Positions 1-64,000 of a stretch of 64,000 bases of DNA are shown in pieces. How positions within the stretch are numbered: position 1 is the first letter of the stretch; each line of letters opens with the position of its first letter. This DNA comes from an uncultured candidate division Zixibacteria bacterium (GTDB taxonomy: Bacteria > Zixibacteria > MSB-5A5 > UBA10806), in NCBI GenBank assembly GCA_963817915.1, contig CAWFQL010000003.1, forward strand, positions 64,001-128,000, given 5' to 3'. The notes under the pieces are model-generated. The model was not told the origin of the DNA, made no database searches, and saw only the letters and a list, made by a program, of their open reading frames with translations. The position numbers and the translations under genes were made by a program.

Positions 1-34
1 CTATTAAACACTCTGGGATATCAACTGCGCTTTC

Positions 35-170
35 CGGTCGCCCGACCCGACATAAAACAATTAGCCCTGCATACCAAAAGTAGGCCAGGAGTTGGAACAC
101 TCCTGCTATCAAAGAGCTGTCGGGTCGCCTGACCCGACAGCTTAGTTCGAAATCAAAAAACGCCCTTGGG
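35..170. repeat. Cluster of REP-like palindromes (GTCGGGTCGCCTGACCCGAC family and a GTAG-hairpin)
   Basis: GTCGGGTCGCCTGACCCGAC at 119-138, a variant at ~37-51, and GTAGGCCAGGAG..CTCCTG from 80. The same motifs recur at 9348, 9471, 9718 and 11447. Confidence 0.75.
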
Positions 171-223
171 AAATTCAAGTGCTATCGGGTTGCCTCATCC
201 GACAGGAAATTTCCGAAAGCATA

Positions 224-2785
224 TTATGGTTGCTTGGGAGTGAGCAGAAAATTCAGATTTTCCAATGCCGCATTGGTTTCCGATGGGGTTATTTCCATCT
301 CGATAAACCCCGGCTCGGAAATATACCCAAATTTTATCAGCTGTTCGGAGTTTATATAAATTTTGTATTTTCCCGGTACCAGCCCCTGATAGTAATACTC
401 GCCATTGCTGAATGCTGTCACCTCGCTGACAGCTTCTGTGGCCGTATTCATTATCTCCACCTTGAATCCGCCGACTCCAGTCTTGCCCTGGGCTGCTTCC
501 TTTTCTATAAATCCGCTGATATCGCTGACCACCACGAGCGGAACCTCGACCCCGGTAACAATATTGGGATCGCATAATATCTTATAATTCTCATGCGCCG
601 GCTTCAGGCTGGGGTTATCGATACTATTTAAATCTATTTGTACCAAATAATAATCGTATGGCCTCAGGCCTTCATAGTAATACACCTTACCCGATGACGC
701 GGCCTTTTCTCTGCCGCTAACTATTTTTGCTTTGATACCTGAAATAATTTCTTCGTTTTTGTCCCTGACTCCGTCGAAATCATCATCGCGGAAGGGCTTT
801 ATTAACGCCGACCCGAATCCAACGCCGTTTCTACGGTCGAATCTAATCGCTCCGCCTTCGCTGTCATACCGAACCGAACCTTTCTGCACCTGGCTCATCG
901 ATGTTGTACTGCCCGTAGAAAGAACTCTCGATGTAAAATTAGCGAATCCCGTAAAAAGATTGAAGGTCAACATATAGAGATTAGACTTGGAGCTCTCGTT
1001 CCGTTCAAATGATAACGACAGCTGGCCTGTCCGAAAAACCCTTCGACCCATTACGATACCATAGCTTGCCATTCTATTCTGCATATGATCGAATACAAAC
1101 TTGAATTTCGGCTGTACCCACGGGATTAACGAAGTGGAAAGCAAGGCCTGACTGGTCAAATCCTGCGAAGAGCGATTGGGGAATATCGATATCTTATATC
1201 TACCCGAATAACTGAACTGAAATCTATTAAACGAAAGATTGAATCCGTAATTCATATTGATATTATCGAGATTGCGGAATTTATCCCAATTGACATTATA
1301 TCGAAATCCCAAATATCGCCCGCCTATTTTCAATGGCGCCGAGAATGCCATTTGAACACTATGCTGCTGCCCAAATCTGTTTTGGAATTTACTTTCATAA
1401 TATTTCGTATATCCCGCGCTGATATTTAAAATCGAAAGCTTGCTGTAGTTAAGCGCCAGGCCGGCAGATTTATTGGGAGCAAAAGATCCGTTAACCGTGA
1501 GATTGCCTCCCATCTGGTAGGTGGCGTCAGTCCCGAATGATGGCTTTTCATTGTTTCGCGATTCGATCGGCAGATCGGAGCTGACCCCCAATGTCAATTT
1601 ATCGCTTATGCCGTAATATGAAGTAGCCTGAGCGTATTTGCTGTTTTCATCCGGAATTGTAGCTGTGCCCGCGGCTACGGAGTATTCGAAATTATTCTTT
1701 GGGACCAGATTATACGGAATTCTGATATATTTTTCCTCCGTTCGTATTTCGCCATTGGGGCCGTACATTTTGAGGGATATTACCGATGCCCCATAGTAAA
1801 TATCCACATTGAAATTGTAATCGCCATTATGATCAGTCGCCTGAAAATCTGTGAGCTTCTGGTCGATATACAATTCGACTTCCCAGCCTTCGCCCAGATG
1901 ATCCGCGAGATTTAATGTCTGAAAATATTTTCTCTCGACCTGAGGTTTATTGGTAATCATTCCGCCTTTCAGACCCCTTGAGAAAAGCCCGCTGGTATTG
2001 ATATTTCCAAGGTCCGCCTGAGTCAGATAATGATTATCATTGAAAAAGTAATGCCATTTATAAATCATCTGATTGGATTGAATACCCGTGACACTATTGC
2101 CGCCGCCGGTCACGCTGATATCTCCACCGAGAACAATGCCGCCGGCGTTGAAATCAAAATATTGTCCTCCGCCTCCCAAGGGGCTTGCCGATACCGCCCA
2201 ATCTACAACTCCGCCATTAAAAATATCCCGTTTTCGGGGAATTACCTTAACATCCCGCGGCGCCGCGGCCTTGGCCTGAATGCTTTCGTGCTCTAATTTT
2301 CGTTTTAATTTTTGGTACGATGGAAATTCCTTGTTCAATGGGAGATAAACCCGCAAAGCTGAAAATTTGAAATCCATCTTCAAGCCGAAATACTCGTCAA
2401 ATAGATCAATCCTCAGATAAAGATCCCGTGAATTCAAATAATAGTCCCATATTCTCAACGGTTTTATCTTGCCGGCGATTTTGGCTTCGGAATTAATCAG
2501 GTCAAGTTGATAACGCTGATTTGTATTGATGATATAACCCGCGTATCTCAATTTTAGCGAATCATATTCGATATGCAGATCGAGAAGCCCGAATATTTCA
2601 TTCAACGGCAGATAGACCGTAGAGCCGTCATACTGGACAAATAAGTCAGTCCTGATAAGTTGGGGAACATCGAAACCGACAACGATCTCTTCATATGTTT
2701 TCTCCTGCGCCAACACCAAAGGCGCGGAGAAAAAAAACGATATCAGAACGACCAAGACTAAGTTTCGGTTAATCATTGCAATCAT
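224..2785 (-). CDS. Usher-like outer membrane protein of a chaperone-usher type pilus system
   Basis: 853 aa with signal peptide, long beta-strand-rich core and C-terminal prealbumin/CnaB-like domains (FRDDDFDGVRD, GEYYYQGLVPGKY). Downstream of the chaperone and pilins. Confidence 0.7.
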   Translation of the reverse strand: MIAMINRNLVLVVLISFFFSAPLVLAQEKTYEEIVVGFDVPQLIRTDLFVQYDGSTVYLPLNEIFGLLDLHIEYDSLKLRYAGYIINTNQRYQLDLINSEAKIAGKIKPLRIWDYYLNSRDLYLRIDLFDEYFGLKMDFKFSALRVYLPLNKEFPSYQKLKRKLEHESIQAKAAAPRDVKVIPRKRDIFNGGVVDWAVSASPLGGGGQYFDFNAGGIVLGGDISVTGGGNSVTGIQSNQMIYKWHYFFNDNHYLTQADLGNINTSGLFSRGLKGGMITNKPQVERKYFQTLNLADHLGEGWEVELYIDQKLTDFQATDHNGDYNFNVDIYYGASVISLKMYGPNGEIRTEEKYIRIPYNLVPKNNFEYSVAAGTATIPDENSKYAQATSYYGISDKLTLGVSSDLPIESRNNEKPSFGTDATYQMGGNLTVNGSFAPNKSAGLALNYSKLSILNISAGYTKYYESKFQNRFGQQHSVQMAFSAPLKIGGRYLGFRYNVNWDKFRNLDNINMNYGFNLSFNRFQFSYSGRYKISIFPNRSSQDLTSQALLSTSLIPWVQPKFKFVFDHMQNRMASYGIVMGRRVFRTGQLSLSFERNESSKSNLYMLTFNLFTGFANFTSRVLSTGSTTSMSQVQKGSVRYDSEGGAIRFDRRNGVGFGSALIKPFRDDDFDGVRDKNEEIISGIKAKIVSGREKAASSGKVYYYEGLRPYDYYLVQIDLNSIDNPSLKPAHENYKILCDPNIVTGVEVPLVVVSDISGFIEKEAAQGKTGVGGFKVEIMNTATEAVSEVTAFSNGEYYYQGLVPGKYKIYINSEQLIKFGYISEPGFIEMEITPSETNAALENLNFLLTPKQP

Positions 2786-2824
2786 AACGCTCTTAATAGA
2801 ATTGCTATTTCCCCCAAAAATAAA

Positions 2825-3691
2825 TTATTCGACTCGGGCAATCACCGAAATTTTATTTCCCGTAACCATATCTTCCGCGGCAATATCCGTGCGGCCTTCG
2901 GTCCCGATCGTAATCTCAACTCGATATGGAATCGATTTTTTGTCAAAAGCTATCGGGATAACTCTTCTCAGCTTCCGATATACAGCCAGATCTACCTGAT
3001 TGCTGCCCATCTCATTATTGTCCGAATCGAATAATCGTATTTTGAGGACTCCGATATAGGAAACATTGCCTCTGTTGAGCATATCGGTTGTCACCCATAC
3101 TTTGCCGTTCGCAAGCTGGGCTAAGGCCTTGACAAGTTGAATTTCCGAATTGAGATTTCCTTTTCGATATTTGAGCATAATCGCCGTCTGGGTGACCAGG
3201 CTAAGCTTCGTTGAAATCTGCCCGTTTTCATTTGCGGCGGGCTCTCCGGATTTGGCTTCTTGTGAACGAATAACAATTCTTGCCCAGTATTCGCCTTCAG
3301 TCAAATCCGAAGGAGGGGTTGCTATGATCCTGATGACCTGCGAACCGCTGGGGGGCAGCACGATCTTTCTTGGGAACGCTTTTACCCATCCCATTGCTGA
3401 ACGCTCGTCGGTAACATTGGAATCCTGCAATGTCATAGTGACATTGCCGAGACTATCGGATTCCGGCAGCCCAAAACCGAAAAAGATCGTCACCTCTGCC
3501 GCGGTGGCCGATGGGTTCTGCAATGTCAAACGACCCGTGCGGCTTTTCTCGGACAAAATTACGACTGTCGGCGCAACCAGCACTCCGGCCATCAAATTGA
3601 CAGCCAACGATAGTTCAATAATCAAAATGCTTATAAAGACAAATCTTTTGCCGCCGCGCTTGAGCTCGCCGCTTGTTTTCATTTTTCTCAT
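2825..3691 (-). CDS. Periplasmic fimbrial chaperone (PapD-like)
   Basis: Signal peptide, then VAPTVVIL..GRLTLQN and PRKIVLPPSGSQVIRI..GEYW, typical of pilus chaperone N-domains. Lies between pilins and usher. Confidence 0.75.
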   Translation of the reverse strand: MRKMKTSGELKRGGKRFVFISILIIELSLAVNLMAGVLVAPTVVILSEKSRTGRLTLQNPSATAAEVTIFFGFGLPESDSLGNVTMTLQDSNVTDERSAMGWVKAFPRKIVLPPSGSQVIRIIATPPSDLTEGEYWARIVIRSQEAKSGEPAANENGQISTKLSLVTQTAIMLKYRKGNLNSEIQLVKALAQLANGKVWVTTDMLNRGNVSYIGVLKIRLFDSDNNEMGSNQVDLAVYRKLRRVIPIAFDKKSIPYRVEITIGTEGRTDIAAEDMVTGNKISVIARVE

Positions 3692-3739
3692 TTTATCGCT
3701 CCGTTATTTCGCTATGAATTAGCCGATTATTATCAAATC

Positions 3740-4342
3740 CTAAAGACCATTGTATGAGACTATAAGCACGATATTGCCGGAGTAACTTCCAGCCTTCTGA
3801 TTAGCGGATGGAATCACCTTGCCTCCGAGATATACCTTCGTATTGCTGCCGGTGCTTCCGATTACCGCTCCAGCCGGTAGATTGAATGGATTCTGATCGA
3901 TCCAGCCATCGGCACCTATCATCGTCGAAGGCGTCGCGGTATTCGATGTATCCACCGCCGCGCTTGTGATCCCGAATGCTATCGTCATTCGATCCGACCC
4001 GTCGGCCAACGATAGATATTCGGGCAGTACCAGTTGCAAATTCACTCCCGATCCCGCCTGGCCAGCTACAGTGAAAATAGCCGTGGAATCGTCATCATTT
4101 CTGCCGACAGTTTTGGGAATTCCCTGGAATATATTGCCAAAATCCAATGCCTGTGTCGCCGTTACCGTAAGAGCCGCCTGCACTGTCGCGGTGGCCTGCC
4201 CAGTCGCCACATCCTGAGCTAAAGCGGCCACTGTGCTCACTAATATCGAAGCCAGAACAAATGCAAATAACCCTGCTAATCGCTGTTTTCGATTAACGCC
4301 AATAACTGATAAATTTTTCATAGATCTTTTCACTGCTTTCAC
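3740..4342 (-). CDS. Pilin-like secreted protein (DUF4402 / spore-coat-U-like), paralog 5
   Basis: Signal peptide; LDFGNI motif; C-terminal YLGGKV..Q.AGSYSGNIVLIVSY strand. Confidence 0.75.
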   Translation of the reverse strand: MKAVKRSMKNLSVIGVNRKQRLAGLFAFVLASILVSTVAALAQDVATGQATATVQAALTVTATQALDFGNIFQGIPKTVGRNDDDSTAIFTVAGQAGSGVNLQLVLPEYLSLADGSDRMTIAFGITSAAVDTSNTATPSTMIGADGWIDQNPFNLPAGAVIGSTGSNTKVYLGGKVIPSANQKAGSYSGNIVLIVSYNGL

Positions 4343-4353
4343 ATTCCCAATTC

Positions 4354-4914
4354 TTAGCTGCCGTTGTATGAGATAGTCATGACTATATCGCCCGAATAAT
4401 TTCCAGCCTTTTGATTAATCGATGGATTTACTTTTCCTCCCAGATAGATATTGGTGCCCGCGGAGCCGATAACAGTGCCTGCCGGAGGGGCATAAGGGTT
4501 GGTATTTTGCCAGCCACGCGAGGCATTCATGGTTGTCGGATCCGCCGCGCCGGTCGTATCGATAGAGACGTCGGTTGCTCTGAAAGCAATTGGAAGCCTA
4601 TCGCTGCCATCGGAGAGCGCCAGATATTCCGGAAGCTGTATAAGAATCTCAATACCCGATCCGCTTTGTCCCGTGATAGTAAAAATCGCCGCGTTGGCAG
4701 TATTGTTTGCAATTGACTTAGGGATACCCTGGAAAACTTCGCCGAAATTCAATGCGCCGACCGCTGTTACCACGATATTCGATAAGACTGTAGCGTTGGC
4801 GTTACCGACCGCTATTTCCTGTGAGTTGGCTGTTTTAATTGAAATGAACAACCCCAAAATCAGTACAATTTGTACGAGCGAAACCTGAGTAAATCCGGCG
4901 ATTTTTTTAAACAT
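4354..4914 (-). CDS. Pilin-like secreted protein (DUF4402-like), paralog 4
   Basis: Signal peptide; LNFGEV; C-terminal AGNYSGDIVMTISY. Confidence 0.75.
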   Translation of the reverse strand: MFKKIAGFTQVSLVQIVLILGLFISIKTANSQEIAVGNANATVLSNIVVTAVGALNFGEVFQGIPKSIANNTANAAIFTITGQSGSGIEILIQLPEYLALSDGSDRLPIAFRATDVSIDTTGAADPTTMNASRGWQNTNPYAPPAGTVIGSAGTNIYLGGKVNPSINQKAGNYSGDIVMTISYNGS

Positions 4915-4965
4915 CTCTTTAAAGCCAAAAACCTGTTAATAAATGAAACACTAAACCCTATCTTT

Positions 4966-4992
4966 TTATCGTCATCCTGTGCAAAAAATTAA
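4966..4992 (-). promoter_or_regulatory. Sigma-28-like promoter
   Basis: TTAA-N15-GACGATAA on the minus strand, ~50 nt upstream of pilin 4354..4914. Confidence 0.4.
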
Positions 4993-5051
4993 CAATCGGG
5001 GAAGTATTTTGGGGTAATTGTGAAAATAGGAAGACGCATAAAAAACCAAAT

Positions 5052-5085
5052 AAAAAAAGAGAGGGAATTCAATTTCCCCTCTCTC
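5052..5085 (-). terminator. Intrinsic terminator after pilin 5104..5673
   Basis: AGAGAGGG..CCCTCTCT hairpin followed by a T-run on the minus strand. Confidence 0.7.
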
Positions 5086-5103
5086 TAATCTTTAATCTGT
5101 ATT

Positions 5104-5673
5104 CTACTGATTATTGTAAGCGACCATAAGGACTATTTCCGCGCCGTATGTGCCCGCGGTCTGATTGGTCGATGGCCATACTCTGCCGCCGAGATACACA
5201 TGGGTACCCGCTGGACCGATGACGGAAGAAGCCGCCGGAATAGCATATGGATTTTGGTCAACAAATCCATCGCCAGCCACCATCGCTTCAGGTGTTGCCG
5301 GGGTGAGTGTATCGACTGCGGCGTCGGTAGCCGTAAATGAAATCGGCATACGGTCATGACCATTAGCGAGAACAATGTATTCCGGAAGAATAAATTGAAG
5401 ATTGATACCTGCCTGCTGTCCGGCGATATCAAATATAGCCGCGGAATCAGCGCCAGCGCCCGATGACGGAATGCTTTTGGGGACACCCTGCCACAATGTT
5501 CCAAAGTCCAATGGAGCTGTTGCTGTAACCACTATCAATGGAACTACTGTTCCTGTTGCTGTTCCGGTGGCAACATCCTGAGCGAATGTTACACCGGATG
5601 AAATCGCCAGTATTAATCCAACAAGGATTAATATCATCCCTGATTTCCGGAAACTTTCTTGTCTCAATTTCAT
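5104..5673 (-). CDS. Pilin-like secreted protein (DUF4402-like), paralog 3, likely major subunit
   Basis: Strong AGGAGG RBS, own candidate promoter and terminator; LDFGTL; C-terminal AGTYGAEIVLMVAY. Confidence 0.75.
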   Translation of the reverse strand: MKLRQESFRKSGMILILVGLILAISSGVTFAQDVATGTATGTVVPLIVVTATAPLDFGTLWQGVPKSIPSSGAGADSAAIFDIAGQQAGINLQFILPEYIVLANGHDRMPISFTATDAAVDTLTPATPEAMVAGDGFVDQNPYAIPAASSVIGPAGTHVYLGGRVWPSTNQTAGTYGAEIVLMVAYNNQ

Positions 5674-5743
5674 CTCATCCTCCTGATGTATTTGTTTTTC
5701 ATAATCATCATTCTTTAGTTTTTTTTGAAATTCCTATAGAGAC

Positions 5744-5770
5744 AAATCGGCTATAAAGTTGCAGTTTTTA
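5744..5770 (-). promoter_or_regulatory. Sigma-28 (FliA/SigD)-like promoter
   Basis: TAAA-N15-GCCGATTT on the minus strand, near the consensus TAAA-N15-GCCGATAA, ~70 nt upstream of 5673. Confidence 0.55.
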
Positions 5771-5846
5771 TCAGAAGGGGATGAATTTTGATTTATTTAC
5801 AAATAATATGATTCAGATGTGAACAGTCACGAACCCCGAATATTGG

Positions 5847-6383
5847 TCAATTACCGGTATAGGTTACTGTTAATACTATCAATGCTGAATAGTCCCCGGG
5901 TTTTTGGGCCAGCCCGGGCACAACTGTCCCCCCCAGCCAAAGGCTAAGTCCATTAGCGCCAAGCCGATAGATTATCGTATGCCAGGGATCGATATTGTTA
6001 ACCGGAGGATTCGATTGATTGGGGGTAGAACTCGAATCCAGCGCGCAATCGGTGGAAGAAAAAATCAACTGCATATTGCCGCCGGTCGTATGGAGATACG
6101 TAGGTAATGCGAAATCCAACGTTATCTCAGCATTGGGGGTGCCGGTAATAAAAAATTCGGCAGCGTCTCCCGCCGATGTCTTGCTGATAGCCTTGGGTAC
6201 GCCGGGAAATACCGGGCCGAAAACGAGATTGTTATTTATCGTTATTGTCTGCGCGTAAGAAATATCGGATGAACACAGAACAATAATCGCCAGGGCCGGA
6301 AACACCCAAAAGCCTTTGGATAATTGCCCCGCTTCAAATCTGATTTTGTCTCTCATCGCGTGTATTAATATTTTAAAAATCAC
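5847..6383 (-). CDS. Pilin-like secreted protein (DUF4402-like), paralog 2, lacking the N-terminal extension
   Basis: LVFGPV; C-terminal PGDYSALIVLTVTY; mature N-terminus shorter than in the other paralogs. Confidence 0.7.
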   Translation of the reverse strand: MIFKILIHAMRDKIRFEAGQLSKGFWVFPALAIIVLCSSDISYAQTITINNNLVFGPVFPGVPKAISKTSAGDAAEFFITGTPNAEITLDFALPTYLHTTGGNMQLIFSSTDCALDSSSTPNQSNPPVNNIDPWHTIIYRLGANGLSLWLGGTVVPGLAQKPGDYSALIVLTVTYTGN

Positions 6384-6441
6384 GCGTTGTCAAAGCATTA
6401 GGCGCCAATTCGGCGAAATCATTTCTGCCGGCTCAGTCTTT

Positions 6442-6978
6442 CTAATTGCCGGTATAAGTGACTGTCAAAATAATATCTCCCCGGTAACTGCCGCTTGTCT
6501 GCGAACGTCTCGGAAAAACAGTGCCGCCAATCCACACGGCCATGGTGCCGTCAGTCCCAAGATTTCTGACATTGATGCCGTGGGGATTGAGAATTCCCGC
6601 CGGAGTTAGCTGGCCGAGCCCGAGGCCATTTTCATAAGACGCATCGATGCTGTTAAAACCGATTCGCATGGCCGAAATGCCCCCGACCAGGTAGATTGAA
6701 TCAGGCAATGAAAAATCGAGTATAATTTCAGCCGCTGAACTGCCTGTTATCTGCCATTCGCCCGCGTAACCGATTGTGGTCTTATTGATCGTCTTATTAA
6801 CGCCGGGCATGACATACTCGAAATTCAGATTATTGGTGCCGATTACTGACATGCTCGGTAATACTACCGCTATCGCCTGTACGCTGGCGGTCTCCTGGGC
6901 ACTTGTAATCATTGGAGACACTACCGCTACCAGGCAGATCATGCCAACAAGCCATGATGACCAGTTTCTGCAAGACAT
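6442..6978 (-). CDS. Pilin-like secreted protein (DUF4402-like), paralog 1
   Basis: Signal peptide; LNFEYV; C-terminal SGSYRGDIILTVTY. Confidence 0.7.
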   Translation of the reverse strand: MSCRNWSSWLVGMICLVAVVSPMITSAQETASVQAIAVVLPSMSVIGTNNLNFEYVMPGVNKTINKTTIGYAGEWQITGSSAAEIILDFSLPDSIYLVGGISAMRIGFNSIDASYENGLGLGQLTPAGILNPHGINVRNLGTDGTMAVWIGGTVFPRRSQTSGSYRGDIILTVTYTGN

Positions 6979-7151
6979 AAACCCCTCCTTGCTTAAGCCT
7001 ATGAAGTTTTCGTTTCACATAGGGAAAAAGCAAGAAGGATGCCAGACGTTATGCCTGCATATCTTTAAGTTGTTTAACGGGTTACGGGCGGCTGTTCGAA
7101 GGTGCTTTAGGCCAAGTATGGGGTTATCCCCATACCTCTATAACTTAACCC

Positions 7152-8309
7152 TCAATCGAAACTTAGCTTGATATTTACTATCTCAGGACGATTACCAATT
7201 CTGACCGGCGGGCCCCAGGTGCCTACTCCGCACGACACATAGAAATTCGTACTTCCCTTGAGCCAGTAGCCCCAGCTGATTTCGTAAACTTTTTCGGTGA
7301 TATAGTTCAATGGCCAAATCTGCCCGTGATGAGTATGGCCGGATATCTGAAGATCAACACCATTATCCGATACTTCCTGCAAATTAAACGGCTGATGATC
7401 AAGCATGATTATCGGATAATTTTTGTCAACCTGATCCATAAGCTCTTGAATCTTTTTTCGTTGGATTCCGGAAAATCCCCCCTTGGAACGATCCTCTCTG
7501 CCCACGAGATAGAAAAGATTATCTACCATCGCCACGCTATCCCGAAGCATAGTAATGCCATGATCCGAAAGATACTTGCAGGCTTTTTCAGCGCCTCCAA
7601 TATACTCATGATTGCCAGTTATGGCATAAACTCCAAGCGGCGCTTTGATCTGCTTCAATGCCTCTCCGATATTCTCCCTGATAACCGGCCCCAGGTCCTC
7701 ATCGACAATATCACCGGGCAGAAAAACTATATCGGGCTTGAGATCATTGATCATTTTTATATAGCGATCGACTCTCTTCTTGCCAATAATCGCCCCGATA
7801 TGAATATCCGACGCGCTGACTATATTCAATGTCCTTGGCCCATCGACCTTCTTGGCGATATGCAAAGTTAGAGTCTTTACCCTCGGGAATGTGGCATTCA
7901 GATGGCCAATTGCCAGCAGCAGTGTTACCAGCGATAACGCGCCGATTGCGATGACCAATTTTGTTTTAGCATAATCCGCCTTTATGACCGACGGATAATA
8001 CGGGACAAAATGATTCACAAGCCGGGCCAAATCGAGAAGAACTACAGTCAAAAAGAAATACAGCAACGCCGCCAGCCAGAATGACCCGATCCAAACAAAA
8101 ATATCGCTGACAGGGGAAAGCCACACTCGTTCGAGAACTCTACCCCCGATAAATGACAATGAGACTATGAGAAACAAAACAATATAGTATGGCTTCAATG
8201 TCGAACCGTTCGGCAACGCCTGCCATCCACGGATAAAAATATAAAAATTAATCAGCCCATAGAGCGCAAAAAAAATCGTGAAGAATACAATTATAGCCGA
8301 TATTTTCAT
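7152..8309 (-). CDS. Membrane-anchored metallophosphoesterase (YkuE/YaeI-like)
   Basis: N-terminal TM helices; DIHIG, GDIVD, GNHEY and GHTHHGQ calcineurin-like motifs. Confidence 0.9.
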   Translation of the reverse strand: MKISAIIVFFTIFFALYGLINFYIFIRGWQALPNGSTLKPYYIVLFLIVSLSFIGGRVLERVWLSPVSDIFVWIGSFWLAALLYFFLTVVLLDLARLVNHFVPYYPSVIKADYAKTKLVIAIGALSLVTLLLAIGHLNATFPRVKTLTLHIAKKVDGPRTLNIVSASDIHIGAIIGKKRVDRYIKMINDLKPDIVFLPGDIVDEDLGPVIRENIGEALKQIKAPLGVYAITGNHEYIGGAEKACKYLSDHGITMLRDSVAMVDNLFYLVGREDRSKGGFSGIQRKKIQELMDQVDKNYPIIMLDHQPFNLQEVSDNGVDLQISGHTHHGQIWPLNYITEKVYEISWGYWLKGSTNFYVSCGVGTWGPPVRIGNRPEIVNIKLSFD

Positions 8310-8570
8310 TTTAGTTATTCCGTTTCCACTTCATCTTTCCATTTATTACTTTCACACCTAAATACCAAATAACCCATATACGTAATTTAGTTGCAATGGT
8401 TCATAATGTCTAATCTTATAAAGACGTTTTGTGGCATGCTTGCGTGAAATGCTAACTATCCCGTTGTGCCAGATCGTAGTCCGCCATAGACGAACGTGAT
8501 CTGGCACCTAAGAAGCCTGTTTTCCCTGAAAAGGCTTGCTTAATCAGCGTCAAGATGATTAAAATCAAAT

Positions 8571-9083
8571 GTGGATAGGACTATTAGAAACGACAAGAAA
8601 CATCCGAAAAGATCAACAGTCTTTCTCGGGATAATCGGCCAGAAGAAAAGCGGCAAGACGACTCTGGTCGAAAAGCTCGCCTCCGAATTCAAATCACGAG
8701 GTCTGACAGTCGGGACAGTCAAATATTCCTCGCACGATTTGGAATTCGATTCCCCCGGCAAGGATACCGAACGCCACAGGCGGGCGGGTTCGTCCATATC
8801 GTTGATAAAGGCCTCGAAAAATTGCGCCATCTTCTCGGAATCCGAATATCTAACCCAGGAAATGATTACCGAAATATTCAAACCCTGCGATATCGTCTTT
8901 ATCGAGGGTGATACCAAATCCGAGAACCCCAAAATCTATGTTTCCGATGGCCAACCCGTGCGGTCCGGCATCGGCGGCGAGATTATCGCATTCTGGGGTG
9001 AAACAGGGCAAAAGGATAAGCCTTGGTTTGTTGATATCAAGTCAATGACAGATTTTATTTGCGATAATCTTTCAATAAAATAA
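8571..9083 (+). CDS. mobB: Molybdopterin-guanine dinucleotide biosynthesis protein B
   Basis: P-loop GQKKSGKTTLVEKL; D.PGKDT.RH..AG; DIVFIEG. Confidence 0.85.
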   Translation: MDRTIRNDKKHPKRSTVFLGIIGQKKSGKTTLVEKLASEFKSRGLTVGTVKYSSHDLEFDSPGKDTERHRRAGSSISLIKASKNCAIFSESEYLTQEMITEIFKPCDIVFIEGDTKSENPKIYVSDGQPVRSGIGGEIIAFWGETGQKDKPWFVDIKSMTDFICDNLSIK

Positions 9084-9111
9084 TTCTTCATAAATATGTG
9101 GAGGAGCAATA

Positions 9112-9282
9112 ATGGGCAAAGAACCTGAAATATCAGTTGAGCTTACAGTTAATGGCGAAAAGATTGAGATGAACGAATTCGTTCACAAGGTCACCGGCAA
9201 CGTAATCAATGGTATCCTAAAATCACTCCGTCTCGAAAAACCGCCTCAATCCGCTGTGATTACATTAAAATACAAATCTTAG
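9112..9282 (+). CDS. 56-aa protein resembling the C-terminal domain of long MobB proteins (absent from ORF track)
   Basis: GGAGGAG RBS at 9100-9106; translation MGKEPEISVELTVNGEKIEMNEFVHKVTGNVINGILKSLRLEKPPQSAVITLKYKS. Confidence 0.7.
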   Translation: MGKEPEISVELTVNGEKIEMNEFVHKVTGNVINGILKSLRLEKPPQSAVITLKYKS

Positions 9283-9334
9283 ATCATTTGGCCATGCCTC
9301 AGGATTGGAGGTTTTTTTAGACATCCTGAGGCTT

Positions 9335-9830
9335 TATTAAAGGTGAGGTCGGGTCGCCTGACCCGACCGACATTGAGTCTCACCTAGTGATGTCGAGTCG
9401 CAGTACCTGACCAGAATCTTCTCCCCGATTTTTGTCGATTATTCTATTTTAATTGAATATTAAAAGTGAGGTCGGGTCGCCTGACCCGACCGACATTGAG
9501 TCTCACCTAGTGATGTCGAGTCGCAGTACCTGACCAGAATCTTCTCCCCGATTTTTGTCGATTATTCTATTTTAATTGAATATTAAAAGTGAGGCCGGGT
9601 CGCCTGACCCGACCGACATTGAGTCTCACTTAGTGTCGTTGAATCGCAGAACCCGACTAGAATCTTCCCCCCCGATTTATGTCGATTTTTCTATTTTAAT
9701 TGAATATTAAAAGTGAGGTCGGGTCGCCTGACCCGACCGACATTGAGTCTCACCTAGTGATGTCGAGTCGCAGTACCTGACCAGAATCTTCTCCCCGATT
9801 TTTGTCGATTATTCTATTTTAATTGAATAT
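9335..9830. repeat. Tandem repeat, 4 x 123-124 bp, each unit carrying a REP-like hairpin
   Basis: GTGAGG starts at 9343, 9466, 9589 and 9713. Copies 1, 2 and 4 are essentially identical; copy 3 is diverged. Confidence 0.95.
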
Positions 9831-9909
9831 CCCAAATTAATATGCTAATATTGCCGGTCTTATAGAAGGTGGTGGGAAGGGGATTAAATCTTAAAAATAG
9901 GGGCCAGGC

Positions 9910-11430
9910 ATGAATGCTCAAAAAAGAGAAAATTTATTAAATGAACTATATGGCTATATAAAAGAAGTCACTACTCTCGGCGGCTGCATCGCGCTGCTTG
10001 ACTGGGACGAGCGAGTCTATATGCCGCACATGGGCTCCGAAAATCGCGGCAATCAGGTCGCGCTTTTAGCAGGGATCATCCACGATAAATTCACCTCGCC
10101 GCGGGTCGGTGATATTCTCAATGAGCTAATAGCCGATGGATTGGATATTAAAGAGGACACGGTTGATTCGGCCAATGTCCGCGAGTTGAAACGAGCCTAC
10201 GATAAGCAGTTCAAAATCCCGAAATCATTGATCGAAGAAATAAGCCGTACCGCCACGAGGGCGCAGGGAGTTTGGCAGGACGCCCGTGAAAAATCGGATT
10301 TCGCCATGTTTCAGCCCTGGATGGAAAAAATGGTCGGCCTCAAACGGCAACAAGCCGAGGCGGTCGGATATGTTAAATATCCCTATAACGCTTTATTAGA
10401 TGATTTCGAACAGGGAGCCTCCACCGATGATATCACCAAAGTATTCGCCGGTCTGCGCGACGAGCTTGTAGATCTCATTGCCAAAATAAAAAATTCCGGC
10501 AAATCACCCGATACCTCGATAATCCTGCGAGATTATCCAGTCGAACGGCAGGCACATTTCGGCACTGAAGCTGCCAAGGCAATCGGCTACGATCTTGCCG
10601 CCGGACGAATCGATATCACCGCCCATCCGTTCTGCACAACTATCGGCCCCGGCGATGTCAGAATCACGACCCGTTATAATCCCAATCATTTCCCGCAGGC
10701 ATTTTTCGGTATCATGCACGAAACCGGCCACGCCATGTACGACCAGGGCCTGCCAATCGAGCATCATGGCACCCCCTGCGGCGAAACAGTCTCGCTGGGA
10801 ATTCATGAATCGCAATCGCGAATGTGGGAAAATCTCGTGGGACGAAGCCGGGCGTTCTGGAAACATTTCTACCCCAAGGCACAAGCGCTCTTCCCTGAAG
10901 CCCTGAAAAATATTTCGCTCGATCAATTTTATTTCGCCATCAATGACGTCAGGCCATCGATGATCCGTATCGAGGCCGACGAGGCCACATATAATCTCCA
11001 TATCCTGCTTCGATTCGAAATGGAGACCGCGTTCTTCCACGACGAAATCAAAATCTCGGATGTCCCCGCCGCCTGGAATGAGAAATTCAAAAAGTATTTC
11101 GGTTTAGTCCCCAAGAATGACGCCGAGGGATGCCTGCAGGATGTTCACTGGTCCGCCGGCTTGATCGGATATTTCCCGACCTACACGCTTGGCAATCTTT
11201 ATTCAGCTCAATTCTATGAAACAGCCCAAAAGAGCATCGGAAATCTGGATGATAAATTCGCAAGGGGCGATTTTAGCGATCTCTTGAAATGGTTGCGCGA
11301 GAATATCCATCAACACGGCCAACGGTACCGTCCCGAGCAATTGGTGATGCGGGCCACCGGCAAGCCGCTTTCCCATCAGCCCTTGATGAATTACCTCAAG
11401 ACCAAATTCGGCGAGCTCTACGGGATATAA
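9910..11430 (+). CDS. Carboxypeptidase Taq family (M32)
   Basis: HPFC, DVRITTRY, HETGH zinc motif, HESQ, IRIEADE, QDVHW and YFPTYTLG motifs. Confidence 0.95.
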   Translation: MNAQKRENLLNELYGYIKEVTTLGGCIALLDWDERVYMPHMGSENRGNQVALLAGIIHDKFTSPRVGDILNELIADGLDIKEDTVDSANVRELKRAYDKQFKIPKSLIEEISRTATRAQGVWQDAREKSDFAMFQPWMEKMVGLKRQQAEAVGYVKYPYNALLDDFEQGASTDDITKVFAGLRDELVDLIAKIKNSGKSPDTSIILRDYPVERQAHFGTEAAKAIGYDLAAGRIDITAHPFCTTIGPGDVRITTRYNPNHFPQAFFGIMHETGHAMYDQGLPIEHHGTPCGETVSLGIHESQSRMWENLVGRSRAFWKHFYPKAQALFPEALKNISLDQFYFAINDVRPSMIRIEADEATYNLHILLRFEMETAFFHDEIKISDVPAAWNEKFKKYFGLVPKNDAEGCLQDVHWSAGLIGYFPTYTLGNLYSAQFYETAQKSIGNLDDKFARGDFSDLLKWLRENIHQHGQRYRPEQLVMRATGKPLSHQPLMNYLKTKFGELYGI

Positions 11431-11446
11431 ATTTTGATTTTGTGTG

Positions 11447-11670
11447 GTCGGGTCGCCTGACCCGACCACAGCTTTGTCATTATCGTAGGGATTTGATTCA
11501 TCAAACCCCAGAGCCTGTCATTCCGCACTCGATGCGGAATCTTGCGCGCTCCTAATTGTAGGGCGGAACTCCTGAGTTCCGCCTATTTGTAATCGGCCCA
11601 AAAAAGTCCGAACCTCGGGGGTTCGGACCTACTAGCTTTTGTGAGGTCAGGTCGCCTGCGACCTGACGAC
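11447..11670. repeat. Composite REP cassette A
   Basis: Serial hairpins: GTCGGG..CCCGAC, GTAGGGATTTGA..TCAAACCC, GTCATTCCGCA..TGCGGAATC, GTAGGGCGGAAC..GTTCCGCC, GTCCGAACC..GGTTCGGACCTAC. Confidence 0.85.
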
Positions 11671-11674
11671 CGAT

Positions 11675-12298
11675 CTATTTCCGAATCAGCTTTCTAATAT
11701 CGTCCTGATCGCCAACCAAAAACGTATGCGGTGTCTTTATCGCTGAATTCAAAAAATGATCATCGCTTTTGAGCTCTTCCCGAAATTCATCGATCGGCAA
11801 AATGGTTGGATTGATTGTACGGCCCAATAGCTCCTCAGCCTTGCCCACCGCGCTGGCGAATTCGCTGAATTTCAATTTGCCGATAATCGTCAGATCGATA
11901 TCCTTATGATCCGTTTCTTCGTCATAGGATGGCAGGCCATCGATATACGCGATCTTGATTTTCTGCTTCATCGGTTTCAACGCCGACTTCAAAATCTCCG
12001 CCACACCGAATGTCTTATACACGATGCCGCGAAGCTCCTTGTAAATCGGGTTGCCCGCGTTGACCGAATAGAATGTCTGCCGCCCGCGGACCTCGGCATT
12101 GAGTACTCCGGTCGAGACCAGCGATTTCAATTCTCTCTGAATCGCTCCCTGACGGGTTCCTGTCGCCCTGGCAACTTCCGAGAAGTAATAATGTTTGTCG
12201 CTATTGAGGAAGAATAACGACATCACTTTTTTCCTTGTACTGCCGAATAATGATTCAATCATAGCTTGCCTCATAGTCAAATGCCGCTTTAATATCAT
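11675..12298 (-). CDS. Winged-HTH plus minimal nucleotidyltransferase (MNT antitoxin-like) protein
   Basis: LFGSTR..RELKSL..GVL HTH; DIDL..IG and ELLGRTINP NTase motifs. True start may be a downstream ATG. Confidence 0.8.
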   Translation of the reverse strand: MILKRHLTMRQAMIESLFGSTRKKVMSLFFLNSDKHYYFSEVARATGTRQGAIQRELKSLVSTGVLNAEVRGRQTFYSVNAGNPIYKELRGIVYKTFGVAEILKSALKPMKQKIKIAYIDGLPSYDEETDHKDIDLTIIGKLKFSEFASAVGKAEELLGRTINPTILPIDEFREELKSDDHFLNSAIKTPHTFLVGDQDDIRKLIRK

Positions 12299-12301
12299 GC
12301 T

Positions 12302-12347
12302 TACCCATTTCGGGTATTTTTATACCCAATTTAGGTATTTCCGTCAA
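12302..12347 (-). promoter_or_regulatory. Sigma-70 promoter overlapped by two palindromic operators
   Basis: TTGACG-N17-TATAAA on the minus strand; TACCCATTTCGGGTA (12302-16) and TACCCAATTTAGGTA (12323-37), 21 bp apart. Confidence 0.65.
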
Positions 12348-12377
12348 GCAGAAGATTGCACCTTATTCTGATGTAGT

Positions 12378-12763
12378 CGTAGGGCGGAACCCCCGTGGTT
12401 CCGCCATTCCGAGTGCGGTCGGGTCTCCGCACCCGACCGAAAACCCCGATATCACCGTAGGGGTTTGATTCATCAAACCCATCTTTGGAAAATCTCAAAC
12501 ATTTCGCAGGGGCGTTTGAAAAAACGCCCATTTGCTGGGCGGCAGGCGTCCCGCCTGCCCCTTGTATAGAAGGCAAAAAAAGAGTCCGAACCGCGGGGGT
12601 TCGGACCTACTGTAAAACCGTCATTCCGCATCCGTCGGTCGCCGGACTGCAAGGCAGCACCGATGTGGAATCCGCGCGCTCCTAATCGTAGGGCGGAACT
12701 CCTGAGTTCCGCCTATTTGTTTTAGGCAAAAAAAGAGTCCGAACCGCTGGGGTTCGGACCTAC
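12378..12763. repeat. Composite REP cassette B
   Basis: Same hairpin families as cassette A; 12661-12763 closely copies 11530-11632 in direct orientation. Confidence 0.85.
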
Positions 12764-12794
12764 CGTATCGAATGAGTAAATTGGGGGCATGATA

Positions 12795-15050
12795 TCAACT
12801 GTCAAATCTCTGCTTAATGTATTCCTGTGTCTGCTTCGCTGTTAGTTCTGTAGTGGAGGGGCCGGTTCGAATGTAAAACCTTTCAATATCTCCGTCTTTT
12901 ACAAACTCTGCCTTAGTCGCCCTACCGCATTTAATGATCATCACTCTGCTATCATCGTAATCTTCAAAGTGAACATGAATTTGGGTCATAGCCAGTGGCC
13001 CTATTCTGCTCTTGACTATATTAACTAAATGCAAGCTCATCTTATCTTCATCGGGGAATCCATCCGCTTTAATATCCGCCGAACCGCCATCATCGTGCAC
13101 ACCAATAATCAAAGTGCCCCCGTTTGTATTGAGGAATCCTGCGATTGTCTTTAGCATTGATAGTTCAATCCGCTGGTCAGGGCTCCCAGTATGCAGATTT
13201 GTTCTTAAGGTCGCCTTGAATTCGACAGCTTCGGATTCGCCGTTTTCTATTATTTGGCTCAAATCTAGTTCTTTTAATTTAGTGTCCAGGTTTATATCTG
13301 CGACTAGTGTTTCATACCCTTCACGAATAATTTCAGCCATCAGTTCGCGTCTTTTGACCAGGAAATCATTATATTCTAAGTGTTCCCAGTTTTCGGGTAG
13401 CGCGTGCCAATGATACATTTCAGATAGTTCATTGTGACCAAATCTAGAATTGAATTCGGCTAAATATTCGGCGGGTGGTTGTATAGAAATTTTTGCATTA
13501 TCACCCCATTCTACGTAGGAGTAATTTGCAATTTGATTGGTTTCTCGAATACCCTTAATATTGATTTCCTTTAGATATTCCTTCGGAAATAGATGATGTC
13601 TTTCGACTGCTGAACGATTTCCTTGCATTGCCGGGTCAAACAAATCAGCTACTTTGATTTTTGAAAATAACGCTCGAGCGTCTAGAAGTACAAGTGCGGC
13701 TTCAAAAGCAAACAATGAGGGGCTTCGTGAAGAGGATGTAGCCAAATCGTTTGGCAAAGTGACAATCCAGTAGTCAGATGTTAGAGTAATTTCGCAAATG
13801 CTTTCAAGTATCCGGATGAACTGATCGCCCTCTTTTATTTCCCTGAACCGCGCAAGATCAAACTCCATAGCTGATTCCGGAGAGCCAGTGAACCGGCCGG
13901 TGACGCTGGACATAAAGAACCAGCGGGCAATAACTCGCCGAAGCTTGAATTCATTTATGCAGTATTCCGTGCGGCCGATCAAGTAAAGAATGTATGAGAA
14001 TAATAAGTTGTTTTGGGAACTGATCATCTTACCGCTTCTGAAACCGGCCTGCCTGATACAATTCATGAAATCATGCCAATACTGCAAGTTCAGAACACGA
14101 CTTTGGGCTTTCTTTAGAACGTCAAATTGCGCATTCCTTCGCTCTTCGCTAAATTGCTCAGTCTCAAGGTCCTTACCCCGAAGGATAGAATATACATATT
14201 GTAGGCGGGCTCGCTTAAACGCAACTCCGACACTAACTCGGAGGAGCTGATCAGGGCCTGGTTCTATAAAATAGTTGAACGGAGAAGCATCAACCTTTGA
14301 GGGTCGCTTGGAAGCCAGACAAAACTTCTCAAGTTCCTTGCGCCCATCGTCCCAAAATACAGACATTAGAGTCAGAATAAAGTCCGCCTGGTTCAGAGGC
14401 GTTCCTTTACTATTGATGCGCACAAAGACATCTGAAACATTTTCTTCAGAGATGTTCGGAGCCAATTCAAGAGCGGTGAAAGGAAAGCTCAAAAGTCCAT
14501 TAAGTTTGGTGATAGTCCTCTGAATTCTCCTTTTCTCGTCATCTTCGATTTCTCTGGATTCACTCAATCCAGCTAGGTATTTTTCGACTACTTCAAAGAG
14601 ATCCGTTTTTTTGTTCCATAATAAAGAGATATCAGGTATAAATGTTTTATCGCGACGTATCGCGGCGTCGGCAACCTCAAACTTTTCTTCAAGCGGATTG
14701 AAGGCTATATATATTTGTTCCTTTTCATAATTCTCTCTTATTACAGGAATGCCTTTTACAACAGCATAAAGCGAAGTCAGCCGCTGCTGACCATCAACTA
14801 TGACAAGGCGTGGCGATTTTTGTTTATTCTCAGCTCCAATAGTGCGCGAGTCTGCCGCCAAACCGTTTTGCCAAAACAAAAAATATCCCACTGGATACCC
14901 TCGATACATCGAATCGAAAAGATCCCTAATTTTGGCGTTCTTCCAGACAAACGGTCGCTGAATATCAGGTAAACCAATTTCGCCGAGGGCTATATATTCC
15001 ATTAGCTTGGATAAGTCGTAGTCGACCTTTGCGAATAGGGTATCACTCAT
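12795..15050 (-). CDS. GmrSD-like protein (DUF262 + HNH/DUF1524-like) fused to a C-terminal AlbA_2/Schlafen domain; probable anti-phage protein
   Basis: LPDIQRPFVW, VDGQQRLTSL and FVRINSKGTPL (DUF262); ERHHLFP..N..AN..N (HNH-like); GESEAVEFK..AGFLNTNGGTLIIGVHDDG (AlbA_2). Confidence 0.85.
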   Translation of the reverse strand: MSDTLFAKVDYDLSKLMEYIALGEIGLPDIQRPFVWKNAKIRDLFDSMYRGYPVGYFLFWQNGLAADSRTIGAENKQKSPRLVIVDGQQRLTSLYAVVKGIPVIRENYEKEQIYIAFNPLEEKFEVADAAIRRDKTFIPDISLLWNKKTDLFEVVEKYLAGLSESREIEDDEKRRIQRTITKLNGLLSFPFTALELAPNISEENVSDVFVRINSKGTPLNQADFILTLMSVFWDDGRKELEKFCLASKRPSKVDASPFNYFIEPGPDQLLRVSVGVAFKRARLQYVYSILRGKDLETEQFSEERRNAQFDVLKKAQSRVLNLQYWHDFMNCIRQAGFRSGKMISSQNNLLFSYILYLIGRTEYCINEFKLRRVIARWFFMSSVTGRFTGSPESAMEFDLARFREIKEGDQFIRILESICEITLTSDYWIVTLPNDLATSSSRSPSLFAFEAALVLLDARALFSKIKVADLFDPAMQGNRSAVERHHLFPKEYLKEINIKGIRETNQIANYSYVEWGDNAKISIQPPAEYLAEFNSRFGHNELSEMYHWHALPENWEHLEYNDFLVKRRELMAEIIREGYETLVADINLDTKLKELDLSQIIENGESEAVEFKATLRTNLHTGSPDQRIELSMLKTIAGFLNTNGGTLIIGVHDDGGSADIKADGFPDEDKMSLHLVNIVKSRIGPLAMTQIHVHFEDYDDSRVMIIKCGRATKAEFVKDGDIERFYIRTGPSTTELTAKQTQEYIKQRFDS

Positions 15051-15184
15051 TTTGTTATCTCCCCAGTTTCCATTAGGCTTGGTTAATTATTTCCAAAGTG
15101 TTATCAACCTTATTAAAGGATTAGGCCGCATCCTTCACTTAAGAAGGTCGCTTCCTATTTGTTACTCCATCCCTCTTTCCCATA

Positions 15185-15213
15185 ATAATAGACCTCTTCC
15201 CCCAAATTGTCAA
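15185..15213 (-). promoter_or_regulatory. Sigma-70 promoter upstream of the GmrSD-Schlafen gene
   Basis: TTGACA-N17-TATTAT on the minus strand. Confidence 0.6.
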
Positions 15214-15299
15214 TATATTCCAAAAACTCAAACGGCCGGAATCGCTTCCGGCCGTCGGAGAATGAAATGTCGCTGTTGTTATGTTATTGATTCTTGTGT

Positions 15300-15483
15300 T
15301 GTCGGGCCGCCCAACCCGACGCCACTAATATGTCATGTCTTTAATTTTTTCCTGCGAGTCACAGTCTATCCGCCAGTGGCGGAGCTTGCCGTGACTGCAT
15401 CCAATTTTGGTTTGCGATCAGGGTAAACCCTGACGCGCAGCAATTCCATTTTTTCGTAGAGACGCAAAATCTTGCGTCTCTAC
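15300..15483. repeat. REP-like hairpin cluster
   Basis: GTCGGG..CCCGAC at 15301, GCGAGTCAC..GTGACTGC, and GTAGAGACGCAAAATCTTGCGTCTCTAC at 15456-83. Confidence 0.75.
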
Positions 15484-15494
15484 ATAGTGAATTA

Positions 15495-16019
15495 TCAGGA
15501 TATAGAGCTGAGCGTCTTCTCGCCCGGTTTCCATTCCACCTGGCAGAGCTCGCCGGTCTGTAATGCCGCCAACGATCTGAGCGTCTCGCTCACCGAACGG
15601 CCGGTGTCGATATCGGATACCACCATCCAGCGCAGTACGCCTTCTGGATCGATAATAAATGTGCCGCGTAGCGCCTTGCCGTCGTCCATCAAAATATTAT
15701 AATTGTCCGATACCTTCTTCGATAAATCCGAAAGCAATGGATAGTTGATTTGGCCGAGATCGCCATTGATCCAGGCCTGATGAGAATATACCGAATCCAC
15801 CGACGCGCCCAATACTACCGCGTTGAGCCTTTCGAAATCGCCATGCCGACGAGAAAATTCACGAATCTCGGTCGGGCATACGAATGTGAAATCGAGCGGA
15901 TAAAAGAATAATGTTACCCATTTTCCGCGATAATCCGATAAACTGAATTCGCTGAATTCCCCATTGTGAATACCCTGAAGCTTGAAATCCGGCGCTTTTT
16001 GTCCTACCTTGAGACTCAT
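15495..16019 (-). CDS. ahpC: 2-Cys peroxiredoxin (alkyl hydroperoxide reductase C)
   Basis: FYPLDFTFVCPTE peroxidatic motif; GELC..W resolving Cys. Confidence 0.93.
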   Translation of the reverse strand: MSLKVGQKAPDFKLQGIHNGEFSEFSLSDYRGKWVTLFFYPLDFTFVCPTEIREFSRRHGDFERLNAVVLGASVDSVYSHQAWINGDLGQINYPLLSDLSKKVSDNYNILMDDGKALRGTFIIDPEGVLRWMVVSDIDTGRSVSETLRSLAALQTGELCQVEWKPGEKTLSSIS

Positions 16020-16462
16020 TTGTCCTCCAAATTGCTATTTTGACATTGTTTACATATACCCATTAATTGTAATGATCCTTCTAAAATCGTATATCCCTCC
16101 ATCGCCATGTCGGGCATCAATGATCTGACATCCCGTGGCAATCCGATATCATAAATCCTGTTGCAATTGACACAAATGAAATGCGCGTGCGGCTCGGTGT
16201 TGCCATCGTATCGGTATGTGTTTGAAACCGGATTCACCTTGCGCGCAAATCCAACCTTTTCTAAAAACTCGAGATTTTTATAGACAGTCGCCAACGACAC
16301 TGTGGGATAATATTCCTTCATGGTGTTATAAATATCCTCAGGCGACGGATGAGCCTTAGACCCCCGAAGCAATCCTAACACGGCTAACCTTTGCTCTGTC
16401 AACTGGATACCATTCTCTTTGCAGTAGTGAATAAAATCGTCAATTCTTGAATCTTTTACCAT
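16016..16462 (-). CDS. perR: Fur-family regulator, PerR-like
   Basis: HPSPEDIY, SLATVYKNL, PHAHFICVNC, CKQC; coupled to ahpC. Confidence 0.8.
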   Translation of the reverse strand: MVKDSRIDDFIHYCKENGIQLTEQRLAVLGLLRGSKAHPSPEDIYNTMKEYYPTVSLATVYKNLEFLEKVGFARKVNPVSNTYRYDGNTEPHAHFICVNCNRIYDIGLPRDVRSLMPDMAMEGYTILEGSLQLMGICKQCQNSNLEDK

Positions 16463-16487
16463 CGTTCCTCCAATACATATTCCTGAA

Positions 16488-16502
16488 CGATAATAATTAT
16501 TG
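16488..16502. promoter_or_regulatory. PerR/Fur box
   Basis: CGATAAT-A-ATTATTG 7-1-7 inverted repeat ~26 nt upstream of perR. Confidence 0.6.
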
Positions 16503-16545
16503 AATAGTTTCTGTTATTATAGAATTTTTTTGAAATTGATTAAAA

Positions 16546-16914
16546 TTATGCGATTGCTTTGGACTTGAAAAGCTGGATTAATTCCCTGATGTGATTCATA
16601 AGGCAATTAGCGCCGCAAGGTTCAAGGTTGGAGATATTAAGGCAATGGCCCTTGCAGCCTTCTTTTCCTCTATTCAATTCATGATAAATTGGACCATGGT
16701 ACAGATCGATAAAATTGATCACCTCTATGGCCATTGTCGTGCCGCAACCGGAGGAAATATGATTAAACAAAAAGAGGCCTTCTTCAGGAATATAAAAATC
16801 GGGTTGGAATCCTATTATCGCGACCTCGGGCGAGATGATAAATTCTCGTCTATTCGTCCAGGATTGCCTGCAATAAGTACAAACTTTGAAAGGTGCCGCG
16901 ACTAAAGCTTCCAT
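16546..16914 (-). CDS. Cys/His-rich hypothetical protein
   Basis: 122 aa; CTYC, H..CGTT, CKGHC and CGANC motifs; in the same run as comB and gcvT. Confidence 0.7.
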   Translation of the reverse strand: MEALVAAPFKVCTYCRQSWTNRREFIISPEVAIIGFQPDFYIPEEGLFLFNHISSGCGTTMAIEVINFIDLYHGPIYHELNRGKEGCKGHCLNISNLEPCGANCLMNHIRELIQLFKSKAIA

Positions 16915-16925
16915 CGATTACTTTC

Positions 16926-17786
16926 CTATATATTCAGGACGCTTTTCCAGGTGGATTTGGCCAATTTCTGAAATTCGGAATCATCCGGATCTTCTTCCCT
17001 GATAAACGGCGCGATTGTCTTAAAGAAATGCGCTTTATCAAGCGAAAGCTCCGGTACCACTCGCTCGGAATTAATTAATGCCGCCTGCTCCAGATCATGC
17101 TCCATTCCAAGCTGAGAGAGATAATATCCATGCGATGATTCTTTAAGCATCAATAATATATCCCGATGATAGCTGTCGAAAAGATACTTGGCGGTCCGTG
17201 ACGCGTCGTTGACAGCCAATTCTGTTTTTGATCTTTTGAGGATTTCATTTATAAACATGCCGGCGCAAACCGAATCTTCAAGCGCGAATCTTCCCATCTT
17301 CCCGGAGCATATCAATACGATCCTCCCATGGAGTTCGATCGAATCGAGCACGGCACTGATATTGTTGAATGATCCAATCAGCGCGCGCGCGGCTTCCATT
17401 GATGCCAACAATGCCTTCGAGCAATTGGTTGACGAATATATCAACTCTTTTCCACGAACAATATCGGGCGCATATTCCGATGGTGAATTGCCGAGCTGAA
17501 ATCCTTCGACACGTAAACCGTTTCGTTCGCCGCAGAGCAGATACTCATCTGGATGAAGCTTCGCGGCCTTCTGCTTTGCCGCCTCGATTTCGGCTACAGG
17601 CATAATTTTAAGGGCGCCGTTTTTGAGCGCCCTTATTAACGTTGTCGATCCTCTGAGGACATCGATTACAATCGCGGTCGTGTCCCGCAATTCGAGTCCC
17701 ACAAGTTCCGCCGGAGTAAACGCGGTGATTATTTCTAAATCGCCCGAATGACTATTCATGCTTATATATATCGGACGCTTTGACAA
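16926..17786 (-). CDS. comB: 2-phosphosulfolactate phosphatase family protein
   Basis: VIDVLRGSTT, GERNG..GF.LGNSP, SSTN and EDSVCAG motifs. Confidence 0.88.
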   Translation of the reverse strand: MSKRPIYISMNSHSGDLEIITAFTPAELVGLELRDTTAIVIDVLRGSTTLIRALKNGALKIMPVAEIEAAKQKAAKLHPDEYLLCGERNGLRVEGFQLGNSPSEYAPDIVRGKELIYSSTNCSKALLASMEAARALIGSFNNISAVLDSIELHGRIVLICSGKMGRFALEDSVCAGMFINEILKRSKTELAVNDASRTAKYLFDSYHRDILLMLKESSHGYYLSQLGMEHDLEQAALINSERVVPELSLDKAHFFKTIAPFIREEDPDDSEFQKLAKSTWKSVLNI

Positions 17787-17801
17787 TCTTTTGATGTCAA
17801 A

Positions 17802-18896
17802 TCATCGATGGCTGCCCTTTTTGTAGAATGGCGCCTTGACTACCTCCGCGATCGCGACCTTACCCCTGATATCAATGCCGATTTCATTGCCTATTTTCGA
17901 ATATTCCGATGGCACGTATCCGGCGCCGATACCTTTGTCAAGCATGGGCGAGAATGTGCCCGATGTCACTTCGCCGACTTTTTTGTCGCCTATTACGATT
18001 GGATGATGCTGTCTTGGAAATCCCTTTTCCTTCAATTCGAATGCCACCAATTTTCGGCTTGTGCCCTGTTCTTTGGCCTTGAGCAATGGGGCACGTCCAA
18101 CGAAATCACCCTTATCGAATTTTACTACCCATCCCAGACCGGCTTCAATCGGGTTAGTGGTTTTGTCGATATCATTGCCGTAAAGGGCATATTTCATTTC
18201 GAGGCGTAGCGTATCTCTGGCGCCCAAACCGATCGGTTCGACATCGAATTCCTTGGCGGCATCGGCGGTGGCATTCCACATTTTTTCAGCATGCTTGGGA
18301 GCGAAATAAAGCTCGAAGCCATCCTCGCCCGTGTAGCCGGTGCGTGAAAATAGCATCTCGACTCCGGCAATCCGCGCAGTGCCAGACCAATAGTACTTCA
18401 TCGATGCCAAATCGTAATCGGTTAGTTTTGTCATTACTTTTTCGGCATCGGGGCCCTGAATGGCGAGCAGGGCATTCTCGTCGGAAAGATTCTCGAGTTT
18501 GATGTCATCGCTTTTCTTTAGCGATTGAAAATAGGCGAAGTCCTTGTCGATATTGGAAGCGTTAACAACCAAAAAGAAGATATCGCCGAGATTGTAAACC
18601 AAGAGATCATCGACAATACCGCCATCGGGGTAGCACAGGCAAGTGTACATCACCTGGCCGACCTCGAGCTTATCGACATCATTGGTAACACAACGCTGGA
18701 TAAATTGTTTGGCGCCATGCCCGGACACGGTGAATTCACCCATGTGCGAAAGATCGAAAAGCCCTACGGAATTGCGCACTTTCTTGTGCTCTTCGGTTAT
18801 CGAACGATACTGAATCGGCATGTAATAGCCGGCGAACTCGACAAGCTTGCCACCAAGCTTTTGATGGATATCATAAAACGCAGTCTTTTTAATCAT
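17802..18896 (-). CDS. gcvT: Glycine cleavage system aminomethyltransferase T
   Basis: FDLSHMGE, RTGYTGEDGFE and GLGARDTLRLE motifs. Confidence 0.97.
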   Translation of the reverse strand: MIKKTAFYDIHQKLGGKLVEFAGYYMPIQYRSITEEHKKVRNSVGLFDLSHMGEFTVSGHGAKQFIQRCVTNDVDKLEVGQVMYTCLCYPDGGIVDDLLVYNLGDIFFLVVNASNIDKDFAYFQSLKKSDDIKLENLSDENALLAIQGPDAEKVMTKLTDYDLASMKYYWSGTARIAGVEMLFSRTGYTGEDGFELYFAPKHAEKMWNATADAAKEFDVEPIGLGARDTLRLEMKYALYGNDIDKTTNPIEAGLGWVVKFDKGDFVGRAPLLKAKEQGTSRKLVAFELKEKGFPRQHHPIVIGDKKVGEVTSGTFSPMLDKGIGAGYVPSEYSKIGNEIGIDIRGKVAIAEVVKAPFYKKGSHR

Positions 18897-19304
18897 TAGA
18901 TTTTTTCTCCTATAAAAATCATACTTGCACGCGAATATACATTGTTTTTCATTAGAGTTCCAGAGTGAAATTGAAAATATGGAAATTCGATTGCGATTCG
19001 AGAATAATTGCTATTTAGCATGATCCGTATTGGCTGCCTAAGCCAGATATGCTATTTTATATAGGAAGGGGGTTTGTGAGCAGAAAATTTCTTGATTTTG
19101 ACATTTATCCTTCACAAATCCTTAAATAAGATGGCCAAACGACATTTTTGGAAAAGCTAAAATTAACATATCGTTCGATTAATAATTACACTAAAGCAAT
19201 ACCTATATATAATACAAAACGGATTAAAAAGCCATTGACATCCATTAAGGCAATATTATATTTATATGCATGCTTAGATAATAGCATTTAGAATTTTATC
19301 CCGG

Positions 19305-20945
19305 TTGACCTTTGGCGCGGGAGGATTACTGACCAAATTAGCGTTTGCCATAACTATCAGCTTAATTATTAATTTCAATGTCTTTGCCCAAGTGGATACA
19401 TCCTGGGTTCGGGCATATAATCAGTTTGAAGGCGGAACAGATTGTCCAGTTGCAATTGATGTCGATAATGCCGGAAACGTATATGTGACTGGGGCTAGCC
19501 GTGCGGCTACGGGAGGCGCCAATTTTAATACAATTAAATATAATTCTAATGGAGATACTTCCTGGTTACGGTCATATGGTGGTGGTGGAAATTATGATGA
19601 TAGTCCCGTGGCATTAAAAGTTGATGCTGTGGGTAATGTATATGTGGCTGGGTTTGTCGTATATTACCCTGGAGGGTATGATTATATAATAATCAAATAT
19701 CTTTCTAATGGCGATATCGACTGGATAAGACCATACGAAAATGGAAACATCTACGGTGTTGGTCAATCACTTGTTTTGGGGGGATCTGGAAACATATATT
19801 TAACTGGATATGCAACGGAACCCCATGACAATTGGGATTTGCTGTTAATCAAATATAGGCCTGATGGTGACACTGCTTGGATCAGATCATATAATGGTCC
19901 TGCTAATGGCTATGAGGCTGGGCAATCAATGTGCGTTGATAATAATGAAAATATAATTATCACCGGCATTATCCAAGATTCACTGACGAGATTTGCCGAT
20001 ATCTTAACAGTTAAATTTGATTCTTCGGGAAATCAGCTATGGGCCGCAAGGTATAATGGTGCAACGGATTTCTACGATAGCGGCAGATATATTGCGGTCG
20101 ATAGAGACGGTGCAGTGTATGTCGCCGCCATTAGCCCTCAGTACAATTCCAACGATGATATCCTCTTGATAAAATATAATGCCGATGGCGATACTGTCTG
20201 GACCCGCTTATATGATGGGTCTGCACATATGGGTGATTTTGTCACTGGTCTGGGAATAGACTATGAGGGAAATATAATTATTTCCGGACTATTCATGGAC
20301 GGGTCGCACGAAGCTTATGACGGAAAGATTATCACGCTGAAATATGATTCTGAAGGAAATATTATCTGGCAGCGCATTTACGGTGAGACTCGTTTGACTT
20401 ATCCTATTCCTTCAAGTATGTGTCTTGACGCTGCCGGCAATATTTATATTACCGGCAAAACAGGTCAAGGGCTGCTTGCATTAAAATATTATTCTAATGG
20501 CGATTCCGCATGGTCATGGACTTACATCCCCCACTCATATGGCGGGGCCATTGTCGTCGACGCATTTTCGAATGTTTATTTAACCGGACGCACCTCCGAG
20601 TTAGAAGGACAATCGCATTACTTAACAATCAAGCTTGTACAAACTGCTTTGGGAACAGATGATTATACAGTTATTTCCAATATCGATTACAATCTCAATT
20701 CCAATTACCCCAACCCCTTTAATCCATCGACTACTATCAAGTATTCTCTCTCTCAACAATCAAATATTTGTTTATCAGTCTATAATCTGCTAGGCCAAAA
20801 GGTAGCAACTTTATTTGATGGAAGCGCAGAGGCGGGGGAATACAGTTTAATCTGGAATGCCCGCGATATGCCGTCGGGCATATACTTTGCAAGACTGACA
20901 GCCGCTGGCAAAACAAGCAACATTAAAATGGTACTAATGAAATAG
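19305..20945 (+). CDS. Secreted beta-propeller (SBBP-like repeat) protein with Por/T9SS-type C-terminal domain
   Basis: Repeated VD..GNVYVTG..IKY..NGDT.W units; NYPNPFNPSTTI..SGIYF..KMVLMK C-terminal domain. Likely start is CTG at 19329. Confidence 0.85.
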   Translation: MTFGAGGLLTKLAFAITISLIINFNVFAQVDTSWVRAYNQFEGGTDCPVAIDVDNAGNVYVTGASRAATGGANFNTIKYNSNGDTSWLRSYGGGGNYDDSPVALKVDAVGNVYVAGFVVYYPGGYDYIIIKYLSNGDIDWIRPYENGNIYGVGQSLVLGGSGNIYLTGYATEPHDNWDLLLIKYRPDGDTAWIRSYNGPANGYEAGQSMCVDNNENIIITGIIQDSLTRFADILTVKFDSSGNQLWAARYNGATDFYDSGRYIAVDRDGAVYVAAISPQYNSNDDILLIKYNADGDTVWTRLYDGSAHMGDFVTGLGIDYEGNIIISGLFMDGSHEAYDGKIITLKYDSEGNIIWQRIYGETRLTYPIPSSMCLDAAGNIYITGKTGQGLLALKYYSNGDSAWSWTYIPHSYGGAIVVDAFSNVYLTGRTSELEGQSHYLTIKLVQTALGTDDYTVISNIDYNLNSNYPNPFNPSTTIKYSLSQQSNICLSVYNLLGQKVATLFDGSAEAGEYSLIWNARDMPSGIYFARLTAAGKTSNIKMVLMK

Positions 20946-21162
20946 CATTTGGCATAATTTGCGCTATTGTTTGCCCAACCCGAAAAATTGTACTTATCAA
21001 TTAGAAAATCTTCGGCGTGTTTTTATATCTAGTCATGATTAGCCCAATATATTAGAGCGTTTCCACTCATTGTTTAATGCATAATAAAATTCCGCGGTTA
21101 ATATCCCTTGACATCTCATCATATTGCAGGCATTTTCATCAATAAATTTGGGGGTATATTTA

Positions 21163-22192
21163 ATGGCGAATCCGAAAAACATATCTAACCTGCTGGCGTT
21201 CAGAATGGCGTCGCATACGCTTCGCAATATGATAACCAAAAAGCCGATCTGCATAGCGTTGGAAGTAACCCACAACTGCACCGCCAACTGCCGCCATTGC
21301 GATAAGGGACCGAAAGTCGATGACCATGCGGTCGGGGCGTTAGAATATAAAAAGATTTGCGATGAGCTGTCGCCATCGATGATTCAAATCGCCGGTGGGG
21401 AGCCGTTGAAACGGGCCGAACTGCCCGAAATAGTCAGGGCATTATACAATCCCGATAAAATCCCGTTTCTGGTCGTAGTCACCAACGCGTCCTTATTGAC
21501 CAAAGAAAAATATCTCGAACTGCGCGAGGCTGGGATAAAGCAATTCTCGATCTCGCTCGATTTCCCCGATAGCCGCCACGATGATTTCCGCCGAATTCCC
21601 GGACTGTTTGACCATTTGAATAAATTGATACCGGAATTAATCGCCATGGGCAATGGCGATGTTACAGTCAATACCTGCATCACGAGGGTTAATTATCCCT
21701 ATCTCATGGATATAATCAAGAAAGTGGCATCATGGGAGGCCAAGCTCAATTTCTCGGCCTATACCGATTTACGCACTCATGACGAGCAATACAATTTGAG
21801 GCATCCCGAAGACACGGTCACAATTCGACAAAATTATCGATCAGATATATTCCGATGAGACAGCGGCAAGTTGTGTGATGACATCGCAAAAGGTCATGCG
21901 TCGTTTCAATAGATTCTATAAAGAGAAATGCTATATCCCCAATTGCCAGACCGGATACAAATTTCTGATTGTCAATCCCGATGGCACCCTGACGCCTTGC
22001 GCCATGTTCATCAAGGATCGTTATAAGAGCCAGAAGGAATTGATCGAAAAATTCGTCAAAAAGACCGATTGCGGGGGATGCTATATCTCGATCCGCGCCA
22101 ATACCGAAAAATCACTGTGGGAACTCTTAACCGATAATCTGCGTGCCTACAAACTCGGCCTGAAAAGCGCCGCGAAATATGGGACAAGGTGA
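21163..22192 (+). CDS. Radical SAM protein with SPASM/twitch-like C-terminus (one frameshift near 21820)
   Basis: CTANCRHC and GGEPL. Removing one base near 21820 joins the 21875..22192 segment (C..G..PDG..PC..CGGC). Confidence 0.8.
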
Positions 22193-22206
22193 TTTTGCTG
22201 TCTGCT

Positions 22207-22396
22207 GCGTGTCGCAGTTTACTGCGACCGCAAGCCATGCATCAGCGGTCAAAGCAAGCTTTGACACGCAACGAAAGTTTTCCGTAGTGGCTCAAAATTT
22301 TGAGCCCTCTTATGCAGTAGTGGTTTGTTTTGCCGCGTGTCACAGTTTACTGTGACCGCAAACCATGAATCAAACGGTCAAAGCAAGCTTTGACAC
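22207..22396. repeat. Two direct copies of an inverted-doublet hairpin element (REPIN-like)
   Basis: 22207-22269 and 22335-22396; each is GTGTC-hairpin-GACCGC followed by an inverted partner. Confidence 0.8.
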
Positions 22397-22419
22397 AAAA
22401 GGAAATCATTTTCTTCTTA

Positions 22420-22513
22420 TCATTCCGCACCCACCACAGCGGGTCTAAATCGGCTTGATGCGGAATCTAGCCTTGAAATAACTCGCAAGATTCCTGCTTT
22501 CGCAGGAATGACA
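22420..22513. repeat. TCATTCC..GGAATC / GATTCC..GGAATGAC palindromic repeat pair
   Basis: Same family as the units at 11517 and 12620. Confidence 0.7.
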
Positions 22514-22514
22514 A

Positions 22515-23993
22515 TCACTCCCCGGAATCGTATTCCTTCTTCGCTTGTTGCGCTAATCTATATAATTCCCAGTACGGCGGGCGATAGCCGTTGGTAGTCT
22601 GAAATTGATCGGCGAGCTGAAGGACGCGCGCTTTGATTTTCGCGTGCATCGATGATAGGTACTTATTCCGCAAGGCGCTTTCGGCATTCATGCCTTCGGG
22701 TACCGGGCCGATCTTATTGAATCGATTCAATATCCAGCAATAGAGCTTCATCACTCTGCCAACCGGCAATAGGAAACTATTGTATTTCAATCGTTCGCCT
22801 TTGTCCGCGCCTTCCAGCAAGGCATCGATAACCGCATTGTCGACATGATCCTTATATAACGTTTCGATATCGCGCCATTCTGCCACAACCTTGACCTGCG
22901 GATCGTATTCCAAATCCGATGGCGCCTGCGTATCGAAGTGAGTCACCCCGAATGCCGCAAGCCACGAGACCACACCCGGCGATGATATATGTGTCAGCTT
23001 CGACCACAATGTTATGCCCGCCTTTTTATATGGATCATAGACCACCTCAGAACAGAACATTTTTTTATCATCATTGGAATCCATAGCGAAATCGTAGGGG
23101 ATATGCCTGTTTTTGGCATCGTCCAGCATCGCTTTTGCGACTTTATGAGGAAGCATCGGATCGGCCTTTAATTGGGGCAAATCATGCCGAAGCCTAAGCA
23201 CCATTACACGGAGCTTTTTGTCATTGAGATAATCCTGCAATGACGCTATCGCGACACCTTTTTCAATATGCGATTCGATTATCGAGGCGATACTTGTCGC
23301 CGAATCCACATAGACCAAGGCGGCATGCGAGAAATTGCCTTGAAAATTATTTCCTCTGGCAATCAAAGCCGATGTTGGCGCGCCGCCCCGCGATATCAAA
23401 ATATCGCCGCTGTGGATTGTCACGCCCAATATGCGAGTGAAGGGTGTCGCCGATGGTTCATCCGAACATTGCAGTAATGGCGCTAGCGAATCCGGAGACC
23501 GTTGAAGCATGATCTCTTCCAGTGCCGCCCTGGCCCCGTATAGCAGACGATAAATCGATATTTGCGCCGCGGTCGAACTCATGTCCCAATTCAATGATTG
23601 CGTTTTGATCACATTTCTGAGCCTGACTACGAATGATTGATAATCATTAAAATGCTCCGGAAACGCCCCAATCATCACTGCCGACGAAAAAGCATTTTCT
23701 TCAAGCCGTGTAAATAACGGTGAATCTGCCGTCGCGTTAAAAGTTGAAATGGAATCAAGTAAACTGTTTCCGTTATTCAGGCTCCAGATAATCGTCGGCG
23801 CCAATTTCTCTGATCCGATCGATTTGCATTTCAGGAATTGCTTTTCGAGCTCTTGCCAACGGTCATCTTGCTTCCATTCGAATGGCTGTTTTTCGCTGCC
23901 CTTTTCAATTACTGTTTCAGGGATGGGGATCAACAGGACAAGATATAATAGAGCCAAAGAGATTAGGCCGATTTTTGCGATTTTCCGAATCAC
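22515..23993 (-). CDS. Permuted papain-like NlpC/P60 amidase (YiiX/YebB-like), membrane anchored
   Basis: GDILISRG..S..I..FSHAALV precedes YDF..D..MFCSEVV (His before Cys). Confidence 0.82.
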   Translation of the reverse strand: MIRKIAKIGLISLALLYLVLLIPIPETVIEKGSEKQPFEWKQDDRWQELEKQFLKCKSIGSEKLAPTIIWSLNNGNSLLDSISTFNATADSPLFTRLEENAFSSAVMIGAFPEHFNDYQSFVVRLRNVIKTQSLNWDMSSTAAQISIYRLLYGARAALEEIMLQRSPDSLAPLLQCSDEPSATPFTRILGVTIHSGDILISRGGAPTSALIARGNNFQGNFSHAALVYVDSATSIASIIESHIEKGVAIASLQDYLNDKKLRVMVLRLRHDLPQLKADPMLPHKVAKAMLDDAKNRHIPYDFAMDSNDDKKMFCSEVVYDPYKKAGITLWSKLTHISSPGVVSWLAAFGVTHFDTQAPSDLEYDPQVKVVAEWRDIETLYKDHVDNAVIDALLEGADKGERLKYNSFLLPVGRVMKLYCWILNRFNKIGPVPEGMNAESALRNKYLSSMHAKIKARVLQLADQFQTTNGYRPPYWELYRLAQQAKKEYDSGE

Positions 23994-24100
23994 GCAATAT
24001 CATATATAATGAATTCAATTCAGACAAGCGAATATCTGATATCGACCCGAAGGTAATTTTGAAATACAAGTTTAAGCAAATTAGAGGGTTAAGTCAGTTC

Positions 24101-24187
24101 GTAGTCCCGACATGAAATGTCGGGCGTGAACTGACTTTTTGGGAGCGCAAATAGGCGGCAGGTCACGTCCGGCGGCTGCCGGACTAC
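24101..24187. repeat. GTAG-REP inverted doublet (REPIN-like)
   Basis: GTAGTCCCGACATGAAATGTCGGGCGTGAACT plus an inverted GTAGTCCGGCA..CCGGACGTGA unit; related doublet at 61556-61723. Confidence 0.75.
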
Positions 24188-24386
24188 GACTTGCCGCAAC
24201 GGAAAAATCTATCCTGACAAGCGAATATCCGGTTTTGACTTGAGGGCAATTTTCTCCATACAATTTCAAATGAAAACCAAACCATAAGACGTCTCTATTT
24301 AAAGGCTTTCCGATTTTATTGAATAATTTATGCGATCAGGTGTATTGCTATTCTGAAATATAAAATTTTATGAAGGGAGTTTTACA

Positions 24387-26441
24387 ATGTTTTCGTTAGG
24401 ATTAATTTTGGAGCTGGTGATAGCGGCGATAATTATCTTCGTCGTCTTTATATTGCCATCGATCAGGAATATCGGTCCGACAGAAGTCGGATTGGTCATC
24501 AAAAGATTTTCAGTGAAGAAGCTGCCGGATGATAACCCCATAGCGTTCAGGGGCGAGGCGGGCTACCAGGCGGATCTGCTTATGCCGGGATTCAGATTCA
24601 AATTCTGGGTGCTTTATAGTGTGGAGAAATTTCCCTGGGTGCAGGTGCCCGCCGGCGAAATCGGGGTTGTGATCGCGCAGGTCGGACAGCCTTTGCCGAC
24701 AGGAGCCAAATCGGCCATCTATAAAAAAGAGCATGGCGATTTTACTCGGCTCAGAGAATTTGTCACCAATGGCGGCCAAAAAGGCGTGCAGCGTCCGGTC
24801 CTGGCTCCTGGTACATTGGCGCCGATTCATCCGGTCGGCTTTATGGTCATAACAAAAGAAAAGGTTTACGGCGTGCCGGTTGCGCCCGAGTACAAACGAT
24901 TGGCTGACAAAGGCCAGCTAATTCCGATGTCATTCGGGCTTGAGCCTGATAAGCTCGATGTTACCCGTATTCAACCTCGAAAAGTGTCACTGCTTCCGCC
25001 CGGTGTCGATGACCCCAAGATCGATCGCGCCAGAATCGACGAACGAGCTCGAATAGTCGATATGGTCGGCATCGTGACCGTCTATGAAGGTCAGCCGTTG
25101 GAGTCCGGTGATATCGCCAGTCGTTTGGGTGGATTCAAGGATATCGAAGAACTCGAAAGCCAGCCCAATATCACCGATTTCCAATTGCAGGAAAAACTGC
25201 TTGGGAGCAAGAATCATCTTCATAATAACTATCAGGACTTTCAGGCATTCTTAGACAATGGCGGCAAAATCGGGCTTCAATATGATCCATTGCTTTACGG
25301 CGCGTACACCATAAATCCATTTCTCGTGTCGGTCGAGTTAGTGCCGATGTTGGTTGTTGAGCAAGGGCAAGTGGCCGTTATTAAATCCTATGTCGGCTTG
25401 CCGACCAAAGACACATCGGGAATCGAATTCAAGTATGGCTCGCTGGTCCGCCCCGGAAGGAGAGGTATCTGGCAGGAGGCGCTCAGGACGGGCAAGTATC
25501 CGATTAATCCGCATTGCTATGTCGCCGAAATCGTGCCGACAGCGATTTTAACATTGAACTGGGCCGAGGCGGTTTCGCAAGCGCATAATCTTGACCGCAA
25601 TCTCAAACAGATCACTGCCAAGAGCAAAGAAGGATTTATTTTTGATATCGATTTGCAGGTGCAGATTCATGTGCCCGATACCAAGGCTCCGCGCGTAATA
25701 TCGATGGTCGGTACGATGCAGAATCTTGTCAATGAGGTCTTGCAGGCGGCTGTCGGCAATCATTTCCGCGACAAGATTCAGAGCATGCCGGCGGTATCAT
25801 TTATAGAGACCCGTCAGATGGTGCAGGAGGATGCCTTCAGGCATATTTCGAATAAGCTTTCGGAATATCAGGTAGAAACCAAAGGCGTCTATATCCAGGA
25901 TGTCATATTGCCGGAGGCATTGGTCGCGGTGCTGACACAGAGAGAAATCGCCAATCAGCAAATCGATACATTCAAGAAGCAAAGAGAATCGCAGGAGCAG
26001 CGTATTCTCATGGAAAATACCAAAGGCACTGCCGATATGCAGGCCGAATTGGCGAAATCGAAAGTTGAAATCAGCATCAAGGGCAATAGAGCCGATGCCC
26101 GCAAGGCCGAGGCCGATGGCGAATCGACCTATATCGAAAAGACCGGTACTGCTCAAGGCGCCAAAGTAAAAGCTATTGGATTAGCCCGAGCCGAGGCGTT
26201 CGAACGGCAAGTATCGGCGTTGGGCCAGGTGCCGACCGCGATTGTCAATACGATTACCGCTCTGGCTGAGAATGGCGTCAAGATAATGCCGGATACATTG
26301 GTAACCGGTGGTGGCGGCGCACTCGATGGAGCATTGGCATCGCTGATGGCGTATTTGCGTCCACAACAATCTTCCGCACCAACCGTGTCCAAGAAAAAGC
26401 AGGCCGCATCAGAAAGCGCCGAAGGCAAAGATTCAATGTAA
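24387..26441 (+). CDS. SPFH/band-7 (flotillin-like) membrane protein
   Basis: N-terminal TM, repeated beta modules, SPFH core (SKEGF..LQVQIHV..RVISMVGT), Ala/Glu coiled-coil tail. Confidence 0.85.
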   Translation: MFSLGLILELVIAAIIIFVVFILPSIRNIGPTEVGLVIKRFSVKKLPDDNPIAFRGEAGYQADLLMPGFRFKFWVLYSVEKFPWVQVPAGEIGVVIAQVGQPLPTGAKSAIYKKEHGDFTRLREFVTNGGQKGVQRPVLAPGTLAPIHPVGFMVITKEKVYGVPVAPEYKRLADKGQLIPMSFGLEPDKLDVTRIQPRKVSLLPPGVDDPKIDRARIDERARIVDMVGIVTVYEGQPLESGDIASRLGGFKDIEELESQPNITDFQLQEKLLGSKNHLHNNYQDFQAFLDNGGKIGLQYDPLLYGAYTINPFLVSVELVPMLVVEQGQVAVIKSYVGLPTKDTSGIEFKYGSLVRPGRRGIWQEALRTGKYPINPHCYVAEIVPTAILTLNWAEAVSQAHNLDRNLKQITAKSKEGFIFDIDLQVQIHVPDTKAPRVISMVGTMQNLVNEVLQAAVGNHFRDKIQSMPAVSFIETRQMVQEDAFRHISNKLSEYQVETKGVYIQDVILPEALVAVLTQREIANQQIDTFKKQRESQEQRILMENTKGTADMQAELAKSKVEISIKGNRADARKAEADGESTYIEKTGTAQGAKVKAIGLARAEAFERQVSALGQVPTAIVNTITALAENGVKIMPDTLVTGGGGALDGALASLMAYLRPQQSSAPTVSKKKQAASESAEGKDSM

Positions 26442-26464
26442 AACGGGCAATTGCCAATTGACCA

Positions 26465-26492
26465 CAAGGGGGACGATATGTCCCCCTTTTTT
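26465..26492 (+). terminator. Intrinsic terminator
   Basis: AAGGGGGAC-gatat-GTCCCCCTT followed by a T-run. Confidence 0.85.
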
Positions 26493-26867
26493 ATCGCTTC
26501 AATATATAAATAATCTAAATGCGATATGTATAGTATATGTAAGTATATGTAAACACTTTACATATTCATGTATGTGTGCCAATTACGGGAATTCATCGCT
26601 AAATCGCTCTAATTTAATTCGATTCTCTAAAATTATTTATTAATAAAATCAATTCCTAATAGTGTGCTGTCGATAATAATAGACGGAGTAGCAATCACAG
26701 GGTGTTAAATTAAAACAATACAATTCCCATGAGTATTAATAGACTCTCCCAACCCTGTTTTTAATTCATTATCTAAATGTGGTTTATGTCCACATCAAAT
26801 CTATGGCACTTTTTACTGTATGGGATGGTTTAACAGCTATGAGGTCGAATCTGGACAAAAATTGCAT

Positions 26868-26896
26868 TTGTCCGAATCCGATTTTTCCGCTATAAT
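26868..26896 (+). promoter_or_regulatory. Sigma-70 promoter of the multiheme cytochrome operon
   Basis: TTGTCC-N17-TATAAT. Confidence 0.6.
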
Positions 26897-26932
26897 CTTA
26901 ATGGGACGATAATTTTAATCCAGGGGGTATTC

Positions 26933-27838
26933 CTGCAGGTAAGACGTGACGCTACTGGGGCCGAGGGGAAATCAAGGTACAGATTACTTATAAGAATTGT
27001 CCATATTGTCGCATTAATAATATTCGCGGTCTTCCTCTTCCAGGGCATTTCTTATTATCTGGCGCCGTTTTCCCAAAGGCCTCATTTAGAAGATTATAGG
27101 ATTTTGCGACCGGCGGCGATCTATGGCCATACGTTCGGAGTCGTAGGCTCGTTCTTTATGATTTGCATGTTGTCGTATACTCTAAGGAAAAGGATCAAGC
27201 TATTCAAGAATTGGGGATCGATCGGCAAATGGCTCGACATTCATATATTTCTCGGTATCTATGGTCCATTGCTTGTGATTTTGCATTCGACCTTCAAGGT
27301 GCAGGGATTGGTTGCTGTCAGCTTCTGGTCGATGGTTGCGGTCGCGACGAGCGGAATATTCGGTCGATATCTATATCTACAGATCCCGAGGAATATCCAC
27401 GGCGACGAACTCAGCGTCAAGGAGCTCGATGAAATGAGCCAGGGGTATTACGATAAATTGAAAAATGAATTTGGCTTTACCGATGAAACATTAAAGAGCC
27501 TGAAAGAGCATAGTACTTCTGGAATAGATAAGAGCGTAGGTCCGGCAATGGTACTCTGGATACTTATTAAGGACGATATAAAGCATATATTCTCGGGGCG
27601 AAAGGAACAGAGAAAATTGGCGTCGAAGCTGAATATACCGCGCGAAGCAATATCTCGATTTCTTAAATCTAACCGCCGTCAAAATCTTCTCGAGCGAAGA
27701 ATAGCCCTTATGAATGGGGTTCAGCAGATGTTTCATTACTGGCATGTAATTCATAAGCCGTTCGCGTTCGTAATGTACATAGTAATGTTAGTGCATATAG
27801 TAGTGGCAGTCTGGACAGGATACAAATGGATATTCTAA
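26933..27838 (+). CDS. Inner-membrane cytochrome-b / ferric-reductase-like protein
   Basis: Several TM helices with His residues (WLDIHIFLG..ILHSTF; WHVIHKPF..VHIV). The frame is open upstream of the tracked 27104 start and adds another TM; CTG at 26933 follows an AGGGGGT RBS. Confidence 0.75.
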   Translation: MQVRRDATGAEGKSRYRLLIRIVHIVALIIFAVFLFQGISYYLAPFSQRPHLEDYRILRPAAIYGHTFGVVGSFFMICMLSYTLRKRIKLFKNWGSIGKWLDIHIFLGIYGPLLVILHSTFKVQGLVAVSFWSMVAVATSGIFGRYLYLQIPRNIHGDELSVKELDEMSQGYYDKLKNEFGFTDETLKSLKEHSTSGIDKSVGPAMVLWILIKDDIKHIFSGRKEQRKLASKLNIPREAISRFLKSNRRQNLLERRIALMNGVQQMFHYWHVIHKPFAFVMYIVMLVHIVVAVWTGYKWIF

Positions 27839-29577
27839 GACATATTATTCGAAGAGATATCGGTCGATCAACTGTAGTTACTGCGGTCCGCTGGATAAAA
27901 ATTCTTGTATATATTCTACTGGTATCATTTATTCTGGCATCTTCAGACGCCTTCGCGCAACTCTCACCCGGTAAATTATCAAAAGCGCATTCTGACCTCG
28001 AAGGTGTTGAGCACTGTAGTCAATGTCATGACTTTCAAGAGAAGTTATCGTCGGACAAATGCTTGACCTGTCACAAGACGCTTGGTGAACGAATAAAAGG
28101 CAGCAAAGGGTTGCACAGCAGACCAGAGTATTCACAATGTCAGACATGTCATATCGAGCACCAGGGACGCGATTTTCAGTTGGTTTACTGGAAAGATGGA
28201 GAGCAGAATTTCGATCATACATTGACAGGATATACATTAGAAAATAAGCATGTCGGCCTTAAATGCCGCAAGTGCCATTTGCCGCAGAATATTAAGAATA
28301 AAGAAATTATGATAAGCGATAAGACAAATCAGGATCACACTTACCTCGGGCTTGATAAGGAATGTAATACTTGTCATATCGATAAGCATCGAGGTCAGTT
28401 CAAGGATTCCTGCCAGAAATGCCATAATACGACCGGTTGGAAGCCTTTATCGGGATTCGATCATTCTAAGACAAATTACATTTTGACCGGCAAGCATATT
28501 GATGTTAAATGCGGCAAATGCCATCCTGAGATAGTCGACAATCGTTCATTGGAAGATAGCTCGTACGCTAAATTTGCCGGAGTGGCCTACAAACAATGTC
28601 TCGATTGCCATCAGGATATTCATAAAGGAAAATTCGGCCAGACCTGCGAAACATGCCACAATACCGGCGGCTGGATGAGTATCGCCCATAACAAATTTGA
28701 TCACAATAAAACCAATTATCCATTATTGGGAAAGCATATCACTGTAATTTGCGAGAAATGCCACAAACCGGGAAAACCGCTCAAGGGATTGAAATATAAT
28801 AACTGCGCGGATTGTCATAGCGATTATCACGTTGGGCAGTTTGCGAAAGCGGCGACAAGTCTAAAGTGCGAAAAATGTCACACAGTTTTTGGTTACTCGC
28901 CTTCTAAGTATACTATCGCCAACCATGATACCAGCGGATATCCGTTGGCGGGAAGCCATTTGGCAGTGCCCTGTATTTTGTGCCATATGAAAATTAAAAT
29001 GGCCGATGGTAGCGATAATGTCAGATTCAAGTATGATTCTGCTCATTGCAAGGATTGCCATAAGAATCCGCATAAGGACCAGGTCGATAAATATCTGAAG
29101 GGGGATGGATGTGAATTTTGCCATAAGGTCGATAGTTGGAAGAAATCGACTTATGATCACGCCAAGGCGAAATTCGCTCTCGAAGGCAAACATATTAAAG
29201 CGGATTGTGTCGTCTGCCATAAACCAGTAAATGGTGAGAAGTCGGTTTATCAATTCGCGGGCTTGCCGAAAACCTGTCAGGAATGTCATAAGGATATTCA
29301 TCAGGGCCAATTTGCCAAGGCAGTTAAGGTGAAAAAGACCGAGCAGATGCTGACCGACTGCACTCGTTGCCATACTCCGAATTCATGGAAGGCCGAGAAA
29401 TTTGACCATGCTCGCGATTCAGTATTCAAGCTCGATGGCGCCCATCTCAAGGTAGTATGCGGCGGCTGTCACAAGAAGAAGAAGATTGATGATGTTGAAT
29501 ACGCGGTTTATAAGCCATTGGAAGTAACTTGCAGCTCATGTCACGCCGGCAAGAATTTTCAGAGTACCGGGGGATAG
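27826..29577 (+). CDS. 20-heme c-type cytochrome, Lys-rich, secreted
   Basis: Signal peptide ending AFA-QLSPG; 20 CxxCH counted; FDH..T.Y.L.GKH repeats. Confidence 0.92.
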   Translation: MDILRHIIRRDIGRSTVVTAVRWIKILVYILLVSFILASSDAFAQLSPGKLSKAHSDLEGVEHCSQCHDFQEKLSSDKCLTCHKTLGERIKGSKGLHSRPEYSQCQTCHIEHQGRDFQLVYWKDGEQNFDHTLTGYTLENKHVGLKCRKCHLPQNIKNKEIMISDKTNQDHTYLGLDKECNTCHIDKHRGQFKDSCQKCHNTTGWKPLSGFDHSKTNYILTGKHIDVKCGKCHPEIVDNRSLEDSSYAKFAGVAYKQCLDCHQDIHKGKFGQTCETCHNTGGWMSIAHNKFDHNKTNYPLLGKHITVICEKCHKPGKPLKGLKYNNCADCHSDYHVGQFAKAATSLKCEKCHTVFGYSPSKYTIANHDTSGYPLAGSHLAVPCILCHMKIKMADGSDNVRFKYDSAHCKDCHKNPHKDQVDKYLKGDGCEFCHKVDSWKKSTYDHAKAKFALEGKHIKADCVVCHKPVNGEKSVYQFAGLPKTCQECHKDIHQGQFAKAVKVKKTEQMLTDCTRCHTPNSWKAEKFDHARDSVFKLDGAHLKVVCGGCHKKKKIDDVEYAVYKPLEVTCSSCHAGKNFQSTGG

Positions 29578-29579
29578 GT

Positions 29580-32500
29580 ATGAAAAAGTTTTTTGCGATA
29601 ATATCTGCCATAGCTGTTGTGTTGTGCGGTGTACTTGTTTTCAGTCAGGAGCCGACAGCAAATCCGCATGGCAAATTAAAATGGGAATGCAGCGCGTGCC
29701 ATAGCACCGATTCCTGGAAAATTACCAAAGCTCCAACCGGATTCAAGCATGCGGATACAGGGTTTGCCTTGCGGGGAGCGCACGATGTTACGGACTGCAG
29801 CGATTGCCACAAGGATTTGACATTTTCCCATATCGGCACGGCTTGCATAGATTGTCATACGGATATTCATCGCGGGCAATTTGGCAATTATTGCGAAAAA
29901 TGCCATCTGCCCGATAGCTGGCAAAATCGCCAGGAGCAGTTAGGCTTGCATTCATCGCGCGGATTTCCATTGATCGGTATTCATTCGATAGCTGATTGCG
30001 GCGCATGTCATGTAGGCCAGCAGCGAAATGAGTATTCCGGTACTCCGATTGAATGTATTGGCTGTCATCAGGGTAATTACGCCTCCACTACCAACCCTAA
30101 TCATGTGCTTGCTAAATTCAACACGGACTGCCGCGAATGTCATAACGAATCCGCGAGTTCATGGAAAAATGCTACCTATGCGCATCCGTCGATATTCGAA
30201 ATCCATGGAGCGCATGTTGGTCTCGAATGTGTCAGATGCCATGCAGACTAGCGTTCGCGGGCACGCCAAGGGAATGTGTCGGCTGTCATTTGCCGGCTTA
30301 TCAAACGGCTAATAACCCGCCGCATGCCGTGCCGGTATTCCCGGAAGATTGCGTCATGTGTCATAACGATATTCAATGGATGGGAGCGACATTCAACCAT
30401 CTTCAGGCCACAGGCTACGAATTACTCGGAGCTCATGCGACGGTGCATTGCAACGATTGCCATACCAATAATAATTATGTCAATATTCCTAACCAGTGTT
30501 TTGGGTGCCATCAGAATAATTATAATGAAGCGGCTAATCCCAATCACCAAACAAATAATTTCGATCACGATTGTACCGTCTGCCATAACTTTAATGGCTG
30601 GTCTCCTTCGACATTCAATCATAGCGCAACCCGATTCGCTCTTACCGGAGTGCATCTAACAACACAATGCGTAGCCTGCCATACCAACGGCTACCAGAGT
30701 ACTCCGATGGATTGTTACAGTTGCCATCAAAACAATTATAATTCGGCGACAAATCCCAATCATGCGACCAATAATTTCAATCACGATTGCACGCAATGCC
30801 ATAATACCGCCGGATGGTCGCCATCGACATTTAATCATAGCCAGACCAGGTTCACATTAACCGGCGCGCATTTGACTATCCAGTGTGTTGCCTGCCATGC
30901 TAATGGCTACCAGAATACACCGCTGGATTGTTATAGCTGCCACGTTAATAATTTTAACGGAGTGACTGATCCCAACCACGTGACCAATAATTTCAGCCAC
31001 GATTGCACCCAATGCCATTCTACGGTCTCATGGTCAGGCGGAACATTCAATCATAGTCAGACGCAGTTCCCGTTGACCGGCGCCCACGCTACAATACAAT
31101 GTATAGCATGCCACGCCAATGGTTACCAAAACACGCCGACGGATTGCTATAGTTGTCATTTGAACGATTTTAATGGGGCGACTAATCCCAATCATGTCAC
31201 CAATAATTTCGGCCATGATTGCACCCAATGCCATTCCAATACAGCCTGGTCGCCTTCGACATTCAATCATAGCCAGACACAATTCCCACTTGACGGGCGC
31301 TCATGCGACAAGGCAGTGTATTGAATGCCATGCCAATGGCTACCAGAACACTCCATCAGACTGCTATAGCTGTCATCAAAGCAATTTTAATGGTGCGACC
31401 AATCCTAATCATGTGACCAATAATTTCAGTCATGATTGTACGCAATGTCATTCGACTTCCGTCTGGATACCATCGACTTTTGATCATAATCAAACCAGAT
31501 TTCCATTAACCGGTGCCCATATATCTCGGCAATGCGTTGATTGCCATGCTAATGGTTACCAGAATACCCCATTTGATTGCTATAGCTGCCATCAAAGCAA
31601 TTTTAACGGCGTTAGCGATCCTAATCACGTCACCAATAACTTCAGCCATGATTGCACGTTATGCCATTCGACTTCAGGCTGGTCACCGGCGACTTTCGAC
31701 CATAACTCGACCAGATTCCCATTAACCGGACGGCACATTGGCCTAAATTGTGTTGCCTGTCATGCCAATGGTTATCAGAATACTCCATATGATTGCTATA
31801 GCTGTCACGTAAATGATTATAATGACGTAAATGATCCGGACCATAGGGCCAATAATTACAGCCATGATTGCACGCAATGTCATAATACATCGGGATGGGG
31901 TAATGGTACATTCAATCATAATCCGACGAGATTTCCATTGACCGGGGCGCACGTGAGCCTGCCATGTATTTCATGTCATGCCAATGGTTATCAGAATACG
32001 CCTTACGATTGCTATGGATGTCATCAGACTAATTATAATATGGTCCCGGACCCAAACCACGTGCAAAATAATTTTAATCATGACTGTACGCAATGCCATA
32101 ATACTTCAGCCTGGACACCGGCATCATATGATCATAGCCAAACAAGATTCCCGTTGACCGGTGCCCATGTTGGACAGACATGTGTTGCCTGTCATGCCAA
32201 TGGCTATAATAACACGCCATTTGACTGCTTTAGCTGCCACACAGGTAATTATAATTCGGCTACTGATCCCAACCATGTGACCAATAATTTTGACCATGAC
32301 TGTACGCGATGTCATACATACTAGGTCTGGTCGCCTTCGACATTCAGCCATGGCTCGACAAGATTCCCGTTAACCGGCGCGCATGTTCCTCTTCAATGTA
32401 TTTCTTGTCACGCCAACGGATATCAGAATACACCGTTGGATTGCTACAGTTGCCATGTGGGCAATTATAATTCGGTTACCGACCCCAACCATGTGACCAA

Positions 32501-34083
32501 TAATTTCGACCATGATTGTACCCAGTGTCATACGACATCGGTCTGGAATCCATCGACATTTAATCACAGCTCGACCAGGTTCCCCTTAACTGGCGCGCAC
32601 AATACGCTGCAATGCATTTCGTGTCATGCCAACGGATACCAGAATACGCCGTTGGATTGTTACAGTTGCCATGTCGGTAATTATAATTCCGTTCCGGATC
32701 CTAATCACGTTACCAATAATTTCAGCCATGATTGCACTCAATGCCATACAACTGCGGGCTGGACTCCGGCGAATTACAATCATAGTCAAACGAGATTTCC
32801 GTTAACTGGGGCGCATGTAAATCTTGCCTGCGTGGCCTGCCATGCCAATGGCTATCAGAATACGCCGTTCGATTGCTATAGCTGCCATCAGAATAACTAC
32901 AATGGCGTCGTCGATCCCAATCACAACACCAATAATTTCAGCCACGACTGCACAGTATGTCACACTACATCCGGATGGACACCTGTATCGTTCAATCACG
33001 GATTGACGCAATTCCCGTTAACCGGGGCGCATGTAAATCTTGCCTGTGTTGCTTGTCACGCCAATGGATACCAAAATACGCCTATGGATTGCTATAGCTG
33101 TCACCAGAGCAATTATAATGGTGTTACGGATCCTAATCATGTCACCAATAATTTCAGCCATGACTGTACTATCTGTCATACGACCACAGCCTGGAATCCT
33201 TCGACATTCAATCACGGGCAAACCCAATTCCCGTTAACCGGCGCGCATGTGAGTCTTGCCTGCATATCCTGTCACGCCAATGGGTACCAAAATACGCCTA
33301 TGGATTGCTATAGCTGTCATCAGGGCAATTATAACGGTGTTACGGATCCTAATCATGTCACCAATAATTTCAGTCACGACTGCACCGTATGTCATACTAC
33401 TTCAGCCTGGACTGCCCGCGACATTTAATCATGGCACGACCAGATTCCCGTTGACCGGTGCGCATGTAAGCCTGGCCTGTATAGCCTGCCATGCCAATGG
33501 CTATCAGAATACGCCTTTCGATTGCTATAGTTGTCATCAAAGCAATTTCAATGGTGTCGTAGATCCAAACCACGTCACCAATAATTTCAGCCATGACTGC
33601 ACCGTATGTCATTCTACTTCGGCTTGGTCGCCGGCGTCATTCAACCATAATCAAACACAGTTCCCATTGACCGGAGCGCATACTACACTGCAATGTGTCG
33701 CCTGCCACGCCAATGGATACCAAAATACCCCGACTGCTTGTGTCAGCTGCCATCAGGCCGATTATAATGGCGCCACAAATCCGAATCATACCGCTCAGGG
33801 ATTTCCCACGCAATGCCAGCAGTGTCATACAACCGCTAATTGGACGCAATTAACTTATAACCATAATACTCAATATTTCCCAATTACTACCGGAAGGCAT
33901 GCTACCGTTTGGTCAACCTGTGCTACCTGCCATAATATTCCTGGAAATCTTGCGCATTTCGAATGTATCCTCTGCCATGAGCACAACCGCTCTGACACAG
34001 ATTCACAGCATCAGGGTAGGTCGGGTTATCAATATCTAAGCACTGCGTGCTACGCTTGCCATCCCAGAGGCAATGCCGGTTAG
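29580..34083 (+). CDS. Giant ~1500-aa multiheme cytochrome c with 61 CxxCH (reconstructed across three frameshifts and one in-frame TAG)
   Basis: One signal peptide (MKKFF..FS-QE). The repeat register continues across breaks at ~30250, ~31290, 32322 and ~33414. CxxCH counts per segment: 8+14+15+1+14+9. Confidence 0.82.
30600..33840 (+). repeat. ~15 tandem 216-bp coding repeats (72-aa triheme unit)
   Basis: Unit FNH..TRFPLTGAH....C..CHANGYQNTP.DCYSCH..NYN...DPNHVTNNFSHDCT.CH....W.P; copies differ at synonymous sites. Confidence 0.93.
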
Positions 34084-34092
34084 GTGTAGTAT

Positions 34093-34896
34093 ATGTCTGG
34101 CATGCGTATAATACTCATTATGGCAATTAGCCTTGCCACGGGAGTTCCCTGCTATTCACAGGAGAATCCTCATCGAGACTCCAAGCTCGATTGCCAGGAA
34201 TGTCATACCGCTTCAAGTTGGACCGATATCAAGTTTGATCATCAGAAGACCGGTTTTGTGCTCGATGGAAATCATTTGGAGGTTCCCTGCGTCTCATGTC
34301 ATTCATTGGTTGATTTCAATATAGTTTCAAAGGAGTGTGTTTTTTGTCATGTTGATATTCATCAGGGGAAATTGGCCCGTACTTGCGAACAGTGCCATTC
34401 GACAAGGGGATGGAATATTTTCAATACAACAAGAGCGCATGCGAATACGACATTCCCTCTGATTGGCGCGCACGCAAAGCTCGATTGCCGTTCCTGCCAT
34501 CTAAGCGAAATTGAAGGAGAGTATTCATTGCTTAAATCGGAATGTATATCTTGCCACGAGGCCGACTTTAATAATGCCCAAAATCCGTCCCATTCGGCAT
34601 TGGGATTCGGGACTCGCTGCAATGATTGCCATACGCTTTTATCCTGGCGCCCCGCCGATTTTTCACAGCATAATTCGTATTTTCCTATATATAGCGGGGC
34701 ACATGCCGGAAAATGGCGGAGTTGTTATGATTGTCATCCGACTCCGGGTGATTACGGAATCAGTACCATGACCTGTTTTTCCTGCCATGTTCATGACCAA
34801 GGGTCGACAGATTCTCGGCACCAAGAGGTCGCAGGATACGTTTATCAAAGCAGCGCCTGCTATAATTGTCATTCAAGCGGAAGCGCTGGAGGCTGA
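34093..34896 (+). CDS. 10-heme c-type cytochrome, short paralog of the giant cytochrome
   Basis: Signal peptide; 10 CxxCH; shares the NPH N-cap and FPI..G.H...W..GY.Y.S.ACY.CH..G C-cap with 29580..34083. Confidence 0.92.
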   Translation: MSGMRIILIMAISLATGVPCYSQENPHRDSKLDCQECHTASSWTDIKFDHQKTGFVLDGNHLEVPCVSCHSLVDFNIVSKECVFCHVDIHQGKLARTCEQCHSTRGWNIFNTTRAHANTTFPLIGAHAKLDCRSCHLSEIEGEYSLLKSECISCHEADFNNAQNPSHSALGFGTRCNDCHTLLSWRPADFSQHNSYFPIYSGAHAGKWRSCYDCHPTPGDYGISTMTCFSCHVHDQGSTDSRHQEVAGYVYQSSACYNCHSSGSAGG

Positions 34897-34906
34897 GAGG
34901 TCTAAT

Positions 34907-36517
34907 ATGAAGGGATTATTAGTCAAAATCCTTGCAACGATAATATTCGCGCTTATTTTCCGGGTTGGAGCGTCGGCCGCTATCCATGTCCAATATCTTT
35001 CCCAGGAAGCGGTCTATATCGATGCCGGAATCGAAGACAGCCTTTCAATCGGCGATCAACTCGAGATCAGAAAAGGCGACAGCCTTATTGCTCAATTAGA
35101 AATTATCTTCGCGTCCGAGCATTCGGCTTCCTGCAAGATACTTAATTCGACAGGTACAATCGAAATCGGGGCTACCGTAAATATCACTTCAAGGGCGATC
35201 GTGGCCAAGCCGGCCCCGGCAGATTCTGTTGCGGATACGACTGCGAAAAAACTTGAGCCTGCGCCAATTGCAGTTGCGCCAAAGCCTAAGAAAAATTCTA
35301 CCCATTTCAGCGGGACTATTGCCTTGCAGACTTATAATTGGAACGATATCACTTCATCGAATCTTGATTTCTCCCAGCCGTCGGCGAGAATAAATATTAC
35401 CGCCCTGAAACTCTGGGGCACCGAGCTTTCATTTACGCTAAGATCGACCATCCGCAATGAACGAAGGACCCGCAGCTATAGCAGCTCTGTTCCCAAAAGC
35501 GAATGGCGCAATAGGGTATACCAACTTTCAATAGGGTATTCGGATGACAACGGGCCATTCGGGTTTGAATTCGGCAGAATAATCTCGAATAAAATCAGCG
35601 GTATCGGATATATAGATGGAATCCTTGTCCATCGCAGGGTGAGCAAATTGGTCAATATGGGAGTATTTGTAGGGACTCAACCCCAATGGCAATATTCCGA
35701 TTTTCAAACTTCGATCCAGAAATACGGATTTTATACTAATTACGCGCGAGGCGAATATGCCAAATCTCGTTATGAAGTGACCCTGGCGGCCGCGGGCGAA
35801 TATCATAGCAATATCGTCAGCCGTGAATTCATTTATCTTCAGAATAATCTCATTATTAAGGGCGATTGGAATATTTTTCAGAGCGCGGAATTGGATCTTA
35901 ATCGCGGATGGCGTAAAGAAAAATCGAAAATAGGCACATCTCTAACTAACTTCTACCTTTCCACCAGGAAACGAGTTACTGGCTGGCTTTCGGCGAGCCT
36001 GAGCTTTGATTCCCGTAAAAACTATTGGACCTATGAAATTCGTTCGATGGCCGAGCAGCTTTTCGATAGCAATGTCCGGCGCGGAGGCAGAGCGGATATT
36101 TCGCTGAGACTGCCTGGCAATTTCCAGCTTCTCGCGGGATTTGGCTTGCGGAAACGGGCCACGGAATCGGGCTCTACCTATTCTTATTCTGGGGCATTGA
36201 ATAAATCCAATATCCTCAATTCAAAGCTGGACATAAATATTCAGATGTCGGGATTTACCAACCCGCTTACAAACGGGTATAATGTATCCACGACTCTCGG
36301 TCGCTATTTCGGCAGGGGGAACTACCTGAGTATTGGATACAGCGGATACGTATATTCGATCCAAAATGGCGGTCCAACCCGCAGTAATACCGCATATCAG
36401 CTAAGCTCAATGATAAGCATTATCAGATCCGTATATTTTTCCGGTCAATATGAATACGACACTGGGGATGATACCAAAGGCCATCGAATAGTAGCGGAAC
36501 TCGGTTATCGTTTCTAA
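34907..36517 (+). CDS. Outer-membrane beta-barrel (putative cytochrome-sheathing porin) with small N-terminal domain and Pro/Ala/Lys linker
   Basis: Signal peptide from ATG 34907; amphipathic beta-strands; terminal ELGYRF beta-signal. Confidence 0.8.
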   Translation: MKGLLVKILATIIFALIFRVGASAAIHVQYLSQEAVYIDAGIEDSLSIGDQLEIRKGDSLIAQLEIIFASEHSASCKILNSTGTIEIGATVNITSRAIVAKPAPADSVADTTAKKLEPAPIAVAPKPKKNSTHFSGTIALQTYNWNDITSSNLDFSQPSARINITALKLWGTELSFTLRSTIRNERRTRSYSSSVPKSEWRNRVYQLSIGYSDDNGPFGFEFGRIISNKISGIGYIDGILVHRRVSKLVNMGVFVGTQPQWQYSDFQTSIQKYGFYTNYARGEYAKSRYEVTLAAAGEYHSNIVSREFIYLQNNLIIKGDWNIFQSAELDLNRGWRKEKSKIGTSLTNFYLSTRKRVTGWLSASLSFDSRKNYWTYEIRSMAEQLFDSNVRRGGRADISLRLPGNFQLLAGFGLRKRATESGSTYSYSGALNKSNILNSKLDINIQMSGFTNPLTNGYNVSTTLGRYFGRGNYLSIGYSGYVYSIQNGGPTRSNTAYQLSSMISIIRSVYFSGQYEYDTGDDTKGHRIVAELGYRF

Positions 36518-36565
36518 AGTTGATATTCATAGAGATGTTTAGAATTCAGGATTTTGTGAGGTAAT

Positions 36566-37900
36566 ATGGAATCAGACGCAATCTGGATATTCACGGTAAT
36601 ACTCATAGTAAGTATTTCCGCCCCATATTTTATAAAATTTCGCAAACGCCAGAAAATGGATATCGAACGGCGGAAAGAGGCGGAAATCTTGGGCATCAGC
36701 AAGCCTTCCAGCCAATATCCGATGATCGACTCCACTCTCTGTATTGGCTGCCGCACCTGTGTCGATGCTTGTCCCGAGCATGATGTGCTCGGTATCGTAT
36801 TCGGCAAGGCAATGGTTATAAACGGCCAGCGTTGTGTTGGACATGGCTACTGCGAACTCGTGTGTCCTGTTGGAGCATTGAAAGTGGGACTCGGCGATAT
36901 CAAAACTCGTCCCGATATTCCAGTCGTAGATGACAATAACCAATCCAATATTCCGGGCCTTTTTATCGCCGGTGAATTGGCCGGTCTTTCGTTGATCAGA
37001 AATGCTATAGATCAGGGAAGACGGGTTATAGAAAAAATAGCCGAAAATAATAATCGCTCAGCCAATGAAAATATTTACGATGTCATAATAATTGGAGCTG
37101 GTCCGGCGGGGCTTACTGCCTCACTTAATGCGATCAAAAACAAACTTTCTTACCTTCTAATCGACCAGCAGGCTCCGGGTGGTACGATTCTTCAATATCC
37201 CCGACATAAATTGGTAATGACCCAGCCTGTGGAAATTCCCCTTTATGGCTGGCTCAAGAAAGAAGAGTATGCCAAGGAAGACCTGCTGGATATATGGAAT
37301 AAAATATTGAATGACTTCAAGATCAATGTTCGAGTGGGTGAGAAGATCGAATCTGTCAGAAAAGAAGCGGAAGTATTCAAGGTTAAATCGCTTGCGGCCG
37401 AGTATTCCGCAAATCATGTGGTGTTATCGATGGGTCGCCGGGGCACTCCCCGAAAACTTGGCGTAACCGGTGAAGATCTTCCCAAGACTCTCTATCAGCT
37501 GCTCGACGCGCAATCGTATAATAACAATCATATTCTTGTTGTGGGCGGCGGCGATAGCGCTATCGAAGCGGCAGTTGGTCTTGCGCATCAGACCGGAAAT
37601 AAAATCACGATTTCTTATAGAAAAAGCACATTTGCCCGTGTTAAGAAGAAAAATGAAGATCTTGTCAAAAAAGCTATCGCTGAAAAGAAAGTCAGAGCTA
37701 TTTTCAATTCGGAAGTTCTCGAAATCAGAGATAAGAATGTCAAACTAAAAGTAGGAGAAGACATAGTCGAAATACTCAACGATTTTGTCTTCGTGTTTAT
37801 CGGCGGCGAGCCTCCTATCAAAATGCTTAAGGAGATGGGCATATTATTCGGCGGCGAAGCGCCGGTTATCGAAGTTCCGCCTGTCCCGGCAATGTCTTAA
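36566..37900 (+). CDS. Membrane-anchored 2x[4Fe-4S] / FAD / NAD(P)H oxidoreductase (TrxR/YpdA-like fold)
   Basis: N-terminal TM; CIGCRTCVDACP and CVGHGYCELVCP; GAGPAG; GGGDSA..SYR. Confidence 0.88.
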   Translation: MESDAIWIFTVILIVSISAPYFIKFRKRQKMDIERRKEAEILGISKPSSQYPMIDSTLCIGCRTCVDACPEHDVLGIVFGKAMVINGQRCVGHGYCELVCPVGALKVGLGDIKTRPDIPVVDDNNQSNIPGLFIAGELAGLSLIRNAIDQGRRVIEKIAENNNRSANENIYDVIIIGAGPAGLTASLNAIKNKLSYLLIDQQAPGGTILQYPRHKLVMTQPVEIPLYGWLKKEEYAKEDLLDIWNKILNDFKINVRVGEKIESVRKEAEVFKVKSLAAEYSANHVVLSMGRRGTPRKLGVTGEDLPKTLYQLLDAQSYNNNHILVVGGGDSAIEAAVGLAHQTGNKITISYRKSTFARVKKKNEDLVKKAIAEKKVRAIFNSEVLEIRDKNVKLKVGEDIVEILNDFVFVFIGGEPPIKMLKEMGILFGGEAPVIEVPPVPAMS

Positions 37901-37922
37901 GACAATCCTCAATTTTGCATAT

Positions 37923-37957
37923 AAAAAAGGCGGCACTCAGGCCGCCTTTGAAAAAAA
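37923..37957. terminator. Probable bidirectional terminator
   Basis: A-run, AAAGGCGGC-actcag-GCCGCCTTT, between convergent genes. Confidence 0.75.
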
Positions 37958-37968
37958 TCTGTCTTCAT

Positions 37969-40900
37969 TTACTTCAACAATAACATCTTGTTGGTTTTGG
38001 TGAAATTAGCGGTTTCGATTTTGTAGAAATAAAGCCCGGTCGCGACTTTTCGGCCCGATTCATCCTTGCCATCCCAAACAACCTGCTTATAGCCGGCAGC
38101 CTGTCTTTGATCCACAAGGTTTTTCACCTTCTGACCCATAATATTGAATACTACAATTCTCACTTCGGAATCGACCGCGAGCCCATAAGAAATCGTGGTT
38201 GAAGGATTGAATGGGTTCGGATAGTTTTGCGATAGGAAGAACTTCTTCGGAGCGGTGATATCATCGTTCAACCCTGTGATTGTCAGCGCCTTTCCAGAGC
38301 CGGCGGTTGATCCGAATGATTCGGCGGTTAGATTTCCTTCGGAGAATAGAGCGCTAACGTAATACCAATAAAGATTAGTATCGGCAAGATCAATATCCGA
38401 ATAGCTCGTTGCCTGAATCGGAGAATCGTTCAGCTTCGAAAAATCACCATTGGGCCAACGGCTTCTGTAAATATTAAATCCGGCGAGATTAGGATTCGTT
38501 AATGTATCCCAGCGAACCTCGATTAAATTAGAAATATTGTTCGATGCTGAAAGACTGGATGGTATCGGGCATCGAGTGAGATGTAATGTCTCCGTCTCGA
38601 TAAGCTGGTTGGCTACCACCTGGATACTTTCCTGATAGGCAGGGTAATATCCAAGGGCTTCGGCGGTGAGGCTTATTGTTCCGGGCGGTACTTCTTTAAT
38701 AAAGAACCTGCCATCGCTGGCTGAAATTCTCCTTTGACCTGTGCTCGCATGAATTTGAGCGTCGCCATTCTGGCCGCTTCCATCAAGATCGACACTTCCC
38801 CTTACTGAGCCGCGTCCGGTACTGGTGGTAATCAGCGTGACTGCGCCGTCAATCAAGGTCGCTCCTCCCGGAGCGTAATAATTGTCGTGCGTAAATTCCA
38901 GCCCGCGTTGTTCATCGTAGCTCTCGAATCCTACGGACGCGTAACCCTCTCCAGAGTCGGTGTTATTAACATCTCTGTAAATAAAAAGGATATCGGAATC
39001 GCCTGTAAGGCTCGGATAATAGGCTGGATCCATAATAACCATCTGGAATGTTTCGTACTGGAAGGTATTCGTATTGGTTAATTTCAACCACTCTATATAA
39101 AATTTATGGTTCACCGAATCATACCATTTGTAAACACCTAAGTGCGTTCCGTCAATTCTGAGATCATCCCAGAACGGCGAAATCTGTCCGCGCGCGTTAC
39201 CCGGGTCAGGAATTGGCCAATTGAAGAAGTTGGCCCAGTAATTTCCCTGCATATCCATTGGAGTAGTATCCAACGCTGCGAAACCATTGATACAAACTAT
39301 CATCGCCCCGTAATCTTGGCCATAATACTTCATGTTGAATGGCAATGTCACGAGAACCGATTTGTCATCCAACTCGGATCCATAATTCAAACGAGTACCC
39401 TGCCCGCCGCTATCCGGGCTGATTTCAACCCATTGATAAGTCGGCATCATTGCGTATGCGCTGTCCATACGATCATACATGTAATAGCCATAGGAATCCG
39501 GCCCAACCGGGTCCCTTGACGAAATTCGTCCAACTGTTAGTGTAAATGGAATCGATGACTTTGAACCCGAAAGGGTTGATATATGAAGAGTCAGATTTAA
39601 TTTTTTGCCCTTAAAGGCAGTCGAATCGCATGTGATACTGACGAGAGAACTGGAATTGTCGCCGGAGCCGCCGATTGAAATATCACCGAAATTGGCAATT
39701 GATCCAACGGCATTCGCATAATCATCATCGGTTGTCACAATACCGGTAACACCCTGGGCATTAAGCGATCCGCTATTGGATAAAAATATCTTGAGATTGG
39801 CTGTTTGACCCGGACCGATAAGGCTGTCACCCTCGGGGATTATAGCTCTGGTGACTGCGAATTTTGGAGCCTTTACCGGGAATTCGATCATAGTTTGCCA
39901 GCTGTCATTATTTTGGTCTCTGATTGTCAATTTCTGCCTGACAGTTTGACCATCGGAAGCGGCGGGATTTACATATACCACAAATGGCGCTTCTGATGCT
40001 CTCGATTCGCCCGGCGCCAGATTGCCGTAATTGCGAATACCGTCATAGACAACAGAATTCCCATCGGTTGATTCCAACTGCGCGGATACATTCGTAGCTG
40101 AAATATCCGTACCGAAATTCTTGATTGAGACATTTAATTCGATTGTCTCGCCAGGCGCGGCTAAATGATCGCCGTCTCCGTGAGAAAAGCCGTCGGTATC
40201 ATCATCGATATAAATGGAGTCCAATCCTACTGCCAGATCGGATGTCGCTATTTCCACATTGGTTTGGTAAGGAATAAGATTTTGTCCGGAAACGGTAAGC
40301 TTCATTGAGCCGGGAGTATTGGCGTCAAATATTAGCGTGACATTTCCCGATTCATCGGTTTTATCGACACTGAATACTTCTTCGGTTGTCCCAATAGTTT
40401 TGATCAATGTCACATATGCGCCTGAAATCGCGTTGCCCGCTGAATCTATCACTGAAGCATTAAAGCTGTTTGTTCCCAGTGCCACAGTATCGAGATGTGT
40501 AACGTTTATGCTTATTGGAATTTTAGTGCGTAATTCAAGTTCAGGATCGCCCAGCATATTATATGTATTGAAATATTGTTGTATCATTCCTCCCGGGGCG
40601 GTCTGTCTTGGGAATGTCCAGTAATCCTGAAGCTTTCCTCTCACTGCCGCGGCGGCAAAATGATAGACATTCTCTTCAAATATCCCGAAGAAATAGCCGA
40701 CCATAATGGGGTTATTCCATCTGGTATGGGTGTCGTGATCGGAAACCCCATAAAACGCCGGTCCGCCTTTCAAGCTATCAGGACTACGTCCCATTCTAAT
40801 CCAGGTCTCGCCAAAACATTCACCGCCGAAATCACCGGTGCCGCAAGTCAATGGAGACAGAACGCCAAGTTTTTGATTGTCCTGTAAATTGAGCAAATCG

Positions 40901-42285
40901 TAACTCGTCATCGATGGGCCGGCCCAGCCGTCAGTTCCTCCAGCCCCGCGATATTGAATAAAACCGATTCCAGCGTTGAAAAGAGAAGGCAGCCTCCAGC
41001 CGGAATCGAATACGGTGTCAACTCGGACAAAACCATGCCTGAGCTGAAGCTGACGGACCCAGAGAGTAGTCAATCTTGACGATTCATAATACACATAAGC
41101 CACCGAGAGCCCTCTGATCCAATGCTCCGGATCGCGCATGAGCGGATACTTTTCATACTTGAGAATCTTTGAAAGTGCCACTCTGGCCTGGGACATAGAG
41201 TCTACCGACATGCGAGCGATAAAGATATCCGGGATATAATCCGAACCATCTACGCACGCGTATTTATTATCGGACGCGTAAATGTTGCTTCCGACAATAT
41301 AGGGATAATCCGGCACGACAAACATATGATCGCGATCACCGACTATCATAACATACTCCGGAGGAATCTCCCAGGAAGCGTAAGCTGTGTCAAGAAAGGC
41401 CTTTATCTGTTCCTTACTTGGAGACCCGGTTGGTCTAATTTCGGTTGTAGGAACAATTCTGACCGGATACCCCTTTTGATGCTTCCATTGAGCCACTGCT
41501 TTTACAGTATCAACCAGTGTCGGTCTGCATATTATAACGTATCCCCCGCGCTTAACTTCAACATTATCCATTGCCTGGTCGAAATTGGCGAACATAGCCT
41601 TATAAATTGGATAAAATCCCTCGGATAGATATCTATGATGGACTGTCTTGGGATTGATTACTTCGCCATCATAGCTGATATCAACAGAAATGTCCCGGTA
41701 TACGCGCAATACCTTTTGAACAGGATTATACTGCGCCGGATAGAGTGCAATCCGCACAAAACGAACATCGCGCATAATCTGCGGATCGGAAGCCTCCGCA
41801 AGATTGCCGGGATAAAACGCATCTCTTGCGTAAGTCTGCAGGTCAATTGTGAATGGTACGGCTGACGCACCGGGAGTTTCCGAAGGGGATGGCTGAACCG
41901 GGGCAAGTTCGATATTCGGCAAATCATCATAACCGGAATATGTGACTGTCAATCTTACTCCTGCCTGGTCGGGGATGATTATGTTGGCTGTCAACGCTGG
42001 AAGATCGGGCTTACCATCTTCAGCCAATTCGCTTGGCGTAATAAATTCGCCAACCGGCAGGTCAAGTTTCTTATAATTGCTGCCGCCAAGAGAAATATCG
42101 TTTAGTGCCACAGCCGGCAAATTCAAATTCAACGAGGTTTTGGAACCCAAGTTCCTCACCTCTAATTTCGACGATTCCGCCGAAATATCTGATAGAACGC
42201 GGATGTTTTGAGAGGATAATGACTGCGAAATCATTAAAAACAGCAGAAACACAGTCAAGATGCACGCTTTAGCCTTGATACTCAT
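37969..42285 (-). CDS. Gingipain-like C25 family protein with propeptide, Ig-like domains and Por/T9SS-FlgD-type C-terminal domain
   Basis: WKHQKGY, YVMIVGD, SDNKY, IARMS and YNMLGDP motifs; C-terminal QNYPNPFNPSTTI..WDGKD..GLYFY..KMLLLK. Start taken at MSIKAK (42285). Confidence 0.88.
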   Translation of the reverse strand: MSIKAKACILTVFLLFLMISQSLSSQNIRVLSDISAESSKLEVRNLGSKTSLNLNLPAVALNDISLGGSNYKKLDLPVGEFITPSELAEDGKPDLPALTANIIIPDQAGVRLTVTYSGYDDLPNIELAPVQPSPSETPGASAVPFTIDLQTYARDAFYPGNLAEASDPQIMRDVRFVRIALYPAQYNPVQKVLRVYRDISVDISYDGEVINPKTVHHRYLSEGFYPIYKAMFANFDQAMDNVEVKRGGYVIICRPTLVDTVKAVAQWKHQKGYPVRIVPTTEIRPTGSPSKEQIKAFLDTAYASWEIPPEYVMIVGDRDHMFVVPDYPYIVGSNIYASDNKYACVDGSDYIPDIFIARMSVDSMSQARVALSKILKYEKYPLMRDPEHWIRGLSVAYVYYESSRLTTLWVRQLQLRHGFVRVDTVFDSGWRLPSLFNAGIGFIQYRGAGGTDGWAGPSMTSYDLLNLQDNQKLGVLSPLTCGTGDFGGECFGETWIRMGRSPDSLKGGPAFYGVSDHDTHTRWNNPIMVGYFFGIFEENVYHFAAAAVRGKLQDYWTFPRQTAPGGMIQQYFNTYNMLGDPELELRTKIPISINVTHLDTVALGTNSFNASVIDSAGNAISGAYVTLIKTIGTTEEVFSVDKTDESGNVTLIFDANTPGSMKLTVSGQNLIPYQTNVEIATSDLAVGLDSIYIDDDTDGFSHGDGDHLAAPGETIELNVSIKNFGTDISATNVSAQLESTDGNSVVYDGIRNYGNLAPGESRASEAPFVVYVNPAASDGQTVRQKLTIRDQNNDSWQTMIEFPVKAPKFAVTRAIIPEGDSLIGPGQTANLKIFLSNSGSLNAQGVTGIVTTDDDYANAVGSIANFGDISIGGSGDNSSSLVSITCDSTAFKGKKLNLTLHISTLSGSKSSIPFTLTVGRISSRDPVGPDSYGYYMYDRMDSAYAMMPTYQWVEISPDSGGQGTRLNYGSELDDKSVLVTLPFNMKYYGQDYGAMIVCINGFAALDTTPMDMQGNYWANFFNWPIPDPGNARGQISPFWDDLRIDGTHLGVYKWYDSVNHKFYIEWLKLTNTNTFQYETFQMVIMDPAYYPSLTGDSDILFIYRDVNNTDSGEGYASVGFESYDEQRGLEFTHDNYYAPGGATLIDGAVTLITTSTGRGSVRGSVDLDGSGQNGDAQIHASTGQRRISASDGRFFIKEVPPGTISLTAEALGYYPAYQESIQVVANQLIETETLHLTRCPIPSSLSASNNISNLIEVRWDTLTNPNLAGFNIYRSRWPNGDFSKLNDSPIQATSYSDIDLADTNLYWYYVSALFSEGNLTAESFGSTAGSGKALTITGLNDDITAPKKFFLSQNYPNPFNPSTTISYGLAVDSEVRIVVFNIMGQKVKNLVDQRQAAGYKQVVWDGKDESGRKVATGLYFYKIETANFTKTNKMLLLK

Positions 42286-42658
42286 TTGACCTCCACTAAG
42301 CCTTAAAAAAATAAACATAAACATATCCCATAATTTTAGGCGAGAATATCCCCCCAGCGATTTCTCGTTTACCAATGGATTAAACAACTTAATCCGCTTG
42401 GCTCGTTCCACTAATATAATCGATAATTTTTTACTTAGTAAATTATGTCATTGAAATTTTGATTTAAATTGGGAAATTCTCAAAATTTGCAACCCCATTT
42501 TTGAGACTATTATTGAGTGGGCCGCCCACGTTAACCTGATGAATATTTTGCGGTTATGGAAATTATTGGCGGTTCATTTAATGCGGTGATAATTATACGA
42601 AATAGAAATGGGGCGAATAATGTTCGCCCCGAATTACTCCGACTATTGAAAAATCAGA

Positions 42659-43903
42659 CTATCTTATATATCGAAATATCGCGACTTCGCTTGTGGCTGC
42701 CACAAATAAATATGGCCAATGAGATCGCACATCTCTGACATTTGTGCCAACAGTCTGAGTTTGAATTAATCTCAGGCTATCCGGCAAAGTGTAGACAAAT
42801 GAGTAAATTTTTCCCGATTCCGAGCCGGCAAACAATGTCGAATCGCCAACATCAACAGTGTTGAATATTTCTCCGTTTACGAAGCGATCCAGAAAACGAG
42901 GTGTTGTTGGATGCGATATAGAAAGTGCCAATACCCCCCCGGTGCCGTCCGCGATAAACGCGAAACTATCGACCACGGCAACGCCCTTCGCGAGACTCAA
43001 TCCGGAATAAGTGCATAGTATCTGGGCTGATGTAGGGCTGGTACAATCGACAATATAAAAATTGCTGTTACCCACAATAAATGCCGTATCGTGGCGGGCG
43101 ACGACTTTATTCAGGAGATCTGACGTGAATGCAAGATAGGCAATTGATCTCAAAGTATCGGGATCGCTTCTATTTACTATCGAAAAACCATCGTTTTCCG
43201 CTATGAATAAATAATGGCCGGATACGGCAACATCGTTGGCGAATGTCTGAGTGACATATCGCCCTTTACTTATCAGCGTATCGCCATTGCTCGCATCAAG
43301 TCTTAATACTCCCTGACCCTTATCCGCGATAAACAATTCGAATCCATTTACATCCGCTCTCAGAGCGCTGCCCGGCGTATCGTAACGGCCCAAAAATGAC
43401 GGCGAACCAAGATAGCGTATATCATAGGTCATGACCCCGGCATCACCATCAGTCAAAAACAGAAGTCCTCCATATTCGGCCACGCCGCGCGCGTCCGCGG
43501 GACTAATAGTCACAGAGGAAAGCTTGGTGAATAAATGTGAGTATGATAGACTGACATTGATTATCTGTGAATTATAAGTCGAATCAGCCGTATGACCGAC
43601 AGCCAAAAGAATATGATTCGTACCAGATGAATGTTGATAGATATTCCAGAAATAATAGTATGGGGCAATTGAATCGCTCGCGACAGAATCGCCGTCGATA
43701 AAGAAATCGACTCGTCTCATCGTATAGCCCGAACCCACCGCGGCAGTTATATACACGGGGTCCGCTAAAACAGAATTATTCGCCGGCGAAGTTATCGAAA
43801 TTGCCAATTGTTCTCCCGGGGCAGTTGTCTTGTTCTTGCAGGAGAGCAAAATCGGGATAACGGCCAAGGATAATATGGAAATTATGAGAATGTTCTTTTT
43901 CAT
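42659..43903 (-). CDS. Lipoprotein with Ig-like domain and LVIVD beta-propeller repeats
   Basis: LLSC lipobox; ISITSP..VDFFIDG..APY Ig-like domain; repeated DV.VSG.Y.FIA units. Confidence 0.82.
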   Translation of the reverse strand: MKKNILIISILSLAVIPILLSCKNKTTAPGEQLAISITSPANNSVLADPVYITAAVGSGYTMRRVDFFIDGDSVASDSIAPYYYFWNIYQHSSGTNHILLAVGHTADSTYNSQIINVSLSYSHLFTKLSSVTISPADARGVAEYGGLLFLTDGDAGVMTYDIRYLGSPSFLGRYDTPGSALRADVNGFELFIADKGQGVLRLDASNGDTLISKGRYVTQTFANDVAVSGHYLFIAENDGFSIVNRSDPDTLRSIAYLAFTSDLLNKVVARHDTAFIVGNSNFYIVDCTSPTSAQILCTYSGLSLAKGVAVVDSFAFIADGTGGVLALSISHPTTPRFLDRFVNGEIFNTVDVGDSTLFAGSESGKIYSFVYTLPDSLRLIQTQTVGTNVRDVRSHWPYLFVAATSEVAIFRYIR

Positions 43904-43942
43904 CTATCTACCCCTATTATTATCGGAATAATTTTATGATAT

Positions 43943-45373
43943 TCAATCTCTCTTTTTGCCGTTATCAGCGAAAACCACTGCGTTTTCAGGGGCAGATTCT
44001 CTTGCCCTATGATAAACAATGGCCAGGAATATTATAGGTACCAGCTCACCATCTATAACGCCATCCATTATTATGGTTCCAACTTCAAAGATTGATCTAA
44101 ATATTAGCGCTATCAAGGTGGCCGCGATTCCCAAAATTACCAAATCTCGTGGATTCCTTTTAAGCAATGGGGACAATTTTAGAGATCTTCGTCCGAATGC
44201 CAGCAAGAATCCGAGGGCGCAGGCGGCTGCGATGAAGCCCTTTTCGGCAAAATTGGTAAGTATATAATTATGAGCGCCCCCTCCGCCAATTTGCAATGAG
44301 ACTCCCCGGGCAAACGAGGGAGGGATGAAATAAAATGTTAAATCGTTGAATCGCCTTGCCCCCACGCCAAAAATCGGAGCCTCCTTTATCATTTCTATAG
44401 CTGCAACCCATAGGGAGGTCCGATTGGAAGTACCTTGTTGAATCCGGAATAGCCACTGAAACGTCGGTACGGTCATAATTATTATTGCAAATATCATTAT
44501 AATGGCCATTAGCAGGAAAATCATTTTTTTTCTCGCTGGATGAAACCACAATACAACGGCGAGACCTACAGCAAGTCCGATTATACTGGAGCGGGATAAT
44601 GATGAGAAAAAAGCGGGCAATAAAACAATTAATATTATTCCGGAAAGAGTTTTAATCCATTTTTCCCGAGACAAAAATATAAAAGCAAAATAGATTGGAA
44701 GCGACAACAAAATATTATAGCCAACACTATTGGCATTTCCGAATATTGTATAAACTCTATTCGTAAAAACAGTGCCGCTCGAAACATATTTGCCAAATCC
44801 ATACCTTAAGAGAAAATCATATGCTGAAATTGCATTGGCCAATGAAAATAAGGACAATATTATTATAAAAGGCCAAAACATTTTCTTATTGCCGAATTGG
44901 TCAAAAACAATAATTGAAACTGCGAACAGGAATAAATATCGCACAAATTGCTTTAATGCCGCTGAACTTGGCCCCACGTACGCAATTGATAAAAACGACC
45001 AAATTATAAAGACGACAAATAGCACTAATATTTCTTTAGGGTAAGATATCTTATATAAATCCTTATTTAGCCAGCCGAAGAACCAGATGATAATAACAAT
45101 GGAGGAAAGTCCGTAAATAATAAATGAAGACAATGGAGCCCTGACGACAAAACTCGTAATAGCAACTAAAATATAAGCCTGAAAACCGAAAGTGAAATTC
45201 CATAATAGACAGAAAATAACAATTGATCCCAGCAAACCTGCAAAAGCATAAATCGGATTTGAAATGGCAAAAATTGCAGCTAAAGCGTTTATTATGAAAA
45301 ATGTGGCAAAGAGCTGATTTTTCCTCTCCTGAAATACTTCCGGGAATATTGTTTGCCTTAGATCAATATTCAT
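43943..45373 (-). CDS. O-antigen ligase / Wzy_C family membrane protein
   Basis: ~12 TMs; SLSRSS, R..LW..A..MI...PIFGVG and AHN motifs. Confidence 0.85.
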   Translation of the reverse strand: MNIDLRQTIFPEVFQERKNQLFATFFIINALAAIFAISNPIYAFAGLLGSIVIFCLLWNFTFGFQAYILVAITSFVVRAPLSSFIIYGLSSIVIIIWFFGWLNKDLYKISYPKEILVLFVVFIIWSFLSIAYVGPSSAALKQFVRYLFLFAVSIIVFDQFGNKKMFWPFIIILSLFSLANAISAYDFLLRYGFGKYVSSGTVFTNRVYTIFGNANSVGYNILLSLPIYFAFIFLSREKWIKTLSGIILIVLLPAFFSSLSRSSIIGLAVGLAVVLWFHPARKKMIFLLMAIIMIFAIIIMTVPTFQWLFRIQQGTSNRTSLWVAAIEMIKEAPIFGVGARRFNDLTFYFIPPSFARGVSLQIGGGGAHNYILTNFAEKGFIAAACALGFLLAFGRRSLKLSPLLKRNPRDLVILGIAATLIALIFRSIFEVGTIIMDGVIDGELVPIIFLAIVYHRARESAPENAVVFADNGKKRD

Positions 45374-45412
45374 TAACGTAATTTCCGAATTCTCATATTA
45401 TATCTCATCCGT

Positions 45413-45874
45413 CTATTTGCTCTGATGCTGCCAGCAGCGGTCGGAGGCCGGCTCGGCCCATCTCCTGCAACGGGTACCGCCTTGGGTTATCGCCACGCAC
45501 CTTCGACGTGCTACCTTGCTTTTCAATGTATCCGTCGCTATTTGCGAGGGAGAACCGCTGCTCAAACGATAAAGCTGAAATACAATGAGCGAATCGGATT
45601 TATCAAGCAACTGTTTTTGAGATATAAAGAATGTACGGCCATTGGAACGAGCCTTAAAGAAAAGCTCCCCATCAAATACATACACCGAGTCGCCCTTATT
45701 CAAATACATCGTATCAGCATTGCCCGACACTGAATCAGCATTGGCTGCTAAAGCTATTACGGGAATAGCGCCTAAAGTATCAATCCGGCTAACCGTATCT
45801 GATGGCGGACCCTGCGCGAACGATAAACCGACAATGATCACTATGAAAAAGAAAATATCTCTTACTAATCTCAT
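45413..45874 (-). CDS. Secreted hypothetical protein with C-terminal Cys3His zinc-finger-like motif
   Basis: Signal peptide from MRLVRD; ends RCVAITQGGTRCRR..RCWQH. The track start at 45982 is probably too long. Confidence 0.6.
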   Translation of the reverse strand: MRLVRDIFFFIVIIVGLSFAQGPPSDTVSRIDTLGAIPVIALAANADSVSGNADTMYLNKGDSVYVFDGELFFKARSNGRTFFISQKQLLDKSDSLIVFQLYRLSSGSPSQIATDTLKSKVARRRCVAITQGGTRCRRWAEPASDRCWQHQSK

Positions 45875-46039
45875 TCTGCTATTAAAATATAAATTGGAAG
45901 CCGAAATACCAATAGTTTTCTTGAGTCTAATGAATAATTGGAATCGGCCAATATTTTGATTGACCGCGGGCAAGGATGTCATTTATTTGAATTTTAACAA
46001 TATCAACGCCGATTTCATCAAGGCAGCGAAAGGATAACC

Positions 46040-46555
46040 ATGATCAATTATAAAATAATCGCAACTCCGATAGGTGATATGATTGCGGCCGAACATAATG
46101 GAAAACTCTGTCGGCTCGATTTCTCCGATAATGAAAATATTTTATCGCATTTAAAAGCGATCGAATTAACTTTCGGGGATTCAGTTGCCATGTCGGATTC
46201 CACTATCCTGAATGAGACATCAAATCAATTAAAACTGTATTTTGAGAAAAAGCTTGAATCATTTGATCTGCCCTTATTTTGGACAGGCACCGATTTTCAA
46301 AAATCGGTATGGCCACAATTGACCAAAATTCCTTACGGAACGACTGTCAATTATGGATTAATCGCCGAAAGAATCGGCAAGCCTAAATCATCGCGCGCCG
46401 TAGGCATGGCCAATCACAATAATCCGATTCCGATTGTTGTGCCCTGCCACAGGGTAATTGGCAAAAATGGCGCTCTGGTCGGCTATGGCGGCGGCCTGTG
46501 GCGAAAAAAATGGCTCCTCGAACACGAGGGAGCCATTTCAAGTCATTTGCTCTGA
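46040..46555 (+). CDS. ogt: Methylated-DNA--protein-cysteine methyltransferase
   Basis: GTDFQK.VW, RAVG.AN and the PCHRV active site. Confidence 0.95.
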   Translation: MINYKIIATPIGDMIAAEHNGKLCRLDFSDNENILSHLKAIELTFGDSVAMSDSTILNETSNQLKLYFEKKLESFDLPLFWTGTDFQKSVWPQLTKIPYGTTVNYGLIAERIGKPKSSRAVGMANHNNPIPIVVPCHRVIGKNGALVGYGGGLWRKKWLLEHEGAISSHLL

Positions 46556-46568
46556 TATTTTTTAATCG

Positions 46569-47465
46569 CTAAACTACACCATAAACCTGGGGCGGTGTAA
46601 GCATATCCGGAAATTTCGCTATTAGAGATTTTCGCACCTCGTAGCACAAATGACAGGCATCGACAAATCCCGATGAAGTATCAAAATTAAATTCCTTTGC
46701 CAACTTGTAAGGTCCGCCCTTGATTAATAGGCCTACAATAGGATCTGATTCGGGCTTATATTTTTCAAATATTTCCTTTAATGGAAATTTGTAAATATTT
46801 CCTATTACCAATCCCTGGCAAATATGGATATTTCCAAATGGGTCGAGATGCACCCTACCCGGTTTTATCAAATCCTCCTCGGGACATTCGATAAATTTCG
46901 ATGCTGCCTGCCTGGGGTAATCTTTAGCCAATTTATCTACCGCCCTGCCCTTAAAAAGCGGCTTGCCGCCGATAAGAGCGCCGTCTTTATCTTTCCTCGT
47001 TTCGATATTTATAGGCGCGTCATCAATTGAAATATAACTGCAGGTGATATCCAAGCTCTTCGCCGCTTTAAACGCTATCTCTGCTAGATTGGTTTTTTTG
47101 CTGTCAAAATGGTATAGATCGTTGGAAATAGAAATATCCTCGATGCCGAGTTCTTTCAATGGCCTCAGCCAAAGCTCCGCGTCTTTTACCGAAGTCGCCC
47201 AATAAGAATTGCTGACAATACCAACTCGAAGTCCCATTTCACGGGCTAATTTTATCGATTGAAGCATTAACGGGTAATACATGAACGGCTCCCCGCCCTC
47301 GAAATACACACTGTCAATTGACCTGATTTCCTTAATTTGCATTAGCGCGAATTCCATATTTTCAAGAGTGAAAACCCCATCGGAGAACGGCCCGCAATAT
47401 AGAAAGCAATGATCGCATTCGAAGGTGCATTGATATGTCAGGAGAAAATGGATGCTATTTAGCAT
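46569..47465 (-). CDS. Radical SAM protein
   Basis: CTFECDHC, GGEPF, SNSYWA and C-terminal ACHLC. Confidence 0.88.
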   Translation of the reverse strand: MLNSIHFLLTYQCTFECDHCFLYCGPFSDGVFTLENMEFALMQIKEIRSIDSVYFEGGEPFMYYPLMLQSIKLAREMGLRVGIVSNSYWATSVKDAELWLRPLKELGIEDISISNDLYHFDSKKTNLAEIAFKAAKSLDITCSYISIDDAPINIETRKDKDGALIGGKPLFKGRAVDKLAKDYPRQAASKFIECPEEDLIKPGRVHLDPFGNIHICQGLVIGNIYKFPLKEIFEKYKPESDPIVGLLIKGGPYKLAKEFNFDTSSGFVDACHLCYEVRKSLIAKFPDMLTPPQVYGVV

Positions 47466-47608
47466 TGTATCCTCGTTATTATTAAATCAATGATCATGAT
47501 AAGCGCAATATTTATTGTTAATTAACTGCCGGGAAATTCGCTTATCCGGGCAATTATAATTGAATATTCCATCATTTCTGTGGTAATATCAATTGGAGGA
47601 TAAATTCT

Positions 47609-48019
47609 ATGTCTAACGGAGGCGCAATTGCCGCGTCGACCGCGGCCGGGATTGCCGCTGAACTGATGCGGCAAGAGGAGGAAGAAATGACCGCTTATGA
47701 TAAAGATGATCTTGATGGATGGGAATTTAAGATAATCCGTTCCAATACCGGTAAATTCAAAAAAAGTGAAGCGATCAAAACACTGTGTCAGGAAGAATCA
47801 AAGGCCGGGTGGGAGATGGTCGAAAAATTCGACGATAACCGTATCCGTTTCAAACGGCGAATCGAGAATCGCAACCGCGACGCGCAATCGCAGATTGATC
47901 CTTATCGCACTCGCGTCGGAATTGGCGATGCCAAGCTGGCATTTGTAATCATCGCGTCTATTGCCGCGGCTGTTGGAATTGTGGCGCTCTTAGCTGTTAC
48001 CCTCGGCAATAAAAACTAA
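47609..48019 (+). CDS. Hypothetical membrane protein (DUF4177-like)
   Basis: GGAGG RBS; WEFKI..GWEMV..FKRR; C-terminal TM. Confidence 0.7.
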   Translation: MSNGGAIAASTAAGIAAELMRQEEEEMTAYDKDDLDGWEFKIIRSNTGKFKKSEAIKTLCQEESKAGWEMVEKFDDNRIRFKRRIENRNRDAQSQIDPYRTRVGIGDAKLAFVIIASIAAAVGIVALLAVTLGNKN

Positions 48020-48043
48020 GACGACAAATTCATCCCAATAAAT

Positions 48044-48074
48044 AAAAAAAAGAGGCCGAAAAGTTCGGCCTCTC
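48044..48074 (-). terminator. Intrinsic terminator
   Basis: AGAGGCCGAA-aag-TTCGGCCTCT with an A-run on the left (T-run on minus). Confidence 0.8.
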
Positions 48075-48100
48075 ATTCTATCTATCTAATAAATCAATAT

Positions 48101-49225
48101 CTACTGTGCGGTGTTGACAACATTATCATGGCATTGACGGCATCCGGCTGTTCTCATTTCCTCTGAGTTGTCCGCTGGATTCCATCTCATACCAAATGCG
48201 TTGGTGGAGCCGTGCGCCTGATGGCACGAGAGGCAAAAGACCTCGTTATTATAAGCTACCTGGGATGCTGCATTGAAATCATGCGCTTCCCTGACCAGGA
48301 ATGGCATACGTCCAACTGAAAATTCCGAGCCCTGACCATTATACCAATTTGTACTATCGGCTGTGTAAACCGGATCGCCGGGTAAGCCGCTAATCGGGCG
48401 ATATGCGCCATATTCGGTATTCGAGACTGGATGGCGGTTCCAATGGAAATCGAGATCGGGGTTTGTATATCGTCCACCATTTGTACCAGCATCCAATAAT
48501 GTGTGATGGCAATCGATACAGATATTGGTTACCTCACGCCAGGTTGGTTCGCCACCTGCATCGCCGGGCTCGCCGTACTTTACATTATCCTGCTGATATT
48601 TCTGAAGGCCTGTCGCGCCGGGATTCACAAATGCGACAATCGGAGGCTCGCCGCCGGGCCATGATGCCCATTGCAGATTGCGATAATAACCGGTGCCGTG
48701 AGGAGCATGACAATCAACGCAATCAACAGTTGCGGTCCTGAATTCTCCTCCAAAATGACATCTCAGACAAAGGTCGCCTGGAGCAGTCCCAATATTATGG
48801 CCATTGTCGTTGATAGCGCCGGGATCGCCGAATTGTCCCGCGGCCCGAAGGGTGCCGCCGTTGACATCGGAGCCCACAACGTCAGGGACATTAACTTTGT
48901 CTTGATGACAATTAAGACACAATGCCAACGCGCTCGTGGCTTTCAAAAGCTTGTTTGTCGGCGGTTCCATGACAAATGGATAAGTGAAGGGGTCCTGATA
49001 GCCATAATTATGCTGCATCGAGCCATGCATGACATGGCAATCGGAACAGACCAGGTCGGCGCCATTATGATAGCCGGGCGAAAATGGCGGCGTATCGAGA
49101 AGCATCCCGGGATTATGTCCGCCGCTTCCGGGTCTATGAATATCAATACCGTCCATCGGTCCGCCCGCCAACGCTACGGCGCTGACCAGGAAGAAAACAA
49201 CTGTGATGAGTTTACCCATACCCAT
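48101..49225 (-). CDS. Secreted 7-CxxCH cytochrome c with OmcS-like motif order
   Basis: YHNG..CSDCHVMHGS; CLNCH; GHNI; extra CLRCH; CVDCHAPHG..YRNL; CIDCH; RHP; MPF; CLSCHQAHGS; CRQCH. Start at 49225 or 49219 after AAGGAAGG. Confidence 0.85.
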   Translation of the reverse strand: MGMGKLITVVFFLVSAVALAGGPMDGIDIHRPGSGGHNPGMLLDTPPFSPGYHNGADLVCSDCHVMHGSMQHNYGYQDPFTYPFVMEPPTNKLLKATSALALCLNCHQDKVNVPDVVGSDVNGGTLRAAGQFGDPGAINDNGHNIGTAPGDLCLRCHFGGEFRTATVDCVDCHAPHGTGYYRNLQWASWPGGEPPIVAFVNPGATGLQKYQQDNVKYGEPGDAGGEPTWREVTNICIDCHHTLLDAGTNGGRYTNPDLDFHWNRHPVSNTEYGAYRPISGLPGDPVYTADSTNWYNGQGSEFSVGRMPFLVREAHDFNAASQVAYNNEVFCLSCHQAHGSTNAFGMRWNPADNSEEMRTAGCRQCHDNVVNTAQ

Positions 49226-49357
49226 ACCTTCCTTATCCGGAAATTTATTGGAAAAGAAATCCTTATTCTTCAACCAATTAATTATCATTATCTTTTCCCC
49301 ATCAAATACATGCTATCAAAAAAGCCGCAATATCCTAAGCTTGCCCTTTTGCCCCGT

Positions 49358-49375
49358 TAGTGAATTTGTTCACAA
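49358..49375. promoter_or_regulatory. Rex-like operator
   Basis: TAGTGAA-TTTG-TTCACAA, one mismatch from TTGTGAANNNNTTCACAA. Confidence 0.6.
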
Positions 49376-49632
49376 ACTACGTCTTAAATAAACGGGGAAG
49401 ACCCCTTTATTATCGGTAATAATTTACCGCCAATTTAATCCATGTCAAGTATTATTCTTAATGCTAACCGTTATTTTTGTGATAAGTAAAAATGGGCAAG
49501 GGACGCGCTATTCGGCAGAAGCTCTTATTAGCTGCAGCTATTCACAACTGACCCTTATGGCTGGATTATTTGAAGACAGTCGATGACGCTTCCCGCCCAA
49601 TTAAGCGGTTGTTTTGATAATCAGGAATATTT

Positions 49633-49994
49633 CTAATTAACAGACAGGCATTTGAAAACCTGTTCGCTGGTGCCATCCTCAAATGATATTTTCCCTTCCA
49701 TAATCGTCTTGATGCTATCCACCGAAATCATTTCAGGGTTGTAGCTAAAGATGGCCTTATGCTCAGTCGCGAAAGTCTCAATACCATAAATACCCGGAAT
49801 GCTATCGTATAATGATGAAAAGAAGGTTGCTGTGCCTTTGCATTTGAGCCCTTCAACCACAAATATGGTTTTGGCCCCGGCCTTCGCGTCAAATGTCTTA
49901 TTAGTTGTAGGCTGAACAAATGCGGTTTGAGATGATACCCGCCGACTAAAGCGGAAATTACGAAAATCGGTATTATTATTTTTGGAATTTCCAT
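49633..49994 (-). CDS. Membrane-anchored HMA-like domain protein (one-base frameshift near 49927)
   Basis: The MEIPKIIIP..GGYHL N-terminus joins TAFVQPTT..VEGLKCKGT if one A is added to the AAA run. Confidence 0.65.
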
Positions 49995-50003
49995 ATCTAC
50001 TCC

Positions 50004-50780
50004 TTATAAGATTGCCCGAAGTTTCAAGACGTCCTTTTCTTTGCAGGAATCCATGCATTCGAGGCAATTGGTGCAATCCTTGTGTCTTATGACCTGGTGT
50101 TGATGAACTGGAATATCGTGAATGCAAGCTTGAGAGCATTTCCCGCATGATGTACAACTGGAATTGTCTCGCGTGATTTTTACCAGTCCGAGCCTGCTGA
50201 AGGGATCGAATATCGCTCCCATGGGGCAGAGATAACGGCAAAATGCCATCGGGATAACAAAAACCCCGACCACAATAACGCCCGTGACTAAAATTGAAAT
50301 CAATCCGGCGCTGCCGTGTCCAAAGCCGGAGAATATCAGGTAAAAGGGATCGTATCCCCGCAAGACCAATTCGCCTGTCTTGTAAGTAAAATATAGCGCG
50401 AATATCAGAACAGGATAACGGATGAATTTCAGAGCGGAATCGATTTTGCGATTTATCCGGGGCCGCTTTTTCCAGGTGACTCCACCCAGCCTTCCAAGCA
50501 ATTCGCTCAAAAACCCAATCGGACAAGCCCAGCCGCAAAATGATTTTTTGACAATCAAAACAAGCGCGAGCATTGCCAGCATCAGCGAAAGATTGAGAGG
50601 TCCGAGGGCGCAGGAAAATTCACCAGCCTTAATGAGTCCCCAAAGGCTTTCCGCTCCCCCGAAGGGACAGTAATCCTCAAAGGATCGGCTTCCAAAGCCC
50701 AGCGCCAAATAGATAACTATCCCTAATATCAATGTCATTAAGGTGTAGCGAATGTATCTGCTCTTGATCGAAGTCATCAA
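50004..50780 (-). CDS. Membrane polyferredoxin (NapH/MauN/YccM-like 4Fe-4S binding protein)
   Basis: YCPFG, FCGWACPIG, FCRYLCPMG, CTSCGKCSQAC and CTNCLECMDSC; several TMs. Confidence 0.88.
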   Translation of the reverse strand: MMTSIKSRYIRYTLMTLILGIVIYLALGFGSRSFEDYCPFGGAESLWGLIKAGEFSCALGPLNLSLMLAMLALVLIVKKSFCGWACPIGFLSELLGRLGGVTWKKRPRINRKIDSALKFIRYPVLIFALYFTYKTGELVLRGYDPFYLIFSGFGHGSAGLISILVTGVIVVGVFVIPMAFCRYLCPMGAIFDPFSRLGLVKITRDNSSCTSCGKCSQACIHDIPVHQHQVIRHKDCTNCLECMDSCKEKDVLKLRAIL

Positions 50781-50960
50781 ATTATCCCCTTATTAAGTTG
50801 CCGGCCTCCGCACCTTTTTGAATTCCGCAAAGCGGAAAATTATTTCAACGTATATGTGTTATGGATGTTCCATAAGGGTGGAAAATAATACTATCAATTC
50901 CCACCCGACAGCAGGGTAGCTTGGTGAAGTTAGATTTTTCGCGACGCGAAGAAATCGAAT

Positions 50961-52364
50961 CTACAAATTCTGCCCGATATGCCTCTTGATGAATTTCCCG
51001 TGGCCAATTTCGCCGACGAATTTGCCCTTTTGAGCCACTATTTTCCCGCGGCTGATAGTCGTATCGGGGTAGCCGGTCAGCTTGAAATTCTCGAATGGCG
51101 ACCAGTCGCAATTGGTCTGCAGATTCTTATGAGACAATGTCACTTTTCTCAGCGGATCGAAAATCACCAGATCAGCATCGGAGCCGACTGCGATCGTGCC
51201 TTTCTCAGGGTATAGTCCCATCAGCTTGGCGGGATTGGTGCAGAGATTTTTCACAAGCTGTGATTCAGTGATCCGTTTCTTGCCAACTCCATAGCTGTAC
51301 ATCAACGGTAGCAACGTTTCCACACCAGGCAGTCCGAATGGGATTTTCGTGAAATCACCCTGCCACATTGCCTTTTGCTTGGTCGTAAACGTGCAGGTAT
51401 CGGTCGCGATAGTCGAAATATCACCATCGGCAATCGCCTGCCATAATCTATCGGAATCTACTTTTTTCTTAATCTGCGGGCAGGTCGCGTAGAGATGGCC
51501 GTTCGGTTTTTTGAAAACTGAATTGTCTAAAAGCAGATACTGCGGGCAGGTCTCGGCATAGACATTCAGGCCGCGCGCCTTGGCCTTTTTGATAATCTCA
51601 GCGCCTTCGGCCGTTGACATATGTACGATATACAATTTGCCATTAGTCGCTTCGGCCCAGGTAACCGCGCGCTGGATTGCCTCGGCCTCGACATAATTAG
51701 GCCTTGAAAGCACATGGGCATAGGCGCCATGTTTTTTCATATCTTTCGGATTATGGAAACGGTTGATCAGCAAATCCAAAACCCTGACCGATTCAGCATG
51801 CACTCCGACCATTCCGCCGAAAGAGCCCGTCTCCTCCAATGCGTCAAAAAGCGCGTCGTCGTCGCTGATCATCCCTTCCTTGGCGTAAATCATAAACATC
51901 TTGAATGTGGTAAAACCATCGGCGGCGAGCTTCTTTAATTCGCCTTTGGTTTTGTCATTCCAGTCTGTTGGCACGGCATGCAATGAATAATCGATAGCGA
52001 CTTTGCCATCAGCTTCGGCCATTCTGGAATCGACTGCCTCTCTGATAGTCTTGCCTTTTTTCTGAATGGCGAAATCGATAACGGTAGTTACTCCGCCGCA
52101 GGCTGCCGCCTTAGTGCCGTTCTCGAAATCGTCCGCAGACACTGTTCCGCAAAATGGCAACTGCAAGTGGACATGAACATCGATCGCGCCCGGGAAGATG
52201 ACCATTCCTTTGGCGTCGATTGTCTTCTTAGCATCGCCGGGAAGCGACTGCGCTATGGCCTTGATTCTCCCTTTTTCGATACCGATATCGGCTCTGTAGC
52301 TTCCCTCGGTCGTGACAATTTTTCCGCCGGTAATTTTTAGATCCATTGTTCCTCCATTGGTCAA
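50961..52364 (-). CDS. hydA: Dihydropyrimidinase
   Basis: PGAIDVHVH, GGVTTVIDF, VHAE, YIVHMS, ETCPQYL and DFTKIP.G.PG motifs; operon context. Confidence 0.92.
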   Translation of the reverse strand: MTNGGTMDLKITGGKIVTTEGSYRADIGIEKGRIKAIAQSLPGDAKKTIDAKGMVIFPGAIDVHVHLQLPFCGTVSADDFENGTKAAACGGVTTVIDFAIQKKGKTIREAVDSRMAEADGKVAIDYSLHAVPTDWNDKTKGELKKLAADGFTTFKMFMIYAKEGMISDDDALFDALEETGSFGGMVGVHAESVRVLDLLINRFHNPKDMKKHGAYAHVLSRPNYVEAEAIQRAVTWAEATNGKLYIVHMSTAEGAEIIKKAKARGLNVYAETCPQYLLLDNSVFKKPNGHLYATCPQIKKKVDSDRLWQAIADGDISTIATDTCTFTTKQKAMWQGDFTKIPFGLPGVETLLPLMYSYGVGKKRITESQLVKNLCTNPAKLMGLYPEKGTIAVGSDADLVIFDPLRKVTLSHKNLQTNCDWSPFENFKLTGYPDTTISRGKIVAQKGKFVGEIGHGKFIKRHIGQNL

Positions 52365-52371
52365 ATTGCTA

Positions 52372-53599
52372 TTATGCCGCCACTAACGAAACACAGTCCC
52401 AAACAGGGCATACCTGAACACAAAGCGAGCATCCTGTGCATTTCTGCTTGTCGACTTTCGGAATCCTGTCCGCGCCGGATGATATCGCCTGATAGCCGGC
52501 GTCGCGGCAAGAGACCACGCAGCGATCGCATTTTACGCAGGCTGATTCGTTGATCGATGAGACCAATCGCTTTTTTCGTTCGAGCCCTATATGGTCGGTT
52601 AGTTTCGGCAATGATTTTCCAACAAAATCCTTTATCGTTCCGAAGTCATGGTCTTCCATGAATCCGGAAAGCCCTTCTTTCAATTCATCGATAATCCCGA
52701 AACCGCGAAACATGACCGCCGTGCAGATTTGTAACGACGATGCTCCCAGCAGAATAAATTCCGCGGCATCGCTCCAGGTCTCGATTCCCGCCGATACCCG
52801 AAATAGGTACATGCAATTCCGAGGCTATATTAGCCACCGCCTTCAACGCGATCGGCTTGATGGCCGGACCGGAATATCCGCCGTGAGTACTCTTGCCGAA
52901 GACATTCGGGTAGGGAGTCAATGTTTCCAAATCGATACCCGTGATAACGGCTACAGTATTAATCGCCGAAATTGCATCGGCGCCGCCATCGACAGCCGCG
53001 CGAGCCGGGACTCGGATATCGGTTATATTGGGTGTCATCTTGGCAATCACCGGAATCGTGCAGGCCTGCTTTACCCATGATGTCGCCGTCTTGACGATTT
53101 CCGGATTCTGTCCGATAGCGGCCCCCATCCCTTTTTCGGGCATTCCATGGGGACATGAGAAATTGAGCTCCAGCATATCTGCTCCAGCCGCCTGGCACAT
53201 CCTAGCCAACTCCTGCCAGCCGGTCTTGTCTTTGCCGCCCGCCATGATACTGGCGATTAGCAGATGCTTGGGATAGCTTTTCTTGATATCCTCGATCTCT
53301 TTCAGCCAGATATTCAACGGCCTATCGGTTATCAATTCGATATTTTGAAGGCCATACAGCTTTTTGGCCTCATCGCTTTTTCCGGGGAACGACAGCGATG
53401 CCAGCCGCGGAGTGACATTGGCCATGAGATCGCGGTCATGCCCCAATGTCTTAGTGACCGCCCCGCCCCATCCGGCCTCGAACGCTCTTTTGATCATCTC
53501 GCCCGTTCCGGTCGGCGGCGCGGATGATAGCATGAACGGGTTCATCATTTCGAAGCCGCAGAAATTGGTTTTGAGATCTATCTTTTTTGCGATTCTCAT
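52372..53599 (-). CDS. preA: NAD-dependent dihydropyrimidine dehydrogenase subunit PreA (frameshift near 52790)
   Basis: SAPPT, GWGGAVTKT, NIELI, ELNFSCPHG and KMTPN motifs. ISGIGG/IETW.DA and the C-terminal ferredoxin join after removing one base. Confidence 0.9.
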
Positions 53600-54925
53600 G
53601 TCGATCCTCCCTTGCCGGATCCTTGTGTTGTCCGATTTTTCAGGTATTCGTCTATTCCATGAGCCGCGCGTCTTCCCTCGGCCACAGCCTGAACCGCCGT
53701 CGCCCCGCCATTGACCGCATCGCCTCCCGCGTAAATGCCCGGCATGGATGTCGCGCCTGTTTCTTTATCTATAACAACCAGGCCGCGTGAATCTGTTTTT
53801 ATTTTATCGATTTCTTTAAATGTCGCTCCCTGGCCTATTGCCAGAAGAACATCATCCACCATTATTTCCTCGTCGGAGCCATCTATAATGACAGGTATAG
53901 GACGGCCTGATTTGTCGGGTTCGCCCGGTTTGGTCTTTTTGAATATCGCCTTGATTTCGCCGTCATGTATCTGGAATTTCGAGGGTGCATAATTGAATTT
54001 AAAAATCACGCCGGATTTTTTCGCCGAATCAATTTCCGATTTGAATGCCGGCATATCCGTCTCGCCGCGCCTGTAATAAATCCTTACATTCACTCCGGAA
54101 ATTCGTGCGCTTTGGGCGGCATCGATAGCGGTATTGCCTCCGCCGATGACGATCACATTTTTGCCAAGAGTAATTACAGGCGGCTTATCGTGCAATTCCG
54201 CGATCCTGCGATCCTTGAGAAATGTAACCGCTTGATAAATATGTTCGAGATGAGCGCCTTCGATATCAAGATCAATAGGCTTGTATGCTCCAACTCCGAT
54301 AAATATGGCATCATGTTTTGCTTGAATTTCGGCCAGGCTATTTATTTTGGAATTCGTGATAATCTTGGCTCCCATGGCCTTTATATATTCGATTTCATCG
54401 TTGACAATTTCTCGATTGAGGCGATATGATGGTATCCCGTATGTCAAAATCCCTCCCGGCAGATCTTCAGCTTCGTGGATTTCAACATTATATCCCAGAC
54501 GGCACAACTCGAATGCCGCCGCAAGCCCCGCCGGGCCCGAGCCGATTACTCCGACTGACATTCCGTTAGGCTCATCCGCTGACAGCAGGCTCATGCCTTG
54601 TTGCCTGTCATATTCGGCAACAAATCTCTGCAATGCCCCAATCTCGATCGGCTTTCTGCATTTTGGTGGTGCAGCGAAATTCGCAAAGCTCGCCGACCGG
54701 GCAAATCAAGGCGCATGTTCCGGCCAGGACATTATATTCGCGGACAGTCTTTATCGCCCCGCGAAAATTTCGCTGGGCTATCTGACGAATGAATTTAACT
54801 ATATCATTCGATGCCGGACAGCCATCGCGGCAGGGTGCGTCATTGCACGATAGACAACGCGAAGCCTCGGCCACCGCCTCCTGAGGAGTCAGGAGCGGAG
54901 GATGATGATCATTCTCAGATGCCAT
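53596..54925 (-). CDS. preT: Dihydropyrimidine dehydrogenase subunit PreT (GltD-like; frameshift near 54652)
   Basis: EASRCL.C.DAPC..CP N-terminus; GSGPAGL, GGGNTAID and AGGD motifs; adjacent to preA. Confidence 0.88.
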
Positions 54926-54937
54926 TTCAGCCTTGTA

Positions 54938-56233
54938 TTATGCGACCTTTTTAAATACCGAATCGAGAATCGCCAACGCCTTATCAATATCGCCGGTTTC
55001 GATATTGAGCGGGGGAGTGATTCTAAGGACATTGCCGTATAATCCGCCCTTGCCGATTAAAAGTCCGGCTTCTTTCGTCAATTCGAATATCTTCACGACT
55101 GTATCGGAGTCGGGTATCTTCTTATCGCCGACAATCTCGACACCGATCATCAGTCCCATCCCGCGAACATCGCCGATCTTCTTATATTTCTTTTGCATTT
55201 GACGAAGCGCGCCGAAGAAATAATCACCATTCTTGGCAACACGGTCGAGAAGCTTCTCATTCTCCACAACCTCGATTGTCGCCAGCGCCGCTGTGCAAGA
55301 AACCGGATTTCCGCCGAATGTCGAAATCGAAAGGCCGGTCATCGAAGCCGCCACTTCCGGCGTGGCAATTGTCCCGCCGATCGGGAAACCGTTGGCCATA
55401 CCCTTGGCGAATGTCATTATCTCCGGCTCTACACCCCAATGCTCTATACCGAACATCTTGCCGCCGGTCCGTCCAAAGCCTGTTTGTACTTCATCGCAAA
55501 TAAAGACGCCGCCGTATTTTCGAATTATATCGACAGCGACTTTGAAATATTCTTTCGGGGGGGTAATAAATCCGCCGACACCCTGTATCGGTTCAGCTAT
55601 AAATCCGGCAATTTTACCGGATGTGGTTGTCTGAATCATTTCCTCTAAATCGTGGGCGCAGGCCAGATCGCAAGCCGGGTATTCGAGATGGAATGGACAT
55701 CGATAGCAATACGGATTATGAAGGTGCTTGATGCCGGGCACGGTGCTTCCCACCTGACGCCATTTGCTATGCGCTGTCAAATTCTGCGCCAGCACCGAAC
55801 GGCCGCTATAAGCGTGACGAAGCGCGATTATCTCATCGCAACCGGTGAATTTTTTGGCCGCCAGGACACCTGTTTCATCGGCTTCGGTGCCGGAATTGGT
55901 GAAGAAGCTCTGTTTTAATTTGCCGGGTGTTATCTGCGCAAGTTTCTCCGCCAGCTGAACCTGCGGAATTGTCTGATATAATGTCGATGTATGCTGAAGC
56001 TTGCCTATCTGCTCGGTTACTTTGGAATTCACATGCGGATTCGAATGCCCCAGCATGGTTGTCAATATTCCGCAAAAGAAATCGAGATATTCTTTGCCGT
56101 CGTTATCGTACACATATTGATTCTTTCCCGATTTCGCTATTATGGGCTCGGCGTAGTAATTGGCCACACAGGGCATCAGGAATTCTTTATTTTTCTTTCT
56201 AATTTCAGAGGAATCCATAAGATCATGCTCCAA
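54938..56233 (-). CDS. Class III PLP aminotransferase, probable beta-alanine aminotransferase (AGXT2-like)
   Basis: NSGTEAD, EPIQGVGG, DEVQTGFGRTG and FAKG motifs; operon context. Confidence 0.85.
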   Translation of the reverse strand: MEHDLMDSSEIRKKNKEFLMPCVANYYAEPIIAKSGKNQYVYDNDGKEYLDFFCGILTTMLGHSNPHVNSKVTEQIGKLQHTSTLYQTIPQVQLAEKLAQITPGKLKQSFFTNSGTEADETGVLAAKKFTGCDEIIALRHAYSGRSVLAQNLTAHSKWRQVGSTVPGIKHLHNPYCYRCPFHLEYPACDLACAHDLEEMIQTTTSGKIAGFIAEPIQGVGGFITPPKEYFKVAVDIIRKYGGVFICDEVQTGFGRTGGKMFGIEHWGVEPEIMTFAKGMANGFPIGGTIATPEVAASMTGLSISTFGGNPVSCTAALATIEVVENEKLLDRVAKNGDYFFGALRQMQKKYKKIGDVRGMGLMIGVEIVGDKKIPDSDTVVKIFELTKEAGLLIGKGGLYGNVLRITPPLNIETGDIDKALAILDSVFKKVA

Positions 56234-56245
56234 TCTATGTTGTCA

Positions 56246-57124
56246 TTACGGCAATAGCCGTTCCAAATCACCATAAGTTTCCGGTCTGCGGTCACGGTAG
56301 AATTGCCAGACATTGCGGACTTCCAATATCAAATCGAAATCGATTTCGGCGACTACGACTTCATCGGTATCTCGCTTGGCCTGCGCGATTATCTTGCCGC
56401 GCGGATCGCAGAAATAGCTTTTGCCGTAGAATTCGCCGATATTCCAGGGCATCTCACGACCGACACGATTAATCGCTCCGATAAAATACCCGTTGGCAAC
56501 GGCATGCGCCGGTTGTTCGAGTTCCCATAAATATTCCGAAAGCCCGGCGACTGTCGCCGATGGATTGAATACAATTTCCGCGCCATTCATTCCGAGTATA
56601 CGCGCGCCTTCCGGGAAATGACGATCATAGCAGATATAAACTCCGACCATTCCGTATTGAGTCTTGAAAACAGGATATCCCAGATTGCCGGGCTTGAAAT
56701 AGAATTTTTCCCAGAATCCCGGCTGTACATGGGGTATATGATTCTTTCTGTATTTTCCGAGATATGTGCCATCGGCGTCGATGACTGCCGCGGTATTATA
56801 GTAGACGCCCGCCATGACACTCTCATAAATCGGCACCACTATCACCATGCCATGCTTCTTGGCGACTTCCTGCATAAGCTTCGTTGTCGGGCCGTCGGGG
56901 ATTGGTTCGGTCAGGGCGTACCATTTTGTGCTTTGCTCCGCCGCGAAATATGGGCCGTAGAAAAGCTCCTGCATGCAGAGGATTTTTACATTTTTGCTGG
57001 CCGCCTGCTCGATTAGCTTTAAATGTTTTTCTATAGCGTCTTTTTTAATTTTTTCAACCGGGTCATCGATTTTAAATGGAGGGTTTATAGACTGAATCAA
57101 ACCACAGATTACTTTCCGTGCCAT
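56246..57124 (-). CDS. Nitrilase-family beta-ureidopropionase
   Basis: QELF, KYRKNHIP, EKFYF and ICYDRHFPE (E-K-C triad); operon context. Confidence 0.88.
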   Translation of the reverse strand: MARKVICGLIQSINPPFKIDDPVEKIKKDAIEKHLKLIEQAASKNVKILCMQELFYGPYFAAEQSTKWYALTEPIPDGPTTKLMQEVAKKHGMVIVVPIYESVMAGVYYNTAAVIDADGTYLGKYRKNHIPHVQPGFWEKFYFKPGNLGYPVFKTQYGMVGVYICYDRHFPEGARILGMNGAEIVFNPSATVAGLSEYLWELEQPAHAVANGYFIGAINRVGREMPWNIGEFYGKSYFCDPRGKIIAQAKRDTDEVVVAEIDFDLILEVRNVWQFYRDRRPETYGDLERLLP

Positions 57125-57144
57125 CGTGATATACCCCTTTCTTA

Positions 57145-58607
57145 TTAAAACCAGCGAGAGATAATTACTCTCTTGTCTGTATAGAATTCGACTCCATCTC
57201 GTCCGTACGCTTTCAGGTCGCCGAAGAATGATCTCTTGGTGCCGCCAAACATGAAGAACGCCATAGGCGCGGCAATACCGATATTGACTCCGATCATTGA
57301 AATCCCGGCCTCGTATTTGAATTTGCGGACATCTTTGCCGCTCGATGTGAATATCGCGGTCGCGTTGCCATACTCATTTTCATTAATCAGCTTCAATGCT
57401 TCATCGATATTTTTGACCGGCATCAGGCATGCCACCGGGCCAAATATCTCCTCGCGGGCGATTGTCATTTTGGTGGTAACATTGTCGAAAATTGTTGGGC
57501 CCACGAAATGTCCCTTGAGGTCGCCTTCAACTTTCGGCGTACGGCCATCGAGGACAAGATCCGCGCCCTCTTTGATTCCCTTTTCGATATATGAAAGAAC
57601 TCGTTCTTTGTGCTTTTGCGAGATAACCGGACCTAAGCCGATTGATTCATCGAGGCCATTGCCGATCTTGAGCTTCTTTGCGGCTTCGGCCAGCTTCTTC
57701 TTGAATGGCTCATGCACATCGCCGACTGTCAATATGACGCTGGCGGCCAGGCATCGTTCGCCGGCGCAGCCGTAGATAGAATCTATCAATGTCGCCACCG
57801 TCTTATCGAGATCGCAATCGGGCATGACAACCACGAAATTCTTGGCGCCGCCGAGAGCCTGGACTCGTTTGCCCTTGGCGGATGATTCGCGATAGACCGA
57901 TTCGGCTATCTTCGATGAGCCCACGAACGATATACCGACAACATCGGGATTGTTGATCAACGCTCTGGCGACTTCGCCATCGCCATTGACAAGATTAATC
58001 ACTCCCGGCGGGAATTTGGCCTCATCGATCAATTCGAATATTTTCTTCTGCGAAAGCGGTGTCTGTTCGGATGGTTTTACGACGAATGTATTTCCGCAAG
58101 CAACCGCCATTGGGAAAAACCATAACGGCACCATCGCTGGGAAATTGAATGGCGTTATACAGGCGAATACTCCCATCGGCTGACGGACTACATCGCAATC
58201 GATGCCGGGGGCGATATCTTCGAGATTGACTCCCTGCATCTGGGTCGGTATTCCGCAGGCGGCTTCGACATTCTCGATACCGCGTCGTCACCGAGCCGCG
58301 CGATTCGGCTATGGCCTTGCCGTTTTCTTTTGTCAAGTATTCGGGAAATCTCCTCGAAATCCCGTTCGAGCAAATCTCTCAGTTTAAAGAGATACCGCGC
58401 CCTTACGACTGCGGGCGTCAGGCGCCATTCCCTGAACGCTTTCTTGGCCGCCTTGACAGCGTCATCGACTTCGTCTTTGGTCGAAAATTTGACAATGCCT
58501 ATCTTTTCGAGGGTAGCGGGATTTATAATTTCCTGGTTATCGGATGGCGACGACTCTATCCATTTACCATTAATGTAATTTGAAGCAAAATTGAAATCAG
58601 GTTTCAT
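57145..58607 (-). CDS. mmsA: CoA-acylating (methyl)malonate-semialdehyde dehydrogenase (frameshifts near 58335 and 58288)
   Basis: ITPFNFPAM, KPSE, SFVGSS, GGAKN, GCAGERCLA and EEIFGPV motifs. The N-terminus MKPDFNF..YINGKW joins after two single-base corrections. Confidence 0.88.
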
Positions 58608-58921
58608 TGGGCCTCCATGCGCCAGAGGGTGAATACTATAATTCAATGCAAAACGGATATTACGAAATAATATCCCCCAAACCAAATGATTTTTAAGAAT
58701 TTAGCAATTATGCCCAATGAGAAATGTAATTAGTCCGAATCCATCTTGCGAGATTAAATGACATGAAAATCTGACATGAAAACTATTGGAAAGTAGCTGT
58801 GCAATCGCCCAAAAGATAAGGAATTGCAATAAAGGAAACAGCGCAAACCATTCAATTTGAGATGTTCTCTAACCTATCATAAAATCACCCTTTTACGAAG
58901 CCATTTTCCCCATCAAATCAG

Positions 58922-58950
58922 TTGAAATTATTGCCGGTTTCATGTATAAT
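58922..58950 (+). promoter_or_regulatory. Sigma-70 promoter of gyrA
   Basis: TTGAAA-N17-TATAAT. Confidence 0.65.
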
Positions 58951-59040
58951 ACTTTTTTATTTCTGGCGGTGTCTGGGATCTGAATAGGCAGCGCGTGGGA
59001 ATTTATTTCTGTAATGTGCATGTAAGGAGAATAAAGATAA

Positions 59041-61495
59041 ATGCCACTCGAATCTGAGAAAATACTACCAGTCTATATCGAAGATGAAATGAAATCTTCC
59101 TATATCGACTACTCCATGTCGGTCATCACCAACCGCGCTTTGCCTGATGTCCGCGATGGTTTGAAGCCGTCCAATCGGCGCATCATGGTCGCTATGAACG
59201 ATCTCAATCTAGCGCCCAATCGTCCCCACAGGAAATGCGCCAAGATCGCGGGCGATACGTCGGGCAACTACCATCCCCATGGCGAACAGGTTGTCTATCC
59301 GACATTGGTGAGAATGGCGCAGGATTTCAATATGCGCTACCTGCTGGTCGATGGCCAGGGCAACTTCGGCTCTATCGATGGTGACTCGGCGGCGGCGATG
59401 AGGTACACCGAGGCCCGTCTGACCCCGATGTCGATGGAGATGATTACCGATCTCGAAAAAAATACCGTCAATATGATCCCCAACTACGACGAGACCCGCG
59501 AAGAGCCAACTGTACTACCGTCGAAATTCCCGAATCTGATTTGCAATGGCTCATCCGGTATCGCGGTCGGTATGGCGACCAATATCCCCCCCCATAATCT
59601 AACTGAGGCTGTCGAGGCGCTATGCGCGCTGATCGATACTCCCGAAATGTCTGTCATGGATGTCCTGAATTATATTAAGGGCCCGGATTTTCCGACCGGC
59701 GGATTGATTTTCGGTATTTCCGGTATGAAGCAAGGATATTTGACCGGCCGGGGTAGATTTTATGTCAGAGCCAGGGCCAATGTCGAGGTCCAGAAGAACG
59801 GCCGCGAAAGCATTATTGTCAGTGAAATCCCATATCAGATCAATAAATCGAATCTTCTGGAAAAGATCGCCGAATTAGTGCGCGATAAGCGGCTTGAAGG
59901 TATTTCCGACCTGCGCGATGAATCCGATCGCGACGGTATGAGGATCGTAATCGAGCTCAAGAAAGATATCCAGGCTGATATAGTTTTGAATCAGCTTTTC
60001 AAGCTTACCCAAATGCAAGCGACATTCGGAATGATTACCCTGGCGTTGGTCAAGGGTCAGCCGCGTGTTTTGAATATCAAAGAGCTTCTACAGAATTTCA
60101 TAGACCATCGCCATGAAGTGGTCGAACGGCGCACCCGTTTCGATCTAGCCGAGGCCGAGAAGCGCGCTCATATACTCGAAGGTTACAAAATCGCATTAGA
60201 TAATCTCGATGCCGTTATTGCTCTTATCAGAAAATCGAAAGACCCGGCCGAGGCCAAAGATTGGCCTTGTAACCAGATTCAAACTATCCGAAATCCAGGC
60301 CCAGGCGATTCTGGATCTCCGTTTGCAGAGACTAACCGGCCTCGAACGCGATAAGATTATCGAAGAATACGAAGCCACCATAAAGTTAATCGCCGAGCTC
60401 AATGAGATACTAGCGTCCAAACAGCGCCGTATGCAGATTATCAAAGACGAACTCAATGATATGAAAGAAAAATTCGGCGATGCCCGCCGTTCGGTGATAA
60501 TTGAAGAAGATATCGATGATGATTTCACAATTGAAGATTTAATCGCCGAAGAGGATATGATAGTCACGATCTCCCATGCGGGGTATATCAAACGGCTTTC
60601 AATATCTGCTTACAAGAAGCAATCGCGCGGCACCAAGGGCGTTATCGGCATGGAAACAAAGGAAGAGGATTTCGTGGAGCATATGTTTGTGGCATCCACT
60701 CATAACTATATCCTTTTCTTCACTCGCCGCGGCAAATGCTACTGGTTGAAAGTCCACGAGATTCCACAGGGCGGAAGGCTCGCCAAGGGAAAAGCGATTA
60801 TCAATTTAATAGGCATTGATAAGGATGACACTATTACCGCCTTCGTGCCAGTCAAAAATTTCGAAGCCGGCGGATTTATAACGCTGGCCACTCAAACCGG
60901 ACAGATCAAGAAGACCGAGCTTTCCGCATTCTCCAACCCCCGCCGCGATGGCATTATCGCGGTCACACTGCCCGAAGACGATTTCTTGATCGGCGCGGAG
61001 CTTTCCGATGGCAATTGCGATATAATCCTGGCCACTCGCCGGGGACAGGCGATAAGATTCCCCGAAAACACTGTCCGGGCCATGGGCCGAACCGCTTACG
61101 GAGTTCGAGGCATAACTCTCGAAGAAGGCGACTATGCTATCGGTATGGTTGTTGTCAAGAGGGAGTCAACCTTGCTGACAGTCTGCGAAAATGGCCACGG
61201 GAAAAGATCCGATATCGCCGATTACCGAATAACCAATAGAGGCGGCAAAGGGGTTATCAATATCAGAGTGTCCGAGCGAAATGGTGAAGTAGTCGCTGTC
61301 AAAGAAGTTGTCGATGACGACGAGCTTCTCTTAATCACCCAACGAGGCATAGTCAATCGTCTTGCGATCAGTTCGATCCGTTCCATAAGCAGGGCAACCC
61401 AGGGAGTCCGCCTGATGGGCCTCGATTCCGGCGATAAGGTAATCGATGTTGCCCGTGTACCGGCCGGCGAGAAATTGGGCGATAACGGCGAATAA
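59041..61495 (+). CDS. gyrA: DNA gyrase subunit A (frameshift near 60260)
   Basis: [24 protein letters not shown] (catalytic Tyr), GyrA-box-like QSRGTKG and pinwheel repeats. Confidence 0.95.
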
Positions 61496-61516
61496 ATTTA
61501 GATTTATATGAATATT

Positions 61517-61547
61517 AGCCCCGTTCACTATTGAGCGGGGCTTTTTT
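61517..61547 (+). terminator. Intrinsic terminator after gyrA
   Basis: AGCCCCG..CGGGGCT followed by a T-run. Confidence 0.85.
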
Positions 61548-61555
61548 GTCGGCTC

Positions 61556-61775
61556 GTAGTCCGGCAATTCCGGATTTTCAATCCGGCAATTGCCGGGCGT
61601 GAACTGGCGGGCGTGACGGCCAAAACTTTAGGGATGGCATGCTTATTCCAACCTGCTAATATCCGGGAATACATATCGCTTCACTCGCCCAGTTCACGCC
61701 CCGACATTTCATGTCGGGACTACGAGCCGGAGGGCCCGCGGCATTTTCCTGCGAGTCACGCCTTGGCGTGACCGC
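61556..61775. repeat. GTAG-REP inverted doublet plus a GCGAGTCAC hairpin
   Basis: 61691-61723 is the near-exact reverse complement of 24101-24132. Confidence 0.75.
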
Positions 61776-61896
61776 ATCCCGTCCTCATTTGCGGTCAGTG
61801 TTAATCCGCCATTTGTTTGGCGGGCAAGTCGTGATACGCAGCAATAGTTTTCGCTGTCTATTGAGTGATAATTCATTTATTTTAGGCCGGGAGCTG

Positions 61897-62409
61897 ATGA
61901 TGGAATCATTCGAAATCGAGGTCAAGCTGACTAAGGGCGATATTATTGAATATAATTTTATGCATATTCGCTGGCTGCTGCTTCTGGATATTATCGCATT
62001 TATAATACTTATTGTAGGAGTATATATTTCAATAATCTACCCGGACCGGGAAACAAGGGAGACGCTCGGCATGCTGGCATTCTGGTGGGCCGCGATCTTA
62101 GCGGTAGGGCTGTCGCAGCCCTTTGTGCTTATAATGCAGATATTGATTCTGAAAAGCCCGGCAGTCGAAAAACAGATGATGGCGCGAAGATATATTTTGG
62201 ATTCAACGGGTATTCATATCAAATCCGATGAGCGCGACGTCAATATGCCCTGGGCTAAAATAGAGATGGTCAGGGAGACACGAAAAATAGTGCTGATTTA
62301 TACCAATCCCAAGCTCGCCTATATAGTGCCTAAGAGATATTTCTCATCCAAAGACGAAATGAATAGATTTATTTTATTTCTATCTTCAAAAATCGGGAAA
62401 GATAGATAA
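61897..62409 (+). CDS. YcxB-like membrane protein
   Basis: Two TMs, then GIHI..PW..I..ET..AYIVPKR. ATG at 61897/61900 follows GGGAG; the tracked upstream extension crosses REP DNA. Confidence 0.78.
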   Translation: MMESFEIEVKLTKGDIIEYNFMHIRWLLLLDIIAFIILIVGVYISIIYPDRETRETLGMLAFWWAAILAVGLSQPFVLIMQILILKSPAVEKQMMARRYILDSTGIHIKSDERDVNMPWAKIEMVRETRKIVLIYTNPKLAYIVPKRYFSSKDEMNRFILFLSSKIGKDR

Positions 62410-62457
62410 AAAAAACCGCCTGGATAGGCGGCTTAATCAATGAAATCTTTTGGCTTT

Positions 62458-63042
62458 CTAAAATACCATTCTCAATCCGGCCGAAGCTGCGATAATATCT
62501 TTATCCGCGTCCAAATTCGAGACGATCCCGATATATCGTCCTTCAACAAAACAATATAAATTACTTTTCAATTTTCCTTCGATTCCCAACCCACCGGCTA
62601 AAAATGGCACTGTATGAAGGTGCACCGAGCGCAATTCATATTGATTTGTGCCGGTTAAGAGAACTTTGCGTTTCAATTCAAGGAAGTAAGCGCCAAATCC
62701 ACCTATAACATATCCGGAAAATTTCGATGAGATATCGAGACCCCTGTATTTCTCAAAGAACCCTGCCCCAAGACCGCTATATTGATGCTTGGTGCTCATA
62801 GTATCTTCTGGAAATGTCAAATAATAGGTCGATTTCCATTTTTCAAATTCAAGCTGCGTCACGAATTTCGAATCCGGAAGACCAAAATTGGCAGTAATTC
62901 CGCCGCCATAAGCAGTCGAATAGCCGCTTCCAGGGGATGCTACAATTGCCTTAACGCCCAGTCCAAAATGCCAGTATTCAGCTCCGGCGGCAACACCTGA
63001 TACTAATAGCAAAACCGCGCATATTCCGAAGATTTTCCTCAT
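62458..63042 (-). CDS. Small outer-membrane beta-barrel protein
   Basis: Signal peptide, ~8 amphipathic strands, terminal GLRMVF. Confidence 0.75.
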   Translation of the reverse strand: MRKIFGICAVLLLVSGVAAGAEYWHFGLGVKAIVASPGSGYSTAYGGGITANFGLPDSKFVTQLEFEKWKSTYYLTFPEDTMSTKHQYSGLGAGFFEKYRGLDISSKFSGYVIGGFGAYFLELKRKVLLTGTNQYELRSVHLHTVPFLAGGLGIEGKLKSNLYCFVEGRYIGIVSNLDADKDIIAASAGLRMVF

Positions 63043-63196
63043 CTAAATTTCTCCTTTTGCCACAAGTATTATCATTTCAACGGCGACTAATATAATCGAT
63101 GCTTTATAAAAGGGCAAGAAGCTATATGATTCTTTTAAAGAATTATTGGAAATCGATTAATATGAAATATTAGGAATTGGGATCAAGAATTATGAT

Positions 63197-63928
63197 TTAT
63201 TTCCGTTTAAGCTTGTCCATTCGAAATAGCTTTTTCAAGAATAGTCTCCAGACTCCGAAGACAGCTTCAATGACTATTCTCTTTGACATTTTGGACGATC
63301 CGGCGCGCCTGTCAATGAATAAAATCGGAATTTCCTTTAATCTAAATCCGGCTCTCCAGACATAGAAATTCATCTCGATCTGGAAGCCGTAACCATTGGA
63401 TTTAATTCGTTTGAGGTCCAGCCATTCAAGGACTTCACGCCGGAAGCATTTGAAACCGCCGGTGGGATCATTTACCGGCATACCGGTAATAAATCTGACA
63501 TAAATCGACGCGAAATATGAGAGCATCAAACGGGATAATGGCCAATTCACTATCGAAATACCGTTGCTGTACCGTGAACCGATAACAAGATCATTATCCT
63601 GAATCGTCTTACGAAAATCAGCGATATATTTGGGGTCATGCGAGAAATCAGCGTCCATTTCCATAAAATATCCGATTTGCGGCAGCTTTAGACCGAATGT
63701 AAATCCATCGACATAGGCGGTTCCCAATCCGAGCTTGCCGGGCCGTTTCAGGATGTGGATACGAGGATTGGTTTTGATCAATGATTCTACGATAGCTGCC
63801 GTACCATCGGGAGAATTGTCATCGATAATAAGAATTTCGATATCATCTCCCTGGGAAAGAACAGAGGAAATGATATTATTGATGTTTTCTTTCTCATTGT
63901 AAGTTGGAATGCACACTAAGATATTCAT
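63197..63928 (-). CDS. Polyprenol-phosphate mannose synthase (GT2, Dpm1/Ppm1-like)
   Basis: IPTYNE, DDNSPDGT, GLGTAY, MDADFSH and GYGFQIE motifs. Confidence 0.92.
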   Translation of the reverse strand: MNILVCIPTYNEKENINNIISSVLSQGDDIEILIIDDNSPDGTAAIVESLIKTNPRIHILKRPGKLGLGTAYVDGFTFGLKLPQIGYFMEMDADFSHDPKYIADFRKTIQDNDLVIGSRYSNGISIVNWPLSRLMLSYFASIYVRFITGMPVNDPTGGFKCFRREVLEWLDLKRIKSNGYGFQIEMNFYVWRAGFRLKEIPILFIDRRAGSSKMSKRIVIEAVFGVWRLFLKKLFRMDKLKRK

Positions 63929-64000
63929 CGTACCCTCGAAGATAAAAGATAGCATATACCGCCTATTAAAAGCAAGCTCCAGTAACTGATTAAACGATCA

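Follow-up and report, generated by a model that had tools for sequence, protein, structure and literature searches.

Organization of the locus

The window analysed here, a stretch of 64,000 nucleotides, contains six closely spaced genes, all on the + strand, extending from position 26933 to 37900. Three of them encode multiheme cytochromes c, which together display 91 CxxCH motifs between positions 28015 and 34872 of the + strand (20, 61 and 10, respectively), a clustering far above chance since the complete window counts 93 such motifs on the + strand, compared with 9 on the − strand. The gene number (six) and the total of 91 CxxCH motifs underlying a previous sequence-only reading of this DNA are real, and the tight coupling of the genes is borne out by their coordinates. 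The locus comprises the following features:

26868 to 26896, + strand: candidate sigma-70-like promoter, TTGTCC-17-TATAAT, matching the consensus at 10 of 12 positions
26933 to 27838, + strand: inner-membrane protein (IMP), 301 residues, putative CTG start
27826 to 29577, + strand: 20-CxxCH cytochrome c, 583 residues
29580 to 34083, + strand: giant cytochrome c with 61 CxxCH, ATG at 29580, frame broken in the assembly
34093 to 34896, + strand: 10-CxxCH cytochrome c, 267 residues
34907 to 36517, + strand: outer-membrane β-barrel, 536 residues
36566 to 37900, + strand: membrane-anchored flavoprotein, 444 residues
37926 to 37949: GC-rich hairpin between the operon and a convergent peptidase gene, terminator-like on the − strand

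The single promoter and single terminator originally placed around the operon stand less firmly than its genes. Consensus matches exist, but promoter-like sites found by scanning (34 versus 28.9 ± 5.3 in shuffled sequences) are in no excess, terminator-type sites number 13 versus 10.7 ± 3.5, and the hairpin is called a terminator on the − strand only, that of the convergent gene, with just three T following it on the + strand. The CTG at 26933, immediately preceded by AGGGGG, is a plausible though putative start for the IMP, as the alignment with homologues begins at about residue 6; among the more usual start codons, the earliest is a TTG at 27104.

Inner-membrane protein

The AF2 model of the IMP displays five membrane-length helices and a helical loop of ~115 residues predicted to be cytoplasmic. 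WX3HX13H motifs are located on TM3 (H104/H118) and TM5 (H274/H288), while SGxxG lies on TM4. The four histidines, candidate heme-b ligands, proved invariant in 65/65 IMP homologues, and the full motif set of the porin-cytochrome clusters PCC3 and PCC4 is present in 64 of the 65. From these motifs the IMP is predicted to be a diheme b carrier. It belongs to no Pfam or NCBIfam family, the best Pfam matches falling under the cut-off (cytochrome b561, 16.8 versus 30.1 bits). Foldseek searches with the model retrieved nothing at E ≤ 0.001 (cytochrome b561, E 1.2; SpNOX, E 2.0), and comparison with known structures gave no significant match, the best (VIA Z 8.6) being to unrelated helical bundles.

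Multiheme cytochromes

The 20-heme cytochrome has 29 residues per heme and a signal peptide as judged by eye, and its heme number is almost constant in relatives, with 20 in most loci. The giant cytochrome comprises 216-bp repeats (72 residues, three hemes each) flanked by conserved end caps. The 10-heme protein is its minimal paralogue, displaying the same end caps (35–39% identity), and its gene is optional in relatives. Repeat cytochromes range from 10 to 73 hemes by three-heme modules, the heme number being 10 + 3k in 48/48 intact capped copies, while two metagenome ORFs (33 and 9 hemes) depart from this series. None of the cytochromes displays a lipobox or export tag recognisable by eye, and their putative surface exposure is therefore deduced from the barrel. 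HMM comparison revealed no family match above cut-off (TIGR03508, 52 bits for the 20-heme and 16 bits for the 10-heme protein versus 192; TIGR03507, 19 bits versus 209).

The description of the central gene as encoding a secreted 61-CxxCH cytochrome holds for the motif count but not for a single open frame. Its ~1,500 codons are distributed over five ORFs, with a −1 frameshift within 30228–30275, +1 frameshifts within 31220–31317 and 33381–33478, and an in-frame TAG at 32322–32324. Because the genes of relatives are intact, including single frames with 58, 61, 64 and 70 hemes, and because 61 obeys the 10 + 3k rule, these breaks are very probably assembly or sequence errors. An argument for early decay is that four breaks in 1,501 codons are above the 0.72 expected (Poisson p = 0.006). 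The giant gene would then be a young pseudogene in the source genome, its function being taken over by the intact 10-heme paralogue, which is adjacent; one relative (L021) has only the 20- and 10-heme genes. Such decay is improbable, however, as single-base indels account for three of the four breaks, none of the 61 CxxCH motifs has been lost, 31 invariant repeat residues are intact in the 12 full-length repeats compared although 946/2046 codon pairs differ silently, 61 fits the series, and other genes of the same assembly are also broken, 11 of 73 presenting frame switches or stops relative to their relatives. Near-identical repeats are, in addition, difficult to polish in assemblies.

Outer-membrane barrel

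The barrel protein comprises a small N-terminal β domain, a flexible linker and a C-terminal Phe. As anticipated, its model (pLDDT 88.5) folds as a β-barrel, in which DSSP identifies 22 strands. The nearest barrel folds are the 22-strand TonB-dependent receptor barrels (Z 17.8, compared with Z 14.1 for MtrB, whose barrel has 26 strands), and structure comparison matched no receptor-type plug in the model. Like the IMP, the barrel belongs to no Pfam or NCBIfam family, and both are therefore overlooked by annotation pipelines.

Flavoprotein and its predicted contact with the IMP

The flavoprotein comprises an N-terminal TM helix, a 2×[4Fe-4S] ferredoxin domain and TrxR/YpdA/FNR-type FAD and NAD(P)H domains; the helix and the Pfam domains Fer4 and Pyr_redox_3 confirm its earlier designation as a membrane-anchored Fe-S flavoprotein. 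The eight Fe-S cysteines, GxGxxG, GGGDSA and SYR are all retained in 44/44 flavoproteins and the N-terminal hydrophobic helix in 42/43, while CxxC, and thus the disulfide-reductase cysteines, is absent from the 44 sequences. The best PDB matches (7A7B, 7A76, 3LZW and 3AB1; E 5e-24 to 1e-7) belong to YpdA/Bdr, TrxR and TrxR-type ferredoxin-NADP+ reductases, with which the protein shares its FAD and NAD(P)H domains. It differs from this group by the missing CxxC, by having no cysteine in the GxGPxG loop, by the added TM helix and ferredoxin, and by an apparent circular permutation in which the last FAD-domain segment has moved to residues ~121–152. Assignments as bacillithiol disulfide reductase YpdA/Bdr (TIGR04018, 172.6 versus 339.9 bits; GGGPCG-loop Cys in 0/44) and as thioredoxin reductase (TIGR01292, 105 versus 343 bits; no cysteine among the residues listed at 308–318 in the 44 sequences) were rejected. 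Relatives of the catalytic part are also encoded away from any IMP or cytochrome gene (L123 and L128), and also among glycosyltransferases.

Prediction of the complex between the IMP and the flavoprotein gave a score of 0.37 (three runs, 0.64, 0.37 and 0.22), the best of three controls reaching 0.00, with at least 60% of contacts shared between runs and a partner pLDDT of at least 77. The mark applied is reached by 116/157 solved complexes versus 2/215 mismatches, but passes at 0.60 or lower comprise only 18/157 solved complexes along with both passing mismatches. The complex that the sequence-only reading proposed to model thus passes, but weakly, and the models lend weak support to a contact between the two proteins.

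Conservation of the operon

The gene cluster is real and widely conserved. Synteny was analysed for the best 80 of the 261 confirmed genome loci; as these are related and were selected by patterns from close relatives, their counts lack independence. In 77/80 loci the IMP gene is succeeded by the 20-heme gene; two of the misses are contig ends and the third (L050), an IMP with none of the other operon genes downstream, is a true exception. The barrel is found in 56/80 loci, with 5.5 kb of DNA or less remaining in 23 of the 24 misses, and the flavoprotein in 53 of the 56 barrel-bearing loci, the other three ending within 39 bases of the barrel. Among 251 sampled genomes of the phylum, 77 have a match to the flavoprotein, 74 to the IMP and 71 to both. 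Co-conservation of the operon genes, as originally suggested, is therefore supported by both surveys. Going by record titles, the loci belong to Zixibacteria, Calditrichota, KSB1, Acidobacteriota, Eisenbacteria, Latescibacterota and WOR-3, and a plasmid of the cultured Emticicia oligotrophica DSM 17448 bears the operon along with a gene for cytochrome c maturation.

The position of the flavoprotein gene varies: it is the last gene here, directly precedes the IMP in 13 of the sampled phylum genomes, and directly follows it in Emticicia and in 4/22 metagenome loci. In the two plasmid loci inspected, distant IMPs adjoin a Fer2/FAD_binding_6/NAD_binding_1 protein of unrelated fold, while another distant IMP (L124) lies beside a 782-residue relative of the operon flavoprotein.

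Relationship to known electron conduits

By layout, motifs and published description, the operon matches PCC3, a hypothetical porin-cytochrome c cluster proposed by He, Barco, Emerson and Roden in 2017 (PMC5566968). In PCC3, a five-helix IMP of ~300 residues (301 here) displays SGxxG on TM4 and two WX3HX13H motifs, and two b hemes are predicted in it (PMC5566968). The PCC3 periplasmic cytochrome has ~20 hemes (median 21; 20 here), the second, repeat-rich cytochrome is of variable size (10–85 hemes; 61 here), proteins of 63 and 85 hemes being reported in the same paper, the residues per heme number 22–39 (about 25–29 here), and the porin has 22 or more strands (22 in the present model). PCC3 differs in having four genes and no flavoprotein, while a constant fifth gene here encodes the anchored 2×[4Fe-4S]/FAD enzyme. 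The second cytochrome here follows 10 + 3k and an extra decaheme is optional, whereas extracellular heme counts in a Gallionellaceae PCC3 survey take any value (10–18, 26–35; PMC10734462). PCC3 was reported in Proteobacteria, and the present operon occurs in Zixibacteria, Calditrichota, Acidobacteriota and Bacteroidota. PCC4 has 4-, 5- and 10-heme periplasmic cytochromes and no giant, in contrast with the 20, 61 and 10 found here. What the operon adds to the 2017 design is the constant cytoplasmic flavin/iron-sulfur enzyme.

The likeness to Mtr/Omabc conduits noted originally holds in so far as MtrCAB and OmabcB (CymA, ImcH or CbcL input) combine a barrel with periplasmic and outer multiheme cytochromes, but the closer PCC3 design had been overlooked. 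The present operon differs from them in its operon-encoded inner-membrane input and much longer cytochromes, and membership of MtrCAB/MtoAB was rejected, the DmsE/MtrA, OmcA/MtrC and MtrB family scores all being below cut-off. The input side resembles Fre/MsrQ/MsrP and SpNOX, where electrons pass from NAD(P)H through flavin and membrane b heme to an acceptor beyond the inner membrane, and the invariant histidine pairs of the IMP, HX13H on both TM3 and TM5, recall the ferric reductase domain of NOX, MsrQ and STEAP. Fre and NOX have an FNR-family donor fold, in contrast with the TrxR-type fold with fused ferredoxin and anchor observed here; the acceptor here is a multiheme wire, and the IMP has no significant sequence or fold match. 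MsrQ is reported to receive its electrons from NADH by way of Fre, ubiquinone being unable to act as donor (PMC12525009, PMC11031084).

Proposed electron path

The operon appears to encode a PCC3-type conduit that carries electrons across the envelope and brings a cytoplasmic input of its own. The earlier conduit reading, flavoprotein link included, is partly supported: the genes are co-conserved, the four candidate heme-b histidines are invariant and the contact between IMP and flavoprotein has weak backing from the models. The links between its parts are all by association, and the constant flavin/Fe-S enzyme beside the cable genes suggests a direct NAD(P)H feed. On balance, sequences and models make the following path probable. 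The FAD of the anchored flavoprotein would take up the hydride of NAD(P)H, NADPH being the probable donor, and single electrons would then cross the two [4Fe-4S] clusters. The IMP would receive them at the inner of its two b hemes, both bis-His ligated. The outer heme would reduce the periplasmic 20-heme cytochrome, from which electrons would reach the cell surface through the repeat cytochrome, its length set by three-heme modules, and the 22-strand barrel. The input would thus be a two-component, NADPH-oxidase-like system, as in Fre/MsrQ, coupled to a porin-cytochrome wire.

It is unlikely, although worth weighing, that the operon is instead a quinone-linked PCC3 in which the IMP trades electrons with (mena)quinol and the flavoprotein either delivers electrons to the quinone pool, with or without the inner heme as intermediate, or is accessory. 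He et al. likened the IMP to quinone-active cytochromes b and proposed a quinone reaction (PMC5566968); published PCC3 clusters, including those of Gallionellaceae, comprise four genes, none of them for a flavoprotein; and quinone co-purifies with MsrQ (PMC12525009). Genome G000 carries UbiA-family genes as well as NrfD, cytochrome b/b6 and NapC/NirT modules, but such quinone-type modules located elsewhere in the genome also count against a quinone role for the IMP, and MqnA, MqnC and MenB are not above cut-off in this genome (93.9% complete), though this is only a hint in the same direction. A quinone link would leave unexplained why the anchored ferredoxin-flavoprotein stays beside the IMP in three gene orders and why distant IMPs recruited an unrelated NAD(P)H flavoprotein. 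The pairing of such an IMP with a cytoplasmic redox enzyme was already noticed in 2017, as porin-less clusters of Table S6 place a two-HX13H IMP beside redox-protein genes; in the text consulted the redox proteins are unnamed, quinone exchange is modelled and no NAD(P)H input is proposed (PMC5566968).

Those porin-less clusters of distant IMPs (Table S6, PMC5566968) are also consistent with a chain that is fed by NAD(P)H but keeps its electrons in the envelope, the cytochromes buffering redox state or supplying reductant, in the periplasm or bound to the surface, and the barrel serving as an anchor or small-acceptor channel. Its uses would include oxidant or metal detoxification and iron mobilisation. 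The lack of a visible export signal on the cytochromes, the receptor-type fold of the barrel and the membrane potential that outward flow would cost agree with this arrangement, as does the plasmid-borne operon of Emticicia, an aerobic genus. It is nonetheless distinctly unlikely, given that practically all complete loci retain the barrel, which adjoins the length-variable cytochrome and has no matched plug, and that a 50–70-heme rod is probably longer than the periplasm is wide.

Outward flow to the surface is considered several times more probable than inward flow and would be favoured by thermodynamics. The original PCC3 clusters came from Fe(II) oxidisers, expression of PCC3 genes is documented for Sideroxydans CL21, and porin-cytochrome conduits may be reversible, so the same chain could carry low-potential electrons from minerals, electrodes or partner cells to NAD(P)H. 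This direction is very unlikely, since transfer to NAD(P)+ would oppose the membrane potential and require donors well below −320 mV; Fe(II) cannot reduce NAD(P)+ without reverse electron transport. Proton-free outward flow, in turn, would spend membrane potential, and the operon is therefore most likely not the main energy-conserving respiration. The outward conduit would rather serve as a low-potential export or overflow route to metals, humics, oxidants or partner cells. The complete proposal, still tentative and short of probable, is an autonomous cable that would link cytoplasmic NAD(P)H to the exterior independently of quinones, in which a circularly permuted TrxR-type flavoprotein with fused ferredoxin docks on a new diheme-b family and drives a cytochrome anchored by the porin, whose reach is tuned per lineage in three-heme steps, from 10 to over 70 hemes.

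Implications

To our knowledge, characterised Gram-negative conduits take their electrons from the quinone pool. One connected to NAD(P)H, if confirmed, would redefine which organisms count as electroactive, and such a quinone-independent cable would occur in almost one in three of the phylum genomes sampled, as well as in several other phyla. Fermenters and aerobes not known as electroactive could then export low-potential electrons, helped by the membrane potential, and the purpose of extracellular transfer would lie less in ATP-yielding respiration than in redox overflow, reductive attack or syntrophy. Carriers of the operon are frequent among little-studied phyla of sediments and soils. 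The Emticicia plasmid carrier provides a cultured strain for testing the 2017 hypothesis on the PCC3/PCC4 membrane protein, and heme wires graded in length occur naturally in the 10 + 3k series.

Organization of the operon and integrity of its giant cytochrome gene

The genes of the operon abut or overlap and contain 91 CxxCH motifs (20 + 61 + 10), against 102 in a six-frame count across the whole window, in agreement with the tightly packed, ~91-heme gene set proposed in the sequence-only reading. Of the six-gene operon claimed there, the gene set and heme count hold, but the giant cytochrome gene is broken in the assembly and does not form a single open frame. The genes and their surroundings are as follows.

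22515-23993 (-): C92-family amidase, upstream of the operon
24387-26441 (+): 684-aa SPFH/band-7 protein, upstream, followed by a strong terminator-like hairpin (26466-26488)
26933-27838 (+): inner-membrane protein (IMP)
27826-29577 (+): 20-heme cytochrome
29580-34083 (+): giant 61-heme cytochrome
34093-34896 (+): 10-heme cytochrome
34907-36517 (+): barrel
36566-37900 (+): flavoprotein
37969-42411 (-): 1,480-aa secreted C25 (gingipain-family) peptidase, convergent with the operon, C terminus with FlgD-Ig/secretion tail
48101-49288 (-): further cytochrome with 7 CxxCH, distinct from the operon, close to a radical SAM gene
59041-60354 and 60209-61495 (+): two long ORFs sharing 146 bases, perhaps a second case of a frameshifted gene

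The earliest ATG, GTG or TTG of the IMP gene lies at 27104, and position 26933 is a CTG downstream of AGGGGG; a CTG start at this position regains the first membrane helix seen in IMP homologues. Sites matching the claimed promoter and terminator were found, yet they are no commoner than in shuffled sequence and were given no weight. Rfam gave no matches in window positions 24000-40000. The nearest named relatives of the IMP and the barrel are from candidate division Zixibacteria, and the upstream flanks (amidase, SPFH/band-7) are not kept in relatives.

CxxCH spacing in the giant gene follows a three-heme repeat of 216 bp. It is interrupted near 30250 by a spacing of 47 where comparable positions have 48, near 31290 and 33410 by spacings of 97 (96 expected), and by an in-frame TAG at 32322-32324. 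These breaks are probably sequence errors. In loci L031-L111, the ORFs that have a stop, both end-cap patterns and 8 or more hemes all follow 10+3k in heme number (48 of 48, ranging from 10 to 73), and 61 obeys this rule (10+3x17). The 10-heme protein is a minimal paralogue of the giant. The error reading is further favoured by unbroken frames elsewhere (58 and 70 hemes in relatives, 61 hemes on the metagenome contig L140), by silent divergence within the giant itself, where 31 repeat positions are invariant and 946 of 2046 codon pairs differ silently there (comparison of 12 full 216-bp repeats out of 14, the two with an extra base excluded), and by frame switches or stops relative to relatives' proteins in 11 of 73 other genes of the host genome (G000), some of which may lie in the query. 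Against it, the giant gene carries 4 breaks where the background predicts 0.72 (p = 0.006), a rate above background, and two metagenome ORFs, of 33 and 9 hemes, depart from the 10+3k rule. Some variant loci have several repeat cytochromes: those at L045:5314-10319, with 31, 22 and 10 hemes, are in tandem, and those at L033:12867-20302, with 25 and 49 hemes, lie on either side of the barrel.

Conservation and gene order

The gene linkage claimed for the operon was borne out by synteny. In a 251-genome sample of the phylum, the flavoprotein has matches in 77 genomes and the IMP in 74, with 71 genomes having both. Of the six genomes with the flavoprotein alone, three show partial matches and three are assemblies split into 180-720 contigs; of the three with the IMP alone, two have a distant IMP and one is a 360-contig assembly. 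The IMP is present in 21 of 61 related genomes, and every region of adequate length among 20 fetched ones has the IMP, the 20-heme cytochrome, a larger cytochrome and the barrel, plus the flavoprotein at one end or the other. In the best 80 of 261 genome loci, picked with close-relative patterns from genomes partly shared with the other samples, the 20-heme gene occurs in 77 and the barrel in 56, of which 53 also have the flavoprotein; absences reflect contig ends or short remainders, except at L050, which has a lone IMP. This locus is one counter-case to the linkage, the others being relatives of the flavoprotein's catalytic part with neither IMP nor cytochromes nearby.

The flavoprotein directly precedes the IMP in 13 genomes of the 251-genome sample and directly follows it in 4 of 22 metagenome loci. 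Plasmid pEMTOL02 of Emticicia oligotrophica DSM 17448 displays the order ccsA, IMP, flavoprotein, 23- and 40-heme cytochromes, barrel. Distant plasmid IMPs follow a 2Fe-2S/FAD/NAD protein of different fold (2 distant loci inspected; 45 plasmid records). One distant IMP module, on an Alteromonas plasmid (L112:6974-18663), immediately precedes a [NiFe]-hydrogenase operon, and another, in Spirosoma, adjoins copper-resistance genes.

Structural features of the IMP, flavoprotein and barrel

The predicted IMP model (pLDDT 83) displays five membrane-length helices, and its N terminus and ~115-aa helical insert would be cytoplasmic because basic loops follow TM2 and TM4. H104/H118 and H274/H288 are kept by all homologues (65 of 65), of which 64 also have SGxxG together with both WX3HX13H motifs. 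Fold searches with the IMP gave nothing significant, and ferric-reductase-domain proteins are likewise absent from the significant matches; among solved structures, no relative of the IMP or barrel profiles was found by sequence, and none was significant for the cytochrome repeat. Structure-atlas look-alikes of IMP and barrel are unnamed hypothetical clusters. Two candidate fusions, P0368 (IMP with part of Pyr_redox) and P0369 (IMP with cytochrome), include segments foreign to the family, and the second histidine motif is missing from both; they are read as chimeric or frameshifted gene calls and were kept out of the fusion evidence.

The flavoprotein is a membrane-anchored Fe-S protein as originally described, with a hydrophobic N terminus in 42 of 43 sequences, eight Fe-S cysteines and an SYR motif that are invariant, and FAD and nucleotide loops. 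In related enzymes SYR is a mark of NADPH preference. The nearest structures to the flavoprotein are the disulfide reductases YpdA and TrxR and TrxR-type ferredoxin-NADP+ reductases; it falls under the YpdA and TrxR cut-offs and lacks the cysteines of both, and thus looks like a ferredoxin-NADP+ reductase joined to its own ferredoxin. Residues ~121-152 (window:36926-37021) resemble YpdA 279-311, a C-terminal FAD-domain segment, hinting at a circular permutation of the FAD domain, although the HMMER score of this segment alone is not significant.

The claimed outer-membrane barrel is recovered in its predicted model (pLDDT 88.5) as 22 strands preceded by a small N-terminal β domain. Over residues 130-536 only, it aligns with barrels of TonB-dependent receptors (Z 17.8, 352 residues at rmsd 5.0) and with MtrB (Z 14.1, 330 residues at rmsd 6.5).

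Relation to known porin-cytochrome systems

According to the available text of He et al. 2017 (PMC5566968), PCC3 clusters have the same four core parts and the same IMP motif, with two predicted b hemes, and cytochromes reaching 63 and 85 hemes; other redox proteins stand beside related IMPs, and quinone exchange is modelled. The accessible portions of PMC10734462 and bioRxiv 2025.02.27.639646 treat PCC3 as four genes and still unverified. Non-canonical porin-cytochrome clusters of Ignavibacteria, Bacteroidetes and others are mentioned, but not with the gene set of this operon (PMC7399161, PMC6344600, PMC8258643, available text). The four architectures EET1-4 from peat (bioRxiv 2026.05.27.727921) were not treated as the same system: their representatives are cytochromes of 8-13 hemes, and such an IMP or flavoprotein is not named in the available text. 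In literature mostly outside subscription journals, no paper found described the operon with its flavoprotein, and 'HX13H' occurred in PMC5566968 only. Membership tests came out against Mtr, PCC4, YpdA and TrxR as identities. At L124:3388-17000, a distant IMP (HH probability 97.9%) accompanies genes with 10, 10 and 3 hemes and a flavoprotein relative of 782 aa, an arrangement similar to that of PCC4 or of Table S6 in He et al.

Other cytochrome modules of the host genome

G000 (3.33 Mb, 22 contigs, 93.9% complete) contains further multiheme loci.

G000:C16:36122-40987 (L116): 11-heme and cytochrome b561 module adjoining a 19-heme gene
G000:C19:7537-9051 (L122): NapC/NirT and 6 CxxCH module
G000:C16:190800-193196 (L118): cytochrome b/b6 and 9 hemes
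G000:C16 near 76700 (L119): NrfD, Fe-S and 8 hemes
G000:C17:236075-253500 (L114, L115): unbroken 42-CxxCH Paired_CXXCH-family cytochrome; 5-, 6-, 7-, 6- and 13-heme genes; unannotated 564-aa protein; Fe-S/NrfD pair
G000:C16:133870-137458 (L117): successive genes for a 10-heme cytochrome, a 518-aa protein outside any Pfam family and a 6-heme cytochrome

The first four are of quinone type; L116 and L122 are, respectively, CbcL-like and ImcH-like in domain content, and L117 looks like another porin-cytochrome unit. Since CbcL-like, ImcH-like, NrfD and further multiheme clusters are present, G000 may have quinone-fed routes separate from the operon. The assembly has UbiA-family genes, NrfD modules and two cytochrome c assembly matches, but no match above cut-off to MqnA, MqnC or MenB.

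Proposed electron path and significance

Together, the operon products would supply an unbroken series of cofactors between NAD(P)H and the outer membrane, in which the flavoprotein would dock onto a putatively heme-b-binding IMP and electrons would bypass quinones on their way across the envelope to a putative acceptor. Co-conservation speaks for the claimed conduit with NAD(P)H input, and complex prediction, with two hemes and FAD included, lends weak support to IMP-flavoprotein contact, scoring 0.37 against 0.00 for the best control (contact agreement 60% or higher, partner pLDDT 77 or higher). In a calibration run on ligand-free pairs, 116 of 157 solved complexes passed, as did 2 of 215 mismatches; passes at 0.60 or under include 18 of the 157 solved pairs and both passing mismatches. 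Outward electron transfer without protons would spend membrane potential, as in NADPH oxidase (NOX), which favours outward flow with an overflow or reductive role. The known analogue of such an input is the two-component Fre/MsrQ system, for which a quinone donor was proposed first and later disputed on redox potentials (PMC12525009, available text); NOX-like precedent is found in the accessible parts of that paper and of PMC11031084.

Compared by layout and motif, the operon would operate much as PCC3 does, but with an input of the NOX type; it is a candidate PCC3 member whose gene content differs. Heme counts this large have been described before, and what is worth pursuing is the constancy of the flavoprotein, the 10+3k length rule and the existence of a cultured carrier.

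Follow-up and report, generated by a model that had tools for sequence, protein, structure and literature searches.

The window analysed here, a 64,000-nucleotide stretch of DNA from an uncultured candidate division Zixibacteria bacterium, contains a cassette of genes for multiheme cytochromes, predicted membrane proteins and an oxidoreductase, which is set off by hairpins at both ends (Table 1). It is centred on a very long cytochrome built of tandem triheme units. The promoter-like match upstream of the cassette has to be read against a frequency of 34 such sites found versus 27.5 expected by chance.

Table 1. Features of the cytochrome cassette and its borders (positions in the window)
Feature	Position	Strand	Description
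Terminator-like hairpin	26466-26488		Belongs to the upstream gene
Sigma-70-like promoter match	26868..26896	+	10/12 consensus bases, upstream of the cassette; consensus match only
Inner-membrane protein (IMP)	26933..27838	+	Five hydrophobic segments, two W-x3-H-x13-H, S-G-x-x-G
20-heme cytochrome	27826..29577	+	583 aa, basic, pI about 8.8
61-heme cytochrome	29580..34083	+	Signal peptide, N-cap, tandem 72-73-aa triheme units, C-cap; four breaks
10-heme paralog	34093..34896	+	Repeat-family form with n=0, made of N-cap and C-cap
Outer-membrane beta-barrel	34907..36517	+	Signal peptide, then a small N-terminal beta domain and a flexible linker; 22 strands predicted, last residue Phe
Oxidoreductase	36566..37900	+	Membrane-anchored, 2x[4Fe-4S] plus FAD/NAD(P), pyridine-nucleotide type
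Hairpin	37926..37949	.	Ends the operon against a convergent downstream gene

The IMP, whose motifs are defined as in PMC5566968, is predicted to be a di-heme b protein resembling ferric reductases; in 12 aligned IMPs, the four histidines and the SG..G motif are invariant and the first tryptophan is present in 11. Its start is uncertain, with the first standard start codon at 27104, a frame that is open further upstream, and a CTG at 26933 that follows a purine-rich site. No IMP relatives were found in viral contigs. The oxidoreductase is TrxB/YpdA-like, scoring below the cut-offs of these families, and adjoins the IMP in all 44 long loci; all four partners occur together in 39 of these 44 IMP-anchored loci, and the 10-heme paralog is present in a minority of cassettes. 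The barrel has no match in Pfam or NCBIfam. Genes for cytochrome c assembly are encoded in the same genome.

The first-pass annotation had joined five open reading frames into one protein of about 1500 aa with 61 CxxCH motifs, and this reconstruction holds. A six-frame scan yields exactly 61 motifs between 29688 and 34048 on the + strand, distributed over the five segments as 8+14+15+15+9, and reading through with X at the four breaks gives 1500 aa, i.e., 24.6 aa per heme, with a computed mass of about 163 kDa for the apo and 200 kDa for the holo form. Every segment scores above the cut-off of Pfam Cytochrome_C7, and MtrC-domain Pfam models remain below theirs. The core units, 216 nt in length, share mostly 65-76% DNA identity (maximum 84%), no exact repeat within the gene exceeds 38 nt, and synonymous differences are found in 1353 of the 2892 same-residue codon pairs in 11 units; the units have, thus, diverged with only short exact repeats, and assembly duplication is ruled out, as had been argued from the synonymous divergence.

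The regular 72-aa period spans only about 14 central units. It is flanked by an N-terminal cap with motif spacings of 36, 16, 16, 35, 19 and 25 and a C-terminal cap with spacings of 35, 15 and 28, both of which are conserved and distinct from the core units, so that the heme count reads as 61 = 10 + 3x17. The histidines of the PNH, FNH and GAH motifs, noted earlier as three spare ligands per unit, are invariant in 237 units of relatives and in all 14 regular units of the window; with three CxxCH per unit, this count supports the proposed bis-His ligation. A fourth histidine (SHD/NHD) is found in 14/14 window units versus 73% of those of relatives and accounts for the 81 non-motif histidines that face 61 hemes; spare histidines amount to at least 1.00 per heme in 128/128 homologues, and no conserved methionine exists across the 237 triheme units.

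A signal peptide is predicted on the first of the five segments alone. The reported lack of a lipobox and of a type IX secretion (T9SS) tail was borne out, since a lipobox-like motif appears in only 1 of 92 homologue leaders and the chain ends 6 residues past its final CxxCH, just as 104 of 128 homologues terminate 4-7 residues past theirs; the T9SS sorting-domain model TIGR04183 has no match in the repeat cytochrome and matches two other proteins of the window. In composition, the protein is rich in Asn, Thr and Ser and low in charge.

The reading frame is interrupted by frameshifts near 30250, 31290 and 33415, which score best as +2, +1 and +1, and by an in-frame TAG at 32322-32324, the four breaks falling at four different phases of the repeat unit. 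Frameshifts are common in this assembly, where a set of 180 conserved genes totalling 217 kb has 16, including one false positive at a gene boundary; all 13 that could be resolved are +1 insertions, and both copies of EF-Tu and of GidA are affected. Four breaks in 4.5 kb compare with 0.33 expected, about 12 times the background (Poisson P about 4e-4), and the repeat genes of relatives, after gene-boundary counts had been removed by eye, are not broken at the rate of the window; for both reasons, random error alone is insufficient to explain the density. A systematic breakage of repeat genes in relatives was considered and rejected, since gene boundaries and off-frame motifs make the raw value of 0.19 per kb too high. 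The metagenome collection contained no match to an exact 26-base pattern taken from the 61-heme gene.

That the five segments constitute one gene is strongly supported by sequence comparison, in agreement with the single chain originally proposed. A genome of the same family carries an intact 58-heme ortholog, 63% identical over 1417 aligned positions, which is open across the positions matching the breaks in the window, and most orthologs are single open frames, exemplified by 40 barrel-anchored loci that yield 28 doubly capped proteins. Split forms in the assemblies of a few relatives would suit segments that are separate proteins, or that are linked through programmed frameshifting or readthrough of a stop; given these intact frames, the lone signal peptide and the scattered phases of the breaks, such an arrangement is most improbable. 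More weight, albeit still little, is due to a recent, true inactivation of the gene in this strain, with or without added sequencing errors. It would account for the excess of breaks and for the TAG, which entails no net length change and bears no insertion signature, the intact adjoining 10-heme paralog could act as a substitute, and the cassette is patchy in the family, its barrel occurring in 4 of 9 same-family genomes. However, all 61 motifs and the three ligand histidine columns are intact, and near-invariant columns show 4/308 departures (1.3%) as compared to 0-2.6% in intact relatives with at least six units, and, hence, give no signal of decay. Furthermore, the three frameshifts are insertions like the errors seen genome-wide, including those in both EF-Tu copies, and the 20-heme, 10-heme, barrel and oxidoreductase genes of the window are all open. 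The four breaks are, on this comparison, probably assembly errors.

Across relatives, the repeat cytochromes form a large family in which the end caps are fixed and the heme number follows 10+3n, ranging from 10 to 115, plus one fusion with 137. Among 8000 scored sequences, 2582 matches of 792-2520 aa were counted, and 9 longer ones among 725. A heme number of 1 mod 3 holds for 66 of the 70 doubly capped proteins among those listed and for 34/35 and 27/28 in two locus sets that possibly share genomes. This comparison of repeat numbers bears out the notion of a length defined by the gene. The partner cytochrome has 20 hemes in 50/60 and 31/32 cases of two locus sets in which the repeat protein varies from 10 to 73, and within one phylum the length of the repeat cytochrome spreads 7-fold. 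The fusion, a single-member cluster, comprises a 20-heme-type N-half, a repeat array and a C-cap in one chain of 3415 aa with 137 motifs. In the protein atlas, the repeat falls into generic C7 clusters of low recognition value and the barrel into unnamed clusters only.

Most likely, the 61-heme cytochrome is, therefore, an ordinary-length member of a widespread family that has already been noticed, and the uniqueness initially attributed to it was overstated. Table S5 of PMC11495043 (2024) is headed by an entry of 112 hemes and 2799 aa, which corresponds to one of the homologues found here (P0124) by the same N-terminus, length and motif count; the available portions of that paper give counts and speculation on electron transfer or storage, and hold no operon, repeat unit or 10+3n rule. 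In Lentimicrobium (Bacteroidota), the genome of which was recovered only from cultures with conductive particles, an outsized cluster of porin and multiheme cytochromes, in which 61- and 20-heme cytochromes lie next to each other, has been described and called unlike characterised modules by its authors, whose account goes no further in the available portions (PMC13013709, Nat Commun 2026); the same heme numbers together with a porin suggest that it belongs to this family. The literature surveyed, mostly non-subscription, contained no description of the cassette or the 10+3n rule and no experiment on any member.

The closest published architecture is PCC3 (He et al. 2017, PMC5566968; Hoover et al. 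2023, PMC10734462), consisting of an IMP, a periplasmic cytochrome with about 21 hemes, a larger repeat-rich cytochrome and a porin. Its IMP is described as about 300 aa long with five transmembrane helices, SGxxG and two Wx3Hx13H (PMC5566968), its large cytochromes have 22-39 aa per heme, with members of 63 and 85 hemes (PMC5566968, PMC10734462), and their extracellular location is a CELLO/PSORTb prediction (PMC5566968). The comparison loci used here (L141-L220) were recognised by architecture alone and are not the named Sideroxydans lithotrophicus ES-1 sequences. They share with the cassette the four-part layout and the IMP motifs; their IMPs are 25-29% identical and reach profile scores of 113-135 bits, the 20-heme protein is homologous to their 21-heme protein (30-34% over about 520 aa, E 1e-57 to 1e-67), and an adjoining oxidoreductase is 39-42% identical. 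This oxidoreductase is part of the cassette and is absent by name from the description of PCC3 in the available portions of PMC5566968.

Towards the outside, the two systems diverge. With its 61 hemes, 24.6-aa density and tandem repeats, the repeat protein resembles the large PCC3 cytochrome as architecture only; the sequences match weakly (24-31%, E 1e-12 to 1e-18) and differ in motif spacing. A shared triheme module is likely from this similarity, albeit in a repeat unit that differs in its 72-aa length and its own caps. The barrel has about 535 aa, in contrast to about 850 aa in PCC3, and its similarity to PCC3 porins is weak, with at best 14.5 bits by profile and an HHalign probability of 3.7% (E 0.012, 139 columns). 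Judged by sequence, the inner half of the cassette is homologous to the PCC3-architecture clusters, whereas the outer half differs, as do the hosts, which belong to the Zixibacteria, Ignavibacteria, Calditrichota, Bacteroidota and Acidobacteriota versus the Proteobacteria for PCC3.

The AlphaFold model of the barrel (pLDDT 78) has 22 strands, and all of its top fold matches are beta-barrels. MtrB is among them (Z 14.5, rmsd 5.8, 350 aligned), ranking 13th and tied with unrelated barrels; hence, the match is generic. Of the 201 genomes of this phylum, 66 carry the barrel. Four loci, all from one genus, contain only a capped repeat cytochrome and a barrel, their repeated unit being of the C-cap type, unlike that of the window; in three of the genomes concerned (95-97% complete), these queries detected no IMP and no 20-heme N-domain, and the initial idea that the four loci were 20-heme fusions was rejected in favour of two-gene units. 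Because some relatives keep just these two components, the barrel is likely the partner of the repeat cytochrome and a candidate for its export route. None of the best 150 barrel homologues contains CxxCH, as would be seen in a cytochrome-barrel fusion, and distance correlations across 66 cassettes picked out no single partner of the barrel.

As for the shape of the array, an AlphaFold model of an intact 43-heme ortholog, built on a 35-row alignment, reached only pLDDT 53 and pTM 0.21 and, thus, does not separate a wire from a capacitor; this low-confidence model had no match in Foldseek and none at Z of at least 5 in VIA-align. A profile search of solved sequences yielded only the 16-heme cytochrome 1Z1N (E 1.6e-7), and a c7 polymer was absent from its 7 matches at E up to 1. 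By analogy with GSU1996, at 1 nm per heme, we infer an elongated shape of up to about 60 nm.

Taken together, with a probability of roughly 0.7, the locus holds one real gene with insertion-type consensus errors, coding for a Sec-exported, non-lipidated bis-His cytochrome of the 10+3n type (n=17), which would form the outer part, variable in length, of a trans-envelope electron conduit that has five genes and is a sister of PCC3. The repeat cytochrome probably carries electrons across the cell envelope. In the carrier order suggested by the gene products, electrons would pass from NAD(P)H to the membrane-anchored FAD/Fe-S protein, from there to the di-heme b protein and the fixed 20-heme periplasmic cytochrome, and on to the N-terminal end of the presumably heme-loaded repeat cytochrome, crossing the outer membrane at the 22-strand barrel, which would bind that cytochrome as its dedicated partner; the flow could run in either direction. 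Within the conduit, a projection of the array to the outside via its own barrel has somewhat less than an even chance; that it is periplasmic and has one end placed in the barrel is a serious candidate with the odds against it, secretion by another system is unlikely, and other arrangements are more unlikely still.

A stricter form of the conduit, speculative and rather unlikely in all its particulars, makes repeat cytochrome and barrel a self-contained two-part module. The chain would mature in the periplasm, thread its own barrel and project as a single-chain wire, with a reach of about 10 to over 100 nm that is set and re-tuned by gain or loss of triheme units, and would receive its electrons directly from cytoplasmic NAD(P)H through the FAD/Fe-S and di-heme b proteins, a split pair resembling a ferric reductase. 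If true, the threaded wire would add a third kind of nanowire to the polymeric cytochrome filaments and the Mtr-type caps, and one occurring in about a third of the phylum as well as in many Bacteroidota and Acidobacteriota.

Instead of conducting outwards, the array could be a periplasmic capacitor, coiled or lying along the membrane, in which length sets charge storage and the barrel holds one end or the 10-heme paralog. This reading, doubtful but deserving attention, agrees with a cleavable signal peptide lacking lipobox and sorting tail, with the tolerated spread in length, and with the fusion, in which a single chain unites a periplasmic-type cytochrome with the array. Both the wire and the capacitor idea were already in print for PCC3-type cytochromes (PMC5566968, PMC10734462), and a capacitor role has been proposed for members of the present family (PMC11495043) as well as for GSU1996, a periplasmic triheme polymer (PMC10138318). 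However, the repeat protein adjoins the barrel even where inner-membrane partners were not found, it is the fixed-length 20-heme protein rather than the variable one that appears suited to spanning a constant distance, for instance the periplasm, and the composition resembles that of the extracellular PCC3 cytochromes of He et al. (PMC5566968). The published PCC3 model suggests a different division of labour of the classical PCC3/Mtr kind, in which the barrel is occupied by the 20-heme cytochrome, and a type II or type IV pilus system secretes the repeat protein, which docks on the outer face like MtrC. Two GspF/PilC-type genes in this genome, with counterparts in 4 of 5 other hosts tested, are in line with it; they led us to reject the notion that the hosts are devoid of such machinery, so that export via the barrel is not forced. 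Nevertheless, this layout is improbable in view of the three near-complete genomes in which barrel and repeat cytochrome stand without a detectable 20-heme N-domain, of the missing lipid anchor to hold a secreted protein on the cell, and of the 137-heme fusion, which as one chain cannot be divided between two export routes. The first-pass annotation, by which the export route had been called unknown, missed the operon with the barrel as a candidate route for export or docking; type II secretion and type IV pilus routes are alternatives to it.

In OmcS and OmcZ, filament length is set by polymerisation, whereas the length of the window cytochrome is encoded in one chain. MtrC-type outer cytochromes are lipid-anchored, and in this respect MtrCAB differs from the cassette, which has no lipoprotein subunit. 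The logic of a conduit made of cytochrome plus barrel is common to the cassette and Shewanella MtrCAB (PDB 6R2Q). Single chains of tandem triheme domains are known from the c7-type “nanowires of hemes” of Geobacter, GSU1996 with 12 hemes and 12 nm and GSU2210 with 27 hemes (PMC10138318), for which the concept of a periplasmic wire or capacitor likewise exists. In GSU1996, however, each domain contains one His-Met heme (PMC10138318), in contrast to the three invariant spare histidines and the lack of a conserved methionine here; moreover, the window protein has five times the length, carries caps and belongs to an operon with a barrel.

The 61-heme gene is, thus, one of thousands, and its heme number is no record; of broader interest is the system, a conserved and unnamed cassette for a candidate electron conduit, shared by about a third of the phylum's sampled genomes and by many poorly studied bacteria from sediment, groundwater and sludge. 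For a protein crossing the outer membrane with neither lipid anchor nor sorting tail, the co-travelling barrel offers a candidate path. With one partner held at 20 hemes and its neighbour varying from 10 to more than 100 in steps of three, nature provides a length series suited to asking whether such proteins are wires or stores and how far a single chain can conduct. Genes for 23- and 40-heme cytochromes, barrel, IMP, oxidoreductase and ccsA are borne on plasmid pEMTOL02 of Emticicia oligotrophica DSM 17448, a cultured carrier of the cassette in a 40-heme version.

The 61 CxxCH motifs that the first-pass annotation had counted were recovered in a six-frame scan, spread over five segments (8, 14, 15, 15 and 9 motifs); rejoined with X at the breaks, these segments form one chain of 1500 aa, amounting to ~200 kDa including the hemes. 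The core units of the gene measure 216 nt and are mostly 65–76% identical to each other, no exact repeat exceeds 38 nt, and same-residue codon pairs between units differ in 47% of cases, which rules out a duplication during assembly and upholds the earlier argument from synonymous divergence. Bis-His ligation of all hemes requires no fewer spare His than hemes, as is seen in 128/128 listed homologues. The three spare His noted in each unit occupy columns that are invariant across 237 units of relatives (a fourth His is present in 73%), consistent with the bis-His ligation proposed. The 61-heme feature is real, an ordinary member of its family, and part of a system that is under-described.

Features of the window, of its genome assembly (G000) and of related loci
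Feature	Location	Strand
CxxCH motifs of 61-heme gene	window 29688 to 34048	+
Frameshift breaks in 61-heme gene	window, near 30250, 31290, 33415	+
In-frame TAG in 61-heme gene	window 32322	+
Operon: IMP, 20-heme cytochrome, 61-heme cytochrome, 10-heme paralog, barrel, FAD/Fe-S oxidoreductase	window ~26930 to 37900	
Start of IMP frame	window 26922-26935	
Beta-propeller protein	window 19305-20945	+
Radical SAM gene	window 21124-22192	+
PorU/gingipain-like protein	window 37969-42411	-
7-motif cytochrome	window 48101-49288	-
4Fe-4S membrane protein	window 50004-50780	
Second split gene	window 52372-53599	-
Frameshifted EF-Tu and GidA copies (presumed names)	G000 C17 469785-470994, 485646-486855; C16 414461-416285; C4 22753-24596	
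Other multiheme loci	G000 C17 236075-253497; C16 36125-40987	
Plasmid-borne cassette (L115)	pEMTOL02 8758-20556	
Tandem capped paralogs	L060 5314-10323	
Divergent oxidoreductase	L145, L148, L159 and others, ~4500-6500	

Judged from its sequence, the 61-heme locus is probably one intact gene (probability about 0.85), the breaks being assembly errors. The alternative, according to which the breaks are real and the gene is inactivated in this strain, draws on their density (four in 4.5 kb versus 0.33 expected, P ~4e-4) and on the TAG codon, which shows no net indel. However, comparison of relatives' proteins with 180 conserved genes of this assembly (217 kb) revealed 16 frameshifts in 14 genes; with one excluded as a gene-boundary false positive, one unlocated and one unresolvable, the remaining 13 all were single-base insertions, and for the three frameshifts of the 61-heme gene the best-scoring changes are +2, +1 and +1. 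Also frameshifted are both copies each of two genes which we take, from their sequences, to encode EF-Tu and GidA; since this would be hardly bearable for a living cell, assembly errors are favoured. Inactivation is further disfavoured by an intact 58-heme ortholog in G008, a genome of the same family, and by the window units, which depart from near-invariant columns in 4/308 cases, the level of intact relatives. Findings in this assembly drawn from other frameshifted or split genes may be affected by the same insertion-error mode. Two further window genes, one for a radical SAM protein and one presumably for a dihydropyrimidine-dehydrogenase-like protein, are split by a frameshift, probably through the same error.

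Of 8000 proteins scored, 2582 with lengths of 792–2520 aa match the intact ortholog, as do 9 longer ones of 725; their sources include Ignavibacteria, Saprospiraceae, Lewinellaceae, Acidobacteriota, Eisenbacteria, Zixibacteria and Calditrichaeota. Their heme number is 1 mod 3 in 100/129 listed homologues and in 66/70 of those that are doubly capped (37 to 115 hemes). More than 61 motifs occur in 106/128 listed homologues, but the list is ranked by score and biased towards long proteins. A fairer sample consists of 40 loci chosen by the barrel gene from 66 barrel-positive genomes, with a preference for long contigs. It contains 28 doubly capped proteins with 10–73 hemes; the heme number is 1 mod 3 in 27 of these and at least 52 in 12, so that 61 hemes is an ordinary size. 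Of the genetically length-defined wire claimed earlier, the setting of length by the gene is supported, as heme numbers follow 10+3n across relatives, while 61 itself is not exceptional. The nearest relative of each of 11 scored window units is another window unit, and the same holds for 11/11 units in G008, whereas in two other genome pairs units match across genomes; in some lineages, therefore, repeat arrays are re-expanded or homogenised, and in others they are stable. One cassette (L060) holds three capped paralogs in tandem (31, 22 and 10 hemes).

The operon is bounded by two hairpins. Its IMP, a predicted di-heme b-type inner-membrane protein, lacks ATG, GTG or TTG at the relatives' start, where CTG follows a purine-rich site; this CTG would be a rare start codon unless a base is wrong there. 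Scanning species genomes confirmed at least 542 IMP relatives, of which 80 were kept; the closest named match among those listed is a Zixibacteria genome. In the 44 loci with at least 9 kb downstream, drawn from these 80 and one plasmid locus, all four partners occur in 39 and the oxidoreductase in all. The heme number of the partner cytochrome is 20 in 50/60 IMP-anchored and 31/32 barrel-anchored cases, sets that may share genomes. The barrel, present in 66/201 genomes of the phylum and with 1068 representatives at E 1e-30, has no Pfam matches; its predicted fold (pLDDT 78) comprises a small N-terminal domain and 22 strands and matches generic barrels only. Longer homologues (P0208, P0223, P0225, P0247, P0262, P0283) carry a duplicated N-terminal beta domain or an insert that looks SH3-like by eye, hinting at a periplasmic or cell-wall contact.

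The 100-kb plasmid pEMTOL02 of a cultured strain, Emticicia oligotrophica, carries ccsA, IMP and oxidoreductase genes, two cytochrome genes with 23 and 40 hemes, and a gene of barrel type; the presence of the whole cassette with ccsA on a plasmid suggests that it can move between hosts. In one genus (L241-L244), a capped repeat cytochrome (35, 36, 48 and, split, 30+33 hemes) is accompanied by the barrel only, and three of these four genomes (95–97% complete, two single-contig) gave no match to either the IMP profile or the 20-heme N-domain; genome G130 holds both such a two-gene unit and a full cassette. The L241-L244 cytochromes are built of tandem C-cap-type units, so the C-cap itself is a unit variant. 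In P0128 (3415 aa), a single-member cluster and the sole such fusion among 128 homologues, a 20-heme-type N-terminus runs into a repeat array and C-cap; its 137 CxxCH exceed the 112 of the largest protein named in the literature passages compared. Together, these gene arrangements suggest a head-to-tail order, the 20-heme protein preceding the N-terminus of the repeat protein, and a dedicated tie of the latter to the barrel.

Cytochrome c assembly genes are present in the genome, and the repeat cytochrome would be exported via Sec, with heme attachment in the periplasm. Electrons could then pass from NAD(P)H through the anchored FAD/Fe-S protein, IMP, the 20-heme cytochrome and the repeat cytochrome to the outside, or the opposite way. 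He et al. (2017, PMC5566968) liken the IMP motifs to a ferric-reductase membrane domain, and the annotation of distant plasmid homologues is iron reductase. Combined with a flavoprotein neighbour that is constant, this makes the inner half similar to a split NAD(P)H-dependent ferric reductase; a respiratory role of the conduit is therefore not required. An extended chain of 61 hemes would be ~60 nm long, taking the 1 nm per heme of GSU1996, for which a reference title in PMC10138318, a source that also describes its features, gives 12 hemes and 12 nm; the low-confidence structure model of an intact ortholog does not distinguish a rod from other shapes.

He et al. define PCC3, a porin-cytochrome cluster type, with 63- and 85-heme repeat-bearing members, and propose wires; their PCC3 section does not mention the FAD/Fe-S oxidoreductase. 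In passages of Hoover et al. (2023, PMC10734462), PCC3 cytochromes are modelled as elongated and for the most part linear, and a capacitor role is brought up. We retrieved 80 metagenome loci that carry an outer cytochrome of PCC3 type, their link to the named PCC3 being one of architecture, and analysed those of at least 12 kb. They contain genes for IMP, a 21-heme and a 36–56-heme cytochrome and an 850-aa porin, and, divergently transcribed, the same oxidoreductase. IMP, the 20-heme protein and the oxidoreductase of the window are clear homologues of theirs, whereas the repeat protein matches the outer cytochrome weakly and the barrel gives an ambiguous match to the porin. Our verdict from these sequences is that the system probably works like a PCC3 conduit, with a common inner half and a distinct outer module. 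Elsewhere, a 112-heme protein in Table S5 of PMC11495043 agrees with homologue P0124 in its N-terminus, its length and its motif count, and excerpts of other papers describe a porin cluster of Lentimicrobium that includes cytochromes of 61 and 20 hemes and differs from characterised modules (PMC13013709), neighbourhoods with >100 motifs, the repeat family being unnamed there (PMC11475568), and 40- and 33-heme cytochromes of anode Ignavibacteria with variable heme numbers in related proteins (PMC7399161). New here are the insertion-error signature, the contrast of fixed 20 versus 10+3n hemes, the two-gene barrel units, the 137-heme fusion and the cultured carrier with a plasmid-borne cassette.

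A type II or type IV pilus system might also export the repeat cytochrome. PorV-like genes are present in the genome, and among the window proteins a PorU/gingipain-like protein of 1480 aa and a beta-propeller protein have type IX-like C-terminal domains. Separate from the operon, a secreted cytochrome with 7 motifs, its CXXCH domains paired, adjoins a 4Fe-4S membrane protein, and other multiheme loci of the assembly contain open frames with 42, 19, 13 and 11 CxxCH.
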